Origin: a bacterium
Lineage (GTDB): Bacteria > Patescibacteriota > Minisyncoccia > UBA6257 > GWB1-50-10
Length of the DNA stretch: 64,000 bases
Assembly: GCA_030647415.1 (NCBI GenBank)
Contig: JAUSKB010000026.1
Location: 10,894-74,893 of the forward strand
Direction: 5' to 3'
Positions 1 to 64,000 of this stretch are shown piece after piece. The translations under genes and the position numbers were made by a program. A model generated the notes under the pieces. It saw only the letters and a list, made by a program, of their open reading frames with translations. It was not told the DNA's origin and searched no databases. The number at the start of each line of letters is the position of its first letter. Position 1 is the stretch's first letter.

Positions 1-86
1 GTTCCATGGAATTGCGACTATGCTCGCGGGAATGAAAGGTCGACTAGAACCCATCTCAAAAAGAGGTCTCCCGAACAGCACACATA

Positions 87-2033
87 ATGAAACCAACAAC
101 ACCAGCAGAGAACGCCCGCCCTGCCAGCCCGCTTCGCCGAAACATCAGCCCAGCCTCGACTCGACGTCTCGGCGAGGCGGGCGAGGCAAGCCGGCTAGGC
201 AGGCGCGCCCCAAAACCGGCCCGTCAGGGCATCCGCGCCGCGGGCTCACGCGGCAATAAAGAGATTCGCCCGCCGGCCGCCCGCCAGCTCGTCCGACCGA
301 GTCATCCGGGCGGACCGGACGGACAGGTAGGCGTGCACCCCGGCCATCCGCCGGCGCCGCACAACCCCGACACACTCCGATGGATTGCCTTGGGGGGGCT
401 CGAGGAGATCGGGCGGAACATGATGCTCCTCGAGTACCGGGATGAGATTCTCGCCATCGACGCGGGACTTCTCTTCGCCGCGGGCGAGGAGACGCCGGGC
501 GTCGACTACATCATCCCGAACACCACCTACCTCGAGGAGCGCAAGAAAAATATCAAAGCGCTCATCATCACGCACGCGCACTACGACCATATCGGGGCTA
601 TCCCCCACGTCATGGATAAGATTGGGAACCCGCTCATCTACACCACAGAGCTCTCGAAGGAAATTATCATGAAGCGCCAGGGTGATTATCCAACGAGCGC
701 GAAGCCGCGATTCAACATCGTGAGGCCCGGCGAGACGCACCAGCTCGGGAAGTACTTTGCCATCACCTTGTTCGATGTGGTCCACAACATACCAGAGGGG
801 TTTGGTATGATCATCCGGACACCCATCGGGAACATCGTCCACCCGGGCGAGTTCAAGTTCGACTACGACCATGAGGGGAAGCCGAGGGGCTTGGACATCT
901 GGAAGCGGGTCGGCGAGGAGGGTATTCACACCCTCATGCTCGACTCGACCGGTGCGGAGGTACCGGGATATTCAGTGTCGGAGCGTGTCGTCGAGACAGA
1001 GCTTGAGAAGGTCTTCCGCGCCGCGCCGGGGAGAATCCTCGTCGGAACCTTCGCCTCGCTCCTCGACCGACTGGGTGAAATCGTGAAAATCGCGGAAAAA
1101 ATCGGCCGCCACGTGGCGGTCACCGGACGTTCCATGTCCACGAACCTCCAGATCGCCCAAAACCTCCACTACTTCAAATTCGAGAAGGGCACCATCATCC
1201 CCTTGGAGGAGATCGGAAAGTACCGCGACGAGAAGCTCCTCATCCTCTGCACGGGCGCGCAGGGCGAACCGAAGGGCGCGCTGATGCGCATCGCGACGGG
1301 CGAGCACCGGCAGCTCAAGGTGAGAACAACGGACACCATCGTGCTCTCCTCCTCGGCAATTCCGGGAAACGAGCGGAGCATCCAGAACCTGAAGGATGGG
1401 CTCGCCCGGCAGGGCGCCATGGTCTACCACAACAAGATGCTCGACATCCACTCGTCGGGTCACGCGCCACAGGAGGAGCTGAAGGAGGTCATGCGGCTCG
1501 TGAAGCCCCGGTTTTTCCTGCCTATCCACGGCTACTACTTCATGCGCTGGCGAAACGCCCGCCACGCGGAGGAGGCGCTCGGCATGAAGCCGGAACACAC
1601 CCTCCTCGCGGACAACGGCATCGTGGTGGAGTTCGGGAAGGACTTCGCCCGCGTGACGAACGAGGAGGTTCCCTCCTCCTACGTCATGGTGGACGGCCTG
1701 GGCGTGGGCGACGTGGGTGAGGTGGTCCTGCGGGACCGAAAAACGCTCGCCGAGGAGGGCATGCTCGTCATCATTGTGACCCTCACGAAGCGCGACGGGC
1801 GCATCCTGAAGAACCCCGACATCATCTCCCGTGGCTTCATCTACCTAAAGGACAACCACGAGCTCCTAGACGAGCTCCGCGCGAAGATTCGCGGCATCCT
1901 CTCGCGTATCCCGCGCCACCAGTCCGTGGACGCCGAGTACGCGAAGACCCTGATTCGCGACCAAATCGGCCAGTTCATCTTCACGAAAACGAAGCGTCGT
2001 CCTATGATCTTACCCGTCCTTATCGAAATCTAG
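87..2033 (+). CDS. rnj: Ribonuclease J (metallo-beta-lactamase / beta-CASP RNase). The catalytic core starts near aa ~95 (LGGLEEIGRNM). The true start may be the in-frame GTG at ~333, so the first ~80 aa of this ORF (Arg/Pro-rich) may not be translated.
   Basis: HAHYDHIG metal-binding motif is present. The ORF is near-collinear with B. subtilis RNase J1 through the C-terminal KTKRRPMILPVLIEI. The N-terminal LGGLEEIGRN box is present. Confidence 0.85.
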   Translation: MKPTTPAENARPASPLRRNISPASTRRLGEAGEASRLGRRAPKPARQGIRAAGSRGNKEIRPPAARQLVRPSHPGGPDGQVGVHPGHPPAPHNPDTLRWIALGGLEEIGRNMMLLEYRDEILAIDAGLLFAAGEETPGVDYIIPNTTYLEERKKNIKALIITHAHYDHIGAIPHVMDKIGNPLIYTTELSKEIIMKRQGDYPTSAKPRFNIVRPGETHQLGKYFAITLFDVVHNIPEGFGMIIRTPIGNIVHPGEFKFDYDHEGKPRGLDIWKRVGEEGIHTLMLDSTGAEVPGYSVSERVVETELEKVFRAAPGRILVGTFASLLDRLGEIVKIAEKIGRHVAVTGRSMSTNLQIAQNLHYFKFEKGTIIPLEEIGKYRDEKLLILCTGAQGEPKGALMRIATGEHRQLKVRTTDTIVLSSSAIPGNERSIQNLKDGLARQGAMVYHNKMLDIHSSGHAPQEELKEVMRLVKPRFFLPIHGYYFMRWRNARHAEEALGMKPEHTLLADNGIVVEFGKDFARVTNEEVPSSYVMVDGLGVGDVGEVVLRDRKTLAEEGMLVIIVTLTKRDGRILKNPDIISRGFIYLKDNHELLDELRAKIRGILSRIPRHQSVDAEYAKTLIRDQIGQFIFTKTKRRPMILPVLIEI

Positions 2034-2046
2034 GGTGGCTCCCGAA

Positions 2047-2074
2047 GTCCGACCCCGCCGTGGCGGGGTCGGAC
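2047..2074. repeat. GC hairpin gtccgaccccgcc-gtgg-cggggtcggac downstream of rnj. A second 15-bp-stem hairpin lies at 2101-2134 (ttgctaaaacccgct-catag-agcgggttttagcaa).
   Basis: Perfect inverted repeats read directly. The same 'accccgcc..ggcggggt' core recurs at 4403-4419 and 20083-20126. Confidence 0.6.
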
Positions 2075-2199
2075 TTCCAAATATTGGTCCTGCGCCGATT
2101 TTGCTAAAACCCGCTCATAGAGCGGGTTTTAGCAAAAAAATTGACAGAAAATAATTCTCGTGATAGAAAGAAGTTAGTCCACAAACAAAAAGGAGGAAG

Positions 2200-2691
2200 A
2201 TGTTTACTTTGACTGTGAAACATCCAGGCGTGCGCCCGGAAATCATCTCGGGTCTCTTTGATCCGCGGTATGGGTATATTCTCGACCTTCGCACCGGTAA
2301 TCGGAAGGAGGATGGAACGTTGGTCTTCATCCTCTCAATTGATGTGGTCGAGAAAGAGGGTGGGTGCATACTCGGAAGGTTCGAATTCGAGGAGATTGTA
2401 GAATTTTTCGGCGAAATGGGAGTTCGTGTTTCGGATGCTCTCTTCCACCCACGCCGAGATATACTGGACGCGATTGCCACAGAAATCGTAGAGAATCACT
2501 GGCTCTCCAAAAATCATGAAAGGCTTACTATCACGGCCCTCCCCACTGGAAAGGCTGGTGGGGTAAACTACGAAAGCGGCCTCAATATGACTCCAAATAG
2601 GCCCAACGAAAAACTCCAATACTTCCCTCTCGCCCCTCAAAAACCGGATTCCGTGGAAGATTTGGAGGGGGTTTTCGAAGACCCTGATTGA
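2200..2691 (+). CDS. Hypothetical protein, paralogue of the 3934..4353 product.
   Basis: RBS aaggagg lies 7 nt upstream. Shares a block (LVFILSIDVVEKEGGCILGRFEFEEIVEFF vs WKFVLSIEVFPDDHSKVLGEFEFEQLLEFP) with ORF 3934..4353. Confidence 0.6.
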   Translation: MFTLTVKHPGVRPEIISGLFDPRYGYILDLRTGNRKEDGTLVFILSIDVVEKEGGCILGRFEFEEIVEFFGEMGVRVSDALFHPRRDILDAIATEIVENHWLSKNHERLTITALPTGKAGGVNYESGLNMTPNRPNEKLQYFPLAPQKPDSVEDLEGVFEDPD

Positions 2692-2700
2692 ACGTTCATA

Positions 2701-2729
2701 CGGCCCCGCGCATGCGGGGCCGCTTTTTT
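2701..2729 (+). terminator. Rho-independent terminator (cggccccgcg-catg-cggggccg followed by TTTTTT).
   Basis: GC hairpin plus U-run immediately after the stop of 2200..2691. Confidence 0.7.
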
Positions 2730-2867
2730 CACCCTAGGCCCCAGAGGCGAAGCCTCTGGAAAACCTTTTGTGGTATAATATGGACAATATTCCTTCAAAG
2801 ATTCGCCAGCAGGAGGCTGCGACATATTCCACCACCGCGCCAAACACATCTCGCCTCCAAACTCCAG

Positions 2868-2905
2868 TGTCTCAAATTTGTATCATATGATACAAATTTG
2901 AGACA
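2868..2905. repeat. Perfect 38-bp palindrome tgtctcaaatttgtatcata|tgatacaaatttgagaca, between the convergent gene ends 2691 and 2958.
   Basis: Read directly. The centre is CATATG. It is AT-rich and sits 3' of the toxin gene. Confidence 0.8.
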
Positions 2906-2957
2906 TCTGTCTTTTTATCATTTGTGCTCTGAACGAACGCGTCGGCCGGCCGCAAAC

Positions 2958-3215
2958 CTACTGGTACACCTTGTGGTTGCCTACAGAGTAGAAATACACC
3001 ACCTCCCCCTCGCCTCGCTGGAACACAATCCGGTACCTGAATCCAATTGAGAAAGACCAGAAATCTTTCAAACGGCCGTGGAGCTTGTGCGCACCGAGCC
3101 GCGTATCAAACGAATCGACACGGAACAGAGCTTCGCGTTTCTCTGCCTCAATCTGCGTCTTGTGGGGGAGTTTTTTATATTCTCGTATGAATTTCGGTGC
3201 GTATACAATTCTCAT
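2958..3215 (-). CDS. Type II toxin, RelE/ParE family (mRNA interferase / plasmid-stabilisation toxin).
   Basis: The C-terminal GRLKDFWSFSIGFRYRIVF...VVYFYSVGNHKVYQ is a typical RelE/ParE signature. The 85-aa product begins 7 nt after the antitoxin stop. Confidence 0.75.
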   Translation of the reverse strand: MRIVYAPKFIREYKKLPHKTQIEAEKREALFRVDSFDTRLGAHKLHGRLKDFWSFSIGFRYRIVFQRGEGEVVYFYSVGNHKVYQ

Positions 3216-3221
3216 GAATCG

Positions 3222-3446
3222 TTACGCGCGCCCTCGCAAACTTTTCAGTGAATGCAGTATCCTCCCCTTTCCTCGCGCAATGTCGCGTTGCGCCTCTCGA
3301 AGCTCTTGAAGCACCTGCTCTTCGTCCCAAAGACGAAGAAGGTCTCTAAAAAACTCGCTTTTCGTCGCATAGCGTCCGCTTGCGACCGCACACTCAACTT
3401 TTTTTGCAAGTTCGGAAGGGAGCGAAATATTGATGATGTTTCTCAT
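3222..3446 (-). CDS. Type II antitoxin, ParD/CopG-like ribbon-helix-helix.
   Basis: N-terminal IINISLPSELAKKVECAVASGRYATKSEFFRDLLRLW matches the ParD RHH pattern. It is encoded immediately upstream of the toxin. Confidence 0.65.
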   Translation of the reverse strand: MRNIINISLPSELAKKVECAVASGRYATKSEFFRDLLRLWDEEQVLQELREAQRDIARGKGRILHSLKSLRGRA

Positions 3447-3540
3447 GAATCAGGTTCTCACCTATAATGCTCGTGCGACTCTTTTCGGCATTGTAACATA
3501 TATTATTACAGGCGCAAGTGAGGTTGTGGCAACCTGGTGC

Positions 3541-3568
3541 TTGACAAATAGAATAAGTGTGTTAAGAT
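3541..3568 (+). promoter_or_regulatory. Sigma70-like promoter: TTGACA, 16-nt spacer, TAAGAT.
   Basis: Consensus -35 hexamer with proper spacing. It faces the ORF-less structured region 3575-3890. Confidence 0.45.
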
Positions 3569-3574
3569 GCTATC

Positions 3575-3890
3575 AGAATTTTTTCCTGTCGAGCGGCGCT
3601 TGCGGTGGGCATGCGCGACAGCGTGCGGTACAGCGTCATGAGGCCAATTTCCACTCCCGGAAATCCCTTGACGCCATTTCAAGGAAGAGTGGGGTGAGAG
3701 TCTCGGGCGGTTCCTGCCGTCTGGGGAGAGATGACCTTGCTCGTCCACTGTCGACTATGGAAGGTCGGCACGTCTGGGCAACCGGACGGTGGATGCAGGA
3801 TAGCTTCCATAACTGGGCCCGGCAATTCGATTGTCGGGCCCTTCCAATTTCCGGGACGTTGACGCTGGCGTCCGATACGTGGTAGAAGAT
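3575..3890 (+). ncRNA. Unassigned structured non-coding region. It may be a long leader of gene 3934..4353 or a ncRNA of unknown class, and it ends in a tRNA-like stem gggcccggcaattcgattgtcgggccc.
   Basis: ORFs open in all six frames. The hypothetical 151-aa translation is Cys/Trp/Arg-rich. The region is GC-rich with many local hairpins. It has partial similarity to RNase P P4 strands, but weaker than the locus at 7950-8470. Confidence 0.25.
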
Positions 3891-3933
3891 ATGTAGTTCA
3901 CGTGCGCATTTATCACATTTAATAGGAGGTTCC

Positions 3934-4353
3934 ATGCAGATTTCAATTCTGGCGCTCATCAGCAGACAACAAATTCATTCGGAGTATTTCGCCCGCCGGT
4001 ACGCCTACATGCTGAAACTGCGACCGATGGAAACCGGTGAATGGAAGTTCGTCCTCTCCATCGAGGTGTTTCCAGACGACCATAGTAAGGTCCTCGGGGA
4101 GTTCGAGTTCGAACAACTGCTCGAATTCCCACCACAGGTGACTATGAGCGTCATGGACAGCTTTTTCGCTGAACCGAAGAAAAAGCTTGTCGCTCTGGAG
4201 ACACTCGTCAAAAAATACGCAAAGTTCGATTTCGAGGACGGCGTCGTCCGTATCGAAGCGCTACATATAGATTACGTGAGTAACCTAAATATGGTGGCGA
4301 ACAAGCCCGATGCACAACTTCTGCATTTTCCGTTCACTTCCCTGCCCAAATAA
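3934..4353 (+). CDS. Hypothetical protein, paralogue of the 2200..2691 product.
   Basis: RBS taggagg. Shares the conserved block with the paralogue (see above). Confidence 0.6.
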   Translation: MQISILALISRQQIHSEYFARRYAYMLKLRPMETGEWKFVLSIEVFPDDHSKVLGEFEFEQLLEFPPQVTMSVMDSFFAEPKKKLVALETLVKKYAKFDFEDGVVRIEALHIDYVSNLNMVANKPDAQLLHFPFTSLPK

Positions 4354-4402
4354 TGAAGGTTTGGGCTTGGAGAAAGAAATGCTCATCGTTCTAAATTACG
4401 AC

Positions 4403-4432
4403 CCCGCCGTGGCGGGGCCGCTTTTGTTTTTT
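4403..4432 (+). terminator. Rho-independent terminator (ccccgcc-gtgg-cggggc followed by a T-run).
   Basis: Hairpin plus cttttgtttttt after the stop of 3934..4353. Same core as the hairpin at 2051-2070. Confidence 0.65.
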
Positions 4433-4525
4433 GCCCGCGCTCTTGAGACTCAGCATGGAATTCCTCGCGCGTGGCGCAGGGCGGGTCGTTGGTTACACAC
4501 AGAATTGCGCATACGAGGAATCTGT

Positions 4526-5524
4526 ATGAAAATGATCTCAATGAATCCAGAAAAAAGCTCCGCTCGTAATCTCCCGAAGAGCGGCGAGTTAGATATCGAA
4601 CGGGCGCTCGAGCGGACGCGCCTCATGCCCGAAACAGCGCGTGTGACACTCGCAACGGTCCGTGAGTTCGTGCCTAAAGGTCCGGTAGCCACACTCGACT
4701 ACACGATCGCCGACAGCGCCGGCGTGCCGAGTGTTGAGCGGTGGAATCGCACGGAAGGGCGTGACGGAACCCTGCTCGGCTTCTCATACACTGATGGCGG
4801 CGAAACCATTTTAAACTTTGATCACCATAGTCGCGCGAGAGAGTTTGAGCGGCGCGTTTCAACCACAAACCTCGTTTCCCAGTTCCTCCGCGAGGGAAAT
4901 GTGGTCGAGGGCGTGCCGCTCATTCACCACACTGATTGTGACAGCGTGCTCGCGAGCCTCCTCGCAAGCGGCGGCGCGGAATCAAATGAGCTATTCGACA
5001 ACGCGGCGATTGCGGCAGATCACACGGGCGCGCGGAATGAAATTGCAGACCTCCTCCAGGCACTTGGACCATTCCGCGACTACACGCGGTCACTGTACGC
5101 CCTCAATGCACTCCTCCACGGAGAGCAACTCGATGGTGAAACAAGAGCACGTGTCGAAAAACGGCAGCGCGATCGTGCGCAGGTAGCTGCGCTCCCGTTC
5201 GAGACGTTTGCTCACCGCGTAGTACTTGCCCACATCAAGGACCGTGTCGACGGGGAGCTTGCTCCGGCGGCGTTCCCCCGCGCAGCTGTAATCCTTCTCG
5301 CCAGACCAATGCCTGACGTTTCAAACCGATGGGAAATAAAGGTGCGTGCGGGACTTGCCTTCCCCGAAGGGCGCTCGCTCCACGAGCTATCGCTTGATGC
5401 ATACGGCGGAAGATGGAACGCGGGGAGCACAAAACGCAGCGGAGGTACAGCGCTCACCCCAGAGCACTACGCGGAGCTCGTGAGCCGGCAAATCGAAGAA
5501 GTATTCGGGAATCAGCGGGCATAG
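4526..5524 (+). CDS. Hypothetical protein (~332 aa). The start was moved to MKMISMN, downstream of the terminator.
   Basis: The long ORF 4310..5524 spans a terminator hairpin, so I took the first ATG after it. No confident family assignment. Confidence 0.5.
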   Translation: MKMISMNPEKSSARNLPKSGELDIERALERTRLMPETARVTLATVREFVPKGPVATLDYTIADSAGVPSVERWNRTEGRDGTLLGFSYTDGGETILNFDHHSRAREFERRVSTTNLVSQFLREGNVVEGVPLIHHTDCDSVLASLLASGGAESNELFDNAAIAADHTGARNEIADLLQALGPFRDYTRSLYALNALLHGEQLDGETRARVEKRQRDRAQVAALPFETFAHRVVLAHIKDRVDGELAPAAFPRAAVILLARPMPDVSNRWEIKVRAGLAFPEGRSLHELSLDAYGGRWNAGSTKRSGGTALTPEHYAELVSRQIEEVFGNQRA

Positions 5525-5580
5525 CTTCCCTTTTTCTGGAGTTCGCCTATGCTAGAGGTATCGAAGCGGAAGCTTGCGGT

Positions 5581-6606
5581 ATGACAACAAAAAAACTAAC
5601 ACCAAAAGCGGAGGGGGCACCCAAGAGAAAACCAGTGCTCGTTTCTGGCATCCAGCCGACCGGGAAGCTCCATCTCGGGAACTACCTCGGCGCCCTGAAG
5701 CATTTCGTGGAGCTCCAGAATTCGGGGAAATACAACTGCTATTTCTTTATTGCCGATCTCCACTCCATGACGGAGGCGTACAATCCGGACGAAAAGCCCT
5801 CCCAGATCCTCGATCTTGCGGCGGACTACCTCGCGGCAGGTATTGATTCCAAACAATCAATCTTGTTCGTGCAGTCGGAGGTACCGGCGCACGCGGAGCT
5901 CGCGTGGATTTTGAATACGGTGACACCCATAGGCGAGCTCAAGCGCATGACGCAGTTCAAGGAGAAGGGCGGAACCGACGGGGACGCAACAAATGCCGGC
6001 CTGTTTGACTACCCAGTCCTCATGGCGGCGGATATCCTTCTGTACAACGCGGCGGTCGTGCCAGTCGGCGACGATCAGGATCAGCACTTGGAGCTCACCC
6101 GGACGCTCGTGCGACGATTCAATAAGCGCTACGGTGACACCTTCGTCGAACCCCAACCGCTCCACACGAACGTGCTGCGGCTCATGAGTCTGGACGACCC
6201 AAGGCGGAAAATGTCAAAATCTCGCTCCGCGGGATGCCTCTTCCTCGACGATGAGCCGGCGGTGATCCGAAAGAAAATCATGCGCGCGGTCACCGACTCG
6301 GGGAACGAGGTGCTCGCGGAGGTCGAGGGGAAACCCGCGATGACGAACCTCCTCCTCATCTACAGCGCCCTCTCGGGAATCGCAGTGCGGGATATCGAAA
6401 AGAAGTACGCGGGGAAGGGGTACGGCGAATTCAAGAAGGGCCTCGCGGAGGTCGTGGTAAATTCACTCACACCTTTCCAAGCGGCGAAAAAAAAGCTGAA
6501 ACCGGCGATCGTCGAGAAAGCGCTGGACGATGGTGCGAAGCAGGCGCGTACGGTCGCCATAAAAAAGCTCCGCGAGGTCTACGCCAGCGTGGGCCTTATG
6601 CGGTAA
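5581..6606 (+). CDS. trpS: Tryptophanyl-tRNA synthetase.
   Basis: Class I HIGH-region variant GIQPTGKLHLGNYLGA, typical of TrpRS. KMSKS motif present. ~340 aa. Confidence 0.9.
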   Translation: MTTKKLTPKAEGAPKRKPVLVSGIQPTGKLHLGNYLGALKHFVELQNSGKYNCYFFIADLHSMTEAYNPDEKPSQILDLAADYLAAGIDSKQSILFVQSEVPAHAELAWILNTVTPIGELKRMTQFKEKGGTDGDATNAGLFDYPVLMAADILLYNAAVVPVGDDQDQHLELTRTLVRRFNKRYGDTFVEPQPLHTNVLRLMSLDDPRRKMSKSRSAGCLFLDDEPAVIRKKIMRAVTDSGNEVLAEVEGKPAMTNLLLIYSALSGIAVRDIEKKYAGKGYGEFKKGLAEVVVNSLTPFQAAKKKLKPAIVEKALDDGAKQARTVAIKKLREVYASVGLMR

Positions 6607-6609
6607 ATT

Positions 6610-7392
6610 ATGCCCTCTACAAAACCACTTGAGGGAGTTGGGCTTTCCGAACGACAGGCACGAGTATACCTCGGCACGCTTGAACTCGGACGTGGCACCG
6701 TTCAGGAAATAGCAGTGAAGTGCGGCGAAAAACGGGTAACGACGCATGTGATTCTTATAGAGCTCGAGTCAAAGGGACTCGTTCGGTTTATAAAATCCGG
6801 GAAACATCGGATTGTCGAAACAACCCCCCCGGAGTCACTCCTTGCACTCATTCGCGACCAGGAGCGCCTGCTCCGCGTCCGTGAGGAAACACTGCGTAAA
6901 ACGCTTCCGGAGCTCTCGATGGTCTATAATCTTGCGCACGCGAGTCCGACCGTGAAATTCTATGAAGGTCCGGAGGGCATCCGCGCACTCCGCGAAGAAG
7001 CGCTTCGTGCAAGCAGTAAGGTGAAGCGCGTAGTGGGATTTGTATCAATCGACAAGCTTTTCGCGGCATTCGGTAAGGGCGAGCAGGAATTTTCGTTGGA
7101 GCGCGTACAACGCGGTATCCGTTCCCGAGTCATCTACACCACGAAAAGCGGTCCGCGACCTGACGCGACAAGCCCAAAGCTCCTCCGCGAAGCGAGGTTT
7201 GTCCCGCCGGAAAAGTTCCCATTCCAGAGCGACATATCCATCTACGGCGACAAGGTTTCCTTTGTGGCGCTCACCGGGAACTTGAATGGGGTCATGATCA
7301 CCAGCAAGAGTATCGCAGATACCATGCTCGCTATCTTTGAACTCGCCTGGATCCAGGCGGAAAAAACCGACCGGGCGGCACGCGGTGAGTAA
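6610..7392 (+). CDS. TrmB-family transcriptional regulator.
   Basis: N-terminal wHTH (LSERQARVYLGTLELGRGTVQEIA) and overall length and architecture match TrmB-like regulators. Confidence 0.65.
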   Translation: MPSTKPLEGVGLSERQARVYLGTLELGRGTVQEIAVKCGEKRVTTHVILIELESKGLVRFIKSGKHRIVETTPPESLLALIRDQERLLRVREETLRKTLPELSMVYNLAHASPTVKFYEGPEGIRALREEALRASSKVKRVVGFVSIDKLFAAFGKGEQEFSLERVQRGIRSRVIYTTKSGPRPDATSPKLLREARFVPPEKFPFQSDISIYGDKVSFVALTGNLNGVMITSKSIADTMLAIFELAWIQAEKTDRAARGE

Positions 7393-7407
7393 TTCTGCCA
7401 CTGGGGC

Positions 7408-7436
7408 TTGACAAAAAATTATATAGGAGCTATAAT
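7408..7436 (+). promoter_or_regulatory. Perfect sigma70 consensus promoter: TTGACA, 17 nt, TATAAT.
   Basis: Read directly. No ORF lies downstream. Confidence 0.6.
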
Positions 7437-7442
7437 TGCGCC

Positions 7443-7800
7443 AGAATTATTAATTCACCGTTTCATCCACCCATCGGAGACCGACGTATGGGATGGTAGA
7501 CCTTAAGCCACAGCCTCGTCGCAGGTGTATACGCATGCATCGCATGCATGTCCACCTGCCGTCGAGGAGGGGCATAAATAAAGATTTTCGGTCTAACCAC
7601 TTACTACCAAGAAAGGAGATTTAGTTATGTTCTGGTAGTCTGCGGCGTTTATTAGATGTTGGAACCGGGCGTCGAGCCGCGACGCGAAAAGGTTCCTATG
7701 GATTACCTCTAATAATATGATGTGTGTTTCTCACTCATAGATATAGAGGGGTGTACATATTCTGGAGCGATGACGCAAGTCGTCGCTCCTTTTTTATTTA
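7443..7800 (+). ncRNA. Candidate ~350-nt sRNA of unknown class, between a consensus promoter and a strong terminator.
   Basis: Terminator hairpin ggagcgatgac-gcaa-gtcgtcgctcc followed by TTTTTTATTT at ~7766-7800. Internal palindromes include gcatgcatcgcatgcatg. A hairpin (ctaccaagaa...ttctggtag) sequesters an SD plus ATG-TTC-TGG-TAG mini-ORF. Confidence 0.4.
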
Positions 7801-7913
7801 CAATCAGTATTTTTGACTAATATACTGTTAAAATAATATAACTTTATTGTTACTACATATGATTAAATTAGATATATGATGGTTTATATAGGTATAATAA
7901 GAGTTATATGCTA

Positions 7914-7942
7914 TTGACAAATAAAACAAGCGGGTGTATACT
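7914..7942 (+). promoter_or_regulatory. Sigma70-like promoter: TTGACA, 17 nt, TATACT.
   Basis: Read directly. Lies upstream of the RNase P RNA candidate. Confidence 0.55.
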
Positions 7943-7954
7943 GTCACCAGAAAC

Positions 7955-8470
7955 TTGAGATTTGGACAAGTACATAGGAATTTCAGGGGAAGGGTTCCCC
8001 CTCCCAGTCTTAATACCGAGGGGCCTTCCCCTGAAATTCCTATGCGCCAAGCCATACCGAGACGAAAGTCCACGGGTATAAGACTAAGACGCAGAGGAGC
8101 TATGCGGCAGCCACTTCTTCATTCGTTCCATCCCTTACAAGAAACGAATGAGGAGGTGCTCTTGGGGTAACTGGGGACTTTTTCCCCATCATGCTTTCTG
8201 GGTGATATGGATAACCTAGTTGGCAAATACCACAAGTGAGATCGTCAAGTGATGTCGTCTTGACGACCAGCCGCGAGGGTTTGCTGGCTCGTACAGCCAG
8301 CGAGAGCGCTTTTTCCTACAGAGGCATTTCTGCAACTGCACTAAATTTGCATCAAGGTGCACGGCAGTATGACTTTTGCAAGGGTTTCCCGCTCGTTCCA
8401 AGTAATGCGCAGTTTTGGTCATTACAGAAAATGACCTACTGAAGCAGAGCGGTTCCGATCGGCCGACTGG
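7955..8470 (+). ncRNA. rnpB: RNase P RNA candidate with an unusually long P3-like hairpin (22-bp perfect stem at ~7971-8042).
   Basis: Landmarks occur in the correct order: CGAAAGUCCACGGG (P4 5' strand, ~8062), GGGGUAACUGGGG (~8170), GGGUGAUAUGG (~8200), UUACAGAAAAUGACC (P4 3' strand, ~8424). The P4 strands are ~360 nt apart. No ORFs. A hairpin follows at 8475-8495. Confidence 0.55.
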
Positions 8471-8557
8471 AACGCAGCGCGGGTCGAACCCGCGCTAGGA
8501 CGAACCACGCCAGGTGCGTGGAGAAACATACAGTTTGTGGGGTGATTGGAAAAAACC

Positions 8558-8618
8558 AATCGCCCCTACACTCGAGGTCATCACATGGTGTGGTGCACTC
8601 GACGGTAGGAAAGTGAAC
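8558..8618 (+). promoter_or_regulatory. Conserved ~55-nt structured leader motif, copy 1 (cccctacactcgag-GTCATCAC..GGTG-cactcgacggtagg), ~35 nt upstream of the 8651 ATG.
   Basis: Three copies lie at 8558, 9438 and 10031. The outer stems cctac/gtagg and tcgag/ctcga are conserved. The inner hairpin shows covariation (cacaTGGtgtg vs cacggAGACGccgtg). Confidence 0.5.
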
Positions 8619-8650
8619 ATTCACAAACTAATGGCTAGGAGAGTAACACT

Positions 8651-8917
8651 ATGTGCACACGACGTATGAACGGCAACACCGGCTGCTACATGCACCTCTC
8701 GAAAATCCGCATCTATCCTCCCTGCACGGCCCACCAGATGCCACTGGTCCCGCCCGTCCACTCGCAAGCCGAACTTCGAGAGCAAATCGCCGAAGGGCGC
8801 CGCCGTGCCGAGGAACAGACCGCACGTCTCCGCAAGAAAGGCATCCTGCCACACGCCAGCCCACCAGTTCATCAAAAGGTTTCGGAGCTTCCTTCTATAA
8901 AAGCTCTCCATACCTGA
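8651..8917 (+). CDS. Hypothetical small protein (88 aa) with a Cys-rich N-terminus.
   Basis: RBS aggaga 8 nt upstream. Preceded by leader motif copy 1. Confidence 0.45.
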   Translation: MCTRRMNGNTGCYMHLSKIRIYPPCTAHQMPLVPPVHSQAELREQIAEGRRRAEEQTARLRKKGILPHASPPVHQKVSELPSIKALHT

Positions 8918-8982
8918 GGCCACGAGAAACGCTCGTAGCTTCAGCAATGGAAAATTCATAACTTAATATGGGAGGAATTAGT

Positions 8983-9405
8983 ATGGGAACAATCATTCAT
9001 CCTTGCGAAGTACCCGGATGCCCAATCAAAGGCGAGGCTTCAAAGATGTTCAATCTGAAAAAGCTGCCGGGAAAGCCGCTCGTCGTCGTCTGCGCGAAGC
9101 ATGCACGGATGGCGCGGAAAGAGGGTGTAAAGGCATACAACCTTCAGAGCACCTTCGAGTACGAGGCGGAACGGGTCAAGGAGCGAGAGGGGGCCGCGGC
9201 GTTCATTCGGGCGCACAGCCGGACGAACGGCCGCGGGTACGGAATGCGGGAGCTGGCGAAAATCAACGGAAACGGCAACAAACAACGAAAGGAAGTGCGC
9301 GATGAGAAAGTTCCCATTACGAATCCCCCTCTCCAAGAAACCGGGGAGGGCGCAGGGAATGAAGCGGGGAGCGAAGGGGTACGACCGCACGCGCTCGCGG
9401 CGTGA
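8983..9405 (+). CDS. Hypothetical protein with a putative zinc ribbon (CEVPGC...C..H).
   Basis: RBS gggagg then ATG at 8983. The upstream in-frame ATG at 8968 lacks an RBS. Confidence 0.5.
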   Translation: MGTIIHPCEVPGCPIKGEASKMFNLKKLPGKPLVVVCAKHARMARKEGVKAYNLQSTFEYEAERVKEREGAAAFIRAHSRTNGRGYGMRELAKINGNGNKQRKEVRDEKVPITNPPLQETGEGAGNEAGSEGVRPHALAA

Positions 9406-9437
9406 GGTTCGAAAAGAAGTGCGGGGCGATGGCTAGC

Positions 9438-9500
9438 ATTGCCCCTACACTCGAGGTCATCACGGAGACGCCGTGGTGGGCTCGACGGTAGAAAATAGAA
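9438..9500 (+). promoter_or_regulatory. Structured leader motif, copy 2.
   Basis: gcccctacactcgaggtcatcacggagacgccgtggtgggctcgacggtagaaaat. Followed by RBS aaggag and the ATG at 9522. Confidence 0.5.
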
Positions 9501-9521
9501 CTTTTATAAAAGGAGTTTCAT

Positions 9522-10004
9522 ATGCGACAGAAACAGAAGGAGTACTTACGTACACTCGGATTTCCAACGAGCGGCGGAAAGGATGAGCTCATCGACCCCG
9601 CGGATGGCACCATCAATGCAGATGTCGTCGCAAAACGCATCTTCAAGTTCGCGCGCGGCAAGCGGATTATGGTCGCGTTCCACGAAGAGGCAAGCGGACC
9701 ACTCACGGTGATCGAGGGAAGGCTAGACTGTATCGCAAACATCTTCGGGAGTCATCTGGAGCTTACACAGGTGAAGCTGCTCCAGGGAGATATAGCAACA
9801 CTCGACCGTATACACTACCAGCGGGCGGGGGAACGCCAAAAATTCCTCTTCTGCTGCGCCGACTTCGCGAGGAGACATGACCCATCGAAGGATGATTTGC
9901 TTGTGGTGGACATCTCAACCATCTCGCACATCAACATGGACGGCGAGCGTATATACGCGTGCGTCCCGGTTGGTGACAGGTGCGTGCTCCGATTCGGGAG
10001 GTAG
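9522..10004 (+). CDS. Hypothetical protein (160 aa).
   Basis: RBS aaggag. Preceded by leader motif copy 2. Confidence 0.5.
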   Translation: MRQKQKEYLRTLGFPTSGGKDELIDPADGTINADVVAKRIFKFARGKRIMVAFHEEASGPLTVIEGRLDCIANIFGSHLELTQVKLLQGDIATLDRIHYQRAGERQKFLFCCADFARRHDPSKDDLLVVDISTISHINMDGERIYACVPVGDRCVLRFGR

Positions 10005-10030
10005 GTACCTGGAGCAATCGCGAACAGCGC

Positions 10031-10095
10031 GATTGCTCCTACACTCGAGGTCATCACGGAGACGCCGTGGTGGGCTCGATGGTAGAAAATGAACC
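10031..10095 (+). promoter_or_regulatory. Structured leader motif, copy 3.
   Basis: gctcctacactcgaggtcatcacggagacgccgtggtgggctcgatggtagaaaat. Followed by RBS gaggag and the ATG at 10120. Confidence 0.5.
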
Positions 10096-10119
10096 TTACA
10101 AATAAAAACAGAGGAGCAT

Positions 10120-10728
10120 ATGGCGTCGTGTGATCGATGTAAACGGACGTATGAGGATATTTACGAGGGTTGTACCGGAAATCAGGGATGGGGATGTGCA
10201 GCGTCTGCTGTAAAGCGGGACGGGAACATCTACGTCAGCGCTGGGTACGGATCAAAGTTCGACCTTTGCCTAATCAAAGTGGTCGGAGAAGAGGGAGTGG
10301 GAGTTTCAGTTGGCATGGAGATCTGCGACGCGTGCATCGAGAAGTTTATCAAGGAGGGGGTGGCAATCCACGACCATGCGTTCTGTGATCGCGTCCTCGA
10401 GGAACGTTGGCGAGCAGGCGAGCACAGCCCCACAGAGGAGATTGACCCGTTCACGGCAGCATGTGGAGGCATCACGAACGTCACTCCAATCGTCTGCCCG
10501 ACGTGCGGCAAAGACGGGGTGTGGCGGGACTGCAGGTTCTGCTGGTGCTGCGGAGCGCCGAACGTGTGGTTCGACGAGGGGGAATTTCCGGAGTCACCGG
10601 AGGCGCGGGCAGACTGCAAAGCTGGGCACCCGTGCATCAAAGAGGATGCCGCGGATGATCCCGAGGTCAGGCGTATGTACGCAGAGCGTCCGTTCTGCCT
10701 CGACTGCGGGAAGAGAATTTTCGAATAG
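10120..10728 (+). CDS. Cys-rich hypothetical protein (202 aa) with multiple CxxC pairs (zinc-ribbon-like).
   Basis: CDRC, CDAC, CPTCG, CRFCWCCG and CLDCG pairs are read from the translation. RBS and leader copy 3 lie upstream. Confidence 0.55.
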   Translation: MASCDRCKRTYEDIYEGCTGNQGWGCAASAVKRDGNIYVSAGYGSKFDLCLIKVVGEEGVGVSVGMEICDACIEKFIKEGVAIHDHAFCDRVLEERWRAGEHSPTEEIDPFTAACGGITNVTPIVCPTCGKDGVWRDCRFCWCCGAPNVWFDEGEFPESPEARADCKAGHPCIKEDAADDPEVRRMYAERPFCLDCGKRIFE

Positions 10729-10730
10729 CA

Positions 10731-10762
10731 AACCCCCGACCATCGGTCGGGGGTTACTCTGT
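10731..10762. terminator. Bidirectional terminator hairpin cccccgacc-atc-ggtcggggg between convergent genes.
   Basis: Perfect 9-bp GC stem. It overlaps the stop of the minus-strand ORF 10754..11065. Confidence 0.6.
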
Positions 10763-11065
10763 TCGAGCGTCCATTCGTGCGGCGCGAGCTGCCCTTGGTG
10801 AGAAGAATTCGCCAGTGAACTCCTTCGCACCCGCGCGCTTGAACGCGCGCGATTGCCACAAAATCTGCACAGATAATGATTCCCCGCGGAGTTCCGTGAG
10901 TTCATTCTCAAAACATTCAGCGCCGTACGACCTACCCCGGCGCGGCTTCGTAAGAACGAGAAAGCGCCGTTTCCCCGCTGGATCGCGATGTCGCTCTCCG
11001 AACTCCGCCCCGCGTTTTCTACCAAACGCCATTGTGCGCACCTGCGCCTCCGTCATTTTTTTCAT
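10754..11065 (-). CDS. Hypothetical basic protein (103 aa).
   Basis: Strong RBS (aaggagg) 4 nt before the ATG on the minus strand. Arg/Lys-rich. Confidence 0.5.
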   Translation of the reverse strand: MKKMTEAQVRTMAFGRKRGAEFGERHRDPAGKRRFLVLTKPRRGRSYGAECFENELTELRGESLSVQILWQSRAFKRAGAKEFTGEFFSPRAARAARMDARTE

Positions 11066-11132
11066 ACAACCTCCTTAATATTCTGCATATGGTTGTAGCA
11101 CCAAACGACTCTGGTGGCAAGTACTACCGTTT

Positions 11133-14100
11133 CTATTTTGCGAGCCACAGACGGACCGGCATACCATCGAGCGTTGTTGCCGCCTCCGCGTCGAAGCGCC
11201 TCGGGACGCCGAACGTGAGCGCGGACGCCCGGACCTCGCGGCACACCAGCTTGGTGTCACGTGTAAGGATGAACCGGAGCTCCTCCGGCACCTCGACCGC
11301 GAGCGCGATCGGGTCCCGCGGCGAGAGCTTCGCGTCCTGCCGGAGCTCCTGAACCGCGCGGACGAACTCGCGGCGCCACCCCTCCTCTTTGAGTTCGTGC
11401 GTGATGACGGTGTCGAGCACCACCGGCTCCGAGATATTCGGATCAAAGACAATCTCCTTCACATTGACCTCATCCTTGAGGAGTTCGAGAAGTTCTGCTT
11501 TCCCCTGCAGTGTCCGGCCTTTCGCCGTTAGGCGAGATAATACCTGCCGGACCTTTATACCCGCCGTGGAACGAGCGGCGAGCCCCGCGCTCGCGAGCCG
11601 CCGCACCTCCGCCATGTCGGTGATGAGCTGTTTGTTGTCCCTCGGCTTCGCTCGGGCCGTTCGAGGCTCTGAGGAGCCCTCAGGCTCTCGAAGAGATGGT
11701 GAGCTTGTCGAACCATTTGTTGTTTGTCGTTTGTTTGCTGTCGGCCAGTCGGCAAGGTGCACCGAACGGTCAGCCTTCCCGGACACGAGCGATCGGTAGA
11801 GCGCCTCGGCGAAGAATGGGGTGAAGGGGGCGAGGAGCCGCGCAGTCGTCACGAGCGCGTACCCGAGGACCGCGGACGCTTCCTGGTGGTCAAGATCAGA
11901 GTCGGGATGCTGGAGCCGGCGGCGTGAACGCCGTATGAACCACCGTGAGAGGTCGCCCACGAACTCACCTACGACCCGCGCGGCGCCGCCGGGGTCGTAC
12001 GCCTCGAGCGCTCCGGTCGCCGCGGCAATCGTCTCGTCGAGCCGCGCGAGCACCCACCGGTCGAGCACATGTGTCGCTTTTGGTTGCTTGTTTGTTGTCC
12101 CTCGCTTCTGCTCGGGATGAACCATTTGTTTGTTTGTTTGTTGTCGGTTATTCCCATACGTCGCGAAGAACACAAACGAGTTGTAGAGGATACCGAACAG
12201 CTCCCGGCTCGCCGTCGCGAGGTCCCGTTCGTCGAACCGCTTCGGCTCCCCCGGCGGGTTCACGATAAAGAAGTACCAGCGGATGGCGTCCATACCGTGG
12301 GCATCGGCCGCGACCCAGGGGTCCACGGTGTTCCCCTTCGACTTCGACATCTTCTGCCCGTTCTTGTCGAGCACGTGACCCATCGAGATGACGTTCTTGA
12401 ATGGGGCCTTCTTGCCGAGGAGGGTCGCGACGGCGAGGAGGGTGTAGAACCAGCCCCGCGTCTGGTCTATGGCCTCCGAGATGTAATCCGCCGGGTAGGG
12501 TAGTTTCTGTATACTCGTCTCTTGTCTCTTGTCTCTGACCCGTTGTTGGTTGTCAGTCGTAGGTTGTCGGTTACCAAACGGGTAGTGCGCCTGCGCAAAC
12601 GGCATCGCACCGGAGTCGAACCAGACGTCTACTACGTCCGGGATGCGATGCATTGTCCCGTCCCGCTTGGCGGGATCTCGCGAAGCTCGACACTTCGCGC
12701 AGGGGTAGGTCACCTCGTCGATGTACGGTCGGTGAAGGTCGAGTTCTCCAAATCGGTTCCGCGGAAGCGGGATGGGTTCCACCTCACGCGCCTTGCCTTT
12801 CATCGGGTACGAGCCGGAGTCTGCAGCTTCCTGAGCCTCCGTATTCGTCCATCCATGCATCGCCGCCTCAAGCATCCAAAGTGGGTCGCCATGACTTACC
12901 ACCACGATGGTCTTGTTCTGGTGCATTCTATCCACTTCCGTAATGAAATCGTACATCCGGCGGCGGACGTCATTGCGCGACTCCCCGCCCTCCGGCGCCA
13001 CCGCGAATCCATCGGGGGCATTCTTACAAAGGAGGACGTGTTCATCCGCAGACCTGCCGTTCAGAATGCCACAACGAAGTTCCTGCAATCGCTCATCGGT
13101 TATAACCTTCGTAATCCCCGCCGCTGTAGCGATGAGCGTTGCAGTCTCTTGGGTGCGCTGTAGGGGCGAGGCGTAGACAGCATCGACACCCTCTTTCGCC
13201 AGCTTCAGAGCGGTTGCCTCTACATCGGACCGGCCTTTCAGGGTCAAATGGTAGCCTTTCTGTATCGGCAAGCAATCCAATAGTCGTTCAAGGTTGCTCT
13301 CCGCCTCGCCGTGCCGCACGAGGATATACCGGTTCGTTGATTTCGGAAGCTTCGCCGAAACCTCCGCGATGCTTCCCAACACCTCCGTGTGCGCGCACTG
13401 CTCGCACCGCCAGACCGGGAGCGGCGTCCCCCAGTACCGCGCGCGGGAAATTGCCCAGTCCTTCACCTCGCGGAGCCACTCGCCGAACCGGCCGTCCTTT
13501 AGATGCGCCGGCACCCAGTTGATTGTCTGGTTCGCCGCAATGAGCTTCTCGCGGAGCGAACTCATCCGGATGAACCAGGAGGTGCGGGCGTAGTAGATGA
13601 GCGGCGTCGAACAGCGCCAGCAGAACGGGTACTCGTGCGCGATGGTCTCGCGCTTCAGGAGCGAGCCCTGCTTTTCGAGCGCGGCGATGATTGCCTCCGT
13701 CGTCTCCTTTTCAATAACGGGGTCCTTGTGTTTCACCGTCCGTCCCGCGAACTCCGCCACATCCTTCGTGAACCGGGCCTGCTCGTCCACCGTATGGTGC
13801 TGGGGGAGCCCCACCTTCACGCCGAGCTGGTAGTCATCCTCGCCATACATAACCGCGGTGTGGACCACGCCCGTGCCGTCCGTCGTCGTCACGAACCCCG
13901 CCGGATAGACCTGGTACGCCGCCTCTGTCTGGAGCGGCTTCACATCGAAGAGCGGGTGATATCGCAAACCTTCAAGATAACTTCCTATAAAAGTCGAAAG
14001 CACTTTGTGGTAGGGGTTATCCTTGAACTTATGCTGAACCAGATTCGGATTAGCGCTTGGAACTCCGGGCATAGTCCATCGTTCATGAATCTCTTGAGCT

Positions 14101-14897
14101 AATATGACTTTCTCCTTCCCATTCTCGTGTTCGGCGATTACGTACTCAACAGCAGGTTTGACTGCGAGCGCTACGTTCCCCGGGAGTGTCCAGGGCGTCG
14201 TGGTCCACGAGAGGATGTAGGTCCGGTCGTCAGTTGTGAAGTTCCCGATTTTCTGGCCCTTTTCCAGTTTGAATTTCACATACACCGACTCATCATTCAC
14301 CTCCTTATATCCCTGCGCGAGCTCATGGGTGGAAAGCACCGTGCCGCACCGCGGGCACCACGGGACTACCTTGCGGCCCTCGAAGAGGAGCTTCTTGCGG
14401 TGAATCTCCTTCAGGATCCACCAGAGCGACTCCATGTATGTCGCGTCGTAGGTGACGTACGGGTGTTCCATGTCGAGCCAGAAACCCATCCGCTCGGTGA
14501 GCCGCTCCCACTCGTCCTTGTACTTCCACACCGAGGTGCGGCACGCCTCATTGAACTTCTCCACGCCGTACGTCTCGATGTCCCGCTTGGACTTCAAACC
14601 AAGCTGCTTCTCCACCTCGAGCTCCACGGGGAGACCGTGCGTGTCCCACCCGCCCTTCCGGGGCACGCGGAACCCCCGCATCGTCTTGTACCGGCAAATG
14701 ACGTCCTTGAAGGAGCGTGCGATGACATGGTGGATGCCGGGCCGGGCATTCGCGGTCGGTGGTCCCTCGTAGAACACGAAGGTCTTCTTCGCCGGGCGCT
14801 GGGCGATGGATTTCTGGAAAATCCCGTTCAGTTTCCAAAACTTGAGGACCTCCTCCTCGATCTTCGGGAGTGAGAACGACTCGAGATGCTTCAGCAT
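11133..14897 (-). CDS. ileS: Isoleucyl-tRNA synthetase carrying an embedded histidine-phosphatase (PGAM-like) domain and three low-complexity Q/T/N-rich insertions.
   Basis: The N-terminus MLKHLESFSLPKIEEEVLKFW and the KMSKS motif are collinear with IleRS. Residues ~555-745 (nt ~12776-13346) carry the RHG motif (YILVRHGEAESN) and a second His motif (VVVSHGDPLWML). The likely start is M38 of the track ORF (TTG/ATG, ~14897); the ORF extends to 15008. Confidence 0.88.
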   Translation of the reverse strand: MLKHLESFSLPKIEEEVLKFWKLNGIFQKSIAQRPAKKTFVFYEGPPTANARPGIHHVIARSFKDVICRYKTMRGFRVPRKGGWDTHGLPVELEVEKQLGLKSKRDIETYGVEKFNEACRTSVWKYKDEWERLTERMGFWLDMEHPYVTYDATYMESLWWILKEIHRKKLLFEGRKVVPWCPRCGTVLSTHELAQGYKEVNDESVYVKFKLEKGQKIGNFTTDDRTYILSWTTTPWTLPGNVALAVKPAVEYVIAEHENGKEKVILAQEIHERWTMPGVPSANPNLVQHKFKDNPYHKVLSTFIGSYLEGLRYHPLFDVKPLQTEAAYQVYPAGFVTTTDGTGVVHTAVMYGEDDYQLGVKVGLPQHHTVDEQARFTKDVAEFAGRTVKHKDPVIEKETTEAIIAALEKQGSLLKRETIAHEYPFCWRCSTPLIYYARTSWFIRMSSLREKLIAANQTINWVPAHLKDGRFGEWLREVKDWAISRARYWGTPLPVWRCEQCAHTEVLGSIAEVSAKLPKSTNRYILVRHGEAESNLERLLDCLPIQKGYHLTLKGRSDVEATALKLAKEGVDAVYASPLQRTQETATLIATAAGITKVITDERLQELRCGILNGRSADEHVLLCKNAPDGFAVAPEGGESRNDVRRRMYDFITEVDRMHQNKTIVVVSHGDPLWMLEAAMHGWTNTEAQEAADSGSYPMKGKAREVEPIPLPRNRFGELDLHRPYIDEVTYPCAKCRASRDPAKRDGTMHRIPDVVDVWFDSGAMPFAQAHYPFGNRQPTTDNQQRVRDKRQETSIQKLPYPADYISEAIDQTRGWFYTLLAVATLLGKKAPFKNVISMGHVLDKNGQKMSKSKGNTVDPWVAADAHGMDAIRWYFFIVNPPGEPKRFDERDLATASRELFGILYNSFVFFATYGNNRQQTNKQMVHPEQKRGTTNKQPKATHVLDRWVLARLDETIAAATGALEAYDPGGAARVVGEFVGDLSRWFIRRSRRRLQHPDSDLDHQEASAVLGYALVTTARLLAPFTPFFAEALYRSLVSGKADRSVHLADWPTANKRQTTNGSTSSPSLREPEGSSEPRTARAKPRDNKQLITDMAEVRRLASAGLAARSTAGIKVRQVLSRLTAKGRTLQGKAELLELLKDEVNVKEIVFDPNISEPVVLDTVITHELKEEGWRREFVRAVQELRQDAKLSPRDPIALAVEVPEELRFILTRDTKLVCREVRASALTFGVPRRFDAEAATTLDGMPVRLWLAK

Positions 14898-15029
14898 GAT
14901 GTATAGATATTCTACCGAAAGAATGTACCGAGAGCCACTGTGGCGGGCTAGCGCTTGACGCGCGATATAAAAAGTTGTAATAAGAGTACAGACGGATTTT
15001 CCCAACAAACCACAATATAAGGAGGGCGT

Positions 15030-15398
15030 ATGAGTAGACGAATGTGCTATAGCGTACTTCTGGGAGCTCTTGGAATCACGCTAGCCATCTCGCTTGCGGG
15101 GTGCGAACGGTGGAAAACATTCCGATTCTCATTCAGTAATCGGACGGTGAGTGCCATCGTCGCGAAAATTGACGGTGAGCGGCTCGGCGAGGTTGGGGCG
15201 GGCGAGACACGGCAGTTCGAGCACGAAATCAGAGTGCTTGAGTCATCGCCGACAGGGTACGGGCAAACGGACGAAGCGGAGGTGACGGCTTCCGCAGAAA
15301 ATCTGCGGACAGGGAAAGTGACGCGAGAGATGCGCCGACGCGTGTACCGCGACCGGGTGAACCACTTTGATATCAACACCTGGGACTTCTCGCCATAA
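15030..15398 (+). CDS. Putative lipoprotein (lipobox LAGC).
   Basis: RBS aaggagg. Signal peptide with LAGC lipobox. Confidence 0.6.
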   Translation: MSRRMCYSVLLGALGITLAISLAGCERWKTFRFSFSNRTVSAIVAKIDGERLGEVGAGETRQFEHEIRVLESSPTGYGQTDEAEVTASAENLRTGKVTREMRRRVYRDRVNHFDINTWDFSP

Positions 15399-15400
15399 AA

Positions 15401-15440
15401 TGAAAACGGCGCCGCTCATGCGGCGCCGAAACTGTTTCTT
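15401..15440. terminator. Bidirectional terminator hairpin ggcgccgc-tcat-gcggcgcc between convergent genes.
   Basis: Perfect 8-bp GC stem with A/T runs on both sides. Confidence 0.6.
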
Positions 15441-15867
15441 ATCCGGCTTTGGGGCCTCGGAAAACCCACCAACAAAGGATTGCGCCATAAAAGATTTCCA
15501 TGCAGGAATCTTTCCTTGAACCGGGCGCCTGCTGGGCATGCTGGGCAAGTGGAACGAGCAGGTCTCCATCCCGCTCGAACACGCTGTCCTTGATCGTATC
15601 CGTTCCCAACTCATTGAAGCTACGCAGAGCCTCCATGAATGTTGCTACGTTGATTGTGTTGGCTCCTAACTCGAGCTGTTCCCGGAAGAATGAGTACAAT
15701 ATGACAAAACCGTTCCTCCAAGGATTCGATTGGTCTTTGATACACGCGGTGATGGTGGGCTGTTCCGACATGAACCGCCTCACTCGGTTAGTGAGCTTCT
15801 CTCCGTCGGCAGAGGCATTCAAAAATACAGCGAACAACTCTCCCAACGCGTGTTTTGCCTTCTCCAT
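15439..15867 (-). CDS. Hypothetical protein (142 aa).
   Basis: RBS aggag upstream on the minus strand. Confidence 0.5.
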   Translation of the reverse strand: MEKAKHALGELFAVFLNASADGEKLTNRVRRFMSEQPTITACIKDQSNPWRNGFVILYSFFREQLELGANTINVATFMEALRSFNELGTDTIKDSVFERDGDLLVPLAQHAQQAPGSRKDSCMEIFYGAILCWWVFRGPKAG

Positions 15868-15978
15868 TCAACATCTCCTTGTGAAAAAGTGGATACGGGT
15901 GAATTATTTTCTCCGAACATCATAAGTCTTAAATATTAGATTTGTCAATAGCAGACTTCCGGCCGCAAAAACAAAATA

Positions 15979-16014
15979 GCCCGCCGCTCGCTACTACTCG
16001 CCACCCAGCAAAAA
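15979..16014. repeat. Direct repeat copy 1 (aaaatagcccgccgctcgctactactcgccacccagcaaaaa), flanking an AT-rich cassette.
   Basis: A near-identical copy lies at 16661-16700. Together they bracket the membrane-protein gene 16064..16546. Confidence 0.6.
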
Positions 16015-16063
16015 TGAGTTACTAAAATTGTAAGCCAACCCTAAAAAGATATATACTACTGTA

Positions 16064-16546
16064 ATGAAAAACTTACTTAAAGTTTCCTCGGCATTAGCAA
16101 TCGTGGCTGGTCTTGTGCTGGTCACGGGTAGTATTTGGGGCATTTATTTTACATACAGAAACATTGCTCAAGAGAAAATTGTAACTCCAGCTGATTCGTC
16201 CATCCCAGAAAAGCCGGTACGTGGACCTTTGACGCTTAAAGCGCAGGCTGACATTATCCGAGAGCATACGCTGAAAATGACTGGTGGAAAAACATATGCT
16301 GAAATGCCTCGACAAATTGTAAAACTAGAAGAAAACAACCAGCCGGTATTGGGCGATGACGGCAAACCCGTCATGGTGGCAAATACCGCGCGGGATATCT
16401 GGATCACGGCAACAACCCTAACCACAGCTCTTCATCTTGGCATCCTCACGTATGTATTTTCCGGCCTTATCCTATTGTTTGGCCTTATCTCTATCTGGAC
16501 GGGCATTGTGTTTTACACTTTGAGCCGAAGAGGAAACTTTGCATAA
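16064..16546 (+). CDS. Hypothetical membrane protein (160 aa) in an AT-rich segment.
   Basis: N-terminal TM helix and C-terminal hydrophobic stretch. Local GC is clearly lower than the flanks. Confidence 0.5.
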   Translation: MKNLLKVSSALAIVAGLVLVTGSIWGIYFTYRNIAQEKIVTPADSSIPEKPVRGPLTLKAQADIIREHTLKMTGGKTYAEMPRQIVKLEENNQPVLGDDGKPVMVANTARDIWITATTLTTALHLGILTYVFSGLILLFGLISIWTGIVFYTLSRRGNFA

Positions 16547-16660
16547 ATTTTCGACCGGAATTTTTGGCGGTGATCATTCTGGCATTGTTACAATATTTTC
16601 AAGTAATTTGAATTGGGTGTGGGGGAATTCCGCCATTCCTTTGCAAAAAATAGAGGCCAG

Positions 16661-16700
16661 TCCCGCCGCCGCTCGCTACCACTCGCCACCCAGCAAAAAA
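16661..16700. repeat. Direct repeat copy 2 (aaaatagaggccagtcccgccgccgctcgctaccactcgccacccagcaaaaaa), followed by a terminator hairpin.
   Basis: Matches copy 1 over ~35-45 nt. Followed by caccgc-agttcta-gcggtg plus TTTTT. Confidence 0.6.
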
Positions 16701-16752
16701 CACCGCAGTTCTACCGCGGTGTTTTTCTGTGACTCGTGGCGGAGGATTTCGC

Positions 16753-16992
16753 TTAAACCAATCGCTTATTTCTGAATGCAAAGCCGGAGCTGGATTTTAA
16801 ATATCGCTCAAAATCATAGGCCATCATCTTCTCCATGAAAGCTCCGTACCAGACAATTTGGTATGGGGCTTTTGCTCTCGTCGACTTCGTTTCTCCAGAA
16901 TTATGCTCCTTCAGCCTGCTTCTGAGGTCGGCAGTCACGCCTATGTAGTAGCTCTCGTCCACTTTGCTCCGCAAGATGTAAACGTACCACAT
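16753..16992 (-). CDS. GIY-YIG nuclease superfamily protein (UPF0213-like).
   Basis: MWYVYILRSKVDESYYIGVTADLRSRLKEHNSG is the canonical GIY-YIG motif. Start taken at the M just before YVYIL. Confidence 0.7.
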   Translation of the reverse strand: MWYVYILRSKVDESYYIGVTADLRSRLKEHNSGETKSTRAKAPYQIVWYGAFMEKMMAYDFERYLKSSSGFAFRNKRLV

Positions 16993-17131
16993 GGTTGAAT
17001 TATACTCCCCCACTTCGGTGAACCTACGCGGGGTCCACCACCCCACGTCGCTAAAGCTCTGCGGGGTCCACCACTTCGCATTTCGCAGTGCTACGCACCG
17101 CGAAGCCCCCTCCGGTAAGGAGGGGGCGAAG

Positions 17132-17461
17132 TGGTGGAGGCGGAGGGATTGAACCCTCTTCCAGGGAATTCACCGAAGGCACTCTACAAGCTTAGTTCTT
17201 GCGAACGAAGGTGCTCCGCTAGTTTAATCCCGTGAAGCGCGAAGCGGCCCCACAAGACGAGTCTCGAATATTACACCGGCTGATTCCTACGAGACATGAG
17301 AGGCCGATGCCGGCATTACGCGAATGCGAACGCCGGAACTGCAACCGTTCGGTTGGCAGATATAGTGTTTGACCGGTTGTATCCGCCAGAGGCGGACGGG
17401 CGAGACGATCAGCTCGGCCTGCAACCCTCAATGGATGTTCCTTGTCGATGCGTGCGCCCCC
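17132..17461 (-). ncRNA. ssrA: tmRNA (SsrA), ~330 nt. Predicted tag peptide ANRTVAVPAFAFA-stop.
   Basis: 5' GGGGGCG pairs with 3' CGCCUCC-ACCA including G3:U70. 3' end GGAAGAGGGUUCAAUCCCUCCGCCUCCACCA resembles E. coli GGACGCGGGUUCAACUCCCGCCAGCUCCACCA. The mRNA-like region reads GCC AAC CGA ACG GUU GCA GUU CCG GCG UUC GCA UUC GCG UAA, with resume codon ~nt 105. smpB lies immediately upstream. Confidence 0.8.
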
Positions 17462-17495
17462 ATATTGATATAACAAATAATCTACGACCGACAAC

Positions 17496-17960
17496 CTACA
17501 ACGGACCACTCGACGGACTCGCCCTCCGGATCTCGCGGTCGGTCTCGCGTTTCCTGATGACGTCGCGCTTATCCCCTTTCTTCCTGCTCCGGGCGAGACC
17601 GAGCGCGACCTTCAGCTTCCCGTTCCGAGAGTATAGTCGCAGTGGAATGATTGTCAAACCGCGTTCCTTCGTCGAACCGATGAGTGCGGCAATCTCCTTT
17701 TTATGTAGGAGGAGCCGCCGGGACCGCTTCTGGTCATGCTTTTCCTGCCCCGGGGGGAGGTTCTTCGGTTGGTACGGCGGGATGTCGAGGTTCAGAAGCC
17801 AGAGCTCGGCGCCGCGGACGATGGCGTGCGACCCGCCAAGGTTCGCCCGGCCCAACGCAACAGACTTAACCTCGAACCCCTTGAGCTCGATGCCCGCCTC
17901 GATGGTCTCGAGGATTTCGTAGTCGAAGGTGGCCCTCCGGTTGACGGCGAGGTCTGACAT
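17496..17960 (-). CDS. smpB: SsrA-binding protein SmpB.
   Basis: NRRATFDYEILETIEAGIELKGFEVKS... and the C-terminal basic tail (KKGDKRDVIRKRE) match SmpB throughout. Confidence 0.9.
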   Translation of the reverse strand: MSDLAVNRRATFDYEILETIEAGIELKGFEVKSVALGRANLGGSHAIVRGAELWLLNLDIPPYQPKNLPPGQEKHDQKRSRRLLLHKKEIAALIGSTKERGLTIIPLRLYSRNGKLKVALGLARSRKKGDKRDVIRKRETDREIRRASPSSGPL

Positions 17961-18007
17961 TGATAGGTTCAGGGTAGCACACTACTTCACTAATTGAGGA
18001 GGAGAAT

Positions 18008-18406
18008 ATGGGACAGATATATCCGATGGGACAGACGGTCGCGCAGTTCGCCGCGAACCAGCTCACTAGTCTTTTACGGGCGGGAAAAATACTTAACCCG
18101 TTTGAGAAAGAGGAGGCACTTAATTGTCTTGAGAGCATTTCATTGCTCAAAAGAAACGGCGACCAGCGAATGTGTGTCATCTGCAAGACGCATAAACAAA
18201 CGGGGCCGGCCTTGCCCCTCATGCCGCTATGTCATTCGCACCTGCACGTCATCATCGATGCGAGCGCCCGTACGGATATTCGTCCGGAAGATTCGACCTG
18301 CCATTGCGGACAATGCACCTTATTGTACTTCTCGGGCTGCGAGAGAAAAATTCCGGTGTGGGAAGGGCAGTGTTACAGCTACCTTGAGAAGATTCTGTGC
18401 TTGTAG
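18008..18406 (+). CDS. Cys/His-rich hypothetical protein (132 aa), zinc-finger-like.
   Basis: RBS gaggagg. Multiple C/H pairs (CVICKTHK, CHSHLH, CHCGQC). Confidence 0.5.
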   Translation: MGQIYPMGQTVAQFAANQLTSLLRAGKILNPFEKEEALNCLESISLLKRNGDQRMCVICKTHKQTGPALPLMPLCHSHLHVIIDASARTDIRPEDSTCHCGQCTLLYFSGCERKIPVWEGQCYSYLEKILCL

Positions 18407-18416
18407 CTCGGTAGTG

Positions 18417-18447
18417 GACGGACTCGCGCGAGTCCGTCATTTTTTTT
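18417..18447 (+). terminator. Rho-independent terminator gacggactcgcg-cgagtccgtc followed by TTTTTTTT.
   Basis: Perfect stem plus U-run. Confidence 0.7.
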
Positions 18448-18475
18448 CCCTCTTGCCTGTGCTTTAATAAGAACC

Positions 18476-20068
18476 ATGCGAGCACAAATCCGCGCCGCGA
18501 TAGCCGACCTCGTCCCGCCCGGGACGGCAATCGAAGTGGTCCCGGCGGACCACGAAGACATGGGTGACTACTCGACCCGCGTGGCGTTCACACTCTCAAA
18601 AGTGCTCGGGAGGCCGCCGGTTGCGATTGCGGAGGATATCGCGGCGGCGCTCAAGAAAAAACATCCGGACCTTGTCCGTGACGCCGTCGCCGCCACGCCG
18701 GGGTTCCTGAACATCACGCTCACGGACGCCGCACTCCAGAGCGTCGTCACTGAAGTACTTGAGAAGGGCAGTGGTTACGGCCCCAATAAGCTCCCCGAGG
18801 CCGAGCGGGAGCACATACAGGTGGAGTACATCTCCGCGAACCCGACCGGACCCCTCACGCTCGCAAACGGCCGCGGCGGATTCCTCGGGGACGTCATCTC
18901 AAACGCGCTCATGGCCGTGGGGCACATGGTGGAGCGCGAGTACTACGTGAATGACACTGGGAATCAGATCGAAACTCTCGGGAAATCCATACTCGCGGCC
19001 GCGGGGAAGATTCCGCCGGAAGAGACCTTCTACAAGGGCGACTACGTCCGCATCTGGGCGGAGGCGCATTTGAAGGATGTGGAGCGGCTCGCGAGCGACC
19101 CCCACGAGCTGGGCCGCACGGCGGCGCGGGACTTCCTTACGGTCATGAAATCCGTCGTGGAGGGCAAGGCGGGTATCCTCTTCGACCGGTACACATCGGA
19201 ATATGACGACATCCGCGCGAAGGGGTACCCAGAAAAGGCGCTCGCCCTATTCCGCATGAAAGGCGTGGCGTACGAGGCGGATGGCACCGTCTGGCTCAAG
19301 ACCACCGACTTCGGCGACGATAAGGACCGCGTGCTCGTCATGAAAACAGGCGAGCCGACCTACTTCCTTGCGGATGCCGGCCACTACATCGAGACCGTGG
19401 AGCGCGGATTCACGTGGAAGATTAACATCCTCGGGCCGGACCACTACGGGTACGTGGCGCGCATCCAGGCCGCCGCGAAGCTTGTGGAGCTCCAAAAATC
19501 CGAGGTGCTTATCACACAGGCGGTGCGGCTCATTGAGAACGGGGTGGAGCGGAAGATGTCGAAACGCAGTGGAACCTTTGTGGCGTTCAACGAACTCGTG
19601 GAGGAGGTACTGCCCGACGCCGCGCGATTCTTCTTCCTCTCGGTGGCGCCCGAATCACACATGGATTTCGACCTCACGCTCGCGAAGGAGCGGTCCAACA
19701 AGAACCCCGTCTTCTACGCCCAGTATGCCTACGTCCGCGCGGTGAAGGTGCTCGAGAGGTTCGGGGGTGAACCAAATCAAACGACGCCGCTCACCCCCCT
19801 CACCGGCGCGAAGGACCGCCGCCTCATGCGCCTCATCGCCGACTACCCCGCTGCCGTCGAGGATACGGCGCGCGATTACCGCGTCCACCGCCTCACGCAG
19901 TACGCCTCGGCGCTCGCTAAGGGTCTCCACGACTGGTACGAGACGGAGCACGTAGTGGGAGAGGCGCCGGACGTCGCCCGTGCGCGCGCGGCGCTCCTTG
20001 CCGCCGTGAAAATCACCTTCGAGAACCTCTTCTCCGTCATCGGCATCACCGCCCCAAGCGAGATGTGA
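18476..20068 (+). CDS. argS: Arginyl-tRNA synthetase.
   Basis: Class I signature SANPTGPLTLANGRGG, MSKRSG motif and C-terminal DALR anticodon-binding region. ~530 aa. Confidence 0.9.
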   Translation: MRAQIRAAIADLVPPGTAIEVVPADHEDMGDYSTRVAFTLSKVLGRPPVAIAEDIAAALKKKHPDLVRDAVAATPGFLNITLTDAALQSVVTEVLEKGSGYGPNKLPEAEREHIQVEYISANPTGPLTLANGRGGFLGDVISNALMAVGHMVEREYYVNDTGNQIETLGKSILAAAGKIPPEETFYKGDYVRIWAEAHLKDVERLASDPHELGRTAARDFLTVMKSVVEGKAGILFDRYTSEYDDIRAKGYPEKALALFRMKGVAYEADGTVWLKTTDFGDDKDRVLVMKTGEPTYFLADAGHYIETVERGFTWKINILGPDHYGYVARIQAAAKLVELQKSEVLITQAVRLIENGVERKMSKRSGTFVAFNELVEEVLPDAARFFFLSVAPESHMDFDLTLAKERSNKNPVFYAQYAYVRAVKVLERFGGEPNQTTPLTPLTGAKDRRLMRLIADYPAAVEDTARDYRVHRLTQYASALAKGLHDWYETEHVVGEAPDVARARAALLAAVKITFENLFSVIGITAPSEM

Positions 20069-20082
20069 CCAGAGTTTGACTA

Positions 20083-20126
20083 AAGAACATTCTAACCCCG
20101 CCAAGGCGGGGTTAGAATGTTCTTGC
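20083..20126. repeat. Long perfect hairpin (20-bp stem) aagaacattctaaccccgcc-aagg-ggcggggttagaatgttctt, downstream of argS.
   Basis: Read directly. Shares the accccgcc/ggcggggt core with the hairpins at 2051 and 4403. No U-run follows. Confidence 0.6.
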
Positions 20127-20287
20127 TTACCCGTACTCACTTGACACACAAACTGTACAGCAGTACAAGGGGGGTAGCGTGGGGCGAACCCGCATTCACA
20201 AAAAAACCGCCGTACCGCGCCTTCGGGCATCCGGTAGCGGCACGCGTTCCTCGGAACGCGGTTTACTTCGGCTTCGGCCGAGAAAGG

Positions 20288-21421
20288 ATGGTTGATATGA
20301 ACCGGTACACACCGCTAAAGAGCGAGTTAGCAGCATATGGAAACCCACAGGAAACGGTCTGGCTCGCACAAACGTTAAAACAAATCTCCGATGCCAAACA
20401 GCAAATCGGGACTGTTGAAATATTCTTTCAACACACGGTACGCGTCATATGTGAAACCAACAATGCCAAGCGCCAAACGGAACTTGGCATCTACGCTGAC
20501 AATATCATCGGGTGGCTTTGGAGGGCCATCGAGGAGGCGGAATTCAACCCGTTCCTGGGCAGCGACGGAACCAGGTGGTGGTGGACTACCGCCAACGGTG
20601 AGTACGACAAGCGAGTGAACCCGGCGAGACGCGAGGCTCATAGAAAAAAGGTGGAGTGTGCCATGCGGCTCGAGAAATGGCTCTTCCCGTTCCGATATGC
20701 CAAAGGTCCGAAAACGGCGCTGTCGAAAGCGCACCTGAACATCCTCCGCACAATAGCGGAACAGTTCTACGGCACCGATGACGACACGGAGGCGAAATGC
20801 TTGTTCGACTTCCTCCGCACGTGCTACCTCACGGGCCATGACCAGGACTGCGACGAGGTGCTTACCGCACTTCGGACCGCGCGAGGACCCCGGGATGCCG
20901 AGCGGGACATCCGATTCGCGATTGACGCGATGGATACGCGCATCGGCGAAACGTCGGAAATTGCCCTGCTCTTGATGCACCGCAGGGCAAAAAATCTCGA
21001 GAGATGCCGGCAGAGGCGGGAGGTCAGGTTATCCAGTACCACGTATCCGCTCTCGCGTGCGGCATTCGACCTGGTGGAGCTCACCGCGGAACAAATCTCC
21101 TCGTCCGACACCGCTATTCGTGACCTCTGCGAGATGCTAGGAAGCCCGGTGGAAAATGTGTGCCACACTCTTGAGCCGGTCGGAAAACGGACAATTTCGC
21201 TTGCATACGTCTCTGTGAACGAGGTGGTCGTTTCTTTCACCAAGATACAGCAGTCATACGATATGGACGAGCCATACCGGGAATTCGACAAGGCGTTCTG
21301 TATCGTGGGGGAATGGCGCAGAAAGCACCCGGACGCGCCTCGGGTGAGGTTCCAGTTGAAAGTAAAAGCGGGAGGAGCACGTGTCCAAGAGTTGGCGTCG
21401 CCGCCAACTCGCACGCGGTGA
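20288..21421 (+). CDS. Hypothetical protein (~377 aa).
   Basis: RBS aaagga then ATG at 20288. The preceding part of the track ORF spans the argS terminator region. No family assigned. Confidence 0.5.
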   Translation: MVDMNRYTPLKSELAAYGNPQETVWLAQTLKQISDAKQQIGTVEIFFQHTVRVICETNNAKRQTELGIYADNIIGWLWRAIEEAEFNPFLGSDGTRWWWTTANGEYDKRVNPARREAHRKKVECAMRLEKWLFPFRYAKGPKTALSKAHLNILRTIAEQFYGTDDDTEAKCLFDFLRTCYLTGHDQDCDEVLTALRTARGPRDAERDIRFAIDAMDTRIGETSEIALLLMHRRAKNLERCRQRREVRLSSTTYPLSRAAFDLVELTAEQISSSDTAIRDLCEMLGSPVENVCHTLEPVGKRTISLAYVSVNEVVVSFTKIQQSYDMDEPYREFDKAFCIVGEWRRKHPDAPRVRFQLKVKAGGARVQELASPPTRTR

Positions 21422-21430
21422 GTATACAAA

Positions 21431-21455
21431 GACCGGGCTCGTCCCGGTCTTTTTT
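21431..21455 (+). terminator. Rho-independent terminator gaccgggc-tcgt-cccggtc followed by TTTTTT.
   Basis: Read directly. Confidence 0.7.
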
Positions 21456-21545
21456 ATCGCGCCATAACATGCGCATCATTGACTTTCTGACGTTTGGTGG
21501 TATCGTACCCATCGGTATCATTTCATTCACATATTGGAGTTGCTA

Positions 21546-21883
21546 TGAACGTCAACGAAGAGATCCGTGCCGCCATCAAGGGATTTGTCGCGGTCGCGAA
21601 GAAGGTGCGAATCTCGTGTAGTAAGGACGGCGGAATCACCACCACTACCCTCTCTGGGGCGGAGGCGGTCAAGCGCATCGAAGAGCTCGTCGAGAAAGCT
21701 GAGATCTCGCGAATTAAAATCATGAGCTCAAAGAAAGAGATTGCCAGCTTCCCATTCATCGGGGGCACCGTCGCCGCGGCGGCGGTCGCCATCTTCGCCC
21801 TTCCCCTCGCGCTACTCGGCATGGCGGCGCTCATCCTAGGCGAATGCGACGTCGAAATCGAGGCAAAAGAGAAACAGCGGTAG
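21546..21883 (+). CDS. Hypothetical protein with a C-terminal TM anchor (112 aa).
   Basis: RBS ggag. Hydrophobic C-terminal segment. Confidence 0.45.
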
Positions 21884-22011
21884 CTCTGTATTCATTCACC
21901 GCCCCCTCCAAGGGGCGGCTTTGTTTCCGGAACCAATTTGACTATTAATACCTTTTATATTAGAATATACATACGATATTTCACAATTCATAATCAAATT
22001 TTGGAGGGCAC

Positions 22012-23223
22012 ATGCCCCAGAAAAAAGTGATTGTTATCGGCACTGGCCACCTTGCCGACGTGACCGAGGACAAGCTCGCTGAGGGTGCGAAGTTCGAGGT
22101 TATACGAATCAAGTCGAAGACCTTCCAATTCGACGAGGATACGGACATCCAGGAAGAATCGCTCCAGTATGCAAAAGAGCGACTCGTCGAGGCGGGTATC
22201 CAGAAAGCGTTTGTGGTGTGTCTCGTAGACAGCACGGATGGCCTGAATGTGCACGTCCTCCTCGCTGTGGCGGAACTTCGTCCGGACATCCCCACATTCG
22301 TGTCAATCATCGACGAGACAATCTATCACAACGTGTCTGGCTTCGACCACAATGTGGTCGTCGTGAATCCTGCTAAGATCGCCGAGCCAGCGTTCATCAG
22401 CGCGCTCGAGGAGCGACTCCCGAAGCAACGCTCGTTTATGGACCAAGTCGTCCAGCGAACGCTCGAGTTGCCGCCGCCAAAAAAGTCCCGCGCCGCGGTC
22501 TTCATGACCGCGCTCATCCTCGTCATGATGGGGATTGATATCCTCTTCTTCATGATGACGGAGGGGCTCTCGTTCACAAAGGCCTACTACTACTTCGCGA
22601 GCGAGGTGACCTCGTTCTCGTTCGGCGACGTGATGGTGAAGCAGTACGACCCGTGGATCGAGAATACCCGCACCACGCTACTGCTCATGACCTTCGCAAT
22701 CGTCCCTATTGGCATCGGCATCATCGCCGGCACCTGGTGGGCGCATCTGAACGAACTCCGAACCACCGGCAAGCGCCGGTACCGGATGCGAGACCACATC
22801 GTTGTGTGCGGACTCGGAAATCTCGGGTACCGCATCGCGGAAACTCTCTTCGAAAAAGGGCTGCGGGTCCTCGTGATCGAGCGCGAGCTCGAGACGCCGA
22901 ACGTGGAGCTCGCACGAGCGCGGGGCATCCCGGTCATGATCGCGGACGCGACGGCGCGCTACGCGCTCACGAACGCAAACGTAGGGAGGGCCGCCGCGAT
23001 CATATCCGCGGTGAATGACGATATGCAGTCGCTCAAGATCGGTCTCGGCGCGCGGTGGTTCAATCCGAATCTCCGCATCGTGCTCCGCATCTTCGACCGC
23101 GGCACCGCGAACGCAATCTGCGAGCGCTTCGGCATCCAGTTCGCCCTGTCGATGTCCGATATGGCGTCAGACAAGATCGTGGGCGACATTCTCCAGCTCG
23201 CAGGCACGCCGCGAGCGAATTGA
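22012..23223 (+). CDS. Potassium-channel family protein with two TrkA-N/RCK NAD-binding domains.
   Basis: N-terminal Rossmann VIVIGTGHLA. Central TM region with a pore-like TSFSFGDV. Second Rossmann HIVVCGLGNLGYRIA. Confidence 0.65.
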   Translation: MPQKKVIVIGTGHLADVTEDKLAEGAKFEVIRIKSKTFQFDEDTDIQEESLQYAKERLVEAGIQKAFVVCLVDSTDGLNVHVLLAVAELRPDIPTFVSIIDETIYHNVSGFDHNVVVVNPAKIAEPAFISALEERLPKQRSFMDQVVQRTLELPPPKKSRAAVFMTALILVMMGIDILFFMMTEGLSFTKAYYYFASEVTSFSFGDVMVKQYDPWIENTRTTLLLMTFAIVPIGIGIIAGTWWAHLNELRTTGKRRYRMRDHIVVCGLGNLGYRIAETLFEKGLRVLVIERELETPNVELARARGIPVMIADATARYALTNANVGRAAAIISAVNDDMQSLKIGLGARWFNPNLRIVLRIFDRGTANAICERFGIQFALSMSDMASDKIVGDILQLAGTPRAN

Positions 23224-23240
23224 ATAACAGTAAACAAAAA

Positions 23241-23272
23241 GCCCCGGAATCATTCCGGGGCTTACTTTTTTC
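23241..23272. terminator. Bidirectional terminator gccccggaat-c-attccggggc flanked by A/T runs.
   Basis: Sits between the convergent gene ends 23223 and 23277. Confidence 0.7.
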
Positions 23273-23276
23273 TGCT

Positions 23277-23894
23277 TTAGAAGGTCACGCCAATACCAGC
23301 GTAGACCTTCACAAATTCTGTCTGCGTCGGGCTCCCATACGCGAACACCTTCGCGTACAGGTTTCCATACGTGGCCTTCAAAACCAGCCCCAGGTCAATC
23401 GCGGTTTCCGCGCCAGGCAGAAAATCGCGATACACCTGCTGGGAGAGGCCCAGGTCCCAATGCGGTGCGACGGCATACAGCCATTCGCCCCATTGGTAGA
23501 AACATTCCTGGTACCCCGCTACCCCGAAGGACGGTTGGATCAGGGTAATGAAGGAGAAGTCCCCAGATCTCCCCCAGAAATATATCTCGGGAGAAATACC
23601 TTGGTAAGTCGGGCCACCGATGTATCCCAAGGCCCCAGTGACGGTAAAACTGTCTCCCCCGAACGTCTTGCCAATAAAGCCGGTGACGGCTTTTTCAGCG
23701 TCAAAATTATACCGGACGTCGAGAAGAATCGGGCTTTCGGGTGTCATCCCGTACATGTACCACGGAATGATATCGAACCGTCCGTGGATCCCGTTCACGC
23801 GCGTCTCCTTGAAGTACAGAGACGCATCATGCTGTGACAACGCGGCTACGCTCGTGAGCATGAGCACCGTGAGTAAAGTTAATTTTTTCTTCAA
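23277..23894 (-). CDS. Putative outer-membrane beta-barrel protein with a signal peptide and C-terminal Phe.
   Basis: N-terminal signal peptide (MKKKLTLLTVLMLTSVAALS). Gly/Tyr/aromatic-rich alternating pattern. The C-terminus YAGIGVTF matches the OMP beta-signal. Confidence 0.5.
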   Translation of the reverse strand: MKKKLTLLTVLMLTSVAALSQHDASLYFKETRVNGIHGRFDIIPWYMYGMTPESPILLDVRYNFDAEKAVTGFIGKTFGGDSFTVTGALGYIGGPTYQGISPEIYFWGRSGDFSFITLIQPSFGVAGYQECFYQWGEWLYAVAPHWDLGLSQQVYRDFLPGAETAIDLGLVLKATYGNLYAKVFAYGSPTQTEFVKVYAGIGVTF

Positions 23895-24068
23895 GATCCC
23901 TCCTCTTTTTTTGAATTCAAACGTTTGCTGGATAAATTATAGCAATATAAAAACTAGATGTCAATATCTCGTGCGCAAATTCAAATATACGATATTATTG
24001 ACTTATTTATTAATAAGTTTTATTATATAATCAGTTTTTTATTCACACCACATATACAGGAGGAAGGC

Positions 24069-25055
24069 ATGACTATGAGCAAACTCTTCGCCAAAACCTA
24101 TGGCTTTGACGACGGACACAAGCAAAAAGAGCCGGCACAGGTCTGGTTCACGCACTCTATTGATGGGCTGGTACTTTTTGTCGTGTTCTACACACAGGCG
24201 TGCCGATGGGGCAAATGTGCGGGATGCAATCTCCCCTCGCTCTCATCGAGTCACCACATAGGATACCTGGATATCATGAAGCAGGTTGATACGCTCTTCA
24301 GCCGCACCGACGTTCGAAAACATCGAAAAGATATCCGCCAGGTGGTACTCTCCAACAACGGCTCGGTGTTCGACCAGGAAATATTCTCGACTACGGCGCT
24401 CATGTACTTCATGGCCGTCGTGAACCGCGAGCTCCCCAACCTGGCAGTGCTTACCATCGAAACCCAGCCGGACTACGTGGATATGGAGGAATTGGAAATC
24501 CTCGCTCGGGCAATCCACGAAGGCACCACCCCGACCACGCTTGAGGTCGCCATCGGCTTCGAGGCATACGACGACCGAATCCGCAACAAGGTCTTTCTGA
24601 AGGGGCTCTCGCTCCGAGAGGTTGAAAATCTCGCGGAAAAGCTCGCAAAACACGGGTTCCGCCTGAAATGCTACTTCATGCAGAAACCTGTTCCTGATAT
24701 GACCGATGAGGAGGCGGTGCGCGATATTCAGGATGGCATCGACTACCTGCACAAGCTTGCGACTAGATTCGGGATCGCGGTGACGATGCACCTCAACCCG
24801 ACATACGCCGCACGAGGCACCATACTTGAGACCGCACTCAAAAATGGAATCTACGCCCCGCCGAGGCTCGCTGATGTTGCACGCGCCGCACGGTATGCCC
24901 AGGGGAAACGTGTTGCAGTGCACTTCGGTCTGAACGATGAGGGGCTCGCCACGGAAGGTGGCTCCTTCATCCGCCCCGGTGAGGAGGAGTTCCTCAAAAT
25001 GTTGGAGAGGTTCAATGAGACACAGGACTTTTCTCTCATTGAAGAAAAGGGGTAG
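24069..25055 (+). CDS. Radical SAM superfamily protein (TIGR01212/YhcC- or Elp3-like).
   Basis: Cys cluster ACRWGKCAGCN. Glycine-rich VVLSNNGSVFD. LTIETQPDYVD and LEVAIGFEAYDDRIRNKV resemble the Elp3/YhcC IETRPD and VQS..D motifs. RBS aggagg. Confidence 0.5.
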   Translation: MTMSKLFAKTYGFDDGHKQKEPAQVWFTHSIDGLVLFVVFYTQACRWGKCAGCNLPSLSSSHHIGYLDIMKQVDTLFSRTDVRKHRKDIRQVVLSNNGSVFDQEIFSTTALMYFMAVVNRELPNLAVLTIETQPDYVDMEELEILARAIHEGTTPTTLEVAIGFEAYDDRIRNKVFLKGLSLREVENLAEKLAKHGFRLKCYFMQKPVPDMTDEEAVRDIQDGIDYLHKLATRFGIAVTMHLNPTYAARGTILETALKNGIYAPPRLADVARAARYAQGKRVAVHFGLNDEGLATEGGSFIRPGEEEFLKMLERFNETQDFSLIEEKG

Positions 25056-25064
25056 AAGTACAGA

Positions 25065-25096
25065 AACCCGCTCGATATGAGCGGGTTTGCTTTTTC
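25065..25096 (+). terminator. Rho-independent terminator aaacccgctc-gatat-gagcgggttt followed by a T-run.
   Basis: Read directly. Confidence 0.7.
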
Positions 25097-25216
25097 GGGT
25101 ATATTTGACAAAAAATGACTTCCCTGCTATAAGAACAATAGCTTTTTCCAATGGAGCAGACTAGCTCACCAGCTAATCGCGCTCCCTATACATTCCACTA
25201 ATAAAAGGAGGTACCG

Positions 25217-26887
25217 ATGAAACACGCTGCGATGCTTTTCGCGGTGGTGGCGATCCTTATGTGCATTTTTGCACAGGGATTTGCTCAGAAGATTGAAACC
25301 ATCCAGGCAAGACCGCTGGTCGACGTTGTAACGGACCAGCTCCGTTCGGTGTCTGACCAAGACGCCATCCCTGTCATCACGTGGGGTGGTGACGTCGCCA
25401 CGCAGTACGCTTTGGAGAAGGGGCTTATCTCGGGACGTCTGTTCCTGGAAAACAACTTCGTGAAGCAGGTGCGTATGTGCGTGCAAGGGAAGACCCCGTA
25501 CATTCGCGGTACCGCAGGCATGGTAAATGCGGCGGCAGAGGCGCTTGAGGCAAAGGGGATCACCCTCGTGCCTATATACAAACTCACCTGGTCAACGGGT
25601 GGCGATGTCTTGGTGGTTCGAAACACCATCAAGAAGCTCTCCGACCTGCGCGGAAAGAAGATTGCTCTGCAATTGTATGGTCCACACATGGACCTCATTG
25701 CAAACATACTTTTGAACGCAAAGGTGAGTCCTAACGAGGTCACATTCGTCTGGTTCGAGGAGCTCACCCTACCAGGGGCGGGCTACCAAGGGCCGATTCG
25801 GAACCCCGTTGAAGCATTCCAGCATGACCAGACGATTGACGCGGTGCTCTGCATCGATATTGACGCTGCATCGCTTACAGCGAGTGAAGGTGGGGTCCCC
25901 GGCGCACGGAAAGCCTTCTCGACTGCGACCGCCTCTCGGATCATATCCGACTGGTACGCGGTGAGGAGTGACTACCTCGAAGCAAATCGGACGACCGTCG
26001 AGAAATTTGTCGGTGGTCTCATGAAGGGTCAGGAAGGATTCAGTGACCTCCAGAAAAACTGGAAGTCGCAGAAGGACGAGTGGAATTCAATCCTCCAAAA
26101 GTCCGCAAACCTCCTACTCGGCTCCGCAAATCTCGGAAGTGATGTAGCAGGCATGCTCCAGGGCTGCACGTTCGTTGATTACAACGGCAACATGCAGTTC
26201 TTCACCGGGAAAGGCGGTACAAGAAACATGGAGACGCTCACAAAAGAGATTCAGTCTTCCTTCGTAAAGATGGGCATCATGCGATCGCGTGTGAACCTCA
26301 CTGATGCGAACTGGAACTATGCCGCACTCGCGGCGGGACTCCGGTACGCAAAGAGCGTACCCGCGGAACCAACGGAAGCCTACAACCCCAAAAAGGTTGA
26401 GGCGTTCGTGGCGAAAAGAATCGAAGGCGAGTCGGGCTCATTCGCGGAGAGTGCAATGCTCCCCTCGTTCGAAATCCTCTTCAAGCCAAACCAGACCGAG
26501 TTCTCAACCGATGAGTACTCGGATAACTTCCGCGAAGCGCAGGGAGCTATCGATGCGTTCGGTGGCGCCATCGTCGTCGTTGAAGGTCATTCTGACCCAA
26601 CGAAGGTCGCAAAGATGCGCGTTGCGAATGACCCAACAGTGGCGCTCGTCGAACAGGCGGCAAAAAACACCTCACTCGAGCGGGCAAATGAAGTTCGAAA
26701 AAGTTTCATCGCATTCTGCAAGAAGCGCGGTACACCCATTGATGCCTCAAAGGTTACAGTGGCGGGTGTTGGAGTGAAGCACCCCAAGTACCCGAAACCG
26801 GCAACGGAGGAGCAGTGGAAGCAGAACTTCCGTGTCGTCTTCCGCATGGTTTCACTCGAGGGCGAATCAACTTCATTTGAAAAGTGA
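25217..26887 (+). CDS. Secreted NMT1/SsuA-like substrate-binding protein fused to a C-terminal OmpA-like peptidoglycan-binding domain.
   Basis: Signal peptide. Periplasmic-binding-protein-like body. C-terminal VVEGHSDPTKVAK...SLERANEVRKSF...GVGVKHP matches the OmpA_C pattern (GHTD...LS.RRA..V). Promoter TTGACA-17-TATAAG at 25105-25133. RBS aaaggagg. Confidence 0.6.
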   Translation: MKHAAMLFAVVAILMCIFAQGFAQKIETIQARPLVDVVTDQLRSVSDQDAIPVITWGGDVATQYALEKGLISGRLFLENNFVKQVRMCVQGKTPYIRGTAGMVNAAAEALEAKGITLVPIYKLTWSTGGDVLVVRNTIKKLSDLRGKKIALQLYGPHMDLIANILLNAKVSPNEVTFVWFEELTLPGAGYQGPIRNPVEAFQHDQTIDAVLCIDIDAASLTASEGGVPGARKAFSTATASRIISDWYAVRSDYLEANRTTVEKFVGGLMKGQEGFSDLQKNWKSQKDEWNSILQKSANLLLGSANLGSDVAGMLQGCTFVDYNGNMQFFTGKGGTRNMETLTKEIQSSFVKMGIMRSRVNLTDANWNYAALAAGLRYAKSVPAEPTEAYNPKKVEAFVAKRIEGESGSFAESAMLPSFEILFKPNQTEFSTDEYSDNFREAQGAIDAFGGAIVVVEGHSDPTKVAKMRVANDPTVALVEQAAKNTSLERANEVRKSFIAFCKKRGTPIDASKVTVAGVGVKHPKYPKPATEEQWKQNFRVVFRMVSLEGESTSFEK

Positions 26888-26898
26888 GGGGGCAACCC

Positions 26899-27651
26899 AT
26901 GAAATCATACTGGATTATTACCCTCGTCCTCCTGTTCGGGCTCGGTAGCTGCGTACAAAAGCAGTCCTCGGGGTCAGGTACGGTTGAGAAGGTTGAGGAA
27001 AAGGCGGAGGTCGCTGCAGAAAACGGTGGCATTCCGCTCGATGAGAACCTTCCTGGGGCCGCAATCAGCCTCCAGAAAAACTTCTATGTGATTCTGGACT
27101 GCTCCGGCTCCATGGCTGAAGACGTGTGCGGTGGTGGCGATAAGTCATTCTATGACAAGATGCGCGCCGCACAATGGGCAACCACGGAGTTCGTGGCGAA
27201 GGTCCCCAAGGACGTTAATCTCGGGCTCTGCCTACTCACCGACGGCGACGTCGTGGAGGTGGTGCCGCTTTCGACTGATCGTGCGGCATTCCTCGCTGCC
27301 GTCCAAGCAACGGGGAGTGGTGGCGGTACCCCACTCGGTGAAGCAATCGTCGTTGCGACGAATAAGCTTGCCGAGCGCTACAAGCTCCAGCTCGGGTACG
27401 GCGAGTACCGAATCATCGCGATCACCGACGGCGAAGCGACCGGCATGTCGATTGATCGGGCCGGCGAGTATGCTCGAAAATCCGGCTTCCCGATTTACAC
27501 GATCGGTTTCTGTATGGACGCCGATCATTCGCTCCGGAAATACTCAACGAGCTACCGAACCGCGAACTCCTCCATAGACCTTGCAAAAGGCCTCGAGGAG
27601 ACCCTCGGCGAGGCAGACTCGTTCGACCCCACCACATTCGGTGGGAAATAG
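26899..27651 (+). CDS. Lipoprotein with a von Willebrand factor A (VWA) domain.
   Basis: Lipobox LGSC. MIDAS-like DCSGSM ... TPLG ... ITDGE. Confidence 0.7.
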   Translation: MKSYWIITLVLLFGLGSCVQKQSSGSGTVEKVEEKAEVAAENGGIPLDENLPGAAISLQKNFYVILDCSGSMAEDVCGGGDKSFYDKMRAAQWATTEFVAKVPKDVNLGLCLLTDGDVVEVVPLSTDRAAFLAAVQATGSGGGTPLGEAIVVATNKLAERYKLQLGYGEYRIIAITDGEATGMSIDRAGEYARKSGFPIYTIGFCMDADHSLRKYSTSYRTANSSIDLAKGLEETLGEADSFDPTTFGGK

Positions 27652-27819
27652 AAGTAGTAAGCAGTAAAGAAACAGGCCCCCGGCACCATGCTGGGGGTTT
27701 TTGCTTTCTGATCTTTCTAGGCATGCCTTAAAAGGCAAACGAAATTGACAAAATCACCACTTTCTGCTAGTGTACTCCCAGTATATTCATAACAGAAAAA
27801 CAACCTAAAGGAGTAAGAA

Positions 27820-29385
27820 ATGAAGCAGAAAGCACTAGGGATAGCGCTCTTCATCGTGCTCGTTGGAGGGCTTGTGGTTGGAGTCCTGTGGGTGCTCAAA
27901 CCCACGTTCTTCAAAAACAAACTCACAAAAACGAGCGACGCATCCAACGTATCGGAAACGATACGCATGGGCGGCGACGACTACTACGGGTACTTCTTCC
28001 TGACAGCTCAGGAGACCCGCAGTCAGCTCGCCGCACAGGGGATGCAGGTGAACTACGTGGATGATGGCGGAAACTACGCCGATCGTCTCAAGAAGTTCGC
28101 CGATGATGAGTACGACGCAATTGTGCTCCCCGTAAAGGAGTACCTCCAGCATGGGAAAGCACACGGGTACCCGGGTGTCATTACCATGGGTATTGCAGAA
28201 TCACGGGGTGCAGATGGTCTCACAGTTCTCACCAACCGCGTGCCGTCGGCAACCGTGAAAGCGCTGAATAACCCAAACCTGAAATTCGTCTACACGGACG
28301 CGAGTCCGTCCGAGTTTCTCGTCGACTTCACGGTTGCGGACTTCGGCCTCAACCAACTCCGCGCGAGTTCACACTGGCGGGTGCCGGTGGGTTCCTGCAA
28401 AGAGGTGTTCGAGCGGCTGAAGCGGGGCGAGGGAGACGTGTTCGTCCTCTGGGAACCATACCTGTCCGAAGCCCTGCGTCTGCCGAATGTGCAGTACGTG
28501 TGGGGGTCAGACAAGGCTGCCGGATACATTATCGATGTCGTCGTTTTTCGACGCGACTATGTCGACAAGAAACATGAGCAGGTCCTCAACTTCCTCAAGG
28601 CGTACTTCCGCTCGCTCGACACCTACGAGAGCGACCAGGGACGCCTCATCCAAGAGGTCGAGGAGAACCTGTCGAGCCGCGGGTTCGACAAGAGTATCGC
28701 GCCATCGATCGTCAAAAAAATCGATTGGTTCGATCTCCGCGAGAACCTCGAGCAGCAGTTCGCGATTCCCGCGACACCTGGAGCACCGGCGCGCGACGGC
28801 ATCGTGAACACGATCATCGCATGCAGGAACGCCATGATACGCATGGGGCGCATCCAGAGCGATCCGCTCCCCGAAGGAAACCCGCTGTTTATTATAAACA
28901 GCAGCTTTCTGAAGGAACTGGCATCAACCGGTGTCGCACCTGTCAGCGTGGGAGGATCTCAGATAACTGAATTTCTCCCGCTCACCGATGGGCAGTGGAA
29001 ACAGCTCCAGGAAGTCGGTTCGCTCCGATTGGAGCAAATTACCTTCCAGCGAGGGACAAACTACCTCGACGACTTCGGTAAAACCAAGGTCGACGAGCTG
29101 GCCCAGCTCCTCGCAAACAACTATCCAGGGTACCGAATCCTCGTCCGAGGCCACACGGCTCCGGGCGACGATGAATCTGACAATCTCCGGCTCTCTACAG
29201 AGCGAGCGGAGGTGGTGAAACAGCGGCTCATCGCGGTGCACGCCATTAACGAAAACCGCGTGTATGCGAGCGGCGTAGGGAGCAGCATGCCCCCACCGTC
29301 AGATCCGACTATTCCACCGAGGGAACGAATGATGCGGCTCGCACGAGTCGAGTTCGTCCTCCTCGAAAAAGATTTTCCACTCTAA
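27820..29385 (+). CDS. Membrane-anchored SsuA/NMT1-like binding protein with a C-terminal OmpA-like domain, paralogous in architecture to 25217..26887.
   Basis: N-terminal TM helix. C-terminal ILVRGHTAPGDDESDNLRLSTERAEVVKQRL...RVYASGVG matches OmpA_C. Confidence 0.55.
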   Translation: MKQKALGIALFIVLVGGLVVGVLWVLKPTFFKNKLTKTSDASNVSETIRMGGDDYYGYFFLTAQETRSQLAAQGMQVNYVDDGGNYADRLKKFADDEYDAIVLPVKEYLQHGKAHGYPGVITMGIAESRGADGLTVLTNRVPSATVKALNNPNLKFVYTDASPSEFLVDFTVADFGLNQLRASSHWRVPVGSCKEVFERLKRGEGDVFVLWEPYLSEALRLPNVQYVWGSDKAAGYIIDVVVFRRDYVDKKHEQVLNFLKAYFRSLDTYESDQGRLIQEVEENLSSRGFDKSIAPSIVKKIDWFDLRENLEQQFAIPATPGAPARDGIVNTIIACRNAMIRMGRIQSDPLPEGNPLFIINSSFLKELASTGVAPVSVGGSQITEFLPLTDGQWKQLQEVGSLRLEQITFQRGTNYLDDFGKTKVDELAQLLANNYPGYRILVRGHTAPGDDESDNLRLSTERAEVVKQRLIAVHAINENRVYASGVGSSMPPPSDPTIPPRERMMRLARVEFVLLEKDFPL

Positions 29386-29406
29386 CTAACAAAAAGGAGG
29401 CAGTAC

Positions 29407-30366
29407 ATGAATTCCAAGCGGGGACGCGACGCCCCCTCAGGGAACGTCGCAGCTCCAACACCGGAGGACTTCAAAGGGTCCTCGGTGCAGAGACACGTGC
29501 TGGCCCAAGCGAGCAAGGAGCCACTCACCGTGATTCCCCTCGCTATTGGAACGGTCTGCGTGCTTGCGGGGGTCGTGCTCGTTGCACCAGCAGCTCTCAT
29601 CGCGGGACTTCTTAGTGGAGGGGTGAGTGCCGGATCATTCATCTGGCACTACTTCATCAAAGGAGAGCGTGTCGCCGAAGAGTATGTGCAGGAGCTCCGA
29701 ACACGTCGCGACGAGGCGCAGCGTCAATCAATCCGTGACTTCGCACGAGAGTGCGAGAATGCAGGTTTTGACGAAGGCGCAAAGGAAGCGGGTGAGCTTA
29801 AAGAAGCCTACTACCGTCTCCGCGATTTCCTAATCGGAGATAGCGTGGAAGGGAAAAGTACCGAGAGTGGGCAGTACTACTTTCTGCTCGCGGAGAATAC
29901 CTTCCAACATGGCATCGAACTGCTCCGCCAAGCGATGAACACATTCCGTGCGCTCCAAAAAATGGATACCCATTCGCTTGAGGAAGAGCGTGACACGTGG
30001 GTTGCAGAGCTTGCTAAACTTGAGAAATCAAAGCAGAAAAAAGAGAGTGAACTCACCAACCTGCGGACGAAGATTGAGAGTCACCAAAAGCGGCTCGAGG
30101 TCTTTTCACAGCAGGAAGAGTACATTCAAGAGCTCATGGCACGGTGTGAGGTCTGTGAATCAGCCCTCGATACCTCATATATGCAACTCACCCGACTCAT
30201 CACGAGCACTGGCAAGGTTTCGCTCGCTGAAAAAACTGACGCACTCACCGAACTTGAACGAGCGGTGCAAGCCGCAAAAAAAGTCGAGGAGAAGCTTCGA
30301 TCAACAAGCGGTGCCATGACCAGAGAAGAGGAGGCTGTCTACGAACGGGCAGGACAGAAAAATTAA
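29407..30366 (+). CDS. Membrane-anchored coiled-coil protein (319 aa).
   Basis: RBS aaaaggagg. One TM region, then a long heptad-rich, charged segment. Confidence 0.5.
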   Translation: MNSKRGRDAPSGNVAAPTPEDFKGSSVQRHVLAQASKEPLTVIPLAIGTVCVLAGVVLVAPAALIAGLLSGGVSAGSFIWHYFIKGERVAEEYVQELRTRRDEAQRQSIRDFARECENAGFDEGAKEAGELKEAYYRLRDFLIGDSVEGKSTESGQYYFLLAENTFQHGIELLRQAMNTFRALQKMDTHSLEEERDTWVAELAKLEKSKQKKESELTNLRTKIESHQKRLEVFSQQEEYIQELMARCEVCESALDTSYMQLTRLITSTGKVSLAEKTDALTELERAVQAAKKVEEKLRSTSGAMTREEEAVYERAGQKN

Positions 30367-30394
30367 ACAATCACACTAACAGAAAGGAATAGTA

Positions 30395-31216
30395 ATGGAA
30401 GAGGGAAATATTGGATTCTTTGCGGCACTGTGGAGATTTTTCACGCTCTACAAGCTGCGAAAAACATTGGGGCTCGTGAGGGCTGCCGATCGGCAATTCT
30501 CAGGTTCCGTGGAAGGCATCAGTGACGCATTCGACATCACACACGACGACATGGTAACCCGCTATAAGGGGTTCCGTGACGCTGTGTCGCAGGTCGAGGC
30601 GATTGCCGAACAGAAACGCGCACGGTTTGAAGACCTCAACACCGAAGAAACGGACCTGATCAGGAAACGCGACGGCGCAATTGCGCTAGCAGAGAAGGCA
30701 AAAACCGCAAACGACACCGCAGCATATGACAAGCACGCGAAGGCGTACGAGGCGTTCCAGCTCCGCATTGATGAGATTGAGACAGAACAGGCACAACTCG
30801 AAACCGAGCTCAAGGAACTTGGTGGAACGATGGATAAATATCTCATGCAGCTCTCTGAGATGCAGCGGGAGATACAGCGATTACCGAAACAGAAGGCCGA
30901 GGAGATCGCGAAGTTCATCACCTCCAAGCAGATCATTAGCTTAAACGATCGTTTGCAAAACCTGCAGACGTCGCTTGAGCGTGGACCAATCGATGTTGTA
31001 CTGAAGGCAAATCGGGAATTGAGCGCCAAGGCGCGTATTTCCGAGAAACTCTCTGGGGCAGACGTGAAGCTCCAGGACGCGCAATACGACAAAGAGGGAA
31101 AAACCGCGGCGGCGCGAGGAAAGCTCGATGCAATACTTGCCGCTCGAGCAGCGGAAAAAGACGCAAAGTCCGGTACCAAAAAACCGGAGGAGCGTCCGGA
31201 TCTCGTAAGGCAGTAA
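30395..31216 (+). CDS. Coiled-coil protein, possibly PspA/IM30 family.
   Basis: N-terminal amphipathic GFFAALWRFFTLYKL, then ~220 aa of coiled-coil-like sequence with PspA-like length and composition. The assignment is tentative. Confidence 0.35.
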   Translation: MEEGNIGFFAALWRFFTLYKLRKTLGLVRAADRQFSGSVEGISDAFDITHDDMVTRYKGFRDAVSQVEAIAEQKRARFEDLNTEETDLIRKRDGAIALAEKAKTANDTAAYDKHAKAYEAFQLRIDEIETEQAQLETELKELGGTMDKYLMQLSEMQREIQRLPKQKAEEIAKFITSKQIISLNDRLQNLQTSLERGPIDVVLKANRELSAKARISEKLSGADVKLQDAQYDKEGKTAAARGKLDAILAARAAEKDAKSGTKKPEERPDLVRQ

Positions 31217-31288
31217 CAGTAGTAACACCTGGTGGGCGGAGAAACACTCCCCCACCAGATTCATTTTTCACTTTTAAGGGAGGTTGTA

Positions 31289-32383
31289 ATGAAACGAACA
31301 CTGTCTGTTCTCTGTATCCTCTTTGCGCTCTGTATTGCTGCGTTGCAGCCGGCAAGCGCGAAGGGCGAGAAGAAGAAAACATTCGTCGTGAAGTGGTCAA
31401 TCTACGTGGGATGGATGCCGTGGCCGTACGCGGAGTACAGCGGCATTTTGAAGAAGCACGCTGCAAAGCACGGGATTACCATTCAACTCGAGCAGGCGTC
31501 GTACATCGCCACACTCAATGAATTCACCGCACGAAAGGCGGACGCGGTCGTCGCAACGAACATGGATATCTTGAACATGTCTGCGGCAGCCGGCATCCCC
31601 TGCGTCGCCATGATTGTGGGGGACTACTCCAACGACAACGACCAGGTACTTGGGCGAGGAGTCTCGAACATGCAGGGACTTGCGGGACAAGACGTCCTGA
31701 TGGTTCAGGGAACGGTATCGCAGTACCTTGTTGCTCGTGGGCTCGAGATGAACGGTATGCGAGAGGACCAGATCGTCATTCAAAATACGAATGACGAGAA
31801 CCAGATTCCCAACATATTCCGGGACAACGCGTCTTTGAAGGCCCTCGTCACCTGGAACCCGATGGTGCTTGAAATCCGGCAGATGCCGGGTGTGAAGAAG
31901 CTCTTCGGGTCCGCGCAGATTCCAGGGGAAATCCTTGACCTCATGATTGTGAACAAGGATGTTCTGGACGCAAACCCCGCACTCGGGAAGGCACTCACGG
32001 GCGCATGGTACGAAACCATGGCGCTCATGCAGAAACGAGGAAAAGCATCGGACGACGCCATCATCTACATGGCGGACAAATCGGGCAATCCGAAGGCGTC
32101 TGATGAAACGAAGCTCACCGAATTCCGGTCGCAGCTCGCGACCACCGCGATGTTCTACAACGCTGCGGACGCGGTGGAATTTACCTTGAACTCGAACTTC
32201 AAGGTCGCCATGGACCGGGTGCGAAAATTCAGCTTCAAAAATGGTTTGTTCGGAGAGGGAGTGAAGTCAGTTGATGACGTGGGAATTCAGTTCCCCGACG
32301 GATCTATTTTGGGGAATCCCAAGCGGATTCGTCTGTGGTTCGACACCACGTACATGAAGCTTGCCGCAGAGGGCAAGCTGTAG
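31289..32383 (+). CDS. ABC transporter substrate-binding protein, NitT/TauT (SsuA/NMT1) family.
   Basis: Signal peptide (MKRTLSVLCILFALCIAALQPASA). RBS gggagg. It is the first gene of the SBP-permease-ATPase operon. Confidence 0.7.
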   Translation: MKRTLSVLCILFALCIAALQPASAKGEKKKTFVVKWSIYVGWMPWPYAEYSGILKKHAAKHGITIQLEQASYIATLNEFTARKADAVVATNMDILNMSAAAGIPCVAMIVGDYSNDNDQVLGRGVSNMQGLAGQDVLMVQGTVSQYLVARGLEMNGMREDQIVIQNTNDENQIPNIFRDNASLKALVTWNPMVLEIRQMPGVKKLFGSAQIPGEILDLMIVNKDVLDANPALGKALTGAWYETMALMQKRGKASDDAIIYMADKSGNPKASDETKLTEFRSQLATTAMFYNAADAVEFTLNSNFKVAMDRVRKFSFKNGLFGEGVKSVDDVGIQFPDGSILGNPKRIRLWFDTTYMKLAAEGKL

Positions 32384-32507
32384 GAAGAGTGGGTAGGGTA
32401 GTCATCATCTGAATCGGGGGTTGACAAACCCCCGATTTTTATTTACAATGGAGCCAGCGATATTTACAGTTTAATACTTCAATCACAACACAGAAAGGAA
32501 TTGTCAG

Positions 32508-33395
32508 TTGCAAACAATACTCAAATCTCGTGTGGCGCACTTCGTGCAGCTACTCACAAGCTTCACTTGTAATGTCGCAACCTACCTCTCCCGAATCTTC
32601 GGGATGGACGGGAAAACGACCAGGACGTGGAAGTTGGTGCTATCATGGCTCCCCATCATTCTTCTTGCGGGGTGGTATACAACAACAGCATACCATCGCA
32701 CCGAGGAGAATCCTGATGAGAAGCTCACACCGACGCCAACAAAAGTTTACGAGGCCTTTCAGCGGTATGCGCTCGAGCCAGATAAGGCAGGCGACTACCG
32801 GCTTTGGAAGGATGTTCGAGCGAGTGGCGAACGCTTTCTTTGGGCGCTTCCCTGGCTCTTCCTTGCCGCGCTCGTGGGGCTCCATATGGGGCTCTATCAA
32901 TGGGTGGAGGACCTCTCTTTGAGGAGTCTTACGGTGGTGGATAAAATACCGCCGATCCTGCTCCTCGCACTCATCTTCGTAGTGCTCGGTACGGGCGATA
33001 TAGCAAAAGTGGCAATCATTGTGATTACCGTCTTCCCGACTATTGCGCTCGACACGCAGCTTATCACGAAGAGCTTCCCAAAAGAACTTAGGATAAAGGC
33101 AAAAACGCTTGGGGCGAGCAATGCGGAGATCACCTATCTAGTGGTCTTCAAAAATATCTTTCCCCGGGTGCTCCACGTCTTCCGATCAAGCTTGAAGGCG
33201 ATCTTTCTGGCGCTTCTTGCCGCAGAGGCAGTGGTCTCCGCGGTCGGCATTGGGTACCGGACCTTCTACGTCCAGCGATTCAGTGCTGTGGACGTAATTC
33301 TGGTGTACGTTATCACCGCGACGCTCGCACTTGTCACTATCGATCTTAGTATTCGGTGGTACGTGCGGCTACGCTACAAATGGCTCGACAAATAG
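32508..33395 (+). CDS. ABC transporter permease (NitT/TauT family).
   Basis: Multiple TM helices. TTG start with RBS gaaagga. Followed by the ATPase gene. Confidence 0.7.
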   Translation: MQTILKSRVAHFVQLLTSFTCNVATYLSRIFGMDGKTTRTWKLVLSWLPIILLAGWYTTTAYHRTEENPDEKLTPTPTKVYEAFQRYALEPDKAGDYRLWKDVRASGERFLWALPWLFLAALVGLHMGLYQWVEDLSLRSLTVVDKIPPILLLALIFVVLGTGDIAKVAIIVITVFPTIALDTQLITKSFPKELRIKAKTLGASNAEITYLVVFKNIFPRVLHVFRSSLKAIFLALLAAEAVVSAVGIGYRTFYVQRFSAVDVILVYVITATLALVTIDLSIRWYVRLRYKWLDK

Positions 33396-33410
33396 GAAAG
33401 GAGATAAAGA

Positions 33411-34370
33411 ATGAGCTTCATTGAGCTTACAGACGTCCATCAGGCCTATGGACACAAGCGAGTCCTGAATGACATCGACCTCCGAATCAGGGAGGGGGAA
33501 TTCACAACCATTGTGGGTCCCACCGGCTGCGGGAAATCAACCATGCTCCGACTCATACTCGGAAGTGAGCAGCCAGTTCGTGGCAGTGTCACTATCGAAG
33601 GAACACCGGTCACGGGAATCCATCGTGACCGAGGGATAGTCTTCCAACAGTACGGTTTATTTCCGAACCTGACCGTGCTCGAAAACATCATGTTCGGCCC
33701 TGTCCACGAGCGGCACTCGTTCGTGGGCGGCATCATCGGCAGGGCAATCATAAAGCTCCGCCGAGGAGCTGAGTGTTGGCTCGGAAAACGCGTCGGGAAC
33801 CTTCTCCCGAAGGGACCGCTCTATGCCATTGAGGAGCAGGCCTTGGAGTACCTGAACCGCATCGGCCTCAGCGAGGCTGACGCGGGGAAGTACCCCTTCG
33901 AACTCTCAGGTGGCATGAGGCAACGCGTCGCAATCGCGTCGGCGGCCATCATGAAGCCGAAAGTCTTTCTGATGGACGAACCGTTCGGTGCGCTCGACGC
34001 GGTGACGCGCCAGAAGATGCAGCAGTTCATTTTGGAACTTCACCAGAAGTACCAAATGACCATCTTCTTCGTTACCCACGAACTCCGCGAAGCATTGTTT
34101 CTCGGTACGCGCGTCATCGCGCTCTCGCAGTACTACAAAACGGATAATGGAGGTGAGCCGGGTACGCAGGGGTCCAAGATAATCTCTGATTTTCCACTGC
34201 AAAGAACATCAACACTGGATGAGAAGTACTCTCCGGAGTTGAATGCAATTGAAAAACAGCTTATGGAAGATCTCGACGGATCAAAGAAGAAATACATTGG
34301 TGACTTTCACCTCACCCATCCTGACTCGTTCCGAACAGTGGATGCGGCGGAGTGGAGGAGGACCTCATGA
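33411..34370 (+). CDS. ABC transporter ATP-binding protein.
   Basis: Walker A GPTGCGKST. Signature LSGGMRQRVAIA. Walker B FLMDEPFGALD. Confidence 0.85.
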   Translation: MSFIELTDVHQAYGHKRVLNDIDLRIREGEFTTIVGPTGCGKSTMLRLILGSEQPVRGSVTIEGTPVTGIHRDRGIVFQQYGLFPNLTVLENIMFGPVHERHSFVGGIIGRAIIKLRRGAECWLGKRVGNLLPKGPLYAIEEQALEYLNRIGLSEADAGKYPFELSGGMRQRVAIASAAIMKPKVFLMDEPFGALDAVTRQKMQQFILELHQKYQMTIFFVTHELREALFLGTRVIALSQYYKTDNGGEPGTQGSKIISDFPLQRTSTLDEKYSPELNAIEKQLMEDLDGSKKKYIGDFHLTHPDSFRTVDAAEWRRTS

Positions 34371-36100
34371 ACGCACCTCGGTTTATTGAACAGCTCCACG
34401 AGGCGTACCGGTTCCGGGGAAAGGGCATCGTGCTCTTCACCGGCAATGTGAATGATCTCTTCTGGAGCCCCAATAGTGGTCGCTACCTTTCGCTGGAGCA
34501 AGTACTTCAAAATGAGCTCCAGGAGACTATGACCATCCTGCGGTACGACATAGGCACCGGGGTGGAATTCGTAGGAAACGGCGCGGAAGAGTATGTCGAG
34601 GCGACATACTCATACGCGAACGTGCTCTCTGAAAAAAAGACGAAAACACCAATAGCGGATCTGGTGGTAGATGTCCGCCATAGCCCGCTCCCCAATCTGG
34701 TACTCCTCAAGGACCTCATGCACGCCTTTCGGCGGGCACGAATCATGGAGGAAACCCGAGAAAAGAAGGATAGGCGCGGACATGGAGAAAAACCTCTCTG
34801 CCTCGTTGTTCAGCATACGGGAATGCTGTTTCCTGAAGGAGACGGCTCACGCCTAAGTGACGCGGACCGGGAACGGCTGGCGTTCTTCCTCTCATGGGTG
34901 AATGACCCCGCGTTCGCATCAAGCTCCGAGCTTATCATCCTGGTAAGCTCGGTACGCGCCGAAGTGAATACGAAGGTGACCGCCCTGCCGCATGCGGCGC
35001 ACATCGAGATACAGCTCCCTAACTCCGACGAACGGACGCACTTCACGGAACGATTCCTTGAAAACAACACGGTGTCGTTCGAAAAGTCGAAGGAGCTGTT
35101 CATCGAGAGTGCTGCGGGACTCACCATCACAACGATGCATGAGCTGCTGCGATTCTCCGCATCAAACAAAGGCGAAATCACCAGAGGGCAAGTGGTCGAT
35201 GAGGTAAATCGCCTGCTCCAGGCGAAATTGGGCGACATCATTCGGATCAAGTATCCGACGCATCGGTCAACCGATATCGTCGGGTATGCGAGAACGAAGG
35301 AACTCTTGCAGTATACATTCGAGCGGTGCGAGGATCCGGAAACTGCGGTTTCTGCGGTGCTCGTAGCGGGATCGAACGGAGTCGGCAAGACCTTTCACCT
35401 TGAGGCGTTCGCCGCGGAATCCGGGAGGGTTGTCATCGAACTCGGCAACATCCGTGGGTCGTACTTCAGTGAAACAGATCGGTTCTTCGAGATGTTTCGC
35501 TGGTACGTCTCAACGCTCGGACGCATCTTAATCCTCGTAGATGAGGCGCATACCGCTTTCGGCAGCGTGCACGGGAACGACACCCACGAAACGGAGAAGC
35601 GGCTCGCAGGGAACGTCATCAAGATGATGGGCGACCCATCCCTTTTAGGGAAGGTTGTCTGGGGTCTCATGACCTCACGACCCGACGAGCTCGACCCAGA
35701 CGTGAAGAGCCGAGCGCCGATTCAGATTCCCATCTTTGATTTGGAAGATGCGGAGCGGAAAAGCTACATCCGGGAAATCTTCCTGAAGAAGAAGATGGAA
35801 CTCACGGACGAGGAGCTTGAGACGGTCTTCGCGAAGACGCTCTACTACTCAAACCGCGACTTTCGAAACTTCGTCGCGGAAGTGCTGGCGGAGCGAAAAC
35901 GTCAACAAAAGGAAATACCTATTGTTGACGTGCTTGGCCGATGGCAAGCAAGTCGATCCATTATGTCGAAGCGACACTTCCAGGAGCTCATTGCTGCACT
36001 TCACTGCAGCTACATCGAACTCCTTCCGAAGCGACTGACCGAGATGAAAGAAGGCGAGATCGAGCGCCAGGTAGAAATACTGAAGCACTCGATACTCTAA
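34367..36100 (+). CDS. AAA+ family ATPase with a ~300-aa N-terminal domain of unknown function, translationally coupled to the ABC ATPase (ATGA overlap).
   Basis: Walker A VLVAGSNGVGKT. Walker B ILILVDEAH. RBS ggaggagga. Confidence 0.65.
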   Translation: MNAPRFIEQLHEAYRFRGKGIVLFTGNVNDLFWSPNSGRYLSLEQVLQNELQETMTILRYDIGTGVEFVGNGAEEYVEATYSYANVLSEKKTKTPIADLVVDVRHSPLPNLVLLKDLMHAFRRARIMEETREKKDRRGHGEKPLCLVVQHTGMLFPEGDGSRLSDADRERLAFFLSWVNDPAFASSSELIILVSSVRAEVNTKVTALPHAAHIEIQLPNSDERTHFTERFLENNTVSFEKSKELFIESAAGLTITTMHELLRFSASNKGEITRGQVVDEVNRLLQAKLGDIIRIKYPTHRSTDIVGYARTKELLQYTFERCEDPETAVSAVLVAGSNGVGKTFHLEAFAAESGRVVIELGNIRGSYFSETDRFFEMFRWYVSTLGRILILVDEAHTAFGSVHGNDTHETEKRLAGNVIKMMGDPSLLGKVVWGLMTSRPDELDPDVKSRAPIQIPIFDLEDAERKSYIREIFLKKKMELTDEELETVFAKTLYYSNRDFRNFVAEVLAERKRQQKEIPIVDVLGRWQASRSIMSKRHFQELIAALHCSYIELLPKRLTEMKEGEIERQVEILKHSIL

Positions 36101-36109
36101 TCAATAGGA

Positions 36110-36138
36110 CGCCCCCGACCACATGTCGGGGCGTTTTT
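36110..36138. terminator. Bidirectional terminator cgcccccgac-cacat-gtcggggcg followed by TTTTT.
   Basis: Sits between the convergent gene ends 36100 and 36150. Confidence 0.7.
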
Positions 36139-36149
36139 GCATACAAACC

Positions 36150-36764
36150 CTACTTCTCGTACTCCGCGATGCACTTCCGGATTTCGCGCTCGAGGTAGTC
36201 GGCACGCCAGCGGTCTTTCGCCGGCAAAAGATGCCGGAGGTGTAGGGCGAGCGGGAGGTAGTACTGTTTCGTCTCTTGAATCTGGTCGCGCTGCTTCGTC
36301 TTCGTGCACCCGTAGAGCGTGCGGAGGTTGTGGAGGCGGTCGGCGAGCTTCACGAGAAGTACCTTCGCCGAGGCGTACTCGACAAGCCGCGCGACGTACC
36401 CGGGCTTCGGCTTCTTCGTGAGAAGCTGGAGCCCCACCACCACCTGCTTCCCGAAGTTCAGCTCTATGCGGTACGGCGTGAGGATGTGTGAGTCCTCGAG
36501 CGTGTCGTGGAGGAGAGCCATCACGATGGTCTCCGCATCGTCTACCCGGAGCTCGTTTACGAGTATCCAGGCAACCGACTTCGGGTGCTCGAAGTAGCGG
36601 ACGTGCCCCACCTCGCGCATCTGGTTCATGTGGCCATACTTCGCGAGGATGTAGGCGGTCATAACCTGCTCGAGGCCGCGCGGCGAGAGAATCGGGGTGA
36701 GCTTCCGTAGGAAGGCGTGGCGGCCGACCGGCGCGTATCCCTGTGGCGTTCGTTGTGGAGGCAT
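36150..36764 (-). CDS. HD-domain guanosine polyphosphate pyrophosphohydrolase (small alarmone hydrolase, RelA/SpoT HD-domain homologue).
   Basis: HD motif ETIVMALLHDTLEDS and KLADRLHNLRTL, typical of the RelA/SpoT hydrolase domain. Start taken at the internal Met (MPPQ), so the upstream ~55 aa of the track ORF is probably not translated. Confidence 0.65.
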   Translation of the reverse strand: MPPQRTPQGYAPVGRHAFLRKLTPILSPRGLEQVMTAYILAKYGHMNQMREVGHVRYFEHPKSVAWILVNELRVDDAETIVMALLHDTLEDSHILTPYRIELNFGKQVVVGLQLLTKKPKPGYVARLVEYASAKVLLVKLADRLHNLRTLYGCTKTKQRDQIQETKQYYLPLALHLRHLLPAKDRWRADYLEREIRKCIAEYEK

Positions 36765-36786
36765 GGATTCAGTATAAAGAATGGCG

Positions 36787-38046
36787 CTAGACAAACGATA
36801 TGATGAGGCCGATGCCCGCGGCGGCCATAACGGCGACGGTGAGCCACCCCGCAACGAGGGTTCCTCGCCGCTCCCGGTACTTGCCCAGCACGTCCGCGCG
36901 CCGCGCGACAAGGAGAATGAGCACAAGGAGCGGCGGCGCCAAAAGCCCGTTCAGCGCCGCGGCGTAGTAGAGGAGCTTGAAGGGTGGAATGGACAGAAAG
37001 TTCAGGAAGAGCCCGATGAGCGTCGCCGCTCCAAGTACGCCGTAGAAACCGCGGGCGCGGCGGAATTTGAGGGAGAGCCCCTCGCGCCACCCTGCCGCCT
37101 CCGCGACCGCGTAGGAGGCGGACCCGGCGAGGACCGGCACGCCCAAGAGGCCGGCGCCCACGATGCCGAGCGCGAAGAGCGCGGCGGTAAACGGTCCCGC
37201 GAGGGGCACGAGTGCCTGCGCCGCCTGGTCCGCGGTCTCGATGTTGGTGATGCCGTTCGCATGGAGCGTCGCGGCGGCCGTCACCATGATGAACCAGGCA
37301 ATGAGATTTGAGAGGAACATGCCAATCACCGTGTCGCGTCGCATGGCGCGCACCGCCCGACCGGTCACCGTGGGCGTTCCTTCACCCATCGCGTGCAATC
37401 GGTGATGCGCCACCTCCTCCTCCACCTCCTCATCCGCCTGCCAAAAGAAGAGGTAGGGCGAGATGGTCGTGCCGAGGAAGGCGACGAGCGCTAAGAGGTA
37501 CCCGGATGAAAATTCAACCTTCGGTACTATGGTCGCGAGGAGGAGCGCCCCCCAATCCGCACCGACGATGAACGCGGTCGCGACGTATGCGAGAAATGCG
37601 AGCGTGAGCCACTTCAGAATTTTCGCGTACTGCCGGTACGGTATGAGCACCTCAAGCGCGAGGATGCCAAGCGTGAATGCGATGAGGAGAACCGGAACGG
37701 GGAGCGGAAGCACCAACCCGGCGGCGGCAGCCATCGCGCCGAGGTCGGCGCCGATGTTCACCACGTTCGCGACGACGAGGAGCGTGACCGCGCCCCAGAG
37801 CACCCGGCGGCCGTAGTGCGCCTTCACCACCGCGGCGATGCCCCTGCCCGAGACGAGCCCGATTCGCCCACAAATCTCCTGTACCACCGCCATGAGCGGA
37901 AAGGTGAAGAGGGGCGCCCACAGCTGGCCCGTGCCGAAGGCGGCGCCGACCTGCGTGTAGGTCGCGATGCCCGACGAGTCGTTGTCGGACATGCCGGTCA
38001 CGAACCCGGGCCCGAGCCGCCGCCAGAATCTTCGGAGCGCACCCAT
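36787..38046 (-). CDS. mntH: NRAMP-family divalent metal (Mn2+/Fe2+) transporter.
   Basis: GPGFVTGMSDNDSSGIATY (variant of the Nramp GPGFL..DPGN motif). ~11 TM segments. 419 aa. Confidence 0.8.
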   Translation of the reverse strand: MGALRRFWRRLGPGFVTGMSDNDSSGIATYTQVGAAFGTGQLWAPLFTFPLMAVVQEICGRIGLVSGRGIAAVVKAHYGRRVLWGAVTLLVVANVVNIGADLGAMAAAAGLVLPLPVPVLLIAFTLGILALEVLIPYRQYAKILKWLTLAFLAYVATAFIVGADWGALLLATIVPKVEFSSGYLLALVAFLGTTISPYLFFWQADEEVEEEVAHHRLHAMGEGTPTVTGRAVRAMRRDTVIGMFLSNLIAWFIMVTAAATLHANGITNIETADQAAQALVPLAGPFTAALFALGIVGAGLLGVPVLAGSASYAVAEAAGWREGLSLKFRRARGFYGVLGAATLIGLFLNFLSIPPFKLLYYAAALNGLLAPPLLVLILLVARRADVLGKYRERRGTLVAGWLTVAVMAAAGIGLIISFV

Positions 38047-38057
38047 ATGATAGTCAG

Positions 38058-38186
38058 TTTACCCTGTTAGAAATTTACACGCTAACGTACATCTACCTAC
38101 CCATGTGTAGCAATAACGCACCATTTCAAGCATCAGGCCTGCATGTCCGGTAGGCGGGTGTGTATGTAAATTTCTAACATGGTAAA
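38058..38186. mobile_element. MITE-like palindromic element M1 (129 bp), with TIRs tttaccctgttagaaatttacac / gtgtatgtaaatttctaacatggtaaa.
   Basis: Read directly. It begins 12 nt upstream of the mntH ATG. Related copies lie at 44733, 60667, 60792 and a degenerate one at 62195. Confidence 0.55.
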
Positions 38187-38224
38187 TAAACAACGCGCGG
38201 GTTCTCCGCGCGTCGACCGATCTA

Positions 38225-38560
38225 CTAGCGCCCCGCAGGAAACGATGTCCGATCCCCGGATGCGACGGTAAAAAAGAGCTCCCCAAAGAAGGCCGGCTCC
38301 CAAAATCGCCCGTCTGGGAAATGCGCGTTCCCGAACGCAACCGCATCTACTCGCTCGACAAAATAATACCCGTTGAGGCCTTCTGACATTTCAGTTGTAC
38401 CAAACCGGAACCCCCATGCGTTCGCCTTCGCCGACGTCAAAATGCCGAGCCGCTCGAGATGCGCACAGCTCCTTTGAAAATGCCTCCATTCCAGCGAACC
38501 CTCTGGGGTCGCTGTTGCCTCCACAAACTGATCGTGAAGGGTGCCCCACCCTATGGTCAT
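38225..38560 (-). CDS. Hypothetical protein, tandem paralogue of the 38625..38978 product.
   Basis: Shares LE.LG.LT..K...WGF and YF..R.D.A.FG blocks with the neighbour. Confidence 0.45.
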   Translation of the reverse strand: MTIGWGTLHDQFVEATATPEGSLEWRHFQRSCAHLERLGILTSAKANAWGFRFGTTEMSEGLNGYYFVERVDAVAFGNAHFPDGRFWEPAFFGELFFTVASGDRTSFPAGR

Positions 38561-38624
38561 ACTATCCTCCTAGAATAACTGGTACCATCCTACTGTCGTG
38601 GTAGACGCCTGTTAATAAAAATAT

Positions 38625-38978
38625 TTAGAGCTCTCCAAATTGATGGAGCATCCAGAATCCACCAAAACACAGCTTTCCAAAGAGCGCCGCATCGTCCCGC
38701 CTCACGAAGTAGAAGTCGTCGAGACCTCTCGCCACTTTCTCATCACGGAAAAAGGATTCAAACCCCCATGAACCTTCTTTCTCGCGTGTCAGTACCCCGA
38801 GCTGTTCGAGTTGTTTACAATTCTCAAAAAATACTTGGCACTCCGGAGCTTCCCCTTGCCTACCATATGCTGTAAAGTACTGATCACCAAGTAGTTTCCA
38901 GTCCCTCTCGGTTACCATAGTGTCCCCATATATTGTGAAAGATATTGTGACACTACTCGCCTTCGCTGGTTCGGTCAA
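38625..38978 (-). CDS. Hypothetical protein, tandem paralogue.
   Basis: See above. Confidence 0.45.
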   Translation of the reverse strand: MTEPAKASSVTISFTIYGDTMVTERDWKLLGDQYFTAYGRQGEAPECQVFFENCKQLEQLGVLTREKEGSWGFESFFRDEKVARGLDDFYFVRRDDAALFGKLCFGGFWMLHQFGEL

Positions 38979-39028
38979 CAGTACCCGATCCCGTTTACAT
39001 TTCGGGGCTCATCGGGTAGCATGGGTTC

Positions 39029-39529
39029 ATTCAGTATCGGATCAACAACTACATCACCGCACCGGAGGTCCGGGTGGTCGGCGCCGACAATGAGAGCTTG
39101 GGCGTCCTCCCGATCGCGGAAGCTCTCCAGCTCGCCCGGGACCAGGGTCTGGACCTCATTGAGGTCGCCCCGAACGCTAAGCCGCCCGTCGCCCGGATTA
39201 TCGCCTACGATAAGTTCCGGTACCAAAAGGAGAAGGAGTTCAAGAAGCAGCGGCTTGCCCAGCGTGTGAAAGACCTGAAGCAGGTCCGCATCACGGTGCG
39301 AATGGGAAAGAATGACCTTGAGGTCCGGCTGAAGAAGGTTGAGGAGTTCCTCACCAACGGGCACCGCGTCGAGATCATGATCGCGCTCCGCGGGCGCGAG
39401 AAGGGAAATAAGGAGTGGGGCTTGCAGAAACTCGCCGCCTTCCGTACACTCATCAAGACTCCATTCACGGTGGTGATGCCGCCGCGGTGGGGCGGCCGGG
39501 GGTTCATCACCCAGATAGCTAAAAAATAA
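39029..39529 (+). CDS. infC: Translation initiation factor IF-3, with a probable non-AUG (AUU) start.
   Basis: INNYITAPEVRVVGADNESLGVLPIAEALQLARDQGLDLIEV... matches IF-3 N- and C-domains. The frame opens after a TAG at 39017 with no in-frame ATG before the conserved N-terminus. ATT at 39029 parallels the E. coli infC AUU start. Confidence 0.75.
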   Translation: MQYRINNYITAPEVRVVGADNESLGVLPIAEALQLARDQGLDLIEVAPNAKPPVARIIAYDKFRYQKEKEFKKQRLAQRVKDLKQVRITVRMGKNDLEVRLKKVEEFLTNGHRVEIMIALRGREKGNKEWGLQKLAAFRTLIKTPFTVVMPPRWGGRGFITQIAKK

Positions 39530-39708
39530 TGCAAAAAAGCTACTCAACTCGCCTGAAGATTACCGGCCGCGGCAAGATTCGCCGCCGGTCGACCACGCTC
39601 GGACATTCCCGGATGAACAAGACGGGCGCCCAGATTCGACATAAGCGGCGGCTCCGGAAGCTCGCCGGCATCCACCGCGAGGAACTCTCCAGGAATCTCA
39701 CAAATTAA
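39528..39708 (+). CDS. rpmI: 50S ribosomal protein L35.
   Basis: Translation MQKSYSTRLKITGRGKIRRRSTTLGHSRMNKTGAQIRHKRRLRKLAGIHREELSRNLTN. Overlaps the infC stop (taATG). Below the ORF-track length cutoff. Confidence 0.8.
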
Positions 39709-39717
39709 CGAATACGT

Positions 39718-40062
39718 ATGACCCGAGTCAAACGAGGTACGAGTGCCACTAAAAAACGCCGTAGCGTCCTGAAACAGGCGAAGGGGTTCCGTTGGGGCAG
39801 GAAGTCAAAGGAACGCGCCGCAAAGGAGGCGCTCCTCCACTCACAGTCCCGCGCCTTCAAGGGGCGGAAGGAGAAGAAGCGCGTCTACCGCGCGCTCTGG
39901 AACGTCCGCTTGAACGCCGCAGTCCGCGAGCACGGCATGACGTACAGCACCTTTATTGCCGCGCTGAAGAAAAAAGGGGTGAAGCTCGACCGGAAGGTGC
40001 TCTCCGAGCTCGCCGTGAAACATCCGGACATATTCAAGCGCATCGTCGAATTCGTCCGCTAG
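39718..40062 (+). CDS. rplT: 50S ribosomal protein L20.
   Basis: MTRVKRGTSATKKRRSVLKQAKGFRWGRKS...AALKKKGVKLDRKVLSELAV matches L20. Confidence 0.9.
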   Translation: MTRVKRGTSATKKRRSVLKQAKGFRWGRKSKERAAKEALLHSQSRAFKGRKEKKRVYRALWNVRLNAAVREHGMTYSTFIAALKKKGVKLDRKVLSELAVKHPDIFKRIVEFVR

Positions 40063-40073
40063 CAAATCGAGAA

Positions 40074-40095
40074 CCTCCCACCCGGGAGGTTTTTT
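40074..40095 (+). terminator. Rho-independent terminator cctccc-acc-cgggagg followed by TTTTT.
   Basis: Read directly after the rplT stop. Confidence 0.7.
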
Positions 40096-40456
40096 AGTCA
40101 CTCTCCAGAAGCTTATACCCGAACCGCTTGAGATCGATTTTCCCCTGCTCTATTTTCACACCTTCCCGCTTCAGCATCTTGATCTTCCGTTTGGTCCCGC
40201 GCGCGAACCCGCCCACCATTCCGTCCGACCGGACGACGCGATGGCACGGAACTGTGCGGGCGCCTGCCCTGAGCGGAGCCGAAGGGAACGGGTTCCGGTT
40301 CATCGCGTTCCCCACGGCGCGGGAGGCGCCGGGCCGCCCGACCGCCCGGGCGAGCGCGGCATAGGTCGTCACCTTCCCACGAGGAACACGGCGAAGCACC
40401 TGGTAGACCCGGGCAGTGAAGGTCGGCGCGAAATTGCTGCGGTGGTAAATATTCAT
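40094..40456 (-). CDS. ogt: Methylated-DNA-protein-cysteine methyltransferase DNA-binding domain protein (Ogt/MGMT-like).
   Basis: Active-site VPCHRVV. 120 aa. Confidence 0.8.
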   Translation of the reverse strand: MNIYHRSNFAPTFTARVYQVLRRVPRGKVTTYAALARAVGRPGASRAVGNAMNRNPFPSAPLRAGARTVPCHRVVRSDGMVGGFARGTKRKIKMLKREGVKIEQGKIDLKRFGYKLLESD

Positions 40457-40464
40457 GAATTTAC

Positions 40465-40502
40465 AGAGGCGAGACCTCAGGGCTCCCCGAGGTCTCGCCT
40501 CT
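40465..40502. repeat. REP-like hairpin H1 agaggcgagacctc-agggctcccc-gaggtctcgcctct.
   Basis: 13-bp perfect stem. Related copies lie at 41116 and 56286. Confidence 0.6.
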
Positions 40503-40545
40503 ATCGGCTTTCGGTTTGAATCCCCAAGGTTTCACCTCGGGAAGC

Positions 40546-41079
40546 TCAGGGGCGGATTGGCGGCGGCCGATACCTATGATGCACCCGATTCCCGTGTGCC
40601 GCTTTCGGTCCGACCTGCCCCCCGCGGCTCAGCGGGACGGGGCTCACCAGCTCGTACGCCCGCTTCAGGTTCCGCTTGAGATTCGGAGCCACGAGCATCC
40701 GGAGCGCGTCACGGTACAGAAACCAGCCGTACCCTTCGTGGGGCTCGCCGGGCGCGTCGTCGCCCCGTGCGGGGAGAGTGATGGCGATCTTCTTCGTCTC
40801 GGCGAGATAATAGGTAATGGTCTTGAAGATACGCTCGCGATCTCGGGTGAACACAAACTGGTCACGAATCTTGAAGTGGTGTTTGAACCGAAGGTCTCCC
40901 TCCGCAATGCCGGTCTCCTCCTCAACCTCCCGGAGCGCCGCCTTGAAGTTGGACTCGCCGTCTAGCTTCCCCTTCGGGAAGCTCCAATTCCGGCCGCCGT
41001 GATACGTAAGGAGAAATTTCGGTCCGTCCGACGTCTGCCGGTAGATGATCATGCCTGCTGATATTTCTCGGGATACCAT
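40546..41079 (-). CDS. NUDIX hydrolase.
   Basis: Nudix box GKLDGESNFKAALREVEEETGI. Start chosen at an internal Met so that hairpin H2 stays intergenic; the track ORF runs to 41163. Confidence 0.65.
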   Translation of the reverse strand: MVSREISAGMIIYRQTSDGPKFLLTYHGGRNWSFPKGKLDGESNFKAALREVEEETGIAEGDLRFKHHFKIRDQFVFTRDRERIFKTITYYLAETKKIAITLPARGDDAPGEPHEGYGWFLYRDALRMLVAPNLKRNLKRAYELVSPVPLSRGGQVGPKAAHGNRVHHRYRPPPIRP

Positions 41080-41115
41080 GAAAGGTTTGGTGTGGGGCAA
41101 TAATACCACGAAACC

Positions 41116-41153
41116 AGAGGCGAGACCTCGGGGAACCTTGAGGTCTCGCCTCT
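41116..41153. repeat. REP-like hairpin H2 agaggcgagacctc-ggggaacctt-gaggtctcgcctct.
   Basis: Identical loop to H3, with compensatory stem differences. Confidence 0.6.
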
Positions 41154-41175
41154 GGGGAATCATCCGGGCATTTCT

Positions 41176-41853
41176 CTATCGGTGCCCACCCGGCAAATGC
41201 GGTCCACCGGTCGGCGGCGGGGTAGCGGGAACGGCGGTCGGTGCGGGAAACAAGACACGCGGCACCGTGAGAAGGAGGAACGCCGACCCAAACGAGAGCC
41301 CGCCCGCGACAAGGTAGAGGGCGGTGAAACCGAGGAGCTGGGCAATCGCACCCCCAATGAACGCGGAGGCACCAGAAACCAGGGCGACACCGGTCCCGTC
41401 GAGCGCCCAATCGAACGCGCCCGACCCTTTGTCGAGGTGGCGCGAAAAGATGGCATACCATGCCGGCGAGTAGAACCCGAAGGCAACGCCCTGGACCAGC
41501 GCGACCGCAAAGAGCCCCACAGGGGTCGTGATGGTGAGGTAGGCGAGCGCCGAGACGCCGCCGAGTATGAGGCCGAAAATGAGCGCGTGAAAGTCATCGC
41601 GTTCCCCGTTATGCCGGTCGATATAGACCGCGACCGGCATCTGAACCGCGGCGCGCGTCGCCCAGTAGATGGCGACGGCGACGCCGACCGTGATTGCATC
41701 CGCTCCCACAATGCGGTCGAGAACAAAGAGCGCGAAGATTGGACCCACGAGCCCCCAACCGCCCCAAAAGAGGAGGTCACCCACGACGAACGCCCGGACG
41801 ATCCGGTTCACCGTCGGAAACTTCAAACGAATGTGGATGCTGCCGAGATCCAT
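41176..41853 (-). CDS. MFS-like half-transporter (6 TM, 226 aa). Possibly a truncated MFS pseudogene or a split transporter.
   Basis: About six hydrophobic segments with MFS-like loops. The upstream in-frame extension overlaps the Clp gene end. Start taken at MDLGS. Confidence 0.45.
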   Translation of the reverse strand: MDLGSIHIRLKFPTVNRIVRAFVVGDLLFWGGWGLVGPIFALFVLDRIVGADAITVGVAVAIYWATRAAVQMPVAVYIDRHNGERDDFHALIFGLILGGVSALAYLTITTPVGLFAVALVQGVAFGFYSPAWYAIFSRHLDKGSGAFDWALDGTGVALVSGASAFIGGAIAQLLGFTALYLVAGGLSFGSAFLLLTVPRVLFPAPTAVPATPPPTGGPHLPGGHR

Positions 41854-41858
41854 GGTAG

Positions 41859-44384
41859 TTATGCGGTTACCGAGAACTGGAAGGTGTCCCCCTCGACGTC
41901 GAGCTCGATTGCGTTCCCCCGGTCGATCTCCTTTCGGAGCAACTTTTCCGCAAGCACGCTCTTCACGCGCTCCGAGATGGTCGCACGGAGCGGCCGGGCG
42001 CCGAACGTGGGGCTCCACCCCAGCTCGGCGAGCCTCCGAATCGCGGCGTCTGTCGCGGCGAGCTCGATGCCGTGCGTCTCGCGGAGCGAATCGGCAACAT
42101 CGCGGATGAGGAACCCGGCGATGGTCGCGATCTCGTCTACGGAGAGGTTCCGAAACACAATGATATCAGAAAAACGGTTCAGGAGCTCGGGCCGGAAGTA
42201 CTCGGTGAGTTTTGACTTCAATTCGTCGGAAATATCCTCGGTCGTTCTGCCTTTTTTGACCTCATCCTGGATGTAGACCGAGTGCGCATTCGAGGTTGCG
42301 ATAATGATGGTATTCGAAAAATCCGCTGTGCGTCCGAGACTGTCGGTGAGCCGACCGTCGTCGAATACCTGGAGAAAGAGGTTCAGGATGTCCGAATGCG
42401 CCTTCTCGAACTCGTCGAGGAGGATGAGGCTGTACGGATCGCGGAGCACCGCGTCGGTTAAAGCTCCGGTCCGCTCGCCGTCCGGCGTGCCGATGAACCG
42501 CTGGATACTCGACTTCTCCTGATACTCGGACATGTCAAACCGGTGCATGAGGTCCTTCGAACCGAACTGTATGGCGGTCAGTATCTTCGCAAGCTCCGTC
42601 TTCCCCACCCCGGTCGGCCCCACGAAGAGGAAGGTGGCGATGGGACCGGACGAGCGCGCGAGCCCGCTCCGGTACTCACGAAGCGCGCGGGCGACCGCCG
42701 TGACCGCCGGCGCCTGGTTCACGAGCTTCCGGTGAATGAGCGCCTCGAGGTTTAGGAGCTTTTCCGTTTCGGCGGTCCCCGCCTGCTGAATGGGAATTTT
42801 GCTCTGTGTCTCCGCAACAGCAATGACCGTTGCCTCGTCGAGCGTCGTGCGTCGCTCGGCGGCTGCCTTCGCGAGCGCGAGCTTCAGAAGGTCTAAGGCA
42901 CTCCCGGGCAGGAGCTTATGCCGGAAGTACCGATGCGCGAGCTGTACCGCACGGCGAGCCGCGTGGAAGGTGATGACAATGCGGTACTCGCGCTCCAAAA
43001 GCAGGGCTGCGTAGACGAGAAATCGGGTGGCTTCGGCTTCCGTAATTTCATCGATGGGCACCGTCTCGAAAAGCTCGAGGAAGTCGGTCCGTTGCTCGAT
43101 ATACTGCTTGAACTCCCGCGGGAAGGTCTCACAGATGACCGGAATCGCCGCACTCCGGAAAACCGGCAGGAGAAGGTCGATGGGGTTCACCGCACCCTTG
43201 CCGGCGAGTCGAAAGAGGTCGTGCACGTTCGGCAGGAAGAGCACGATGTTACCGGCGAGCGCGATTTCCTCGACGACCTTCCCGAGCCGCCCCGCGAGCA
43301 CCTCGGTGGACGCATTCGCGATAAGTTCCGTGAGGTTCACCTCTACAAGCCGCTTGTCAAAAAGCACCGGGGGCACCTGGTCCTTCACCATCCGGAATGC
43401 GAGGTGGGCGATTATCGTGGATTTGCCGGAACCCGGCTCGCCCACCAGGATGGCGTTCGGCTTCCCCGGACGTGCAATGACGTTCAAGAGGGTAGAAAAC
43501 TCACGTTCGTGGCCGATGAGGAGCCCGATCTTCTCTGCTCGAGCGAGGTCGGTGAGATCGGTTGAGTACCGGTCGAGCGCCGGCGTCGGCCGTGCGGTCC
43601 ACGCACGGTTCATCGTTCGGTGCCGGAGAAATTTCGGCTGGTGCGCAAACCCGCTAAGCATTGCCGGCGTCCGGCGAATGGGTCCAAAGAGCTTTCGCCA
43701 GCGGCCGAAAATCGCCGCCTCCTGAATGTCCGGCGCAGTCACCTCGAAGAGTCGAAATAGTTTCCCTACTTGCGGGTGCCCTACCGCGGTCGCGGCCACG
43801 AAGAGGTTCCGCGGTTCAATAAATTGCTCGTTCGTTCCCCGCGCGTTCTCGAATGCGGCGATGACGAGCGCTTCGACGGGGTCGGTGCCGGGCGAATCAG
43901 TCTCTGGCTCGACCCCCTCCCCGTGCCGAAGTTCGGCGCTCCGCTCCATATACTCGGTGAGGCGCGCGAGGAATTCCTCGCGCGGAATGTCGAGCCGGCG
44001 GAGCGCCTCGCGGATATCGGGAATGTCCGAAAGTCCCAAGAGAAGCACTAGGTGAAAATCCTGACCGAACGCCTTCGCTTTTCTGACCGCCGCATTCAAA
44101 GCCCGAAACGCGCGGGGTGTGAGCGACTGCCCGACATTCACCCGGCTCCCCGGCAGGTCGCTCACTGTCCGTTCGGCCTCGCCGAAGTGGAGCAGTCGGT
44201 CGCCGAGAAACAGGACGAACAGCGCTCCCAGCCACTGGAGCTGGCTCACGCGTGAAATGAGGAGGAGCGCGGTCGAGGCGGTAAGCACCGTGTACGCGCA
44301 AATCCCGACGAGTCGGACGAAAAACTCGCCGGGAGCGGTCATGGTAAGTCGGGCGTCGCTGAAGGTGAGCGTTTTCATTTTCAC
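41859..44384 (-). CDS. ClpA/ClpB/ClpC-family AAA+ chaperone with two predicted N-terminal TM helices.
   Basis: Two Clp_N-like repeats. D1 Walker A GEPGSGKST. D2 Walker A LFVGPTGVGKTELAK. Sensor and arginine-finger regions present. The N-terminal ~70 aa are hydrophobic. Confidence 0.8.
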   Translation of the reverse strand: MKMKTLTFSDARLTMTAPGEFFVRLVGICAYTVLTASTALLLISRVSQLQWLGALFVLFLGDRLLHFGEAERTVSDLPGSRVNVGQSLTPRAFRALNAAVRKAKAFGQDFHLVLLLGLSDIPDIREALRRLDIPREEFLARLTEYMERSAELRHGEGVEPETDSPGTDPVEALVIAAFENARGTNEQFIEPRNLFVAATAVGHPQVGKLFRLFEVTAPDIQEAAIFGRWRKLFGPIRRTPAMLSGFAHQPKFLRHRTMNRAWTARPTPALDRYSTDLTDLARAEKIGLLIGHEREFSTLLNVIARPGKPNAILVGEPGSGKSTIIAHLAFRMVKDQVPPVLFDKRLVEVNLTELIANASTEVLAGRLGKVVEEIALAGNIVLFLPNVHDLFRLAGKGAVNPIDLLLPVFRSAAIPVICETFPREFKQYIEQRTDFLELFETVPIDEITEAEATRFLVYAALLLEREYRIVITFHAARRAVQLAHRYFRHKLLPGSALDLLKLALAKAAAERRTTLDEATVIAVAETQSKIPIQQAGTAETEKLLNLEALIHRKLVNQAPAVTAVARALREYRSGLARSSGPIATFLFVGPTGVGKTELAKILTAIQFGSKDLMHRFDMSEYQEKSSIQRFIGTPDGERTGALTDAVLRDPYSLILLDEFEKAHSDILNLFLQVFDDGRLTDSLGRTADFSNTIIIATSNAHSVYIQDEVKKGRTTEDISDELKSKLTEYFRPELLNRFSDIIVFRNLSVDEIATIAGFLIRDVADSLRETHGIELAATDAAIRRLAELGWSPTFGARPLRATISERVKSVLAEKLLRKEIDRGNAIELDVEGDTFQFSVTA

Positions 44385-44387
44385 CGG

Positions 44388-44732
44388 TCAGCCAGCGAAC
44401 GCGAGGAAAAGGAGGGTGGGCGGGATGCCGAGCCATACCGCGTACACTACGACCGCGATGGAAAGTAGTACGGCATACACGGCGGTCGCGGCGGCGAGGC
44501 GGCCGATACGGAACAGAAAGCCGAGAACATACCCGATAACCGAGTAGTCCTTGTAGAGCGGTTGAAAGAGGTTTTGGAGCGTTACCCGCCAGGCGAGTGT
44601 GTGGTCCAGGGCCTGGAGCCGATTTACCACGCCGTTCCAGTAGATGCGCATGCTGTGCACGTACCAGTGCCGGAGGAACTCACCGACATGGAACGCGGCG
44701 TGCCGGACGACGTATACTACGGCGGAATTCAT
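44388..44732 (-). CDS. Small hypothetical membrane protein, first gene of the Clp operon.
   Basis: Two or three TM helices. Its stop lies 3 nt from the clp ATG. Confidence 0.5.
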   Translation of the reverse strand: MNSAVVYVVRHAAFHVGEFLRHWYVHSMRIYWNGVVNRLQALDHTLAWRVTLQNLFQPLYKDYSVIGYVLGFLFRIGRLAAATAVYAVLLSIAVVVYAVWLGIPPTLLFLAFAG

Positions 44733-44832
44733 CCCGTTAGAAATGTGATATTGGTAGATACGCCGACAACGTATCTGCTTCGTGGGTTCGTGGGTTAATG
44801 GACATTAGATTCAAAGCAAAATTTCTAACGGG
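44733..44832. mobile_element. MITE-like palindromic element M2 (100 bp), with TIRs cccgttagaaatgtga / caaaatttctaacggg.
   Basis: Starts at the nucleotide after the 44732 start codon. Has an internal hairpin agatacg..cgtatct. Confidence 0.5.
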
Positions 44833-45033
44833 ATTCATTGCTTTCATTATAGAGAAAAGATAAACAATAAACGACAAACAAAAAACGTCCCGGCTACTGC
44901 CAGGACGTCACACCATGAATTTCACCGAAACCATCCACATACGTAGGTGAGCATCCCTATTACGAATACCACCCACCACCATCGCACCACCATGGTCATC
45001 ATAGACTCTCCGATTCGAATCATAAGACCTCCG

Positions 45034-45411
45034 TTAATATGGGGAGAATCGTTCCCACAAAAGAAAAATGCGAATGACGACTCCCCACGCCACCGTCACG
45101 AAAATCGGGGTAAGCACTATCCGCACGGGCGAAGCATCCGGTTGTAGGAAAAACGACGCTACCCAGCCTCCCGCAACCCAAACGCCGAAAACAATTAACA
45201 CCTCCAACGCGCGAGACGGGCCGAACTTCCGGCGATTGAAGAGAGGGAGTAGTCCCTCCCATAACATGAGTGGCCACGAGACCAGACACAGCAGAAAACC
45301 GATACCATCCCCGAAGTAGCACGGGAAATTGAACCGGGGCGCAATCAATATGCCCCTGCCCGAAATGAAAAATACCGTGAGCACGGCGGCAACACAGCCG
45401 ACTGTTTCCAT
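45034..45411 (-). CDS. Hypothetical membrane protein (125 aa).
   Basis: Four predicted TM helices. Confidence 0.45.
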   Translation of the reverse strand: METVGCVAAVLTVFFISGRGILIAPRFNFPCYFGDGIGFLLCLVSWPLMLWEGLLPLFNRRKFGPSRALEVLIVFGVWVAGGWVASFFLQPDASPVRIVLTPIFVTVAWGVVIRIFLLWERFSPY

Positions 45412-45497
45412 ATATACCTCCTAAAAAGTTGTACTGCCCTCCTTATACGGCACGCCACACGAATATGCAAATGCTAGTGGTGGGTTGAGTGTCTGCG

Positions 45498-45532
45498 GAA
45501 GTCGGACTCCCCCACGTAAGTCCGACTTCCCA
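45498..45532 (-). terminator. Hairpin ggaagtcggact-cccccacgta-agtccgacttcc downstream of the UDG gene.
   Basis: 12-bp perfect stem. Confidence 0.55.
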
Positions 45533-45549
45533 AATATTGAATTCGTGGG

Positions 45550-55154: not shown

Positions 55155-56267
55155 TTACACCCATCCGGTAAGGTGCGCCACCTCGTAGGCGATGGCGGCG
55201 AGGAAGATGGGAACCAGGAGCCAGCTTGCGAACCGCCACGGATGGTGTGGGAAGGCGCGACGCCACATCATGACAATGAAGATGCCCTCGAGCGAGAGGA
55301 AGACGCCGCCCGCAAACCCGATTGCAGTAAAAAACTCTCGTACGCCGGCGACATAGAGCGCGAGCGGGGCGGCAATAGCAACCGTCGCGGCGAGCGCCTT
55401 CTTCCACCGCAGGTCGCGCTCGAGGGTTTCCTCTACGTTCACGCCGATAATCACGTACGAGGTCCAGAGGGTTACCAGACCGAGCGTGCCTAGGGTAACC
55501 GGAAGCCATGGTGCGGCGCCCACAAGGCTCGAAACCGCGTCCGGCCCCGCAGCGGGCGCGAGCCGGAGCACGCCGACCACGAAGGCGAGGTAGATGACCG
55601 CGGGGAGTGCCGTTCCCCACGCGATGACGCGCCCGAGCGGGAACGGCTTGCCGCTCGCCCGAACGGCGCGTGCCAGCTCCACCGCTTTCCCCACCGCGGG
55701 ACGGCCGGCGAACGCGAAGAGGAATGGTCCAAAGGGGAGGAGAAATACGCCGAGGGAGAGGGGCTGCGCAAGCGGCGCAGTAAACGGCGCGGCGGGGACG
55801 GCGAGCACGGCAAGGACGATCGCAAGAATTGCGACGACACCTATCGCCTCGCCCCAGCCAAGCCATGAGGTTTTGAGAAAGAGTGCGACGGACCCGAGCG
55901 CCCAGAAGACCACCGCACCGACGATCCCCATGCCCGGCAGGACGAGCTCAACAAACGCCGGGGCGAGGATGAGGTAGATGGTGAGAACTAGGACAAGCTC
56001 AAGGAGAATGATGCCACCTGCAGTAGGCGCCATCCGGCGTGGCAGATAGGCCTCCGCAAGCTTCACAAACTGCCCGCTATCGACGCGTGTCTCAAGGAGC
56101 GCCGCGTACATGCGATGGATCGCCACATACACGCCCGCAAACGCAACGAGATAGAGAGCGCTTGTCCCGAGGCCAAGCGTTCGAACTACGAAGGGCAGGG
56201 AGAACATCCCTGCCCCGATGATGGTGCCGGAGAGGAGCGCGACGGCAAGAAAGCGTGGAAATTTCAT
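55155..56267 (-). CDS. Amino-acid permease-like membrane protein (HAAAP / Trp-Tyr permease-like).
   Basis: N-terminal LLSGTIIGAGMFSLPFV resembles the aromatic amino acid permease motif. About 11 TM helices. Confidence 0.55.
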   Translation of the reverse strand: MKFPRFLAVALLSGTIIGAGMFSLPFVVRTLGLGTSALYLVAFAGVYVAIHRMYAALLETRVDSGQFVKLAEAYLPRRMAPTAGGIILLELVLVLTIYLILAPAFVELVLPGMGIVGAVVFWALGSVALFLKTSWLGWGEAIGVVAILAIVLAVLAVPAAPFTAPLAQPLSLGVFLLPFGPFLFAFAGRPAVGKAVELARAVRASGKPFPLGRVIAWGTALPAVIYLAFVVGVLRLAPAAGPDAVSSLVGAAPWLPVTLGTLGLVTLWTSYVIIGVNVEETLERDLRWKKALAATVAIAAPLALYVAGVREFFTAIGFAGGVFLSLEGIFIVMMWRRAFPHHPWRFASWLLVPIFLAAIAYEVAHLTGWV

Positions 56268-56285
56268 GGGGAAGAACTGAAACCA

Positions 56286-56323
56286 AGAGGCGAAACCTCG
56301 GGGAACCTTGAGGTTTCGCCTCG
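56286..56323. repeat. REP-like hairpin H3 agaggcgaaacctc-ggggaacctt-gaggtttcgcctcg.
   Basis: Same loop as H2. The stem differs by a compensatory pair (gagacctc/gaggtctc vs gaaacctc/gaggtttc). Confidence 0.6.
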
Positions 56324-56350
56324 TATGTATCCCGTTCCCAGTATCCGAAT

Positions 56351-56683
56351 CTAGGACTTATCTGTCAGGTATACTTTGTTCCCCTCATGCACCTTCTCCT
56401 TCACCTTGATGCCGATCTCCTGCGCCTTCTTCGCGACCGCGATGGGCTGGTGGTCGTACTGCATGGAGGCGATGGGTTGCGTAAAATCGGTGTGCGCTCC
56501 GAGGAACCGCACAGTCGCTCCGACCTTCACCGGCTTCGAGAACTTCACGATGCCGACCGAGATGTGGTCAAAGAAGTGCGTGACAATGCCGATGGGTTTG
56601 CCGAGCTTCGGCTTCGGTTGTGCCGCCGGACGCTTCGCCGCGGTCTTCCGTGCTGGTTGCTTCGTCTTTTTTACCGTTGCCAT
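56351..56683 (-). CDS. Hypothetical protein with a basic N-terminal tail (110 aa).
   Basis: Lys/Ala/Pro-rich N-terminus followed by a beta-rich domain. No family assigned. Confidence 0.45.
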   Translation of the reverse strand: MATVKKTKQPARKTAAKRPAAQPKPKLGKPIGIVTHFFDHISVGIVKFSKPVKVGATVRFLGAHTDFTQPIASMQYDHQPIAVAKKAQEIGIKVKEKVHEGNKVYLTDKS

Positions 56684-56858
56684 ACGATTATGATACCAAT
56701 ATACCTGCCCGCAATGCTACGCATAGCGTTGCAGGCGGGCGAATGGTACGAATGATGCTAATCATACGAATAGATACCAATTAGTATTATTCGTATCATT
56801 TCCGCCTGAGGCGGATCGGCCTTCGGCGGACGCATGAATTAGCATATTAGTATCGCAC

Positions 56859-57653
56859 TTACAATATTCGACCTTTGACGCCGTTCTTCTTTTCATCACG
56901 TTCGATAAGGTCAAGAACGCGGTCTATGAGGTCGCCGGGATCTTCCGAGTAGACGACGTTGCCGGAACCGCGGTGCGCCGCCTCGATGATTTGCGGCAGG
57001 AGGTTCGTGGTGCCACCGGCGCCCGTGAGGACCCCTTGCGGCTTGTCATCCTCGAACGCATCAGTGAACTCGTTCAGGGTACCCATGCGGCCGCACATCG
57101 TTATGAGCGCGTCCGATGAGCGGGTGAAAAGGAGATTTCTGCCCGAGTAGCCGAACCCGGTATAGATGACGAGGTCGTGGTAGTCGAGTGGGAGGCGATA
57201 CGTCTTCACGTGCGCCGCTTTCGATGAGGCGGGCGAGAGACCGATGACGATGCCGCCTTCCGCCTTCGCGCCTTTCGCCGCCCAGTACGGCAGGCCGGTT
57301 GTCGCGCCGGTTATGAGTACCATGCCGCGCTTCGCAATCTCCCGACCGACCTGCTCGGCCTTCTCGATGGCGTCGGCGTTGCAGTGGCTCGTCTCCGCGG
57401 CACCCGAAACACCAATTTTGTACCGGAGGTGGTGTGCGTGGAGGTTATGGTTTGTCGGTTTCGCACCGACCGCGGCGTCGGTCGCAGCGGGGTGCCGCCC
57501 CTCGGTTACCGTCGCGCCATCCGATTTTCCGCGAGCCCGCTCCGCCGGAGCTTGAGCGAGGCGAGCTGGCGGACGAAGGTTCGCCTCGTTTCCCGGAATC
57601 CCGGTGGCGGGAGACGCCCCATCTATCATTCGATGTGTTTGTGGCATGGTCAC
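56859..57653 (-). CDS. LOG/TIGR00725-family Rossmann-fold nucleotide-binding protein with an ~80-aa disordered N-terminal extension.
   Basis: YKIGVSGAAE ... TGATTGLPYWAAKGAKAEGG ... TMCGRMGTLNEF matches LOG-family motifs (GGG.G.M...PGG.GT.EE). Its start overlaps the stop of the upstream beta-CASP gene. Confidence 0.6.
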   Translation of the reverse strand: MTMPQTHRMIDGASPATGIPGNEANLRPPARLAQAPAERARGKSDGATVTEGRHPAATDAAVGAKPTNHNLHAHHLRYKIGVSGAAETSHCNADAIEKAEQVGREIAKRGMVLITGATTGLPYWAAKGAKAEGGIVIGLSPASSKAAHVKTYRLPLDYHDLVIYTGFGYSGRNLLFTRSSDALITMCGRMGTLNEFTDAFEDDKPQGVLTGAGGTTNLLPQIIEAAHRGSGNVVYSEDPGDLIDRVLDLIERDEKKNGVKGRIL

Positions 57654-57656
57654 TCG

Positions 57657-59024
57657 CTATGATAGCACCGCGCTGTCGCCGAGAGAAGGAACGACGGCAT
57701 CAACCGCGAATTCGTCGCGGATTTTCTGCGCAAGCGGTTCCGCCTGGTCCGCATCGCCCTGTACAACAAAGGCGCGGGTGAGCGTGAGTCGGAGCGGCTC
57801 CACCCATCGCAAGAGCTGCGGCTGGTCCGCGTGTGCCGAGTAGCCGGAGAGGGAGTACTTCCTCGCACGCACCGGCACTGTCTCCCCAAATATCTTTACC
57901 GTCTCGGCACCCTCGAGTACCATGCGACCCAAGGACCCCACCCCCTGGTACCCGATGAAGAGAATGGCGCTTTTCGGGTCCGATAGGTACCGGCGCTCGT
58001 GGTGGAGAATTCGCCCGCCGTTCGACATGCCGGCGCCGGCCACGATGACCTTTGGGGGCGACACTTCGTTGATCTGCTTCGATTCTTCCGTCGTGAGCGT
58101 GAGCCGGAGTCCGGGGAAGTTGAAAATATTCTCCCCATCTCTGATGAGCTCCACCGCATGCTCATTGAAGTAGGTGTGGTCGCGCGCGTACTTCTGGTAG
58201 ATCGCGGTGAGCTTGATGGCGAGCGGGCTGTCGATGAACACCGGCACCGTGGGCACGCGGCCGTGCTCGATGAGCTGGTTCAGCTCGAAAAGGAGCTCCT
58301 GCGTGCGTTCGAGGGCGAAGGCGGGAATCATAAGCGTGCCGCCCGCGGCCGCCGTGTTTTCGATGACGTCTTCCAGGATGTCGCGGCGCCGGTCAAGCTC
58401 CTCATGCACGCGGCCGCCGTATGTGGATTCGACGAGCACATAGTCCGCGTCCGTGAAATACTCGACCGGATTGATGAGCGGCTCCGGCATATTACCAAGG
58501 TCGCCCGAGAAGACGATGCGCTTGCCGCCTGCCTCGACGAGAATCGAAGCGGAACCGAGAATGTGGCCTGCATCGTACAGGGTCGCGGTGATGTCGCCGA
58601 CCGTAATCGGCTCGTGGTACGGCACCTTCCGCCAAATCGAGAGCGTAGTAGCCACGTCCTCCACGCGGTAAAGCGGAGCGTGCTTCTTTTTCCTTGCCTC
58701 TTCCTCAAGGAGGTGCTCGGAATCAAGGAGGAGGAACTCGGCAACGTCCTTCGTGGGCGGCGTGGAGTAGATGGGGCAGGTGAGCCCCGCCTTCACCAGC
58801 TGTGGCAACCGCCCGATGTGGTCTACGTGCCCGTGCGTAATGAAAACCGCGTCAATTGACTTCGGGTCGTACGGGAACGGCTCGTAATTGTGCCGCTCGC
58901 CGAAGCTCGACCCCTGGTGGAGACCGCAATCAACGAGAATTTTCGTGGTCTCGGTCTCAAGGAGGTAGTTTGACCCGGTCGTGCCGCCGCAACCGCCGCA
59001 GAAGGTAAGTGTGGGGGGTTTCAT
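57657..59024 (-). CDS. MBL-fold beta-CASP RNA-metabolising nuclease (CPSF/RNase J-like).
   Basis: HGHVDHIG metal motif. Beta-CASP region. C-terminal H residue motif (SGYSAHAD). Confidence 0.75.
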   Translation of the reverse strand: MKPPTLTFCGGCGGTTGSNYLLETETTKILVDCGLHQGSSFGERHNYEPFPYDPKSIDAVFITHGHVDHIGRLPQLVKAGLTCPIYSTPPTKDVAEFLLLDSEHLLEEEARKKKHAPLYRVEDVATTLSIWRKVPYHEPITVGDITATLYDAGHILGSASILVEAGGKRIVFSGDLGNMPEPLINPVEYFTDADYVLVESTYGGRVHEELDRRRDILEDVIENTAAAGGTLMIPAFALERTQELLFELNQLIEHGRVPTVPVFIDSPLAIKLTAIYQKYARDHTYFNEHAVELIRDGENIFNFPGLRLTLTTEESKQINEVSPPKVIVAGAGMSNGGRILHHERRYLSDPKSAILFIGYQGVGSLGRMVLEGAETVKIFGETVPVRARKYSLSGYSAHADQPQLLRWVEPLRLTLTRAFVVQGDADQAEPLAQKIRDEFAVDAVVPSLGDSAVLS

Positions 59025-59130
59025 GAGCGTGTGTTCATTCTAGCGGAACTTGTACCGCTTTCCCATCACATCCGATTGACACGCGTCTAATTGCAAGCGA
59101 TTATGCACACTAGAACATCTTGGAGGGGTT

Positions 59131-59400
59131 ATGATATTCGAACTCATCGGCGGAGTGGTGGTCTTCGGGGCATTACTCGTCGTCGGGTACGCCTCGGCGA
59201 TCAACAACGTGGCGGCGAGATATTCGTTTGCGGCGTGCGTCACCGCGTCGACACTCATTGGGATACTTTTGCTCTTCGCGTTCCGGTTCGTCTTCGGCAA
59301 TCATTGGGAAGCAGACGCAGCCGCAGGGGCAATCTTCGTCGGATTTGTCATCGGCGACGTCGTGATGGCCATTCGAAAGAGGGGTTTGCGCATGCGGTAG
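59131..59400 (+). CDS. Small hypothetical membrane protein (89 aa).
   Basis: RBS ggagggg. Two or three TM helices. Confidence 0.45.
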   Translation: MIFELIGGVVVFGALLVVGYASAINNVAARYSFAACVTASTLIGILLLFAFRFVFGNHWEADAAAGAIFVGFVIGDVVMAIRKRGLRMR

Positions 59401-59428
59401 AAGACTTCAGCCCCCACCGGGGGCTGAT

Positions 59429-60667
59429 TCATTTCTTCATCGCGGCGAGCTCCTCCTCTGCCACCTGCCGCTCGTTCCACGGGACCGTCTCGCCGTTCGC
59501 GATGCGGATCACGGTCTCACTCCCCTTCCCGGTTAGCACAACTGCGTCGCCGGGCCGCGCGAGATGAAATGCTTTCCGGATGGCCATACGGCGGTCCAGG
59601 ATGCGGAAGGTCTGGTCCTCCCGCAGTCGCCGGGGCGAGGCGTCCAAAAATCCCCGCGCGATGGCGTCTAAAATTCGCTCCGGCACCTCGTCGAACGGGT
59701 CCTCGTTCGTCAAAACCACCACGTCGCACGCTTCGGCGGCGATTTTTCCCATGACCGGCCGTTTCCACGCGTCACGACCTCCTGCCGCCGACCCAAAAAC
59801 GCCAATGAGGCGAGTGCCGGGGGCGAGCAACGAACGAACCGCGCCGTAGATGGCGAGGAACGAATCGGGCGTGTGTGCGTAGTCCACGATGACCTGAAAC
59901 GGCTCTGTCTGCACGCGCTCGAACCGGCCCGCGAGACCGCGGAACGACTGGAGTGCGGCGACGATGGCCGCTTCAGGCGCCCCGAGCGCCTCGGCGACCG
60001 CCGCCGCCGCGGCCACATTCTGCATGTTGAACGGCGCGGCAAGCCACACATTCGCCTCGGCCGCCGAACGAACTGCCGCAGAGAGGTCGGCGGGACTGAA
60101 CCGTGTCACCGCATGCCCCGGCACGGACCGAGCGACATCCTCGAAATGCCTTACGTTCGCATCATCCGCGTTCACCGCAAACCGCCGAACCCGCTTCGCG
60201 GAGGACGCAAGCGACCGGAAGAAATCGAGCTTCGCCCCACGGTACGCCTCGAAGGAGCCGTGCGATTCCACGTGCTCCGGCGAGAGATTGTTGAATACGG
60301 CAACGTCCCAATCGATGAACCGGTGCCGGTGTTGCCGGATACCCTCGGAGGACACTTCGATGAGGGCGTGCGTCGCGCCGGCGGCGGCCGCGTCGCGGAG
60401 GAAGTGTTGGAGGCGGCCGCGCCCCGGCATGGTATTGCCGTACGGGTTCGCGCCCGTCTCATCGGCGATGATGCGGTGCACAGTCGAAAGGAGCGCCGGG
60501 CGCCGGTGGTCCGCAAGAAGCATCGCGCGGATGAGCTCGAGCACGGTGGACTTGCCCTTCGTCCCGGTCACCCCGACCACGACGAGCTTCCGGCCCGGCC
60601 GGCCGTACCAGACGGCCCCCGCGAATGCGAAGAAGAGGTGGTAGCTGTTGAGTAGTTTCCGGTACAT
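59429..60667 (-). CDS. Mur ligase family protein (MurE/MurF/MurT-like).
   Basis: ATP-binding GVTGTKGKST motif. Mur ligase middle and C-terminal domains. 412 aa. Confidence 0.7.
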   Translation of the reverse strand: MYRKLLNSYHLFFAFAGAVWYGRPGRKLVVVGVTGTKGKSTVLELIRAMLLADHRRPALLSTVHRIIADETGANPYGNTMPGRGRLQHFLRDAAAAGATHALIEVSSEGIRQHRHRFIDWDVAVFNNLSPEHVESHGSFEAYRGAKLDFFRSLASSAKRVRRFAVNADDANVRHFEDVARSVPGHAVTRFSPADLSAAVRSAAEANVWLAAPFNMQNVAAAAAVAEALGAPEAAIVAALQSFRGLAGRFERVQTEPFQVIVDYAHTPDSFLAIYGAVRSLLAPGTRLIGVFGSAAGGRDAWKRPVMGKIAAEACDVVVLTNEDPFDEVPERILDAIARGFLDASPRRLREDQTFRILDRRMAIRKAFHLARPGDAVVLTGKGSETVIRIANGETVPWNERQVAEEELAAMKK

Positions 60668-60778
60668 TTACCCTGTTAGAAGTTTACATACACTCATAGC
60701 GTGCGGATTACGTGTATTTCTTGAAACAGTACTGTGTTTATGGATACCGTGTGCGCGTAAACTTCTAACAGGGTGAAT
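60667..60778. mobile_element. MITE-like palindromic element M3 (~112 bp), with TIRs tttaccctgttagaagtttacat / gcgtaaacttctaacagggtgaat.
   Basis: Begins at the nucleotide after the 60667 start codon. Confidence 0.55.
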
Positions 60779-60791
60779 CTCCTTTTTCCTT

Positions 60792-60903
60792 TTTACCCTG
60801 TTAGAGATTTGCACGCACACCACTTGCTATATACGTTTATGTACCAGTACGAACAGAATATGCAGTGCATAAAGATTGTATGCAAATCTCTAACAGGGTG
60901 AAT
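60792..60903. mobile_element. MITE-like palindromic element M4 (~112 bp), with TIRs tttaccctgttagagatttgca / tgcaaatctctaacagggtgaat (perfect).
   Basis: Tandem to M3, separated by a 13-nt spacer. Ends 9 nt before the ruvA stop. Confidence 0.55.
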
Positions 60904-60911
60904 CTTTTTTC

Positions 60912-61517
60912 TTATTTCCTCCCCAGCATCTTTAACGCCTCCTTCAGCCGCGCCTCGGTGGTGGTGCCGCCTGCCCCGACGGCACCGTCGGGGTCCGCCG
61001 ACCCGAGCTGTTCAATCGCGTGCCGCGCCTCCGCCCGCTGGTACCCGAGCATCACGAGCGCCTCCTCTACTTCGAGGTTCACGTCCATGGACTTCGTGCG
61101 CTCCATTGCGCCCACGAGCGCCACGCGGCTCTGGAGCTCGAGCACGATGCGCTCCGCCGTCCGCTTCCCGATGCCGGACGCCCGCGCGAGGAGGTCGGTT
61201 CGCCGCTCGAGGATGGCCGCCTGGATATTCGGCACCGTGTCGAGGTCGAGGATGCCGAGCGCCGTCTTCGGCCCCACGCCGGAGACAGAAATAAGCAGGT
61301 CAAAAAGCTTGAGCGACTGCTCATCCGGGAAGCCATAGAGGTCAAGCGCGTCCTCCTTCACCGCGAGGTGGGTGTAGAGGGTGACCTCCGCGCCCGTCAT
61401 CGGAAGACCCGCGAGCGTCTTTCCGCCCGCAAACACCTTGTACCCCACGCCGCCGCACGAAACGACCGCGAAGGTCTCGCCTCGTCCCGCGAGCGTCCCC
61501 GTGAGCTGGTGGATCAT
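60912..61517 (-). CDS. ruvA: Holliday junction DNA helicase subunit RuvA.
   Basis: MIHQLTGTL...VGYKV N-domain, HhH motifs (LISVSGVGPKTALGIL) and C-terminal domain. Confidence 0.85.
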   Translation of the reverse strand: MIHQLTGTLAGRGETFAVVSCGGVGYKVFAGGKTLAGLPMTGAEVTLYTHLAVKEDALDLYGFPDEQSLKLFDLLISVSGVGPKTALGILDLDTVPNIQAAILERRTDLLARASGIGKRTAERIVLELQSRVALVGAMERTKSMDVNLEVEEALVMLGYQRAEARHAIEQLGSADPDGAVGAGGTTTEARLKEALKMLGRK

Positions 61518-61626
61518 ACCTTCAGTATAGGCGGATAGCGCTCATGCGCGGAATATTGACAATTTACAAGTATAAAAGTATAATACAAAGCAGATTCATT
61601 CACCAAAAACAAATATTGGAGGTTGT

Positions 61627-62133
61627 ATGAAAAAATGGTTGAAGCGGACGGCGGTAGCAATCCTCGCCCTTGTTGCGTACGTGAACATTGGACATTTAGT
61701 CAATGAGGGCGTGTGGCGAATGCATTTTTACGCGAAAGAAGCGCCAGTATCTTTCGTGATATTCCCGGCCCCCCAGATGTTCGGGGTCGGAAATGTCAGT
61801 TTCGGAAAACTTGGAGGGCAGATGCGAAACGGTGCTGGGACTTTTGAAGAATATCGGGATCTCCCCTTAGGTGGTAAGTGGATGGGCGTGTTTGTATGGC
61901 CCATCACTCTTGTAGTGTTCTGGGGTGTAGCAATTATTTGCTGGATCGTCCAAGTGCTGTTATGGGCATGGGATGGGATAGTTCTTGCGCTCTCGTTCCT
62001 GTTCTCGGGAGAATTGGTTGAGTTAATGGTGCAAATCGGGTTCTGGTGGAATCTGATCGCCATCATGATGGTCGCGACGATCATTCGCTTGTTATACCAG
62101 GTATTTAAAAAAAATGCGAGCGAGCAGAGATGA
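61627..62133 (+). CDS. Hypothetical membrane protein (168 aa).
   Basis: RBS ggagg. Several TM helices. Confidence 0.5.
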   Translation: MKKWLKRTAVAILALVAYVNIGHLVNEGVWRMHFYAKEAPVSFVIFPAPQMFGVGNVSFGKLGGQMRNGAGTFEEYRDLPLGGKWMGVFVWPITLVVFWGVAIICWIVQVLLWAWDGIVLALSFLFSGELVELMVQIGFWWNLIAIMMVATIIRLLYQVFKKNASEQR

Positions 62134-62194
62134 GGTGTAGACAGTTCGCCCACCGGAATCCGGCGGGCGAATCATTTTCATGCTGGTTGAATTT

Positions 62195-62299
62195 GACCCC
62201 GTATAGAGTTTTACGCACGCACCGTGGCGTGCATAGGCGTTGGCTCATAAACCAGTCGGGCGCTTTGGGTGGGATGGAAACGTAAAACTCCGACGGGTG
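62195..62299. mobile_element. Degenerate MITE-like copy M5 (ccccgtatagagttttacgcacgc ... cgtaaaactccgacgggtg), abutting the rpsT promoter.
   Basis: About 70% match of both arms to the M4 TIR. The -35 TTGACT of rpsT starts at 62301. Confidence 0.35.
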
Positions 62300-62300
62300 T

Positions 62301-62329
62301 TTGACTTCACGCCCCACATCCGGTTTAAT
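62301..62329 (+). promoter_or_regulatory. rpsT promoter: TTGACT, 17 nt, TTTAAT.
   Basis: Read directly. The ATG is at 62340. Confidence 0.55.
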
Positions 62330-62339
62330 GGACGGTGAT

Positions 62340-62600
62340 ATGCCACGAACCAAGACCGCCAAAAAGGAGCTCCGGAAGAACGTCCGCCGGCGGGCGCAAA
62401 ACCTCTCCCGCCAGAAGCGCATGCGCACTTCGGTGAAGACCTACCAGAAGCTCGTCATCGCGGGAGACCTTGATGGCGCTCGCGCCAACCTGCCGCAGGT
62501 CATGCAGACCTTGGACAAGCTCGCGAAGGTGGGGTACATCAAGCGCGGGAAGGCGGACCGCATGAAATCGAGGCTCGCAAAAAAACTCAAGGCAAAATAG
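62340..62600 (+). CDS. rpsT: 30S ribosomal protein S20.
   Basis: MPRTKTAKKELRKNVRRRAQNLSRQKRMRTSVKTY... matches S20. Followed by terminator cccgcacgtgcggg-TTTTT at 62625-62645. Confidence 0.85.
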   Translation: MPRTKTAKKELRKNVRRRAQNLSRQKRMRTSVKTYQKLVIAGDLDGARANLPQVMQTLDKLAKVGYIKRGKADRMKSRLAKKLKAK

Positions 62601-62763
62601 GAAAAATTCGACACAAAGAAAAATCCCGCACGTGCGGGTTTTTCTTCGGTTACCATAATACTATTTCTCGGCACGGTTATCTTATATGCACACCAAATAA
62701 AATATTGCAGTGGAGAAAATTTAAATTAAGAATCATCTGGGCTCGTGTGCCCTCCTTCAAATT

Positions 62764-62991
62764 TTAAACTCCCCCACCTTCTAATAATCTCTTACGAATC
62801 TCTTCTCTCCGAACCGAGGCAGCATTATCTGAAATTGGAGCACCAGCCTCCACCTCTTCTGCACTCTGCCGGTCGTGAAGCGCCCTAGTTTCATCCTCCA
62901 TTTTACGGAGAGTCTCTTTCTCCTCTTCCGAGAGTTCTTGCTTTTTCAGCCCGCCATCACGAATAATTTCTCCAAACTTATTTGAGGGCAT
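62764..62991 (-). CDS. Hypothetical small acidic protein. Start uncertain; the track ORF extends to 63168.
   Basis: Glu/Lys-rich C-terminal half. Palindromic box P_c lies just upstream. Confidence 0.3.
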   Translation of the reverse strand: MPSNKFGEIIRDGGLKKQELSEEEKETLRKMEDETRALHDRQSAEEVEAGAPISDNAASVRREEIRKRLLEGGGV

Positions 62992-63160
62992 GAGGATAGT
63001 ATATGCACGACTGTACGGTTTTTCAACGGTATGTTTGTGGCTTCGTGCACGGTACGAGCCGAGCTTGGGACGTACCCACATTGATACGTTACTGTGTTGC
63101 GGTAGGTGTTCGGATTTCAAGGGGAACCTCGGTCCGTCGCTAATATATGCCGCGCTCACC

Positions 63161-63190
63161 GATTCCATTTTCTCGTATAGGACGGCAGTC
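63161..63190. promoter_or_regulatory. Palindromic box tctcgtataggacggcagtcctatacgaga.
   Basis: 30-bp near-perfect palindrome between the PaaX-like gene 2 stop and the next gene's start. Confidence 0.5.
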
Positions 63191-63258
63191 CTATACGAGA
63201 AAAAAGATTGAAAGAGATGAGTAGATTGTAAACCTAAATCAATCTTCGGTTCCCCCTC

Positions 63259-63894
63259 CTATCGCGTCCGGTCCCTGAGCGTCCCCTCCCTCCCCACCTC
63301 GAAGATCTCCAGATGATGCAGTACGCCGAGCTCGCGGGCATCCTTCAGGAACTGGTCCGGCAGGGGCTTAGTGCCCAGCCACATGCTCTGGTGGACCTTG
63401 CGGTACCCGTGGTTTATGAGCACCTCACGGACCCAGGCGCGCTTCCACCGCTCGCGCTCGGGGATGTCATAGGAGACGATAGTGATGACGGTGCGCCCGG
63501 GCTCCGGTGCGTACGAGTGGGGGTTTGGAGTTAAAGTGACCGTGCGTCGCTCGCGCTCGCGAATCCCTCGAATACTGAGCTTGAACCGCGCGGCCTCGCC
63601 GCGCTCGCGCTTCTCGACCAGGCCTTCCTGAATGAGTCGGGAAATTGTCCGTAGATACTGTAGACGCGACTTGAGACGCGCTTCGCGAGCCGCGACGCGC
63701 TCGCGATATTTCTGATCCAGTTTCGCGACCGCGCGACCATACCCGGGACGCGGAGTGTACCGCTTCCCGCCGGGTGCGCCCGCGGGCGTCGGCTGGGAGA
63801 GGACGTCCCAAAGCTCCTCGGCAACCCACTCCGCATGGGTGAGTGTAATGAGTACTCGCGTCCTTAGGGAATCCCGAATTCCTCCATGCGCCAT
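63259..63894 (-). CDS. PaaX-family transcriptional regulator (paralogue 2).
   Basis: VITIVSYDIPERERWKRAWVREVL...YRKVHQSMWLG. About 60% identical to paralogue 1 over the C-terminal 120 aa. Confidence 0.6.
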   Translation of the reverse strand: MAHGGIRDSLRTRVLITLTHAEWVAEELWDVLSQPTPAGAPGGKRYTPRPGYGRAVAKLDQKYRERVAAREARLKSRLQYLRTISRLIQEGLVEKRERGEAARFKLSIRGIRERERRTVTLTPNPHSYAPEPGRTVITIVSYDIPERERWKRAWVREVLINHGYRKVHQSMWLGTKPLPDQFLKDARELGVLHHLEIFEVGREGTLRDRTR

Positions 63895-63900
63895 AGGTTC

Positions 63901-63938
63901 ATTTTACCACATAGGACGGCCGTCCTATGTGGTAAAAT
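63901..63938. promoter_or_regulatory. Perfect 38-bp palindromic box attttaccacataggacggccgtcctatgtggtaaaat upstream of PaaX-like gene 2.
   Basis: Read directly. Lies 7 nt upstream of the start codon. Confidence 0.55.
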
Positions 63939-64000
63939 GGATATGATAAAGTGCTGTCCACGCTATACCGTGAACTGCACCAACCGGAGACGTTCTACAC

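Follow-up and report, generated by a model that had tools for sequence, protein, structure and literature searches.

What kind of element is it that recurs, as a long hairpin, ahead of one small gene after another in the chromosome of an uncultured, Patescibacteria-like bacterium, and what may it do there? The question is raised by a region of the window (the whole 64,000 nucleotide stretch of DNA that was analysed) in which a preliminary description had noticed three copies of a structured leader motif. These copies are real: the 20-mer CCTACACTCGAGGTCATCAC has three exact occurrences in the window (at 8565, 9444 and 10038, on the + strand only) while the number of matches expected by chance is 0 even with up to three mismatches, and a repeat finder independently returned the identical three copies (families D6-D8). 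Each copy also folds into the long hairpin that had been described, here termed hpB (-27 to -28.5 kcal/mol, z -3.5 to -4.5). Some details differ: the outer helix cctac/gtagg, thought to be invariant, is closed by GTAGG in copy 1, but copies 2 and 3 have GTAGA at this position and a helix of 4 bp; the hairpin base lies 41, 30 and 34 nt (copies 1-3) from the ATG and not 35-45 nt from the ribosome-binding site and ATG; and the reported covariation of the inner helix, which does keep the pairing, amounts to hairpin tips that differ in length by 4 nt, with none of the 16 aligned hpB pairs varying among the three copies. The covariation at the tip is weak evidence; the real evidence comes from a second hairpin, from a fourth copy and from other genomes.

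The second hairpin (hpA), previously overlooked, is GC-rich and abuts the 5' side of hpB in every copy, and it is here that the real compensatory changes among the window copies are found. The fourth copy (M1b, 8885-8951) is diverged, lies ahead of an ORF of 140 amino acids and had also been missed; it was identified by the covariance model search that had been proposed, with 26.8 bits (E 8e-5) for the R1 model and 73.4 bits for the R2 model, and its long hairpin, hpB', folds independently at -23.7 kcal/mol (z -6.3). Two related metagenomic contigs, L008 and L009, add six further copies at matching positions. In an unfiltered covariance model search of the 64 kb window and the 16 kb of L008, all copies are on the + strand and confined to the operon. 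The window has four modules, one ahead of each of four ORFs, with a common layout: the GC-rich hpA, the abutting hpB, an A/U-rich single-stranded tail of 20-35 nt that often contains UUCACAA, and the Shine-Dalgarno sequence (SD) and ATG of the next cistron. hpB is equivalent to about 20 bp (4 + 5 + 6-8 bp plus two small, symmetric internal loops) and its ends read CYAC...GTRG.

The operon, with all its features on the + strand, starts at a probable promoter (TTGACA-17-TATACT, 7914..7942) that agrees with 11 of 12 consensus positions and is kept in L008 at 5099-5127, with 12 of 12. A leader of about 600 nt follows, which begins with a long, near-perfect hairpin (7973..8044) that was read from the sequence and has a near-identical counterpart in L008, where compensatory changes affect the lower stem; in Rfam it has only spurious, miRNA-like matches below threshold. 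The sequence GAAAGUCC at about 8063 was considered as RNase P-like, but it is neither conserved in L008 nor matched in Rfam, and the idea was discarded. The first module, M1, has its hpA (GGGGTGATTGG / CCAATCGCCCC; folding, alignment and covariation) at 8539..8566 and its hpB (copy 1; 20-mer, fold and covariance model) at 8565..8609, followed by the A/U-rich tail with UUCACAA, the SD and the Cys/His-rich ORF1 (8651..8917, 88 aa), the 3' end of which overlaps the hpA of the next module. This hpA' of M1b (GAGCTT / AAGCTC, 8885..8906) was read from the sequence and is kept in both L008 and L009; its hpB' (UCCAU AC CUGAGG CC ACGAG AAACG CUCGU AG CUUCAG CA AUGGA, 8907..8951) is defined by covariance model matches and fold, and precedes the conserved core gene ORF2 (8983..9405, 140 aa), whose start was set from a GGGAGG SD and the covariance model alignment. 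M2 consists of hpA at 9423..9445 (GGGGCGAT / ATTGCCCC; folding and alignment) and hpB (copy 2; 20-mer, fold and covariance model) at 9445..9491, ahead of ORF3 (9522..10004, 160 aa), an orphan in a variable slot. M3 has its hpA (GGAGCAATCGCG / CGCGATTGCTCC; folding) at 10011..10039, with a GAACAGC loop common to M3 of L008, and its hpB (copy 3; 20-mer, fold and covariance model) at 10039..10085; it opens the variable slot of ORF4 (10120..10728, 202 aa), a Cys-rich protein with five or six CxxC pairs rather than the about seven counted earlier. A terminator-like hairpin (CCCCCGACC / GGTCGGGGG, 10733..10753), read from the sequence and homologous to the L008 terminator at 8800-8826, closes the operon.

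A promoter scan identified no comparable + strand promoter between the 7914..7942 site and ORF4, and no sigma-70-like promoter was found inside the island, either in the window or in L008. No intrinsic terminator is listed on the + strand at any module, while canonical terminators were found nearby: hpA is followed by hpB and not by a U-run, and hpB by the A-rich tail. The island genes are small, co-oriented and without promoters of their own behind one strong promoter, and the promoter and terminator scans show them as a single predicted transcription unit. There is a module ahead of the first gene and none after the last.

L008 is syntenic with the window (trpS–TrmB–leader–island–ileS), and the six copies from L008 and L009 together with the four window copies allowed an alignment of 10 copies from three genomes. 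MAFFT had misaligned hpA when given trimmed copies, and the longer alignment A1 was used instead. Over the 10 copies, 94.7% of the pairing cells can pair, compared with 35-52% for slid partners, and 16 of 26 pairs show double (compensatory) changes. The covariation score of 0.400 exceeds that of shuffled alignments (0.211 +/- 0.021; none of 500 shuffles reaches the observed value), although shared descent or gene conversion links all copies, which stem from three genomes only, so that the shuffle statistics overstate their independence. The alignment, being derived from the covariance model, is biased towards the structure of the model; RNAalifold, which was not given the structure, predicts the same two hairpins. 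A three-way junction formed by a closing helix (AGUUUGUG/CACAAACU) was also considered, but applies to copy 1 only and is supported neither by the other copies nor by RNAalifold.

The pairs also tell the strands apart. G.U cells outnumber A.C cells by 13 to 3 over the 10 copies, and hence the helices can form from the + strand but not from its complement, indicating a sense-strand RNA. Together with the strong covariation, this supports a structured RNA on the sense strand. Of the three readings that had been offered, a cis-regulatory RNA, an RNase-processing site and an operator with a structured spacer, the last is disfavoured. In a wider form of the operator reading, the motif would be recognised as duplex DNA, as an operator or a promoter element, by a dimeric protein that accounts for the palindrome; the TrmB-like regulator encoded next to it is one candidate. 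In the window, just as in L008 and the distant locus L016, a TrmB-family gene indeed lies just upstream, and the palindromic motif contains, in copy 1, CATCAC-N5-GTGGTG, which resembles the TATCAC-N5-GTGATA site of archaeal TrmB proteins. However, this element is missing from the M1b-type copies, the conserved GAG and CUC half-sites are spaced by either 21 or 25 nt, differing even within one genome, and the helices vary by compensatory substitution instead of keeping a fixed sequence. Moreover, each G.U is a mismatch in a DNA palindrome, and the copies have no sigma-70-like hexamers at usable distance in common. We consider an operator highly improbable.

Between genomes, hpB orthologs are 76-80% identical, in comparison with 37% (TrmB) and 55% (ORF2) at third codon positions; judged by these identities, positional orthologs of the module are conserved above the level of synonymous sites across genomes. 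This conservation is difficult to reconcile with a selfish or neutral palindrome of the REP or MITE type that multiplied locally without serving the genes. Such a repeat would fit the palindromic, repeated and intergenic nature of the motif and the signs of gene conversion, but REP/BIME or MITE-like elements are not expected to be restricted to one operon and one orientation in 64 kb plus 16 kb, nor to lie 30-41 nt before start codons as in the window, and no copies were found in the public collections scanned. A selfish origin thus appears scarcely probable.

The motif belongs to no class that we could recognise, in agreement with the preliminary description. Rfam 15 in gathering mode identified only tmRNA and one tRNA in the whole window; even at E <= 10, nothing overlaps any module in the region 7300-11200, and the same is true for the modules of L008 and L009. 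Three motif patterns, exact or degenerate, had 0 matches in viral contigs and motif patterns had 0 matches in GTDB species genomes; blastn of the island against phage records gave no match, and we found no description of this element in the literature. Four pattern matches in JGI metagenomes are inside coding regions (membrane protein, Lrp-like regulator), do not have the outer helix and were attributed to chance. A search of GTDB genomes with the TrmB-like protein gave one relative (L007, 29% identity); the covariance model match at this locus (18.7 bits) consists of an ordinary terminator together with an AT-rich region and was rejected.

While the modules are kept, the genes behind two of them are not. 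M2 and M3 are present in both the window and L008, but the genes that follow are unrelated (160 and 202 aa in the window versus 179-193 and 186 aa in L008): ORF3 and ORF4 have no homologs in the L008 slots. In a database of 5.8 billion proteins ORF3 has only a match to itself. ORF4 matches only itself and P0002, a protein 60% identical to the C-terminal half of ORF4 that is encoded in another context with no module. Other proteins of the island are conserved and are small and basic or contain zinc fingers (ORF1, ORF2 and an ORF of 103 aa on the - strand). The ORF1 homolog of L008 (5863-6081) has 53% amino acid identity, with the third codon positions being the least conserved. ORF2 has an N-terminal zinc-finger-like domain (C..C...C..H) and homologs of 62% identity (P0005, P0006); its family comprises 31 cluster representatives, has no match in Pfam or PDB, profile searches included, and was not found in IMG/VR. 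An AlphaFold model of ORF2 from three sequences (pLDDT 49) was too poor for a fold search. Searches of the island proteins against Pfam, PHROGs and PADLOC returned nothing above threshold.

Kept repeats with exchanged genes could point to recombination at the level of DNA: single strands of the DNA would fold into the hairpins, and a recombinase would move gene cassettes in and out, as on an integron-like platform. M1 of L008 is in fact a mosaic, with an outer helix of the M2/M3 type and a middle helix of the M1b type, and the modules resemble integron attC sites in being imperfect palindromes that separate co-oriented small genes of variable content, which have no promoters of their own and follow a single one. 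However, the modules have neither R''/R' boxes (RYYYAAC / GTTRRRY) nor extrahelical bases, no integrase or other recombinase is among the annotated genes of the 16-kb L008 or the inspected window ORFs beside the island, and the placement 5' of each gene, with none after the last, is the opposite of the 3' placement of attC. The homology between genomes spans the whole module up to the SD, with no fixed internal breakpoint, and ordinary homologous recombination between the repeats suffices for the turnover. We therefore regard a dedicated recombination site as quite unlikely. A parallel in this respect is provided by the PeSL (promoter-early stem-loop) cassettes of T4-like phages, where repeated, conserved stem-loop regulatory motifs enclose small orphan ORFs within a hypervariable region and related genomes keep the motifs but differ in the ORFs, which fits shuffling by inter-repeat recombination (PMC2839356, PMC4122927). 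Here, too, there is a stem-loop with variable ORFs next to it, but PeSL carries an early promoter whereas no promoter-like site was detected in or beside any module; there is no relation in structure or sequence, and the module belongs to a Patescibacteria-like chromosome, not to a phage.

A hint to the function comes from distant relatives of ORF2. In seven contexts examined, ORF2-family genes have repeated structured RNAs around them or follow closely on a long, hairpin-rich leader. The equivalent slots are occupied in three of these seven loci, in two by hammerheads and in one by a different repeated pair of hairpins. The hammerheads are bona fide cores (Rfam matches of 47.1 and 38.5 bits in L011 and of 33.1 bits, E 2e-4, in L016) and sit exactly in the slot of the module, which there reads [GC hairpin][type III hammerhead][long hairpin][SD-ATG]. 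The protein shared with these loci is only 26-36% identical. Tandem hammerheads in prophage-like regions likewise flank single small genes of inconstant identity, in one orientation on a long transcript (Perreault et al. 2011, PMC3088659); such arrays were read as processing sites of polycistronic RNA, and tandem hammerheads cleaved in vitro (PMC3088659). By analogy, the hammerheads in equivalent slots lend indirect support to a processing function of the module, the limits of this analogy being the low identity of the shared protein and the lack of a ribozyme core in the window module.

Could the module itself be a self-cleaving ribozyme of an undescribed class, replacing the hammerhead of the related islands? 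Its slot is equivalent, its fold with small internal loops is conserved, an apical loop of A(A/G)AC(G/A) recurs in 7 of 10 copies and no Rfam family matches. The hammerhead model has no match in the window region, and the CUGAUGA...GAAA...UH core and the three-helix junction are absent; for twister, twister-sister, pistol, hatchet, HDV-like and hairpin ribozymes there is no Rfam match and there are no class-specific features. Against a novel class speaks the scarcity of conserved unpaired nucleotides: A74 and G81 are the only invariant ones, and the GAAA tail is loosely kept. Neither a junction nor a pseudoknot was seen, with no covarying long-range pairing in the 10-copy alignment and no closing helix in RNAalifold; different short tips in M1 of the window and in M2 of L009 show the apical loop to be dispensable, and the 3' sides of the internal loops vary freely. 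A ribozyme is very unlikely.

The best explanation, to which we give about an even chance, is that the module is an intercistronic element for processing, stability and translational insulation of the mRNA, with the repeats also allowing genes to be swapped. We infer that an endonuclease would cut the long transcript, either RNase III within hpB or a single-strand-specific enzyme beside the hairpins. Once cut, the upstream message would be capped at its 3' end by hpA and the downstream message at its 5' end by hpB, while the tail, being unstructured, would uncouple each ribosome-binding site from whichever gene occupies the slot. Being direct repeats, the modules could serve as homology arms for the exchange of slot genes. 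With a duplex of about two turns and internal loops between ORFs predicted to be co-transcribed, hpB has the kind of duplex expected of an RNase III-type site and is a candidate for cleavage. Sites R0.3-R1.3 of phage T7 and those of the B. subtilis phage SP82 are RNase III processing hairpins between the cistrons of early mRNAs, and they share several traits with the module: in both, hairpins that resemble one another, measure about 20 bp and contain internal loops recur between consecutive small genes of one polycistronic transcript, and the hairpin halves would stay as protective ends after a cut. The module, for which cleavage is putative, differs from the phage sites by an abutting hpA and a conserved A/U-rich tail, and its island is on a bacterial chromosome with no recognisable phage genes.

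The sequence of the module is, however, more conserved than generic RNase III substrates need. The invariant positions are mostly paired bases (C70-G117, A72-U115, G78-C108, A79-U107, G80), and a sequence-specific partner therefore fits as well as a nuclease. Thus, hpB could be the binding site of a trans-acting RNA-binding regulator that co-ordinates translation or stability of all cistrons, like a phage translational repressor on its operator hairpins: invariant lower-stem pairs together with A74 and G81 imply specific recognition rather than a generic duplex, and the conserved small basic and zinc-finger proteins of the island would provide such regulators. Genome-specific hpB pairs, CUAC/GUAG in the window copies and CCAC/GUGG in L008 and L009, would fit co-evolution of all copies of one genome with one partner, but gene conversion among the repeats explains them equally well. 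The hairpin does not contain the SD and ATG, which are found 30-41 nt further 3', making simple occlusion unlikely, and ORF2 is not tied to the hairpin, as its family occurs elsewhere with other repeats or hammerheads. We consider such a regulator site unlikely, though less so than the other alternatives. In Cluster K mycobacteriophages, the SAS and extended SAS combine a conserved sequence with an inverted repeat just upstream of a subset of starts; the function, like that of the module, is presumed to be translational or mRNA-related, and the SAS includes the ribosome-binding site. The module likewise has a conserved sequence and an inverted repeat just before start codons, but its sequence differs and its SD is outside the conserved hairpins.

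A wider reading, which we offer as tentative and on balance improbable, is that the island represents a gene-capture and expression platform of Patescibacteria-like genomes of an undescribed type. It would consist of the strong promoter, the long leader hairpin, the conserved zinc-finger protein, the adjoining TrmB-like regulator and a series of slots that begin with a structured RNA peculiar to the lineage: hpA and hpB here, hammerheads or another two-hairpin repeat elsewhere. These modules would process the polycistronic RNA and double as homology arms for swapping orphan genes, and the platform would be integron-like in function but work without an integrase. Subsidiary to this reading, hpA and hpB together may form a new class of RNA that cleaves itself or guides a nuclease.

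The locus offers an unusually clear structured RNA that is repeated before every cistron of an operon and has no matching Rfam model, and it joins intercistronic RNA processing, tandem hammerheads in bacterial islands and the rapid turnover of orphan genes. It also draws attention to an uncharacterised family of zinc-finger proteins. To our knowledge, almost nothing is known experimentally about gene regulation in Patescibacteria. If the processing role is true, the locus would be a natural example of insulators, hairpins or ribozymes, that allow whatever gene is captured to be expressed, and would provide an entry point into gene regulation in these bacteria.

Within the 64-kb window, the 20-mer CCTACACTCGAGGTCATCAC has three exact matches (8565, 9444 and 10038), all on the + strand, while none is expected by chance even at three mismatches; a repeat finder returned the same three copies (M1, M2 and M3). 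All three fold into the long hairpin (hpB) claimed in the preliminary description (-27 to -28.5 kcal/mol, z -3.5 to -4.5). The covariation claimed for this hairpin did not hold up among the three copies: all aligned pairs are invariant, and the supposed helix change comes down to a tip that differs by 4 nt in length. Overlooked so far was a second, GC-rich hairpin (hpA) directly 5' of every copy (8539-8566, 9423-9445 and 10011-10039, + strand), whose arms have compensatory differences between copies, for example GGGG/CCCC versus GGAG/CUCC. Also missed was a fourth, diverged copy (M1b, 8866-8985) that lies between ORF1 and ORF2 (140 aa) and was identified with a covariance model built on the three window copies (R1; 26.8 bits, E 8e-5). 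Folded alone, it has the same architecture (-23.7 kcal/mol, z -6.3), with the hairpin UCCAU-AC-CUGAGG-CC-ACGAG-AAACG-CUCGU-AG-CUUCAG-CA-AUGGA. The module, hpA plus hpB, is therefore found ahead of all four ORFs of the cluster, and a covariance model search with filters off identified no additional copy elsewhere in the window. Shine-Dalgarno sequence and ATG follow 30-41 nt 3' of hpB, within an A/U-rich tail in which UUCACAA is frequent. The window also has a second palindrome family of 41 nt (e.g. ATTATACCATAATGGACGGCCGTCTATTACGGTATATT; 52519-52559, 53240-53280, 63167-63207 and 63901-63941), whose members are paired at a spacing of about 720-735 nt, each pair enclosing one copy of a duplicated 264-nt segment (52598-52861 and 63265-63528, 77% identity).

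ORF2 has two homologues (62% identity), one of them on a 16-kb metagenomic contig (L008) in synteny with the window: RNase J, trpS, a TrmB-like gene, a non-coding stretch of about 1 kb, the small-gene island, a conserved 109-aa gene (- strand) and ileS. By covariance model, L008 has four modules and the short related contig L009 has two, and each precedes a gene. With a second model (R2), based on all ten copies, these score 73-112 bits, and a search of 83 kb found nothing beyond them. In a database of 5.8 billion proteins, ORF3 is an orphan and so is ORF4, apart from a sole partial relative behind an ordinary promoter, without the motif. This relative is a stand-alone 113-aa gene of another genome (L002, 1301-1642), directly after an RNase J gene and with a sigma-70 promoter of its own but no module; it corresponds to the C-terminal Cys-rich half of ORF4 (60% identity) and, because this half exists as a separate gene, ORF4 appears to be a two-domain fusion. 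Both genomes encode, on the opposite strand between the island and ileS, a conserved basic protein with no family match (103 aa, window 10754-11065, - strand; 109 aa, L008 8828-9157; 45% identical). The L008 ileS orthologue (9222-12833) has an inserted His_Phos_1 (histidine-phosphatase) domain according to a precomputed Pfam list, and the isoleucyl-tRNA synthetase ORF of the window (11133-15008, - strand) contains a stretch matching this insertion.

A strong promoter lies upstream of both islands (window 7914-7942, 11 of 12 matches; L008 5099-5127, 12 of 12), no comparable internal promoter is present in either island and a terminator hairpin closes both; this arrangement places the modules inside one predicted polycistronic transcript. 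The modules themselves are ruled out as terminators, because neither hpA nor hpB is followed by a U-run. Behind the promoter is a long conserved hairpin (window 7973-8044) of about 30 bp, nearly identical in L008 and with compensatory changes. The window leader, which runs to 8538, has an extra hairpin-rich segment of about 300 nt (~8260-8530) that is missing from L008. A separate small transcription unit (window 7408-7799, L008 4573-4968) comes right behind trpS and the TrmB-like gene, with a perfect TTGACA-17-TATAAT promoter, a strong terminator (7764-7799) and a conserved strong Shine-Dalgarno sequence ahead of a 3-codon ORF, ATG-NNN-TGG-TAG (window 7622-7633, MFW*; L008, MGW*). The unit has no Rfam match; as its Trp-codon mini-ORF adjoins trpS, the sequence suggests a Trp-sensing leader or an sRNA.

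Across the ten copies, standard pairs occupy 94.7% of cells, versus 35-52% with partners slid by 1-3 columns, both-side changes occur in 16 of 26 pairs and the covariation score is 0.400 versus 0.211 +/- 0.021 when shuffled (reached by 0 of 500 shuffles), all numbers that overstate independence, since descent and gene conversion link the copies and the model served to fit the alignment. RNAalifold, with no structure supplied, predicted the same two hairpins from the ten-copy alignment, and no closing helix. The 13 G.U cells outnumber the three A.C cells, all of which fall in the poorly aligned inner helix of diverged copies; the helices can thus form on the sense strand but not on the complementary one. 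Likewise, a U.G pair inside the CAUCAC/GUGGUG helix is possible on the + strand only. This wobble asymmetry, the compensatory changes in the helices and a spacing of 21 or 25 nt all speak against a double-stranded DNA operator of the TrmB-like protein, which we rank fourth among the alternatives and consider very improbable. The invariant positions of the module are paired bases, as would suit the target of a sequence-specific RNA-binding regulator; this is the first-ranked alternative, albeit a rather unlikely one. Orthologous hpB hairpins of window and L008 are 76-80% identical, above the identity of third codon positions (37% in the TrmB-like gene, 55% in ORF2), which argues that the element is under purifying selection. 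A neutral repeat, ranked last, is equally hard to believe, given that the copies are conserved, confined to the operon in a single orientation and placed at similar distances ahead of start codons.

The ORF2 family comprises 31 representatives in a profile search; these are small proteins that share a conserved N-terminal domain (C-x4-C...MWNL...VVVCGxHA) and have no match in Pfam or PDB. Seven loci with distant relatives were examined (L010-L016), six of them together with their flanks; the contig of the remaining one, L012, is only 583 bp long. In L011, the small genes after the ORF2-like gene each have a type III hammerhead with complete core ahead (642-696 and 1291-1345; 47.1 and 38.5 bits), and a tyrosine recombinase gene is nearby (1614-2552, - strand). 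In L016, the ORF2-like gene comes after a TrmB-like gene and a non-coding stretch of about 860 nt, and its leader consists of a GC hairpin, a type III hammerhead with intact core (1763-1817; 33.1 bits, E 2e-4), a long hairpin and SD-ATG. The slot of hpA and hpB is therefore filled elsewhere by self-cleaving ribozymes flanked by similar hairpins. That the module is itself a new self-cleaving ribozyme is nevertheless improbable (third-ranked), as it has too few conserved unpaired nucleotides. Perreault et al. describe multiple hammerheads flanking genes of non-constant identity near integrases, and polycistronic RNAs with such hammerheads were cleaved in vitro (PMC3088659). L015 has another two-hairpin repeat in three copies (535-625, ~1370-1445 and ~2010-2105): one directly before a gene, one farther upstream of another gene and one at the contig end, preceding a short uncalled ORF. 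Related repeated hairpin elements are ahead of genes in L014 (~55-235 and ~700-900); in L013 both copies (~1473-1560 and ~1946-2030) are in the long leader, and L010 has one related element, upstream of a short uncalled ORF (~440-530). None of the elements of these four loci, some of which directly precede small genes, has an Rfam match; among the forms that recur is CCUCCCC-ACCAAAA...AU-rich hairpin...UUUUGGCGGGG. A TTGACA...TATACT promoter with a long hairpin immediately behind it also occurs in L011 and L016. A TrmB-family gene upstream of a non-coding leader and an ORF2-family gene is found in the window (6610-7392), L008 (3780-4553) and L016 (185-943), and this shared arrangement in three loci, one of them distant, suggests that regulator and island are functionally linked.

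No Rfam family matches the module in the window, L008 or L009, in agreement with the preliminary description, which had recognised no known class; our literature searches found no description of the module, and the single one directed at Patescibacteria RNA elements of this type retrieved no papers. The kind of element is already known, as repeated intercistronic hairpins or regulatory cassettes, for example tandem hammerheads and T4 PeSLs. Repeated intercistronic hairpins serve as RNase III sites in T7 and SP82. From anatomy and analogy, our preferred reading, held with moderate confidence, is a cis-acting RNA module that would process and/or stabilise the polycistronic mRNA cistron by cistron, insulating each ribosome-binding site. 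A protein nuclease would cut, be it RNase III acting on the ~20-bp hpB or a single-strand enzyme acting next to this hairpin, leaving hpA to cap the 3' end of the upstream message and hpB the 5' end of the downstream one.

M1b, M2 and M3 are positional orthologues between the window and L008, and their hpA loops match (GGCUAGC versus GGGUAGC in M2, GAACAGC in both M3). ORF1 and ORF2 are kept, while M2 and M3 are followed by unrelated genes, which encode 160 and 202 aa in the window but 179-193 and 186 aa in L008; L008 has an additional 93-aa gene behind M1. The copies of each genome have pairs in common that are specific to it (CUAC/GUAG for the window, CCAC/GUGG for both L008 and L009), M2 and M3 of the window are 98% identical and M1 of L008 is a mosaic of both module types. 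Together with the gene turnover in these slots, these sequence features indicate recombination among the module repeats. Turnover of cargo genes would also fit a single-stranded DNA recombination site, the second-ranked alternative, which we consider unlikely, as no recombinase was found among the annotated genes of L008 or the window ORFs inspected beside the island, the placement is wrong and attC features are absent. Recombination among the repeats would explain the swapped cargo. More speculatively, and with a low likelihood in our view, the RNA module may belong to a platform with which Patescibacteria-like genomes would capture genes without an integrase.

What the first reader, a model, noticed from the sequence alone, without database searches (positions are those of the whole stretch)
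11133..14897. IleRS carries an embedded histidine-phosphatase (RHG) domain
About 190 aa with the classic histidine-phosphatase catalytic motifs (YILVRHGEAESN and VVVSHGDPLWML) are inserted in frame in the isoleucyl-tRNA synthetase. The insertion lies between the CP/zinc-knuckle region and the DVWFDSG/KMSKS part, at nt ~12776-13346. The product is 1255-1291 aa, against 900-1100 aa for typical bacterial IleRS. I am not aware of a described aaRS-histidine phosphatase fusion. It could be a moonlighting or regulatory domain, or a domain acting on a nucleotide or aminoacyl-adenylate analogue.
Basis: partly seen in the sequence, partly recalled or inferred. Interest (0 to 1): 0.75.

Follow-up and report, generated by a model that had tools for sequence, protein, structure and literature searches.

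The report
Phosphatase domain embedded inside isoleucyl-tRNA synthetase
An essential translation enzyme (isoleucyl-tRNA synthetase) of an uncultured Patescibacteria bacterium carries a complete, apparently active histidine-phosphatase domain spliced into one of its surface loops; the same phosphatase family is repeatedly fused to, or encoded beside, other tRNA-charging enzymes in this group, but its substrate is unknown.

Summary
One ORF (11133-14897, minus strand, 1254 aa) is a full type-2 IleRS (TIGR00392, 852 bits). A 182-aa His_Phos_1 domain (E 6.5e-34) is inserted between the two Cys pairs of its zinc knuckle.

It is not a misassembly. All 120 closest full-length homologues (48-66% identity, many Patescibacteria lineages) have the insert at the same site. 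Its length is 179-189 aa and the catalytic residues R528, H529, R581, E639 and H669 are invariant. AlphaFold models it confidently (pLDDT 93). The nearest structures are small-molecule phosphatases (PspA, PhoE, GpgP, CobC), not mutases.

The same subfamily occurs as a free 190-aa gene beside ileS and/or argS in 7 of 7 sampled loci. It is also fused independently to a second IleRS lineage (two copies), ValRS (1-4 copies), ArgRS (at least twice) and TsaC.

I infer an active phosphatase coupled to adenylate-forming tRNA enzymes. It most likely clears a small phosphorylated product or by-product (PPi or a nucleotide); the substrate is unproven.

The kind is not new: Kantor et al. 2013 noted an SR1 IleRS interrupted by two phosphoglycerate-mutase domains and a Nudix domain. 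It has never been characterised.

The parts
11133..14897 (-). ileS coding sequence (1254 aa plus stop): type-2 IleRS with an embedded phosphatase domain
   Evidence: ORF; TIGR00392 852 bits; identical to NCBI MDO8470080.1
13341..14897 (-). Residues 1-519: N-terminal half of the Rossmann (HUP) fold, the CP1 editing domain and the first CxxC of the zinc knuckle
   Evidence: Aligns to 1ILE residues 3-482. Editing motifs WTTTPWTLPGN and GTGVVHTA are invariant in 120 homologues.
14727..14738 (-). GIHH (residues 54-57): the non-canonical GXHH form of the class I HIGH motif
   Evidence: Translation; 117 of 120 homologues have GxHH. The motif is described as conferring mupirocin hyper-resistance in IleRS2.
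13395..13406 (-). C498-E-Q-C501: first Cys pair of the zinc knuckle, just upstream of the insert
   Evidence: Aligns to the T. thermophilus CQAC motif; invariant or nearly so in 120 homologues
12795..13340 (-). Residues 520-701: inserted histidine-phosphatase (His_Phos_1) domain
   Evidence: Pfam E 6.5e-34; no counterpart in 1ILE; AF2 pLDDT 93.2 alone and 90-97 in context; Foldseek top hits PspA, GpgP, TIGAR and PhoE
13308..13316 (-). R528-H529-G530: RHG motif with the predicted nucleophilic histidine
   Evidence: Aligns to R8/H9 of PspA 4IJ5; R and H invariant in 120 of 120
12891..12893 (-). H669 (SHG motif): second catalytic histidine
   Evidence: Aligns to the SH motif of PspA; invariant in 120 of 120
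12690..12701 (-). C733-A-K-C736: second Cys pair of the zinc knuckle, downstream of the insert
12339..12353 (-). KMSKS motif (residues 849-853)
   Evidence: Invariant in 120 homologues
11727..12062 (-). Anticodon-binding domain (residues 946-1057)
   Evidence: Pfam Anticodon_1 E 7.6e-24
11202..11423 (-). C-terminal type-2 domain (DUF5915, residues 1159-1232)
   Evidence: Pfam E 1.2e-14
12498..12590 (-). Lineage-specific low-complexity loop (residues 770-800). This is 'site 2', where ValRS relatives carry their phosphatase domain.
   Evidence: AF2 pLDDT below 50 at residues 773-797; ValRS P0383 sequence
12063..12149 (-). Low-complexity loop (residues 917-945). This is 'site 3', where HYGH-type IleRSs carry a second phosphatase domain.
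18476..20068 (+). argS (context): ArgRS gene 3.6 kb from ileS, next to smpB and tmRNA. This echoes the argS-phosphatase-ileS neighbourhood of relatives.
   Evidence: tblastn 36% identity to ArgRS P0305, E 4e-97; ORF

Best explanation
Shown: the gene encodes a bifunctional protein. It is a complete, editing-competent type-2 IleRS (GXHH subclass). A self-contained PhoE/PspA-like histidine phosphatase of about 182 aa is inserted in a surface loop of the connective-peptide zinc knuckle. The domain has an intact catalytic core: R528, H529 as nucleophile, R581, E606 and H669.

The domain belongs to a Patescibacteria subfamily. Its free-standing genes sit directly beside ileS and/or argS. It has been fused many times independently to enzymes that use ATP to make an adenylate plus PPi for tRNA function: IleRS, ValRS, ArgRS and TsaC.

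Inferred: the phosphatase is catalytically active and works together with these enzymes. It acts as a tethered or operonic helper, not as a part of the aminoacylation active site. Its most likely job is to hydrolyse a small phosphorylated product or by-product of the adenylation reaction through a phospho-histidine intermediate. PPi is the only product all four partner enzymes themselves release. Alternatives are a nucleotide such as AMP or a polyphosphate side-product. Hydrolysis would pull or de-inhibit adenylate formation in organisms with minimal metabolism.

The insert arose once at the base of a large Patescibacteria IleRS clade. The ancestor probably had the phosphatase gene immediately upstream of ileS. 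The insert has since been cleanly lost several times.
For: Reality and conservation:
- All 120 best full-length homologues carry PF00300 at the same site.
- Insert length is 179-189 aa. R528, H529, R581, E639 and H669 are invariant in 120 of 120; E606 is E in 115 and D in 5.
- 25 GTDB species representatives have the insert.

Fold:
- AF2 pLDDT is 93.2 with pTM 0.91 for the insert alone, and 90-97 within a 1100-aa model of pTM 0.83.
- The closest relatives by sequence and structure are short small-molecule phosphatases: PspA 4IJ5, PhoE 1EBB/1H2E, GpgP, TIGAR and CobC.

IleRS intact: ileS equivalog score, KMSKS, editing motifs and four zinc-knuckle cysteines are all conserved.

Functional linkage:
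- Seven of seven sampled stand-alone subfamily genes are adjacent to ileS or argS. Five lie immediately upstream of an insert-less ileS (1-10 nt gap or an 11-nt overlap), and five lie just downstream of argS.
- Independent fusions are ArgRS plus a C-terminal domain in 3 clusters, at two places in the domain tree; ValRS with 1 or 4 copies; TsaC plus domain; and a separate HYGH-type IleRS lineage with two copies.
- All 87 domains analysed keep R-H-x-R-[E/D]-E-H, apart from one Gln at the E639 position in one second copy.
- Firmicutes Pseudoramibacter and Urinicoccus have a His_Phos_1 gene directly downstream of ileS.

Other support:
- Kantor 2013 reports a Nudix (nucleotide-diphosphate hydrolase) domain co-inserted with two such domains in SR1 IleRS.
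- The ValRS-fusion genome encodes two iPGM genes, so the domain is not needed there as the glycolytic mutase.
Against: - No substrate is demonstrated.
- I know of no branch-1 histidine phosphatase that hydrolyses PPi (from memory).
- The insert was lost cleanly at least three times, with no phosphatase gene within 6 kb. It is therefore dispensable for IleRS in some lineages.
- Fusion to ArgRS, and perhaps the link to IleRS, could partly reflect inherited gene adjacency and not function.
- Insertion position and copy number vary, which argues against precise channelling.
- Patescibacteria are reported to use membrane PPi-pumping pyrophosphatases, so hydrolysing PPi in the cytoplasm might be wasteful.
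- The trees are neighbour-joining trees without support values.
Confidence: 0.4

Rival explanations
1. tRNA-end phosphatase. The domain removes a 3'- (or 2'/5'-) terminal phosphate from tRNA bound to the synthetase. This would be an end-healing step that makes damaged tRNA chargeable again, analogous to the phosphatase activity of the HD domain of the E. coli CCA-adding enzyme.
For: Three of the four partner types (IleRS, ValRS, ArgRS) bind the tRNA acceptor end. Site 1 lies in the connective-peptide region between the two Rossmann halves, the same topological region as the CP1 editing domain, which acts on the tRNA 3' end. The CCA-enzyme precedent is from memory (Yakunin 2004).
Against: TsaC makes TC-AMP and does not handle the tRNA end. 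The fusion position varies (three internal sites, or C-terminal) and so does copy number (1-4). The closest folds are small-molecule phosphatases with no RNA-binding extension. There is no distinctive positive charge. Stand-alone versions exist.
Confidence: 0.17
2. Unrelated housekeeping phosphatase. The domain is an ordinary metabolic enzyme (for example phosphoserine phosphatase, a short dPGM or a generic sugar-phosphate phosphatase). It became fused or inserted through genome streamlining and inherited gene adjacency, with no mechanistic link to aminoacylation.
For: The best structural and sequence neighbours are metabolic phosphatases. The top NCBIfam hit is the short archaeal dPGM. The insert is dispensable in several lineages. 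ArgRS fusions can be explained by loss of a stop codon between neighbouring genes.
Against: Internal insertion into IleRS (two lineages) and ValRS, and fusion to TsaC, cannot be explained by adjacency. Every characterised-family score is far below its cutoff. The ValRS-fusion genome already has two iPGMs. Adjacency to ileS also occurs in Firmicutes.
Confidence: 0.2
3. Regulatory or protein-phosphatase module. The domain senses a phosphorylated metabolite, or removes inhibitory phosphorylation from the synthetase (for example after attack by a HipA-type kinase), and so gates aminoacylation.
For: The superfamily includes protein phosphatases such as SixA, PGAM5 and Sts-1 (from memory). The insertion sites cluster around the KMSKS half of the catalytic fold.
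Against: The nearest folds are not SixA- or Sts-like. No SixA-family hit appears among the window insert's 25 listed NCBIfam matches. There is no kinase in the conserved neighbourhood.
Confidence: 0.08
4. Artefact or dead insert. The region is a misassembly or frameshifted separate gene, or a decayed non-catalytic remnant.
For: None found. Some database fragments do start at internal Met445 or Met527, which shows that gene-calling artefacts occur in this family.
Against: The ORF is continuous. The architecture is identical in more than 120 clusters from independent projects. Catalytic residues are invariant. The fold is confident.
Confidence: 0.02

Closest known systems
[quoted passage not shown] 2013, mBio 4:e00708-13)
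   Same: A CPR bacterium; IleRS interrupted in frame by phosphoglycerate-mutase-family (His_Phos_1) domains; uncharacterised.
   Different: The window protein has one domain, no Nudix domain, and belongs to a different IleRS lineage. It has the GXHH motif, whereas the two-domain IleRSs found here have HYGH. These look like independent acquisitions.
PhoE (B. stearothermophilus YhfR, 1EBB/1H2E) and PspA (H. thermophilus phosphoserine phosphatase, 4IJ5)
   Same: Same fold and size (about 190-210 aa) and the same catalytic core R-H-R-E-H. They are the best sequence hits (profile E 1e-27 and 4e-26) and among the top structural hits (PspA first, PhoE rank 14; TM about 0.7).
   Different: Those are free-standing metabolic enzymes. 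Identity is only 25-31%, and NCBIfam PspA scores 65 bits against a cutoff of 350. The subfamily has its own signature (N-x-Y before RHG, and a WPE loop in most members).
Type-2 IleRS with the GXHH motif (mupirocin hyper-resistant IleRS2; Brkic et al. 2023)
   Same: The IleRS body is of this type: GIHH at the HIGH position, a type-2 C-terminal domain (DUF5915), and best PDB hits T. thermophilus and P. megaterium IleRS2.
   Different: None of the characterised enzymes has a domain inserted in the zinc knuckle.
Rv2228c / RnhC: bifunctional RNase H plus CobC-like acid phosphatase of mycobacteria (NCBIfam NF005567)
   Same: A short His_Phos_1 domain fused to a nucleic-acid enzyme. It is the second-best phosphatase hit in NCBIfam (75 bits).
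   Different: That is a terminal fusion, not an internal insertion. The partner is RNase H, and the score is far below the cutoff of 326.
ileS_w_GNAT (NCBIfam NF040702): IleRS carrying an N-acetyltransferase domain
   Same: Precedent for an extra catalytic domain built into IleRS.
   Different: A different domain. The window protein scores 290 bits against a cutoff of 1999, so it is not a member.

Membership tests
Isoleucine--tRNA ligase (TIGR00392 ileS equivalog) | Whole-protein score above the curated cutoff | tested here: met
   851.9 bits against a cutoff of 621.4
Isoleucine--tRNA ligase (TIGR00392 ileS equivalog) | Class I signature motifs (HIGH-type and KMSKS) | tested here: met
   GIHH (the GXHH variant) at residues 54-57; KMSKS at 849-853, invariant in 120 homologues
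Isoleucine--tRNA ligase (TIGR00392 ileS equivalog) | CP1 editing domain with its conserved motifs | tested here: met
   WTTTPWTLPGN and GTGVVHTA...D present and invariant; aligns to isolated CP1 structures 1WK8 and 1UE0
Isoleucine--tRNA ligase (TIGR00392 ileS equivalog) | Aminoacylation of tRNA-Ile | not testable with these tools
   Requires biochemistry
IleRS2 GXHH subclass (mupirocin hyper-resistant) | First and third residues of HXGH swapped (G/A-X-H-H), with a type-2 C-terminus | tested here: met
   GIHH; DUF5915; definition
IleRS2 GXHH subclass (mupirocin hyper-resistant) | Millimolar Ki for mupirocin | not testable with these tools
   Requires an enzyme assay
Histidine phosphatase superfamily, branch 1 (PF00300) | Pfam score above the gathering threshold | tested here: met
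   117.7 bits against 21.7, E 6.5e-34
Histidine phosphatase superfamily, branch 1 (PF00300) | Catalytic core: RHG Arg and His, second Arg, Glu proton donor, second His | tested here: met
   R528, H529, R581, E606 and H669 align to PspA R8, H9, the SPLKR Arg, the Glu of IIEIDHG, and the SH His; invariant or over 95% conserved in 120 sequences
Histidine phosphatase superfamily, branch 1 (PF00300) | Alpha/beta fold of the superfamily | tested here: met
   AF2 pLDDT 93.2; Foldseek probability 1.00 and TM 0.62-0.73 to PspA, GpgP, PhoE and TIGAR
Histidine phosphatase superfamily, branch 1 (PF00300) | Phosphatase activity through a phospho-histidine intermediate | not testable with these tools
   Requires biochemistry
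Cofactor-dependent phosphoglycerate mutase (dPGM) | Score above the curated cutoffs of the dPGM models | tested here: not met
   dPGM_arch 81.5 bits against 225; GpmB 56.8 against 261; PRK01295 42.6 against 316. Long dPGMs align only over their N-terminal part.
Phosphoserine phosphatase PspA (NF045917) | Score above the cutoff | tested here: not met
   64.8 bits against 350
Alpha-ribazole phosphatase CobC (TIGR03162) | Score above the cutoff | tested here: not met
   67.7 bits against 162.9
CPR IleRS interrupted by PGM-family domains (as noted by Kantor 2013) | IleRS of a CPR bacterium with in-frame phosphoglycerate-mutase-family domain(s) | tested here: met
   One domain at residues 520-701; homologues named Patescibacteria
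CPR IleRS interrupted by PGM-family domains (as noted by Kantor 2013) | Two PGM domains plus a Nudix domain (the SR1 arrangement) | tested here: not met
   A single His_Phos_1 domain and no NUDIX hit

The most novel reading that the evidence does not exclude
The embedded domain is a third catalytic activity of class Ia synthetases, specific to Patescibacteria and possibly other ultra-small prokaryotes. It would be a dedicated helper phosphatase that is tethered to, or co-transcribed with, IleRS, ValRS, ArgRS and TsaC. It would hydrolyse PPi or a nucleotide by-product, or heal phosphorylated tRNA ends. That would make it an unrecognised, lineage-wide component of the tRNA-charging machinery, and possibly the first branch-1 histidine phosphatase with such a substrate.
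Probability: 0.35. Interest if true: 0.8.

Novelty: new member of a known kind. Interest (0 to 1): 0.6.

Why it matters
Aminoacyl-tRNA synthetases rarely acquire new catalytic domains. When they do, as with editing domains, the domain usually reveals a quality-control or coupling step in translation.

Here a conserved, apparently active phosphatase is built into an essential synthetase across a large part of the Patescibacteria. The same module is genetically tied to ArgRS, ValRS and the t6A enzyme TsaC. This points to an unrecognised requirement of tRNA charging in organisms with minimal metabolism, such as product removal, nucleotide housekeeping or tRNA repair.

The question is directly testable with recombinant protein. 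Nature has already supplied controls: insert-less sister enzymes and free-standing phosphatase genes. The host enzyme also carries the GXHH motif associated with mupirocin hyper-resistance.

Tried and rejected
- **Misassembly or frameshift:** rejected.
- **Glycolytic dPGM or phosphoserine phosphatase identity:** all curated-family scores are far below their cutoffs. The ValRS-fusion genome has two iPGMs.
- **Genome scan with the diverse insert alignment:** I repeated it with the single protein, which used exact peptides of the query, so the count of 25 species is a lower bound.
- **'Stand-alone' P0242:** it is 76% identical to an IleRS insert and includes flank-like residues. It is probably a fragment of a broken ileS, so I did not count it.
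- **Proteins starting exactly at conserved Met445 or at 'MRHG' (Met527):** I considered a split IleRS. Gene-caller starts at conserved methionines are more likely. Not resolved.
- **Second domain of P0259:** I first placed it at site 2. One search shows it is a tandem copy at site 1.
- **Charge and pI of the domains as a test for RNA binding:** uninformative.
- **Literature on soluble pyrophosphatase in Parcubacteria:** uninformative.
- **Pfam scan of window neighbours and of the TsaC-fusion neighbours:** nothing relevant.
- **Literature searches for aaRS-histidine phosphatase fusions:** negative apart from the Kantor 2013 sentence.
- **Geometry:** no model coordinates were available, so I could not measure the distance between H529 and the synthetic site or the tRNA path.


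Full report
**1. The observation**

The window contains a single uninterrupted ORF at 11133..15008 on the minus strand. The ATG at 14897 gives a 1254-aa product identical to NCBI protein MDO8470080.1, annotated only as 'class I tRNA ligase family protein [bacterium]'. The window is bacterial, since it carries a tmRNA gene.

Pfam finds tRNA-synt_1 (residues 17-521), His_Phos_1 (525-689, E 6.5e-34), tRNA-synt_1/1g (817-895), Anticodon_1 (946-1057) and DUF5915 (1159-1232). The NCBIfam ileS equivalog scores 852 bits against a cutoff of 621. GC content is continuous across the junctions.

Alignment with T. thermophilus IleRS (1ILE) matches residues 3-519 and 702-1056. Residues 520-701 (nt 12795-13340) have no counterpart. 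The insert lies between C498-x2-C501 and C733-x2-C736. These align with the two Cys pairs of the T. thermophilus enzyme; from memory, they form its second zinc site (Nureki 1998).

**2. It is real and conserved**

A search with the insert plus flanks found about 50 clusters combining PF00133 and PF00300, mostly named Patescibacteria. A full-length search returned 120 best hits of 1110-1373 aa at 48-66% identity, and every one carries PF00300. Names include Jorgensen-, Wolfe- and Liptonbacteria, Paceibacterota and Minisyncoccia.

In their alignment the insert is 179-189 aa long. R528, H529, R581, E639 and H669 are invariant, and E606 is E in 115 sequences and D in 5. The four zinc-knuckle cysteines and KMSKS are conserved. 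The insert is less constrained overall than the enzyme body (38% identity against 60-67%). A limited scan of GTDB species representatives found 25 species with the full insert.

AlphaFold2 predicts the insert as a compact domain (pLDDT 93.2, pTM 0.91). In a 1100-residue model (pLDDT 86.4, pTM 0.83) the insert scores 90-97, and only the low-complexity loops are disordered.

**3. What kind of phosphatase**

H529 aligns with His9 of Hydrogenobacter PspA. This is the residue mutated in the H9A structure 4IJ6.

The best solved relatives by sequence profile are PhoE (1e-27), PspA (4e-26) and CobC (6e-21). By fold they are PspA, mycobacterial GpgP, TIGAR, PhoE, a riboflavin-pathway phosphatase and CobC (TM 0.62-0.73). 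These are all short small-molecule phosphomonoesterases. Scores against every curated NCBIfam family (dPGM, PspA, CobC, GpmB) are far below their cutoffs. The specificity therefore cannot be transferred by homology.

**4. The wider family**

An exhaustive search with the insert alone gave 951 representatives at E below 1e-10. Classifying the top 150 and scanning them against Pfam and NCBIfam showed the following architectures.

- (a) IleRS with one insert.
- (b) A different IleRS lineage with the canonical HYGH motif and two domains. The two are tandem at site 1 in P0259 and P0349, or at site 1 plus a site after the KMSKS region in P0276 and P0345. A related partial tandem-domain IleRS (P0375) is named Candidatus Peribacteria.
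- (c) ValRS with the domain inserted after DTWFSSG...GWP (P0383; valS 948 bits), and a ValRS fragment with four tandem copies (P0350).
- (d) ArgRS with a C-terminal domain, in three clusters down to 49% identity, while about 117 nearest ArgRSs lack it.
- (e) TsaC/Sua5 with a C-terminal domain (P0340).
- (f) About 40 free-standing proteins of roughly 190 aa.

All 87 domains examined keep the catalytic core, apart from one Gln at the E639 position in a second copy.

**5. Gene neighbourhood**

I looked up seven stand-alone representatives. Five lie immediately upstream of an insert-less ileS on the same strand, with a 1-10 nt gap or an 11-nt overlap. One is adjacent to a convergent ileS. Five lie just downstream of argS. 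All seven touch at least one of the two genes. Downstream genes (recO, DUF7619) match those following the ArgRS fusion in L081.

In the window itself, ileS, tmRNA, smpB and argS lie within about 9 kb. In Firmicutes with insert-less GXHH IleRS, Pseudoramibacter and Urinicoccus have a His_Phos_1 gene directly downstream of ileS.

**6. Evolution (neighbour-joining trees, no support values)**

In the domain tree, most site-1 IleRS inserts form one clade. ArgRS fusions fall at two separate places among stand-alone genes, and the TsaC fusion is nested among stand-alone genes.

In the IleRS-body tree, the insert-less enzymes with an upstream phosphatase gene (L082, L089) are sister to the insert-bearing clade. 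Insert-less L029, L030 and L026/L027 are nested within that clade, and they have no phosphatase gene within 6 kb. This suggests one gain and at least three clean losses.

**7. Mechanism**

Shown: an intact IleRS carrying an independently folding phosphatase domain with a conserved active site, which is genetically linked to adenylate-forming tRNA enzymes.

Inferred: the enzyme is bifunctional, and the phosphatase supports the aminoacylation cycle. I favour a small-molecule substrate, for these reasons:

- the closest folds are small-molecule phosphatases;
- TsaC does not handle tRNA ends;
- the position and copy number of the domain vary;
- free-standing versions exist;
- a Nudix domain is co-inserted in SR1 IleRS.

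PPi is the only product released by all four partner enzymes themselves, so it is the most parsimonious candidate. Nucleotides such as AMP or polyphosphate side-products are alternatives.

The rivals are a tRNA-end phosphatase, an unrelated metabolic phosphatase carried along by adjacency, and a regulatory or protein phosphatase. The glycolytic-mutase version of the metabolic rival is weakened by the presence of two iPGM genes near the ValRS fusion.

**8. Novelty**

The architecture is in public databases, unremarked in annotation. The searchable literature contains one sentence on a related case, Kantor et al. 2013: SR1 IleRS interrupted by two phosphoglycerate-mutase domains and a Nudix domain. 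Recent IleRS evolution and structure papers do not mention it, and other searches were negative.

The window protein is therefore a new member of a kind that has been noted but not characterised. I did not find the following described anywhere: its breadth across Patescibacteria, the link to ileS and argS gene neighbourhoods, and the network of independent fusions to ValRS, ArgRS and TsaC.

Noticed in passing
window 14727-14738 (-): The class I HIGH motif is GIHH. This is the GXHH variant shown by Brkic et al. 2023 to give mupirocin hyper-resistance in IleRS2. It is shared by 117 of 120 insert-bearing homologues and by the insert-less Patescibacteria and Firmicutes relatives.
   Followed up: partly
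window 11619-11735, 12063-12149 and 12498-12590 (-): ileS contains three lineage-specific A/C-rich, low-complexity in-frame stretches, predicted to be disordered. The first two share DNA repeats found nowhere else in the window: a 28-nt pair at 86% identity (11629-11656 and 12089-12116) and a 17-mer at 11710 and 12119. The stretches at 12498-12590 and 12063-12149 coincide with loops where relatives (ValRS and HYGH-type IleRS respectively) carry phosphatase domains.
   Followed up: partly
window 15900-16650: A low-GC patch (39-48%, against about 60% in ileS) lies between ileS and tmRNA. ORFs near it (15030-15398, 16064-16546) have no Pfam hit, so it may be foreign DNA.
   Followed up: no
window 16753-17046 (-): A short ORF next to tmRNA has a sequence (YVYILRS...YYIGVT...RL..HN) that looks like a GIY-YIG/URI-type nuclease by eye. 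I did not verify this with a profile search.
   Followed up: no
window 8968-10728 (+): Three ORFs downstream of ileS have no Pfam hits. They include a Cys-rich 202-aa protein (10120-10728) with several CxxC pairs.
   Followed up: partly
L043 7978-8997, L051, L067 7810-8418, L070: In Pseudoramibacter and Urinicoccus (Firmicutes), a His_Phos_1 gene lies directly downstream of the insert-less GXHH ileS. In Pseudoramibacter it is fused to an ArsC/Spx-like C-terminal region.
   Followed up: partly
proteins P0246, P0295, P0310, P0326, P0356, P0367: Six 50%-identity cluster representatives of about 750 aa start exactly at the conserved Met445 of IleRS and run to the C-terminus. They could be a split ileS in some lineages, or gene-caller starts at a conserved methionine.
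   Followed up: no
protein P0350: A ValRS N-terminal part is followed by four tandem His_Phos_1 domains with intact catalytic cores (three checked). It sits on a 3.9 kb contig, so the C-terminal part is unknown.
   Followed up: partly
L094 817-3951: Two tandem cofactor-independent phosphoglycerate mutase genes lie next to enolase, a few kb upstream of the ValRS-phosphatase fusion, which is followed by tyrS.
   Followed up: no
(P0005, P0008, L001, L013, L004 etc.): A few records with the insert-bearing IleRS carry non-Patescibacteria names: Sedimentisphaerales, Nanoarchaeota, 'uncultured Gammaproteobacteria' and 'Saccharibacteria'. These may be binning or labelling errors, or real transfer to DPANN archaea. 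I did not check.
   Followed up: no

Follow-up and report, generated by a model that had tools for sequence, protein, structure and literature searches.

The DNA downstream of the tmRNA gene (ssrA) in the window, meaning the whole 64,000-nt stretch that was analysed, from an uncultured Patescibacteria (CPR) bacterium, raises the question of how foreign genes came to lie there and which of its parts belong together. The first-pass annotation had read the region as the remnant of an integrated element or as a cassette exchanged by site-specific recombination, with direct repeats serving as att-like sites. The starting point of that reading proved sound. ARAGORN predicted a tmRNA with the tag ANRTVAVPAFAFA*, and the full RF00023 model (positions 1–374) was matched at the ARAGORN coordinates with 70.4 bits against a gathering score of 47. 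The acceptor stem, as read from the sequence, is GGGGGCG/CGCCUCC with G3:U70. The tmRNA lies downstream of smpB, recognized by PF01668, at a spacing of 34 nt as had been described, and the combination of a tmRNA above the curated threshold with SmpB encoded nearby is that of a tmRNA–SmpB trans-translation system. The GC hairpin noted 3' of the tmRNA was recovered as an inverted repeat, and the last tmRNA bases (CACCA) fall within its 5' arm. The features discussed are collected in Table 1.

Table 1. Features of the ssrA flank and of the displaced infC–rplT genes, with positions in the window, strand and basis of assignment.
Feature	Position	Strand	Basis
142-aa ORFan in the non-ancestral stretch	15439-15867	-	sole protein match is itself
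Element E, fragment B (with repeat copy 1)	15965-16014	+	5'-arm sequence, 33/34
Membrane-protein gene, 160 aa (483 nt), AT-rich	16064-16546	+	ORF, hydrophobic windows, composition
15-nt piece of E tail end, CGGAATTTTTGGCGG	16556-16570	+	15/15 match to L007 copy
Element E, fragment A (with repeat copy 2)	16615-16700	-	nhmmer profile positions 122-209, E=6.8e-15
Hairpin bordered by T/A runs (both strands)	16696-16726	.	inverted repeat, 14-nt arms, 93% complementary
Free-standing GIY-YIG nuclease gene, 79 aa	16753-16992	-	Pfam PF01541, E=2.4e-17
Leader of GIY-YIG module	16993-17131	-	tandem repeat, RNA fold, same architecture in L115, L114, L116
Terminator-type GC hairpin 3' of tmRNA	17096-17136 (arms 17096-17113 / 17119-17136)	-	inverted repeat
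tmRNA (ssrA), tag ANRTVAVPAFAFA	17132-17461	-	ARAGORN and Rfam RF00023
smpB	17496-17960	-	Pfam PF01668, E=3.7e-47
infC and rplT, displaced 22 kb from ssrA	39026-40059	+	tblastn, 55-68% identity to post-tmRNA genes of relatives

Comparison of synteny with relatives indicated a foreign stretch 3' of the tmRNA. In 23 of 36 related loci infC and rplT follow within ~30–270 nt of ssrA, and the tmRNA–infC–rplT order conserved there is broken in the window. Because the two genes are found 22 kb away here, the tmRNA–ileS interval is judged not to be ancestral, and in this one respect, inserted DNA breaking a gene order conserved in relatives, the region resembles a genomic island. The argS–smpB–ssrA block also appears to be inverted. 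A search for window genes 20–27 kb downstream of the tmRNA in relatives, made as an inversion test, gave no hits; the inversion is supported instead by the location of infC–rplT.

The two direct repeats of ~40–50 nt that had been reported around the membrane-protein gene were confirmed. They share an ungapped core of 34 nt (15981–16014 and 16666–16699; 33/34 identical), and a weaker gapped extension upstream of the core (GCAAAAA..AAAATAG) accounts for the ~50-nt units first described. The copies are in direct orientation, 685 nt apart, around a single gene. The repeat pattern matched twice in 64 kb compared with 0 matches in 100 shuffles, and no third copy was present within the 64-kb window, the extent over which genome-wide abundance was judged. 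The repeat unit contains no internal inverted repeat or hairpin and does not resemble the tmRNA 3' end, and no direct repeat of a displaced 3' fragment was found. The sole tmRNA-3'-like sequences downstream (17008–17073) are inverted and form part of the GIY-YIG leader.

The repeat was instead traced to a larger element, here called E, a 270–330-nt imperfect palindrome at 20 loci of diverse Patescibacteria (CPR) MAGs with locus GC of 36–62% and cores 74–98% identical. A 23-nt core is exact in all 20 loci (our own chance estimate is ~0.07 in 596 Gb) and is embedded in the longer conserved element at each of them. E is low in copy number, with 1–3 copies per genome in the loci seen. Assemblies of the source-sample metagenome break off at the E-type repeat. 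The consensus structure has 67 pairs with 97.3% of cells paired, and 14 pairs are changed on both sides, compared with 5.2±1.5 in shuffles (0/500 reach 14) and 1–4 in slid controls. This pattern indicates that E is a structured palindrome with structure-preserving covariation. E cores average 87% nucleotide identity compared with 68–74% for adjacent recombinase genes (41–45% at the amino acid level) and 65–82% for cargo.

Consensus folding energy was alike on both strands of E, and a reading of E as an RNA from the 'plus' strand, based on G–U pairs, was unsupported, the opposite strand giving −85.4 vs −78.2 kcal/mol. Among 4227 Rfam covariance models, no family reached its gathering score on E in 14 loci, and a search of one full copy at E≤10 returned nothing credible, the hits being far-sub-threshold microRNA-type hairpin models. 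Phage and plasmid collections gave no match to E, and no description of the family was found in the literature searched. IMG/VR yielded one 4.4-kb contig (L113) with the hairpin at both ends; two other E patterns had no hit there.

The repeat is assigned to E because the core recurs in 20 loci and the window matches E copies at 49/50, 39/39 and 33/34 positions. An nhmmer profile built from nine full copies gave three hits in the window, all of them partial, at 16700–16615 (−, E=6.8e-15), 16653–16756 (+, E=1.9e-12) and 15981–16019 (+, E=2.4e-08). No complete E was found anywhere in the 64 kb: approximately profile positions 122–209 and the 5' arm are present, and the central loop, the opposite arm, the 3' half of the hairpin and the left flank are missing. 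The canonical arrangement of an inverted pair, tails inward, around multi-kb cargo is likewise absent from the window.

Read on the minus strand, fragment A is the 3' half of E, comprising the arm, the 3' strand of the outer stem, the T-run and the 5' half of the terminal hairpin, in the loop of which it ends abruptly at a truncation point. Positions 16621–16670 match the reverse complement of L011 positions 227–276 at 49/50, and positions 16662–16700 match the canonical 5' arm at 39/39. Where the inner arm segment would be expected, the complement of the 5'-arm segment stands in its place, as in a flipped isomer, and the same type of junction in L017 shows that flipped isomers exist elsewhere. 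Fragment A is 98–100% identical to E copies of distant genomes and corresponds to the most conserved part of E; it could be kept for a function rather than as a passive relic. In fragment B a degraded A-run/TAG stretch precedes the 5' arm, as in copy 2, and the fragment lies between divergent promoter-like sites at 15948–15919 (−) and 16028–16057 (+). The 15-nt tail-end piece runs opposite to fragment A and is a weak match on its own (E=0.003).

Since an arm inside E accounts for them at 39/39 and 33/34 positions, the direct repeats are evidently the most conserved arm of that element and not att sites derived from the tmRNA 3' end. The second arm copy may stem either from two E copies, one of them flipped or gene-converted, or from a single chimeric junction that was duplicated locally; the A-run/TAG found upstream of both copies favours duplication and the oppositely oriented tail-end piece favours two E copies. 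A hairpin absent from the first-pass annotation overlaps the A-run of copy 2 and sits between the convergent membrane-protein and GIY-YIG genes (16696–16726). It is read here as a putative bidirectional terminator; the terminator scan did not list it.

The AT-rich membrane-protein gene between the repeats was found as described. Hydrophobic 19-residue windows occur at both ends of the protein (starting at residues 2–13 and 119–136), and the gene has a GC content of 0.45. It looks imported because its GC3 is 0.44 compared with 0.75–0.82 in the core genes ileS, smpB and argS. The protein had no Pfam, NCBIfam or PADLOC match. There were 1261 homologues, with identities of 69–83% among the best 120 of these, and elsewhere the homologous genes sit in DsbB/thioredoxin/copper clusters without E. 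Five independent look-ups, one for each of five homologues, covered ten other loci, at none of which E or such repeats were found (absence of the repeat was shown for five), and nucleotide similarity among all ten stops at the ORF ends. The gene was rejected on these grounds as a normally E-bounded cassette. The neighbouring 142-aa ORF matched only itself among 5.8 billion proteins and had no family hit, including in PADLOC and NCBIfam. No recombinase or integrase family was detected among the ORFs tested at 15.0–18.4 kb of the window (15030–18406).

Copies of E in other genomes are arranged as inverted pairs, tails inward, around 3.7–4.6 kb of cargo (L006, L007, L009, L060 and L113). Among the cargo genes of L007, L006 and L009 are those for a HaeII endonuclease, a C5 methylase, Vsr, a LexA–N6/N4 methylase fusion and another DNA methylase; the label restriction-modification (R-M) refers to the cargo tested or read. 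In these three loci the outer ends of the pairs showed no target-site duplication. A protein of L011 with Resolvase, Recombinase and Zn-ribbon domains, a large serine recombinase, adjoins E, and homologues 41–45% identical to it adjoin E in L007, L012 and L020. The recombinase modules carry 124–160-nt terminal inverted repeats and occur in both orientations. A simple circle-integration (attP/attB) model did not fit these modules because the junction dinucleotides lie in inverted orientation, and no attB/attP pair with a common central dinucleotide was reconstructible.

The recombinase lies directly next to a t(m)RNA 3' end in L011, L007 and L012, and the gene order in L011 is argS, smpB, tmRNA, recombinase and E, oriented as in the window. 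L060 contains an E-bounded island between ssrA and infC with a methyltransferase and other cargo; its empty-site relatives are too diverged to place the boundaries or a target duplication. E is therefore found just downstream of ssrA in two other genomes. At its outer end E adjoins a real t(m)RNA 3' end or else a large-serine-recombinase module; in our reading, this end resembles an inverted pseudo-3'-end of a tRNA or tmRNA.

The GIY-YIG gene was present where it had been annotated. PF01541 matched residues 1–70 of its product with 63.4 bits against a cut-off of 22.6, and the YVY...YIG motifs are visible in the predicted protein. A TATAAT lies 6 nt ahead of the ATG, and the leader, which folds at −87.7 kcal/mol (z=−7.65), holds CTTCG, the GC hairpin, CTTCGCGGTGCG, GAAGTGGTGGA and a 33-nt tandem repeat (17008–17040 and 17041–17073) absent from the first-pass annotation. 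GAAGTGGTGGA is the inverted complement of the tmRNA 3' end plus CTTCG. The tandem repeat opens with bases complementary to the tmRNA 3' end. Leader architecture and sequence blocks are shared with L115 and L114, both downstream of a tmRNA, and in L116 the same architecture follows a tRNA-Ala, with the blocks adapted to the tRNA 3' end.

The closest GIY-YIG homologues examined (65–68% amino acid identity) are likewise directly 3' of tmRNA or tRNA genes, and the protein is more conserved than SmpB (48–50%). The gene and its leader constitute a separate module recurring at t(m)RNA 3' flanks. Because this module occurs at such flanks in genomes without E, the GIY-YIG gene is placed outside the repeat-bounded unit. 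The tandem repeat was also considered as the left flank of E and rejected, because L114 and L115 have the same leader without E. No description of the tmRNA-linked module was found in Rfam, in phage and plasmid collections or in the literature searched.

Taken together, the locus is probably the scar of a decayed mobile element in a rearranged insertion hot spot beside ssrA, in which two unrelated selfish modules, the GIY-YIG module and the E fragments, are represented. An E-bounded island would once have been located downstream of ssrA, as in L011 and L060. Recombination between the inverted arms of E itself could then have flipped the E interior, most of E may have been deleted after the flip, and the foreign low-GC membrane-protein gene would have ended up between the surviving arm copies. 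Inversion of the argS–smpB–ssrA block would have separated ssrA from infC. Of the original interpretation, the remnant of an integrated element survives in part, since the repeat belongs to a mobile element family found downstream of ssrA in L011 and L060; the exchange of a cassette by site-specific recombination finds no support, given the lack of a recombinase ORF at 15.0–18.4 kb and of repeats at the homologue loci. With no recombinase nearby and no intact E, the unit is therefore most likely immobile today, and we infer past mobility at this locus on purely historical grounds.

The arm could alternatively have been kept as a cis-acting site or RNA part, such as an operator or a sequence shaping transcript ends, with the copies regulating or insulating the membrane-protein gene rather than being mere scars. 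The 34–39 nt retained are the most invariant stretch of E, copy 1 lies exactly between the two divergent promoter-like sites, copy 2 abuts the T/A-run hairpin and supplies its A-run, and whole E covaries with its structure preserved and is conserved above the recombinase genes and cargo. However, the window fragments are without their pairing partners, so that the conserved structure cannot form, and the repeat unit itself contains no hairpin. The ten membrane-gene homologue loci also do without such a sequence, and there are just two copies in 64 kb. We consider this function unlikely.

Two further accounts of the repeat-bracketed gene were weighed. The one put forward originally, of attL/attR-like repeats bounding a small exchangeable cassette (the membrane-protein gene with or without the GIY-YIG gene) inserted site-specifically 3' of the tmRNA, would explain direct repeats around a compositionally foreign gene beside the tmRNA. 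It also has precedent in t(m)RNA gene islands, whose classical boundaries are direct repeats as outlined in PMC4383910, and serine recombinases do accompany E-type elements at other loci. It is nevertheless quite improbable, as the repeat is unlike the tmRNA 3' end and equals an internal arm of E, no integrase or recombinase was seen among the tested ORFs nearby, the GIY-YIG gene lies outside the repeats in a different recurrent module, similarity at the ten repeat-free homologue loci ends with the ORF, and E copies of intact islands are inverted rather than direct. Insertion of the membrane-protein gene with a long target duplication, the arm copies being duplicates of a single pre-existing E fragment, is very improbable. 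Both copies do share the unusual chimeric junction of A-run/TAG followed by 5' arm, and long, variable target duplication has been documented for R-M genes (PMC2853133), but two deletions distinguish copy 1 from copy 2, copy 1 is without the hairpin part, and the oppositely oriented piece at 16556–16570 is left unexplained.

The preferred reading, a decayed scar, was compared with known systems. A classical t(m)RNA island, as outlined in PMC4383910 and PMC12424338, combines an integrase, usually a tyrosine recombinase, with a direct repeat of the displaced 3' fragment of its target. The locus resembles the Islander/TIGER islands of the same sources in having foreign DNA immediately 3' of ssrA, in the variability of the region among relatives and in the recombinase at the t(m)RNA 3' end of related loci L011, L007 and L012. 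It differs in that no recombinase was found nearby in the window, the repeat is not tmRNA-derived, the related loci use a large serine recombinase and the end of E looks like an inverted pseudo-3'-end. Transposon-like R-M units, and R-M plus integrase units in tRNA genes, were described by Furuta, Abe and Kobayashi 2010 (PMC2853133). As in these, inverted repeats bracket R-M-containing sets with no transposase inside (L006, L007, L009, L060 and L113), and some E-bounded sets are at tRNA genes. However, the inverted repeats of those units are 26–65 bp and specific to each case, whereas E repeats are 270–330 nt, internally palindromic and covarying, and are common to many CPR lineages, in which the cargo differs; E pairs showed no short target duplication.

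The best NCBIfam hits of the L011 recombinase were XisF, CcrB and CcrA, all far below cut-offs. E-linked sets are like cassette chromosome elements (SCCmec), which Ccr large serine recombinases move, and XisF-type excision elements in having modular cargo at a fixed chromosomal site beside a conserved RNA-related gene, and unlike them in that the E-linked recombinase gene has its own terminal inverted repeats of 124–160 nt and occurs in both orientations. MITE/REP-like repeats (Correia, BOX, RUP and REP/BIME) share with E a non-coding, palindromic and often truncated state between genes. E is instead spread at low copy over phylum-level lineages, not amplified within one, and is linked specifically to t(m)RNA 3' ends, R-M cargo and serine recombinases.

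Like the attC sites of integron cassettes, E is an imperfect palindrome whose stems covary and whose loops and bulges are conserved in sequence, and it separates exchangeable modules. However, E is several times longer than attC and far more conserved in sequence, its copies are inverted rather than direct around cargo, and the window repeat is half an arm. The window repeat unit lacks an attC-type palindrome, no tyrosine recombinase was detected among the ORFs tested near it, and there was no IntI tyrosine recombinase among the genes tested or read beside E. A doubtful reading, offered as speculation, is that E would be the folded single-stranded or cruciform substrate of an integron-like serine-recombinase cassette system peculiar to Patescibacteria, docking at t(m)RNA 3' ends and shuffling defence and accessory modules between phylum-level lineages; as a variant, E might encode a new structured RNA needed by E islands. 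If the integron-like reading were true, the repeat-bracketed membrane-protein gene of the window would be a captured cassette and not debris.

The locus itself is an unremarkable relic, an example of selfish DNA and rearrangement at the tmRNA flank of a reduced CPR genome. Its value lies in what it pointed to, in the first place the ~300-nt palindromic E bracketing R-M cassettes at t(m)RNA 3' ends. Horizontal gene movement in CPR bacteria is, to our knowledge, poorly understood, and a common recognizable boundary element would for this reason provide a handle for mapping the CPR mobile gene pool.

Free-standing GIY-YIG homing endonuclease genes, such as the seg genes of T4-like phages, and small GIY-YIG proteins of the UPF0213/YhbQ type are the nearest comparisons for the second module. 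The 79-aa product is similarly a bare GIY-YIG domain by Pfam and, like a homing gene, recurs at one kind of site amid differing gene orders; unlike characterized homing enzymes, it has no DNA-binding extension. It could be a putative nuclease or homing gene, or a host factor, and its recurrence at t(m)RNA 3' flanks makes the module a testable candidate for site-specific homing.

ARAGORN and Rfam searches placed a full-length tmRNA 34 nt from smpB, as the first-pass annotation had proposed from the sequence, with ARAGORN returning the predicted tag. The hairpin claimed 3' of the tmRNA was present as an inverted repeat, the GIY-YIG gene carried the corresponding Pfam domain, and the direct repeats said to surround the membrane-protein gene were confirmed. 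It was found that the membrane gene, which has hydrophobic ends, has a GC3 of 0.44 compared with 0.75–0.82 in ileS, smpB and argS and is therefore compositionally foreign. No further copy of the direct-repeat core was found in the 64-kb window, and 100 shuffles gave 0 matches. No recombinase was found among the tested ORFs of 15.0–18.4 kb. The 142-aa ORF in this region had no homologue among 5.8 billion proteins beyond its own database entry and could be a lineage-specific gene or no gene at all.

To search for the direct repeat elsewhere, as the first-pass annotation had advised, its 23-nt core CTCGCTACNACTCGCCACCCAGC was matched exactly against one genome per GTDB species (596 Gb). Exact matches were found in 20 DNA stretches from MAGs, with about 0.07 expected by chance on our estimate. 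The MAG titles were Taylor-, Azam-, Magasanik-, Vogel- and Nomurabacteria, Saccharibacteria, Paceibacterota and other Parcubacteria or Patescibacteria, with one titled only 'bacterium' and one 'Chloroflexi bacterium', and the GC content of the loci ranged from 0.36 to 0.62. In these loci (L numbers below are locus labels) the core is one arm of a far longer conserved element, E, an imperfect palindrome of 270–330 nt. In order, E comprises a left flank that varies, an outer stem (AAGGAAGCCAGCCCGCCGCC paired with GGCGGCGGGCTTGGCCTCT), a 5' arm (GCTCGCTACCACTCGCC ACCCAGCAAAAAAGTTTTC), a loop holding the invariant TTTGCGCGCGCC, a 3' arm with a small hairpin of its own, a T-run, a second hairpin (GCAAGAACACGGCGGAA...TTCCGCCGTGTTCTTGC) and a tail with terminal GGAATTTTTGGCGGCGGC.

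Pairwise identity over approximately 260 core columns of 13 aligned copies averaged 87 % (range 74–98 %). The predicted structure has 67 pairs, with 97.3 % of cells paired. Fourteen pairs change on both sides, compared with 5.2±1.5 in column shuffles (0 of 500 reaching 14) and 1–4 in a slid-partner control. Since covariation is seen in the stems and invariance in the loops, a folded form of E matters; both strands fold about equally well, and this form may therefore be RNA or DNA, on either strand. E matched no Rfam family and was absent from phage and plasmid collections. At L017, the copies at 3380–3600 (minus) and 6050–6400 (plus) have central loops in opposite orientation and different arm segments, so E exists as flip/flop isomers, the source presumably being recombination between its own inverted arms.

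At L006, L007 and L009, two inverted copies of E with tails inward enclose 3.7–4.6 kb. The same arrangement was seen at L060, and a 4.4-kb IMG/VR contig (L113) has the E hairpin at both ends in inverted orientation. Pfam searches, run on the cargo of L007, L006 and L009, showed it to be restriction-modification (R-M), with a HaeII-type endonuclease, a C5 methylase with Vsr, a LexA-N6/N4 methylase fusion and another DNA methylase. Methyltransferase and controller-like genes were also read from translations of the L113 and L060 cargo. A complete LexA-like repressor fused to an N6/N4 DNA methyltransferase was observed in the cargo of several E-bounded islands. The L006 fusion has DNA-binding, S24 peptidase and methylase domains by Pfam, and its N-terminal sequence is shared by the proteins at L022 and L060. 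Such an architecture is unusual among R-M methylases.

A large serine recombinase with Resolvase, Recombinase and Zn-ribbon domains lies on the outer, left-flank side of E at L011, and homologues occupy this side at L007, L012 and L020. Each recombinase gene has its own terminal inverted repeats of 124–160 nt, 88–100 % complementary, the right-hand one at L011 lying within the 3' part of the gene. On the side opposite E, the module borders a tmRNA, tRNA-Val or tRNA-Gln gene at its 3' end (L011, L007, L012). At L020, E directly follows the module and the other side is a diverged, inverted piece of the E hairpin. Both module orientations occur, and a further locus (L010) keeps a solo terminal repeat beside tRNA-Gln. 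The junction dinucleotides of the modules did not fit simple attP × attB integration. In our reading of the sequences, the left flank of E resembles an inverted t(m)RNA pseudo-3'-end. It stands opposite a real tRNA-Gln 3' end at L006 with a short hairpin between, and at L012 a palindrome of this same type, made up of the tRNA-Gln 3' end and the E left flank, has the recombinase module at its centre. The recombinases are only 41–45 % identical to one another, and recombinase and cargo DNA is 65–82 % identical between loci where alignable; E thus exceeds these neighbours in conservation.

Along the tmRNA strand of the window, the order is tmRNA, GIY-YIG module (leader, gene, then a hairpin flanked by T/A runs), an 86-nt E fragment, a 15-nt tail piece, the antisense membrane gene and a second arm copy. 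The 86-nt fragment matches L011 at 49 of 50 positions across the outer-stem strand, the T-run and the hairpin's first half, and breaks within the hairpin loop. In its inner arm segment, the usual 3'-arm hairpin is replaced by the exact complement of the 5'-arm segment, which therefore reads on the plus strand as a perfect (39/39) copy of the E 5' arm. This flipped junction recurs in both L017 copies, with the central loop in either orientation. The isomers evidently arise by recombination or templated repair between the inverted arms of E.

Positions of features at the window locus and in loci from other genomes
Feature	Locus	Position	Strand	Remark
tmRNA (ssrA), full-length	window	17132–17461	minus	ARAGORN and Rfam; tag ANRTVAVPAFAFA
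smpB	window	17496–17960		ends 34 nt upstream of tmRNA
GC hairpin 3' of tmRNA	window	17096–17113 / 17119–17136		inverted repeat
GIY-YIG ORF	window	16753–16992		79 aa; Pfam E=2.4e-17
GIY-YIG module	window	16753–17131		
GIY-YIG module	L115	2835–3297		
GIY-YIG module	L114	about 2790–3240		
GIY-YIG module	L116	2830–3282		
Membrane-protein ORF	window	16064–16546		160 aa; hydrophobic stretches at N and C ends
Direct repeat, ungapped core	window	15981–16014 / 16666–16699		34 nt; 33/34 identical
E 3'-half fragment	window	16700 down to 16615		86 nt
E tail-end piece	window	16556–16570		15 nt; orientation opposite to 86-nt fragment
Second E arm copy	window	16014 down to 15965		shortened, two deletions
142-aa ORF	window	15439–15867	minus	good promoter-like site, 15948–15919
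Regions relevant to inversion	window	17132–20068 and 39026–41076		
Gene-order section	window			REARRANGEMENT
LexA-methyltransferase fusion	L006	4511–5953		
LexA-methyltransferase fusion	L022	1763–3418 and 5751–7613		
LexA-methyltransferase fusion	L060	2420–3946		
Serine recombinase module	L011	288–1962		
Serine recombinase module	L012	138–1831		
Serine recombinase module	L007	5639–7365		
Serine recombinase module	L020	3766–5413		

The window arrangement fits an inverted E pair that has lost its cargo and undergone partial gene conversion, and it also fits a single chimeric junction duplicated locally around an incoming membrane gene. The first-pass annotation had suggested here the remnant of an integrated element or a cassette exchanged by site-specific recombination. 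This is partly supported, insofar as the locus resembles a decayed form of an island at a t(m)RNA gene and the repeat is an arm of E; two traits that define such islands are missing, with no integrase among the tested ORFs of 15.0–18.4 kb and no direct repeat made of displaced target sequence. Transposon-like R-M units flanked by inverted repeats have been described (Furuta et al., PMC2853133). The intact E-bounded units resemble these. Unlike them, they have a boundary element that is long, structured and common to lineages, and they are linked with serine recombinases and with t(m)RNA ends. Likeness of E to integron attC sites, and of the E-bounded units to Ccr cassette elements, is a functional analogy only. 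Taken by itself, the feature in the window is an ordinary relic; the E family and the GIY-YIG module look new, within known kinds of mobile DNA.

The tmRNA 3' flank was compared across 36 related smpB loci whose sequence extends 1.5 kb or more past the tmRNA. In 23 of these, infC, rplT and a Nudix-like gene (by reading of translations) follow the tmRNA, with infC mostly starting 26–265 nt past it, and several others carry insertions at this point. This makes the 3' flank of the tmRNA a hot spot for insertions in this group. E lies directly downstream of ssrA in two other genomes, oriented as the window fragment. The order at L011 is argS, smpB, tmRNA, serine recombinase (its ORF extending into the tmRNA 3' end) and E. 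At L060 it is smpB, tmRNA, a 5'-truncated E starting 53 nt after the tmRNA, 3.9 kb of cargo including a LexA-like/methyltransferase fusion (as read from its translation), a full E in inverted orientation and infC. E-bounded islands are thus among the DNA landing at this flank in the related group.

Comparison of synteny with relatives, also recommended in the first reading, revealed a departure from the order ileS, argS, smpB, tmRNA, infC usual in most related loci with detected genes. In the window, ileS is on the tmRNA side, and infC-rplT (39026–40059) lies past argS and a 19-kb accessory cluster. The argS-smpB-ssrA block appears, judging by gene order, to be inverted relative to relatives. 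Such an inversion, one of whose breakpoints falls in the 3' flank of the tmRNA, would have displaced infC-rplT and would explain the window order; given the inversion, 15009–17131 is its junction. The accessory cluster between argS and infC (20117–38046) holds TrkA-N, radical-SAM-like, OmpA-like, ABC ATPase, AAA ATPase and Nramp genes.

The three closest GIY-YIG homologues with examined context are 65–68 % identical to the window protein and lie directly after tmRNA (L115, L114) or tRNA-Ala (L116). In all of them the gene is free-standing, and the spacer follows a conserved plan, running from the t(m)RNA end through CTTCG, a variable hairpin, CTTCGCGGTGCG, a variable stretch, GAAGTGGTGGA and a CCCCGC...GTGGGG hairpin to TATAAT approximately 6 nt before the ATG, a spacing that suggests a leaderless mRNA. 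GAAGTGGTGGA is the inverted complement of the t(m)RNA end plus CTTCG, altered to match in the tRNA-Ala case. The leader as RNA folds far better than shuffles (z=-7.65), and a 33-nt tandem repeat in the window is a duplication inside it. Between the tmRNA-locus genomes, SmpB is 48–50 % and GIY-YIG 67–68 % identical, and gene orders around the module differ in the three tmRNA loci. Since GIY-YIG is the more conserved and its surroundings differ, a site-specific selfish gene fits these data, and the gene is a candidate t(m)RNA-flank-specific homing element; that it serves a host function is possible.

The membrane protein had 1261 homologues, the best 120 being 69–83 % identical, and those named among the matches listed are from Patescibacteria lineages. 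It is more conserved than SmpB, for which the best match among metagenome loci was 63 %. Almost always, the homologues adjoin thiol- or copper-type genes. The neighbours at ten loci (L023–L027, L108–L112) include DsbB, thioredoxins, DsbD-like proteins, multicopper oxidase, CopC/cupredoxin and P-type (copper) ATPase, and this near-constant company points to a role in the handling of thiols or copper in the envelope. E was searched for and absent in five homologue loci, and nucleotide similarity to the window was limited to the membrane ORF in 10 of 10. The membrane gene is therefore a mobile accessory gene, not normally E cargo.

Two Logan contigs from run SRR13727527 (L002 and L001) are identical to window positions 15426–16691 and 17045–18604. 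Their ends fall inside the repeat copy at 16666–16699 (16691) and inside the tandem repeat of the GIY-YIG leader (17045), which hints at other copies of these sequences in the same sample. The neighbouring isoleucyl-tRNA synthetase (11133–15008, minus) is about 1250–1290 aa long and has a complete histidine-phosphatase domain (His_Phos_1, residues 526–690, Pfam E=6.5e-34) inside its class I catalytic domain.

Follow-up and report, generated by a model that had tools for sequence, protein, structure and literature searches.

The nine genes at 25217..36100 of the window (the whole 64,000-nucleotide stretch of DNA analysed) constitute a real operon, with an order kept across many distant bacterial phyla. 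All nine are co-directional open reading frames on the + strand, found where an earlier sequence-only reading had placed them; that gene list was correct apart from some shifted start codons (VWA, free SBP and AAA+ genes). We give about even weight to the proposal that the nine products act as one envelope-spanning machine for membrane maintenance or remodelling, in which an AAA+ protein recycles a PspA-like polymer at a peptidoglycan-tethered ABC importer. The genes, designated g1 to g9, and the hairpins of the region are:

25064..25088, + strand: terminator-like hairpin (11-bp stem, then a T-run) 3' of an upstream radical-SAM gene; 5' boundary of the module
25217..26887, + strand: g1, exported (signal peptide); NMT1/SsuA-type substrate-binding fold joined to a divergent OmpA-like peptidoglycan-binding domain at the C-terminus
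26899..27651, + strand: g2, lipoprotein with a VWA domain whose MIDAS motif is intact (VWA_2 44 bits, VWA 39.5 bits)
27674..27700, + strand: strong hairpin with a T-run between g2 and g3 (12-bp stem, 7 G-C pairs)
27820..29385, + strand: g3, inner-membrane-anchored protein (N-terminal TM) with an SBP-like body and a canonical OmpA-like peptidoglycan-binding domain
29407..30366, + strand: g4, membrane-anchored helical protein; hydrophobic hairpin at about residues 38-84, then a cytoplasmic helical domain
30395..31216, + strand: g5, cytoplasmic 273-aa coiled-coil protein, remote PspA/IM30 (ESCRT-III superfamily) homologue
31289..32383, + strand: g6, free periplasmic SBP with a signal peptide, TIGR03427 family ('putative urea ABC transporter SBP')
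32411..32438, + strand: hairpin with a T-run 3' of the SBP gene g6 (12-bp stem; putative role)
32508..33395, + strand: g7, ABC importer permease, TauC/SsuC-like (BPD_transp_1 55 bits; TauC E 4e-20)
33411..34370, + strand: g8, ABC ATPase (ABC_tran 113 bits)
34367..36100, + strand: g9, tandem AAA+ protein with a degenerate AAA-like N-half and a predicted active classical-clade C-half with a pore loop (PF00004, residues 336-460)
36113..36131, + strand: terminator-like hairpin (7-bp stem, 6 G-C pairs, then a T-run); 3' boundary of the module

Colinearity of all nine genes was seen in 26 of the 35 related genome loci that are informative, i.e. have at least 8.6 kb of flank; since L019 and L021 are identical, the count of distinct loci is 25 of 34. 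The full order is seen in Acidobacteriota, Melainabacteria/Obscuribacterales, Cyanobacteria (one cyanobacterium), Nitrospinota, Poribacteria and KSB1, as well as in Aminicenantes, Holophagae, and Victivallales- and Myxococcales-labelled (Myxococcota-labelled) MAGs. Among cultured Acidobacteriota, Acanthopleuribacter pedis and Sulfidibacter corallicola carry it. None of the genes flanking the module is shared among the loci; in relatives the radical-SAM gene is not kept beside the module, and the downstream genes lie on the opposite strand and show no conservation. The arrangement is thus not fortuitous, and the earlier suggestion of a single envelope-associated functional module is borne out by the conserved synteny. 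Within the operon, the hairpin between g2 and g3 is a possible attenuator or terminator, and the one behind g6 overlaps a promoter-like site at 32421-32449 (TTGACA-17-TACAAT, 11/12 match).

Export signals are present in g1, g2, g3 and g6, and predicted topology places no hydrophobic segment in g5, g8 or g9. The OmpA_C and VWA domains named in the sequence-only reading were both confirmed by Pfam, that of g1 at family level: g1 scores 25.1 bits for NMT1, above the cutoff, and 22 bits for OmpA, below the cutoff of 27.2, while its family profile matches Omp38 (E 1.3e-3) and a taurine SBP. The g1 N-terminus is hydrophobic (residues 1-26), and the gene was found in 27 loci. In g3, which has a TM segment at residues 1-31, the OmpA domain scores 52.2 bits and the family profile matches OmpA-like domains in the PDB at E 1.9e-15; its N-terminal body has weak SBP matches (TIGR03427, E 5.7e-6 over residues 85-267; SsuA, E 3.9e-4). 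The two proteins had been described as paralogous. This holds at family level, with homology over the full length (hhalign 97.2%, E 2.9e-11, 425 columns), but no similarity is detectable between the pair themselves (BLASTP E 0.44); judged from these profiles, they are ancient rather than recent paralogues. The start of g2 was corrected from 26884 to 26899 in line with the public gene call. Its lipobox is LGSC, DxSxS occurs in 30/30 family members, and from the lipoprotein signal the VWA protein is predicted to face the periplasm.

Both g4 and g5 are helical and match no Pfam family, and a direct search of g5 against Pfam PspA_IM30 gave no match. However, a g5 family profile searched against 5.8 billion proteins recovered proteins verified by Pfam as PspA_IM30 (E 6.6e-5 and 1.9e-4), and hhalign aligned g5 to PspA/IM30 at 96% (E 3.7e-9, 197 columns), with reversed and shuffled decoys reaching at most 1.7%. 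The AF2 model of g5 (pLDDT 78) consists of four long helices, for which the best PDB structural matches are Vipp1 chains, at weak Foldseek E-values (8e-3), and it should be mentioned that helical hairpins match many things. On this profile evidence we assign g5 as a remote homologue of PspA/IM30. The PspA-like character noticed earlier therefore stands, but it is not confined to the N-terminus, the similarity extending over most of the length.

The helical domain of g4 is placed in the cytoplasm because of the membrane hairpin, of which the hydrophobic stretch spans residues 38-76. Its AF2 model is all-helical (pLDDT 67), and the family has 570 cluster representatives at E<=1e-3. Similarity of g4 to Snf7/PspA or ESCRT-III appeared in none of several comparisons, and the Snf7 homology that Ravi et al. 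(2024) ascribe to the membrane-anchored protein was not reproducible. A C-terminal motif of about 30 residues at a fixed position is common to g4 and g5 (hhalign E 6.6e-4), and in a search with an HMM built from the g4 C-terminus, 14 real g5 proteins rank ahead of any decoy. The motif is compatible with a common recognition element.

The importer is of NitT/TauT type, as had been proposed from the letters alone. At 397.9 bits, g6 lies above the TIGR03427 (NCBIfam) cutoff of 333.9; its start was moved from 31232 to 31289 following the public gene call. It is noted that 'urea' in the family name is a context-based guess only. The immediate neighbours of the module in this window include no urea carboxylase gene. 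At about residues 113-135, g8 carries a lineage-specific insertion that most family members do not have.

The start of g9 was corrected from 34352 to an ATG at 34367, matching the gene call on an identical public contig. It overlaps the g8 stop codon (ATGA), in agreement with the tight coupling of the two genes described before, and the two are neighbours in almost every locus, including the remnants L025 and L017. Profile matches of g9 in the PDB are Afg2, FIGL1, VAT, Msp1, spastin and Vps4. The C-domain has an invariant GxxGxGKT (Walker A), SYFGE pore loop, VDEAH and TSRP (sensor-1 region), and by these matches and motifs it belongs to the classical AAA clade and has an intact pore loop. In the N-domain the AAA motifs can be followed in order with the catalytic residues lost, and an AAA-lid-like segment marginally matches archaeal Vps4 (E 0.008); neither Pfam nor hhalign against g9's own C-domain gave a match. 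In place of the novel 300-aa domain of the sequence-only reading, a degenerate AAA domain is the most likely identity, which accords with Ravi et al. (2024). g9 lacks an MIT domain and any other recognised ESCRT-III-binding module, and hydrophobic-segment prediction finds no membrane anchor in it. A MoxR-type identity was rejected, as both Pfam and the PDB profile matches place g9 in the PF00004 classical clade. The module shares a VWA and an AAA+ protein with MoxR-VWA chaperone pairs and Bat operons, but here the VWA protein is exported and the AAA+ protein cytoplasmic, so the pairing suggested earlier is excluded. In a single acidobacterial lineage, g9 occurs alone with no transporter gene nearby, adjoining TIR-domain and STAND-WD40 genes; this TIR context is limited to closely related genomes.

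In the proposed mechanism, g5 would assemble on the cytoplasmic side of the inner membrane, probably nucleated or anchored by g4, encoded next to it. With a dead N-terminal AAA and a live classical AAA bearing an aromatic pore loop, g9 would be a dedicated unfoldase that disassembles or recycles the polymer of g5, and perhaps of g4, as Vps4 does for ESCRT-III. The SBP g6, permease g7 and ATPase g8 would work with the SBP-like g1 and g3, fastened to the peptidoglycan through their OmpA-like domains, and g2, with its MIDAS, probably bridges partners in a metal-dependent manner. The tight g8-g9 coupling suggests a link between transporter activity or ligand occupancy and polymer turnover. We count in favour of this mechanism that g5 and g9 persist jointly after the loss of other parts: L014 keeps g1-g5 and g9, with g5 and g9 still adjacent, where the transporter is absent, and the two also stay together in L029, without g1-g4, and in L004, without g1-g3.

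The module could instead be primarily a nutrient-scavenging importer for a small N- or S-containing solute, by inference urea-, amide-, sulfonate- or taurine-like, with peptidoglycan-anchored auxiliary SBPs that concentrate or hand over the ligand, and with the PspA-like and AAA+ proteins only protecting or servicing the membrane around a high-flux transporter. The curated assignment of g6, the SBP-like paralogues g1 and g3, weak tblastn matches of a g6 query within g3 of L002 and L015, the standard type-I importer parts g7 and g8, and a hairpin at the SBP gene, typical of transporter operons, all point this way. We nevertheless consider it rather unlikely, as L014 retains six genes of the module without the transporter, 5/9 genes are non-transporter genes kept as strictly as the others, and no solute has catabolic genes linked to the module. 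Since the gene coupled to g9 is that of the ABC ATPase and not g5, the client of g9 could be the transporter or the envelope complex itself; like Msp1 or an FtsH-like AAA, g9 would then extract, unfold or assemble parts in the membrane or across the periplasm, leaving the PspA-like protein a bystander stress protein. The Msp1/ATAD1 match fits such a role; the lack of a membrane anchor, the g5-g9 adjacency in L014 and the acidobacterial lineage with g9 and no nearby transporter make it unlikely in our judgement. A role in anti-phage defence or conflict, with VWA, AAA+ and coiled-coil proteins as the scaffolds, was raised by the sequence-only reading and is very improbable. The orphan AAA+ beside TIR-domain and STAND-WD40 genes speaks for it, but only in close relatives; PADLOC returned noise-level coiled-coil/ABC matches and nothing specific, the module encodes no effector domain such as a nuclease or protease, VWA and AAA+ lie on opposite membrane sides, and the order is rigid across phyla with housekeeping-like flanks elsewhere.

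Returning to the recycling machine, bacteria are usually said to lack an AAA+ motor for PspA-type proteins, and here a candidate motor is encoded with a PspA relative. ESCRT-III/Vps4 (CdvB/CdvC) loci of archaea and eukaryotes likewise encode an ESCRT-III-superfamily protein with a classical-clade AAA having a substrate-threading pore loop, and some archaeal ESCRT loci carry an SBP gene (ProX) too (Makarova et al. 2024). However, g9 has a dead extra AAA domain where the MIT domain would be, g5 falls on the PspA/Vipp1 rather than the Snf7 side of the superfamily, and the periplasmic OmpA-like and VWA parts have no ESCRT counterpart. The Psp/Lia systems (E. coli PspFABC, B. subtilis LiaIH) resemble the module in joining a PspA-family effector to a small membrane anchor (PspB/C, LiaI), and in E. 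coli an AAA+ partner, but PspF is an NtrC-type transcriptional AAA+ and not a classical-clade unfoldase. PspB, PspC, LiaI and Toastrack are all absent from the module, and the ABC importer, OmpA and VWA parts from Psp/Lia. FtsZl1-vWA-OmpA operons, predicted to remodel the envelope membrane (Makarova and Koonin 2010, PMC2875224), also combine a cytoplasmic polymer former with OmpA-like proteins that bind peptidoglycan and an exported vWA protein whose MIDAS is intact, but their polymer former is related to tubulin/FtsZ and works with a GTPase, in place of a PspA-like protein and its AAA+, and they have no ABC importer.

The PspA-AAA+-ABC association itself was already noted in passing by Ravi et al. 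(mSystems 2024, PMC11237479), whose comparative genomics covers operons of PspA, TM-'Snf7', inactive-AAA/AAA, ABC ATPase/permease and PBPB-OmpA, with the same functional inference, namely ATP-dependent remodelling of the membrane in connection with solute transport. Their component types match those of the module: PspA-like and membrane-anchored helical proteins, a tandem AAA+ whose N-domain is dead, the ATPase and permease of an ABC transporter, and an SBP-OmpA fusion. Their example (OGG56892.1, Candidatus Handelsmanbacteria) has another gene order and one SBP-OmpA, and lists neither a VWA lipoprotein nor a separate free SBP, whereas the module has nine genes in fixed order in many phyla. With its VWA lipoprotein, the nine-gene form represents a widespread variant of that association.

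The nine-gene cluster pointed out in the sequence-only reading was confirmed, and nearly every domain assignment made there was upheld by Pfam and NCBIfam. All nine ORFs of the module lie co-directionally on the + strand between 25217 and 36100. The starts of three genes (g9, g2 and g6) were set by gene calls on an identical public contig (Logan SRR13727527), and g9 begins with the ATG at 34367, i.e. in an ATGA overlap with g8. The genes and the hairpins at the edges and in the interior of the module are the following:

g1, 25217-26887, + strand: NMT1/SsuA-type substrate-binding protein (SBP) fold with a weak OmpA match (Pfam, NCBIfam)
g2, start at 26899, + strand: VWA protein (Pfam)
g3, 27820-29385, + strand: clear OmpA domain; N-terminal body with weak SBP matches (TIGR03427, E 5.7e-6)
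g4, 29407-30366, + strand: helical protein, no Pfam or NCBIfam family
g5, 30395-31216, + strand: helical protein, no Pfam or NCBIfam family
g6, start at 31289, + strand: TIGR03427, "putative urea ABC transporter substrate-binding protein", curated cutoff passed
g7, + strand: BPD_transp_1 permease
g8, 33411-34370, + strand: ABC ATPase
g9, start at 34367, + strand: PF00004 AAA domain at residues 336-460
25064-25088: terminator-like hairpin, 5' edge of the module
27674-27700: strong internal hairpin with T-run, after g2
32411-32438: strong internal hairpin with T-run, after the SBP gene g6
36113-36131: terminator-like hairpin, 3' edge of the module

The hairpin after g6 overlaps a sigma-70-like, promoter-like site that is near-consensus (11/12; element to 32449). 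The internal hairpins suggest either predicted sub-operons (g1-g2, g3-g6 and g7-g9) or differential expression of the SBP. The module is preceded in the window by a TrkA-like gene and a radical-SAM gene, and is followed by HD, Nramp, IF3 and L20 genes. The TrkA-like, radical-SAM, HD and Nramp genes are not kept beside the module in other loci; because the flanking genes are not conserved, the boundaries of the module were placed at 25217 and 36100. It should be mentioned that the radical-SAM gene directly upstream (23958-25055, + strand) resembles the archaeosine-biosynthesis enzyme RaSEA (TIGR01210, E 3.3e-31, under the cutoff), and that a homologue with 43% identity is found immediately downstream of the AAA+ gene in one distant MAG (locus L044, 4488-5492, - strand). 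Since no other locus has a radical-SAM homologue, its link to the module is probably due to chance. The only two Rfam matches in the window, a tmRNA gene (17132-17461, - strand, 70 bits) and a tRNA gene (52345-52416, - strand), are unrelated to the module.

Hundreds of full-length homologues of g9 are found at ~50% identity. A g9-based scan with one genome per species gave 52 loci with flanks of up to 10 kb, onto which all window proteins were mapped by tblastn. Upstream sequence of at least 8.6 kb is available in 35 of the loci; in 26 of these, the nine genes are all colinear on one strand (25 of 34 when only distinct loci are counted, L019 and L021 being the same). Two further loci carry eight genes, with g1 pushed past the flank, and one has all nine with g1-g6 inverted. 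The hosts are labelled as Acidobacteriota, Aminicenantes, Holophagae, Poribacteria, Nitrospinota, Obscuribacterales/Melainabacteria, an Oculatellaceae cyanobacterium, KSB1, Victivallales, Myxococcales and others. In at least eight phylum-level lineages, a PspA-like gene and a gene for a classical AAA+ protein with a pore loop are kept in one rigid operon. Two hosts are cultured: Acanthopleuribacter pedis KCTC 12899 and Sulfidibacter corallicola M133, the genome of the latter being complete. The sequence-only reading had named a gene order conserved in no relative as the sign of a fortuitous arrangement; the order is clearly conserved, and a fortuitous arrangement is rejected. "Orphan" AAA+ genes, apart from the rest of the module, occur beside a DEAD/DUF3516 helicase gene in one closely related acidobacterial lineage (loci L008, L010, L011, L012 and L050; gene at ~10001-11680 in L012 and L050), with TIR-domain and STAND-WD40 genes nearby. 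A second conserved context beside TIR/STAND genes was considered for them and rejected, as a single lineage represents one relocation event.

Export signals are found in the products of four genes: a cleavable-type signal peptide in g1, a lipobox (LGSC) in g2, an N-terminal membrane anchor in g3 and a signal peptide in g6. The OmpA domain of g3 (PF00691) scores 52 bits against a GA of 27.2, and the profile of the g3 family finds OmpA-like domains of known structure in the PDB (E 1.9e-15). The single g1 sequence reaches 22 bits, under GA, and the g1 family profile matches Omp38 (E 1.3e-3) and aligns with the OmpA domain of g3. Conserved OmpA motifs are EGHSDP and NLSLxRAxAVR; in g1, the domain has diverged and contains an insertion, with GHSD...LSxxRA retained. 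By sequence, g1 and g3 are each assigned an OmpA-like (OmpA_C) domain, predicted to bind peptidoglycan. Pairwise comparison of g1 with g3 detected no similarity; the two families are homologous end to end by hhalign (97%, E 2.9e-11, 425 columns). With g6 as the query, weak tblastn matches (E 2e-7) fall inside the g3 gene in two loci. The homology of the g1 and g3 families, together with the matches of g6 to g3, indicates that the module encodes three SBPs that are ancient paralogues, and two of these carry a fused OmpA-like domain.

The VWA domain of g2 scores over the cutoff with both PF13519 (44 bits) and PF00092 (39.5 bits), and the MIDAS motif (DxSxS) occurs in 30/30 members of its family. 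The OmpA_C and VWA assignments of the sequence-only reading are thus supported, by Pfam for g3 and g2 and by the family profile for g1. The VWA protein has a lipoprotein signal or a membrane anchor and faces the periplasm. The implied pairing of a MoxR-type AAA+ protein with the VWA protein did not hold: the AAA+ domain is PF00004 of the classical clade, and MoxR-VWA logic, in which an AAA+ protein of the MoxR clade (AAA_3/AAA_5) acts on a VWA partner in the cytoplasm, cannot apply to an exported VWA protein and a cytoplasmic AAA+ protein.

The free SBP encoded by g6 scores 397.9 bits with TIGR03427 (cutoff 333.9). The permease g7 matches BPD_transp_1 (55 bits) and TauC (E 4e-20), and g8 matches ABC_tran (113 bits) and TauB/NrtCD/SsuB-type proteins. 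The three genes are predicted to encode an ABC importer of the NitT/TauT type. The "urea" in the name of TIGR03427 is a guess from a urea carboxylase/allophanate hydrolase context. The genes immediately flanking the module encode no urea carboxylase, which argues against a urea-carboxylase-associated transporter. The g8 protein has an insertion at residues ~113-135, between the Q-loop region and the signature motif. A docking site was considered for this insertion and rejected, since it is lineage-specific and missing in most family members.

The PF00004 domain of g9 scores 46 bits, and the g9 family profile retrieves from the PDB only AAA proteins of the classical clade, namely Afg2/Drg1 (1.3e-11), fidgetin-like 1 (FIGL1), VAT, Msp1, spastin, Rpt4 and Vps4. 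Across 15 family members, the C-terminal domain has invariant Walker A (GxxGxGKT) and Walker B (VDEAH) motifs, as well as an invariant TSRP in the TNRP-type sensor-1/SRH region and K-S-R in the arginine-finger region. The aromatic pore loop 1, R-G-S-Y-F-G-E-T-D, is strongly conserved with only R and T being invariant, and fits the classical K-[YWF]-x-G-E pattern. This domain is assigned to the classical AAA clade (Cdc48/Afg2, Vps4, katanin/spastin, Msp1), and its motifs form the signature of a putative substrate-threading unfoldase.

Vps4 proper combines an N-terminal MIT domain, which binds the MIM motifs of ESCRT-III, with a single AAA domain. The identification of g9 as Vps4 proper is rejected, as Pfam and NCBIfam detect no MIT domain in it and an AAA-lid-like segment lies within its N-terminal 300 residues. 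These 300 residues have no Pfam match (15 N-domains scanned), and hhalign gave no match between them and the C-terminal domain of g9. A match to the lid subdomain of archaeal Vps4, with a marginal E of 0.008-0.044, covers residues ~199-291. In the family consensus of the N-domain, motifs resembling those of AAA domains follow one another in the canonical order but lack the catalytic residues: LLTGDxxGLF at the place of Walker A, CVxxQF at the place of Walker B, and HIEIxLPxxxER and TAGLTLxxLxDLL in the lid. The N-terminal half of g9 is likely, but not proven, to be a degenerate AAA domain; Ravi et al. (PMC11237479) likewise annotate an "inactive classical AAA + classical AAA". With this lid match and this motif order, the novel N-domain proposed in the sequence-only reading probably does not represent a novel fold class.

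Direct scans of g4 and g5 with Pfam, NCBIfam and PADLOC, as well as profile searches of the PDB, returned coiled-coil noise only, and HMM-to-sequence search was too weak for these two proteins. The g5 protein has 273 aa without a hydrophobic segment. In a direct Pfam scan of g5 and 33 relatives, PspA_IM30 (PF04012) was not matched. Searched against 5.8 billion proteins, the g5 family profile retrieved nothing but its own family, followed by two PspA/IM30 proteins (E 6.6e-5 and 1.9e-4), one of which was verified as PF04012 over its full length (65 bits vs a GA of 33.9). The g5 family aligned by hhalign with both of these proteins at 96% and 95% (197 columns, E 3.7e-9). The decoys, 40 shuffled and 2 reversed, reached at most 1.7%, so coiled-coil composition is not the cause of the match. 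The PspA fold consists of an N-terminal helix α0 and a long α1-α2/3 hairpin, followed by α4 and α5. The AF2 model of g5 (pLDDT 78) has helices at 8-36, 39-104, 108-194 and 199-258. When this model was compared with the PDB by Foldseek, Vipp1 was the top match and accounted for 7 of the 13 best, with near full-length alignment and weak statistics (E 8e-3 to 5e-2; TM-scores 0.24-0.43 by query and 0.30-0.52 by target). PspA and Vipp1 were assigned to the ESCRT-III superfamily in 2021. Based on profiles and model, we conclude that g5 is a remote homologue on the PspA/Vipp1 side of this superfamily, at a distance beyond family-level membership. The profile search and the hhalign comparison with decoys bear out the PspA-like protein that had been proposed for the module. 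A classic amphipathic character was rejected for the N-terminal helix of g5, which is aromatic/basic and hydrophobic with a low hydrophobic moment (0.03-0.26).

The g4 protein (319 aa) has a hydrophobic hairpin at ~residues 38-84, flanked on both sides by basic residues; from this predicted topology, its C-terminal helical domain should be cytoplasmic. Its family comprises 570 cluster representatives at E ≤ 1e-3. The "TM + divergent Snf7" annotation of Ravi et al., which would make g4 a Snf7/PspA relative, was not reproduced. Comparison of two g4 alignments with the g5 family and with PspA by hhalign reached at most 27%, restricted to a 41-column C-terminal motif. There was no Snf7 or PspA match in a Pfam scan of 45 members and nothing in the PDB for the family profile, and the g4 model (pLDDT 67, moderate) gave only weak BAR-like matches in Foldseek. 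At this confidence of the model, g4 may still be a distant homologue.

A C-terminal motif of ~30 residues is common to g4 (~278-319) and g5 (~205-238) at a fixed position. It reads AVxAARRVExRLRG...DxxYxxA in g4 and, in the form common to both, A-x-A-[AK]-R-[VI]-[ES]-x-[RK]-L-[RA]-G ... D-x-x-Y-x-x-A-G. The two motifs match by hhalign with an E of 6.6e-4, and in a search with an HMM built from the g4 C-terminus, 14 real g5 proteins came before the first decoy, the match being at a constant position. The g5 segment also aligns with the C-terminal region of PspA (~174-224 of the 233-aa P0222). The evidence is weak, and the motif could reflect very distant common ancestry or be a common recognition element, e.g. 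for the AAA+ protein. It is also noted that, in two loci (L054, 2809-3552; L055, 1337-2092), genes for ~250-aa proteins directly follow the ordinary PspA/IM30 genes that tie g5 to PspA. In these products, as in g4, a short N-terminal segment precedes a hydrophobic hairpin and a helical domain. No significant sequence similarity to g4 was detected in them, and the comparison of g4 with the L054 protein was rejected as evidence, since the real sequences do not outrank shuffles.

What the analysis shows is the identity of the domains, a remote homology to PspA, the conserved active-site and pore-loop residues, the export signals and the rigid synteny. An envelope-spanning membrane-maintenance machine is the best-supported reading of the module. 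Proteins of the PspA/IM30 type polymerise into rings or rods and bind membranes. The PspA-like g5 would form a polymer at the cytoplasmic face, probably organised by the membrane-anchored g4, and the tandem AAA+ unfoldase g9 would turn over this polymer, by analogy with ESCRT-III and Vps4. Turnover may be coupled functionally to the NitT/TauT-type importer g6-g8, the g8 gene being translationally coupled to g9. In the periplasm, the two peptidoglycan-tethered SBP-like proteins and the MIDAS VWA lipoprotein may position the system or sense a ligand. We infer the physical complex, the action of g9 on g5 or g4 and any role of a ligand. A more specific proposal, tentative and held at less than even confidence, is that the module is a bacterial analogue of the ESCRT-III/Vps4 pair: a PspA-type polymer with its own classical AAA+ motor, present in many phyla inside an envelope-spanning complex that also contains an ABC importer and anchors to the peptidoglycan, with remodelling or repair triggered or positioned by periplasmic ligand sensing.

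In one rival reading, the module is a nutrient importer with accessory membrane protection; in another, the AAA+ protein services the transporter and not the polymer. The partial loci bear on the association of these parts: L029 keeps g5-g9 and L004 keeps g4-g9, and L014 is missing the three transporter genes while g1-g5 and g9 are kept. A defence system, as suggested in the sequence-only reading, is much less likely and was not borne out, as PADLOC yielded no specific match, only low-score coiled-coil (LmuB, JetC), MotB/ZorB-OmpA and generic ABC matches. What stands from that interpretation, beside the PspA-like protein, is a module associated with the envelope.

A system of this kind has already been noticed from comparative genomics, since Ravi et al. 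(mSystems 2024, PMC11237479) describe such operons. Their example, a Handelsmanbacteria locus, has another gene order and no VWA protein. In the window, two SBP-OmpA paralogues are accompanied by a VWA lipoprotein and a free SBP, in an order fixed across many phyla. The nine-gene form with the VWA lipoprotein is an undescribed, apparently dominant variant of this computationally predicted system. The FtsZl1-vWA-OmpA operons, an older membrane-remodelling prediction (PMC2875224), are analogous to the module, but the polymer differs. A 2025 review states that an ATPase like Vps4 "appears absent in bacteria". For Makarova et al. 2024, ESCRT systems that include Vps4 occur only in archaea and eukaryotes; some archaeal ESCRT loci are noted there to contain PspA-like as well as SBP genes. 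If true, the proposed ESCRT-III/Vps4 analogy would contradict the textbook-level view that bacteria lack Vps4-like regulation of ESCRT-III polymers. The prior report and the weak statistics of some structural assignments lessen its significance. The module would also tie membrane remodelling to an ABC importer and to peptidoglycan-tethered binding proteins. With two cultured hosts, the question of a bacterial ESCRT-III/AAA+ pair is directly testable. In A. pedis KCTC 12899, the module is found in two 21.7-kb loci that are 100% identical, L019 on scaffold 6 and L021 on scaffold 2, reflecting either a very recent large duplication or assembly redundancy.
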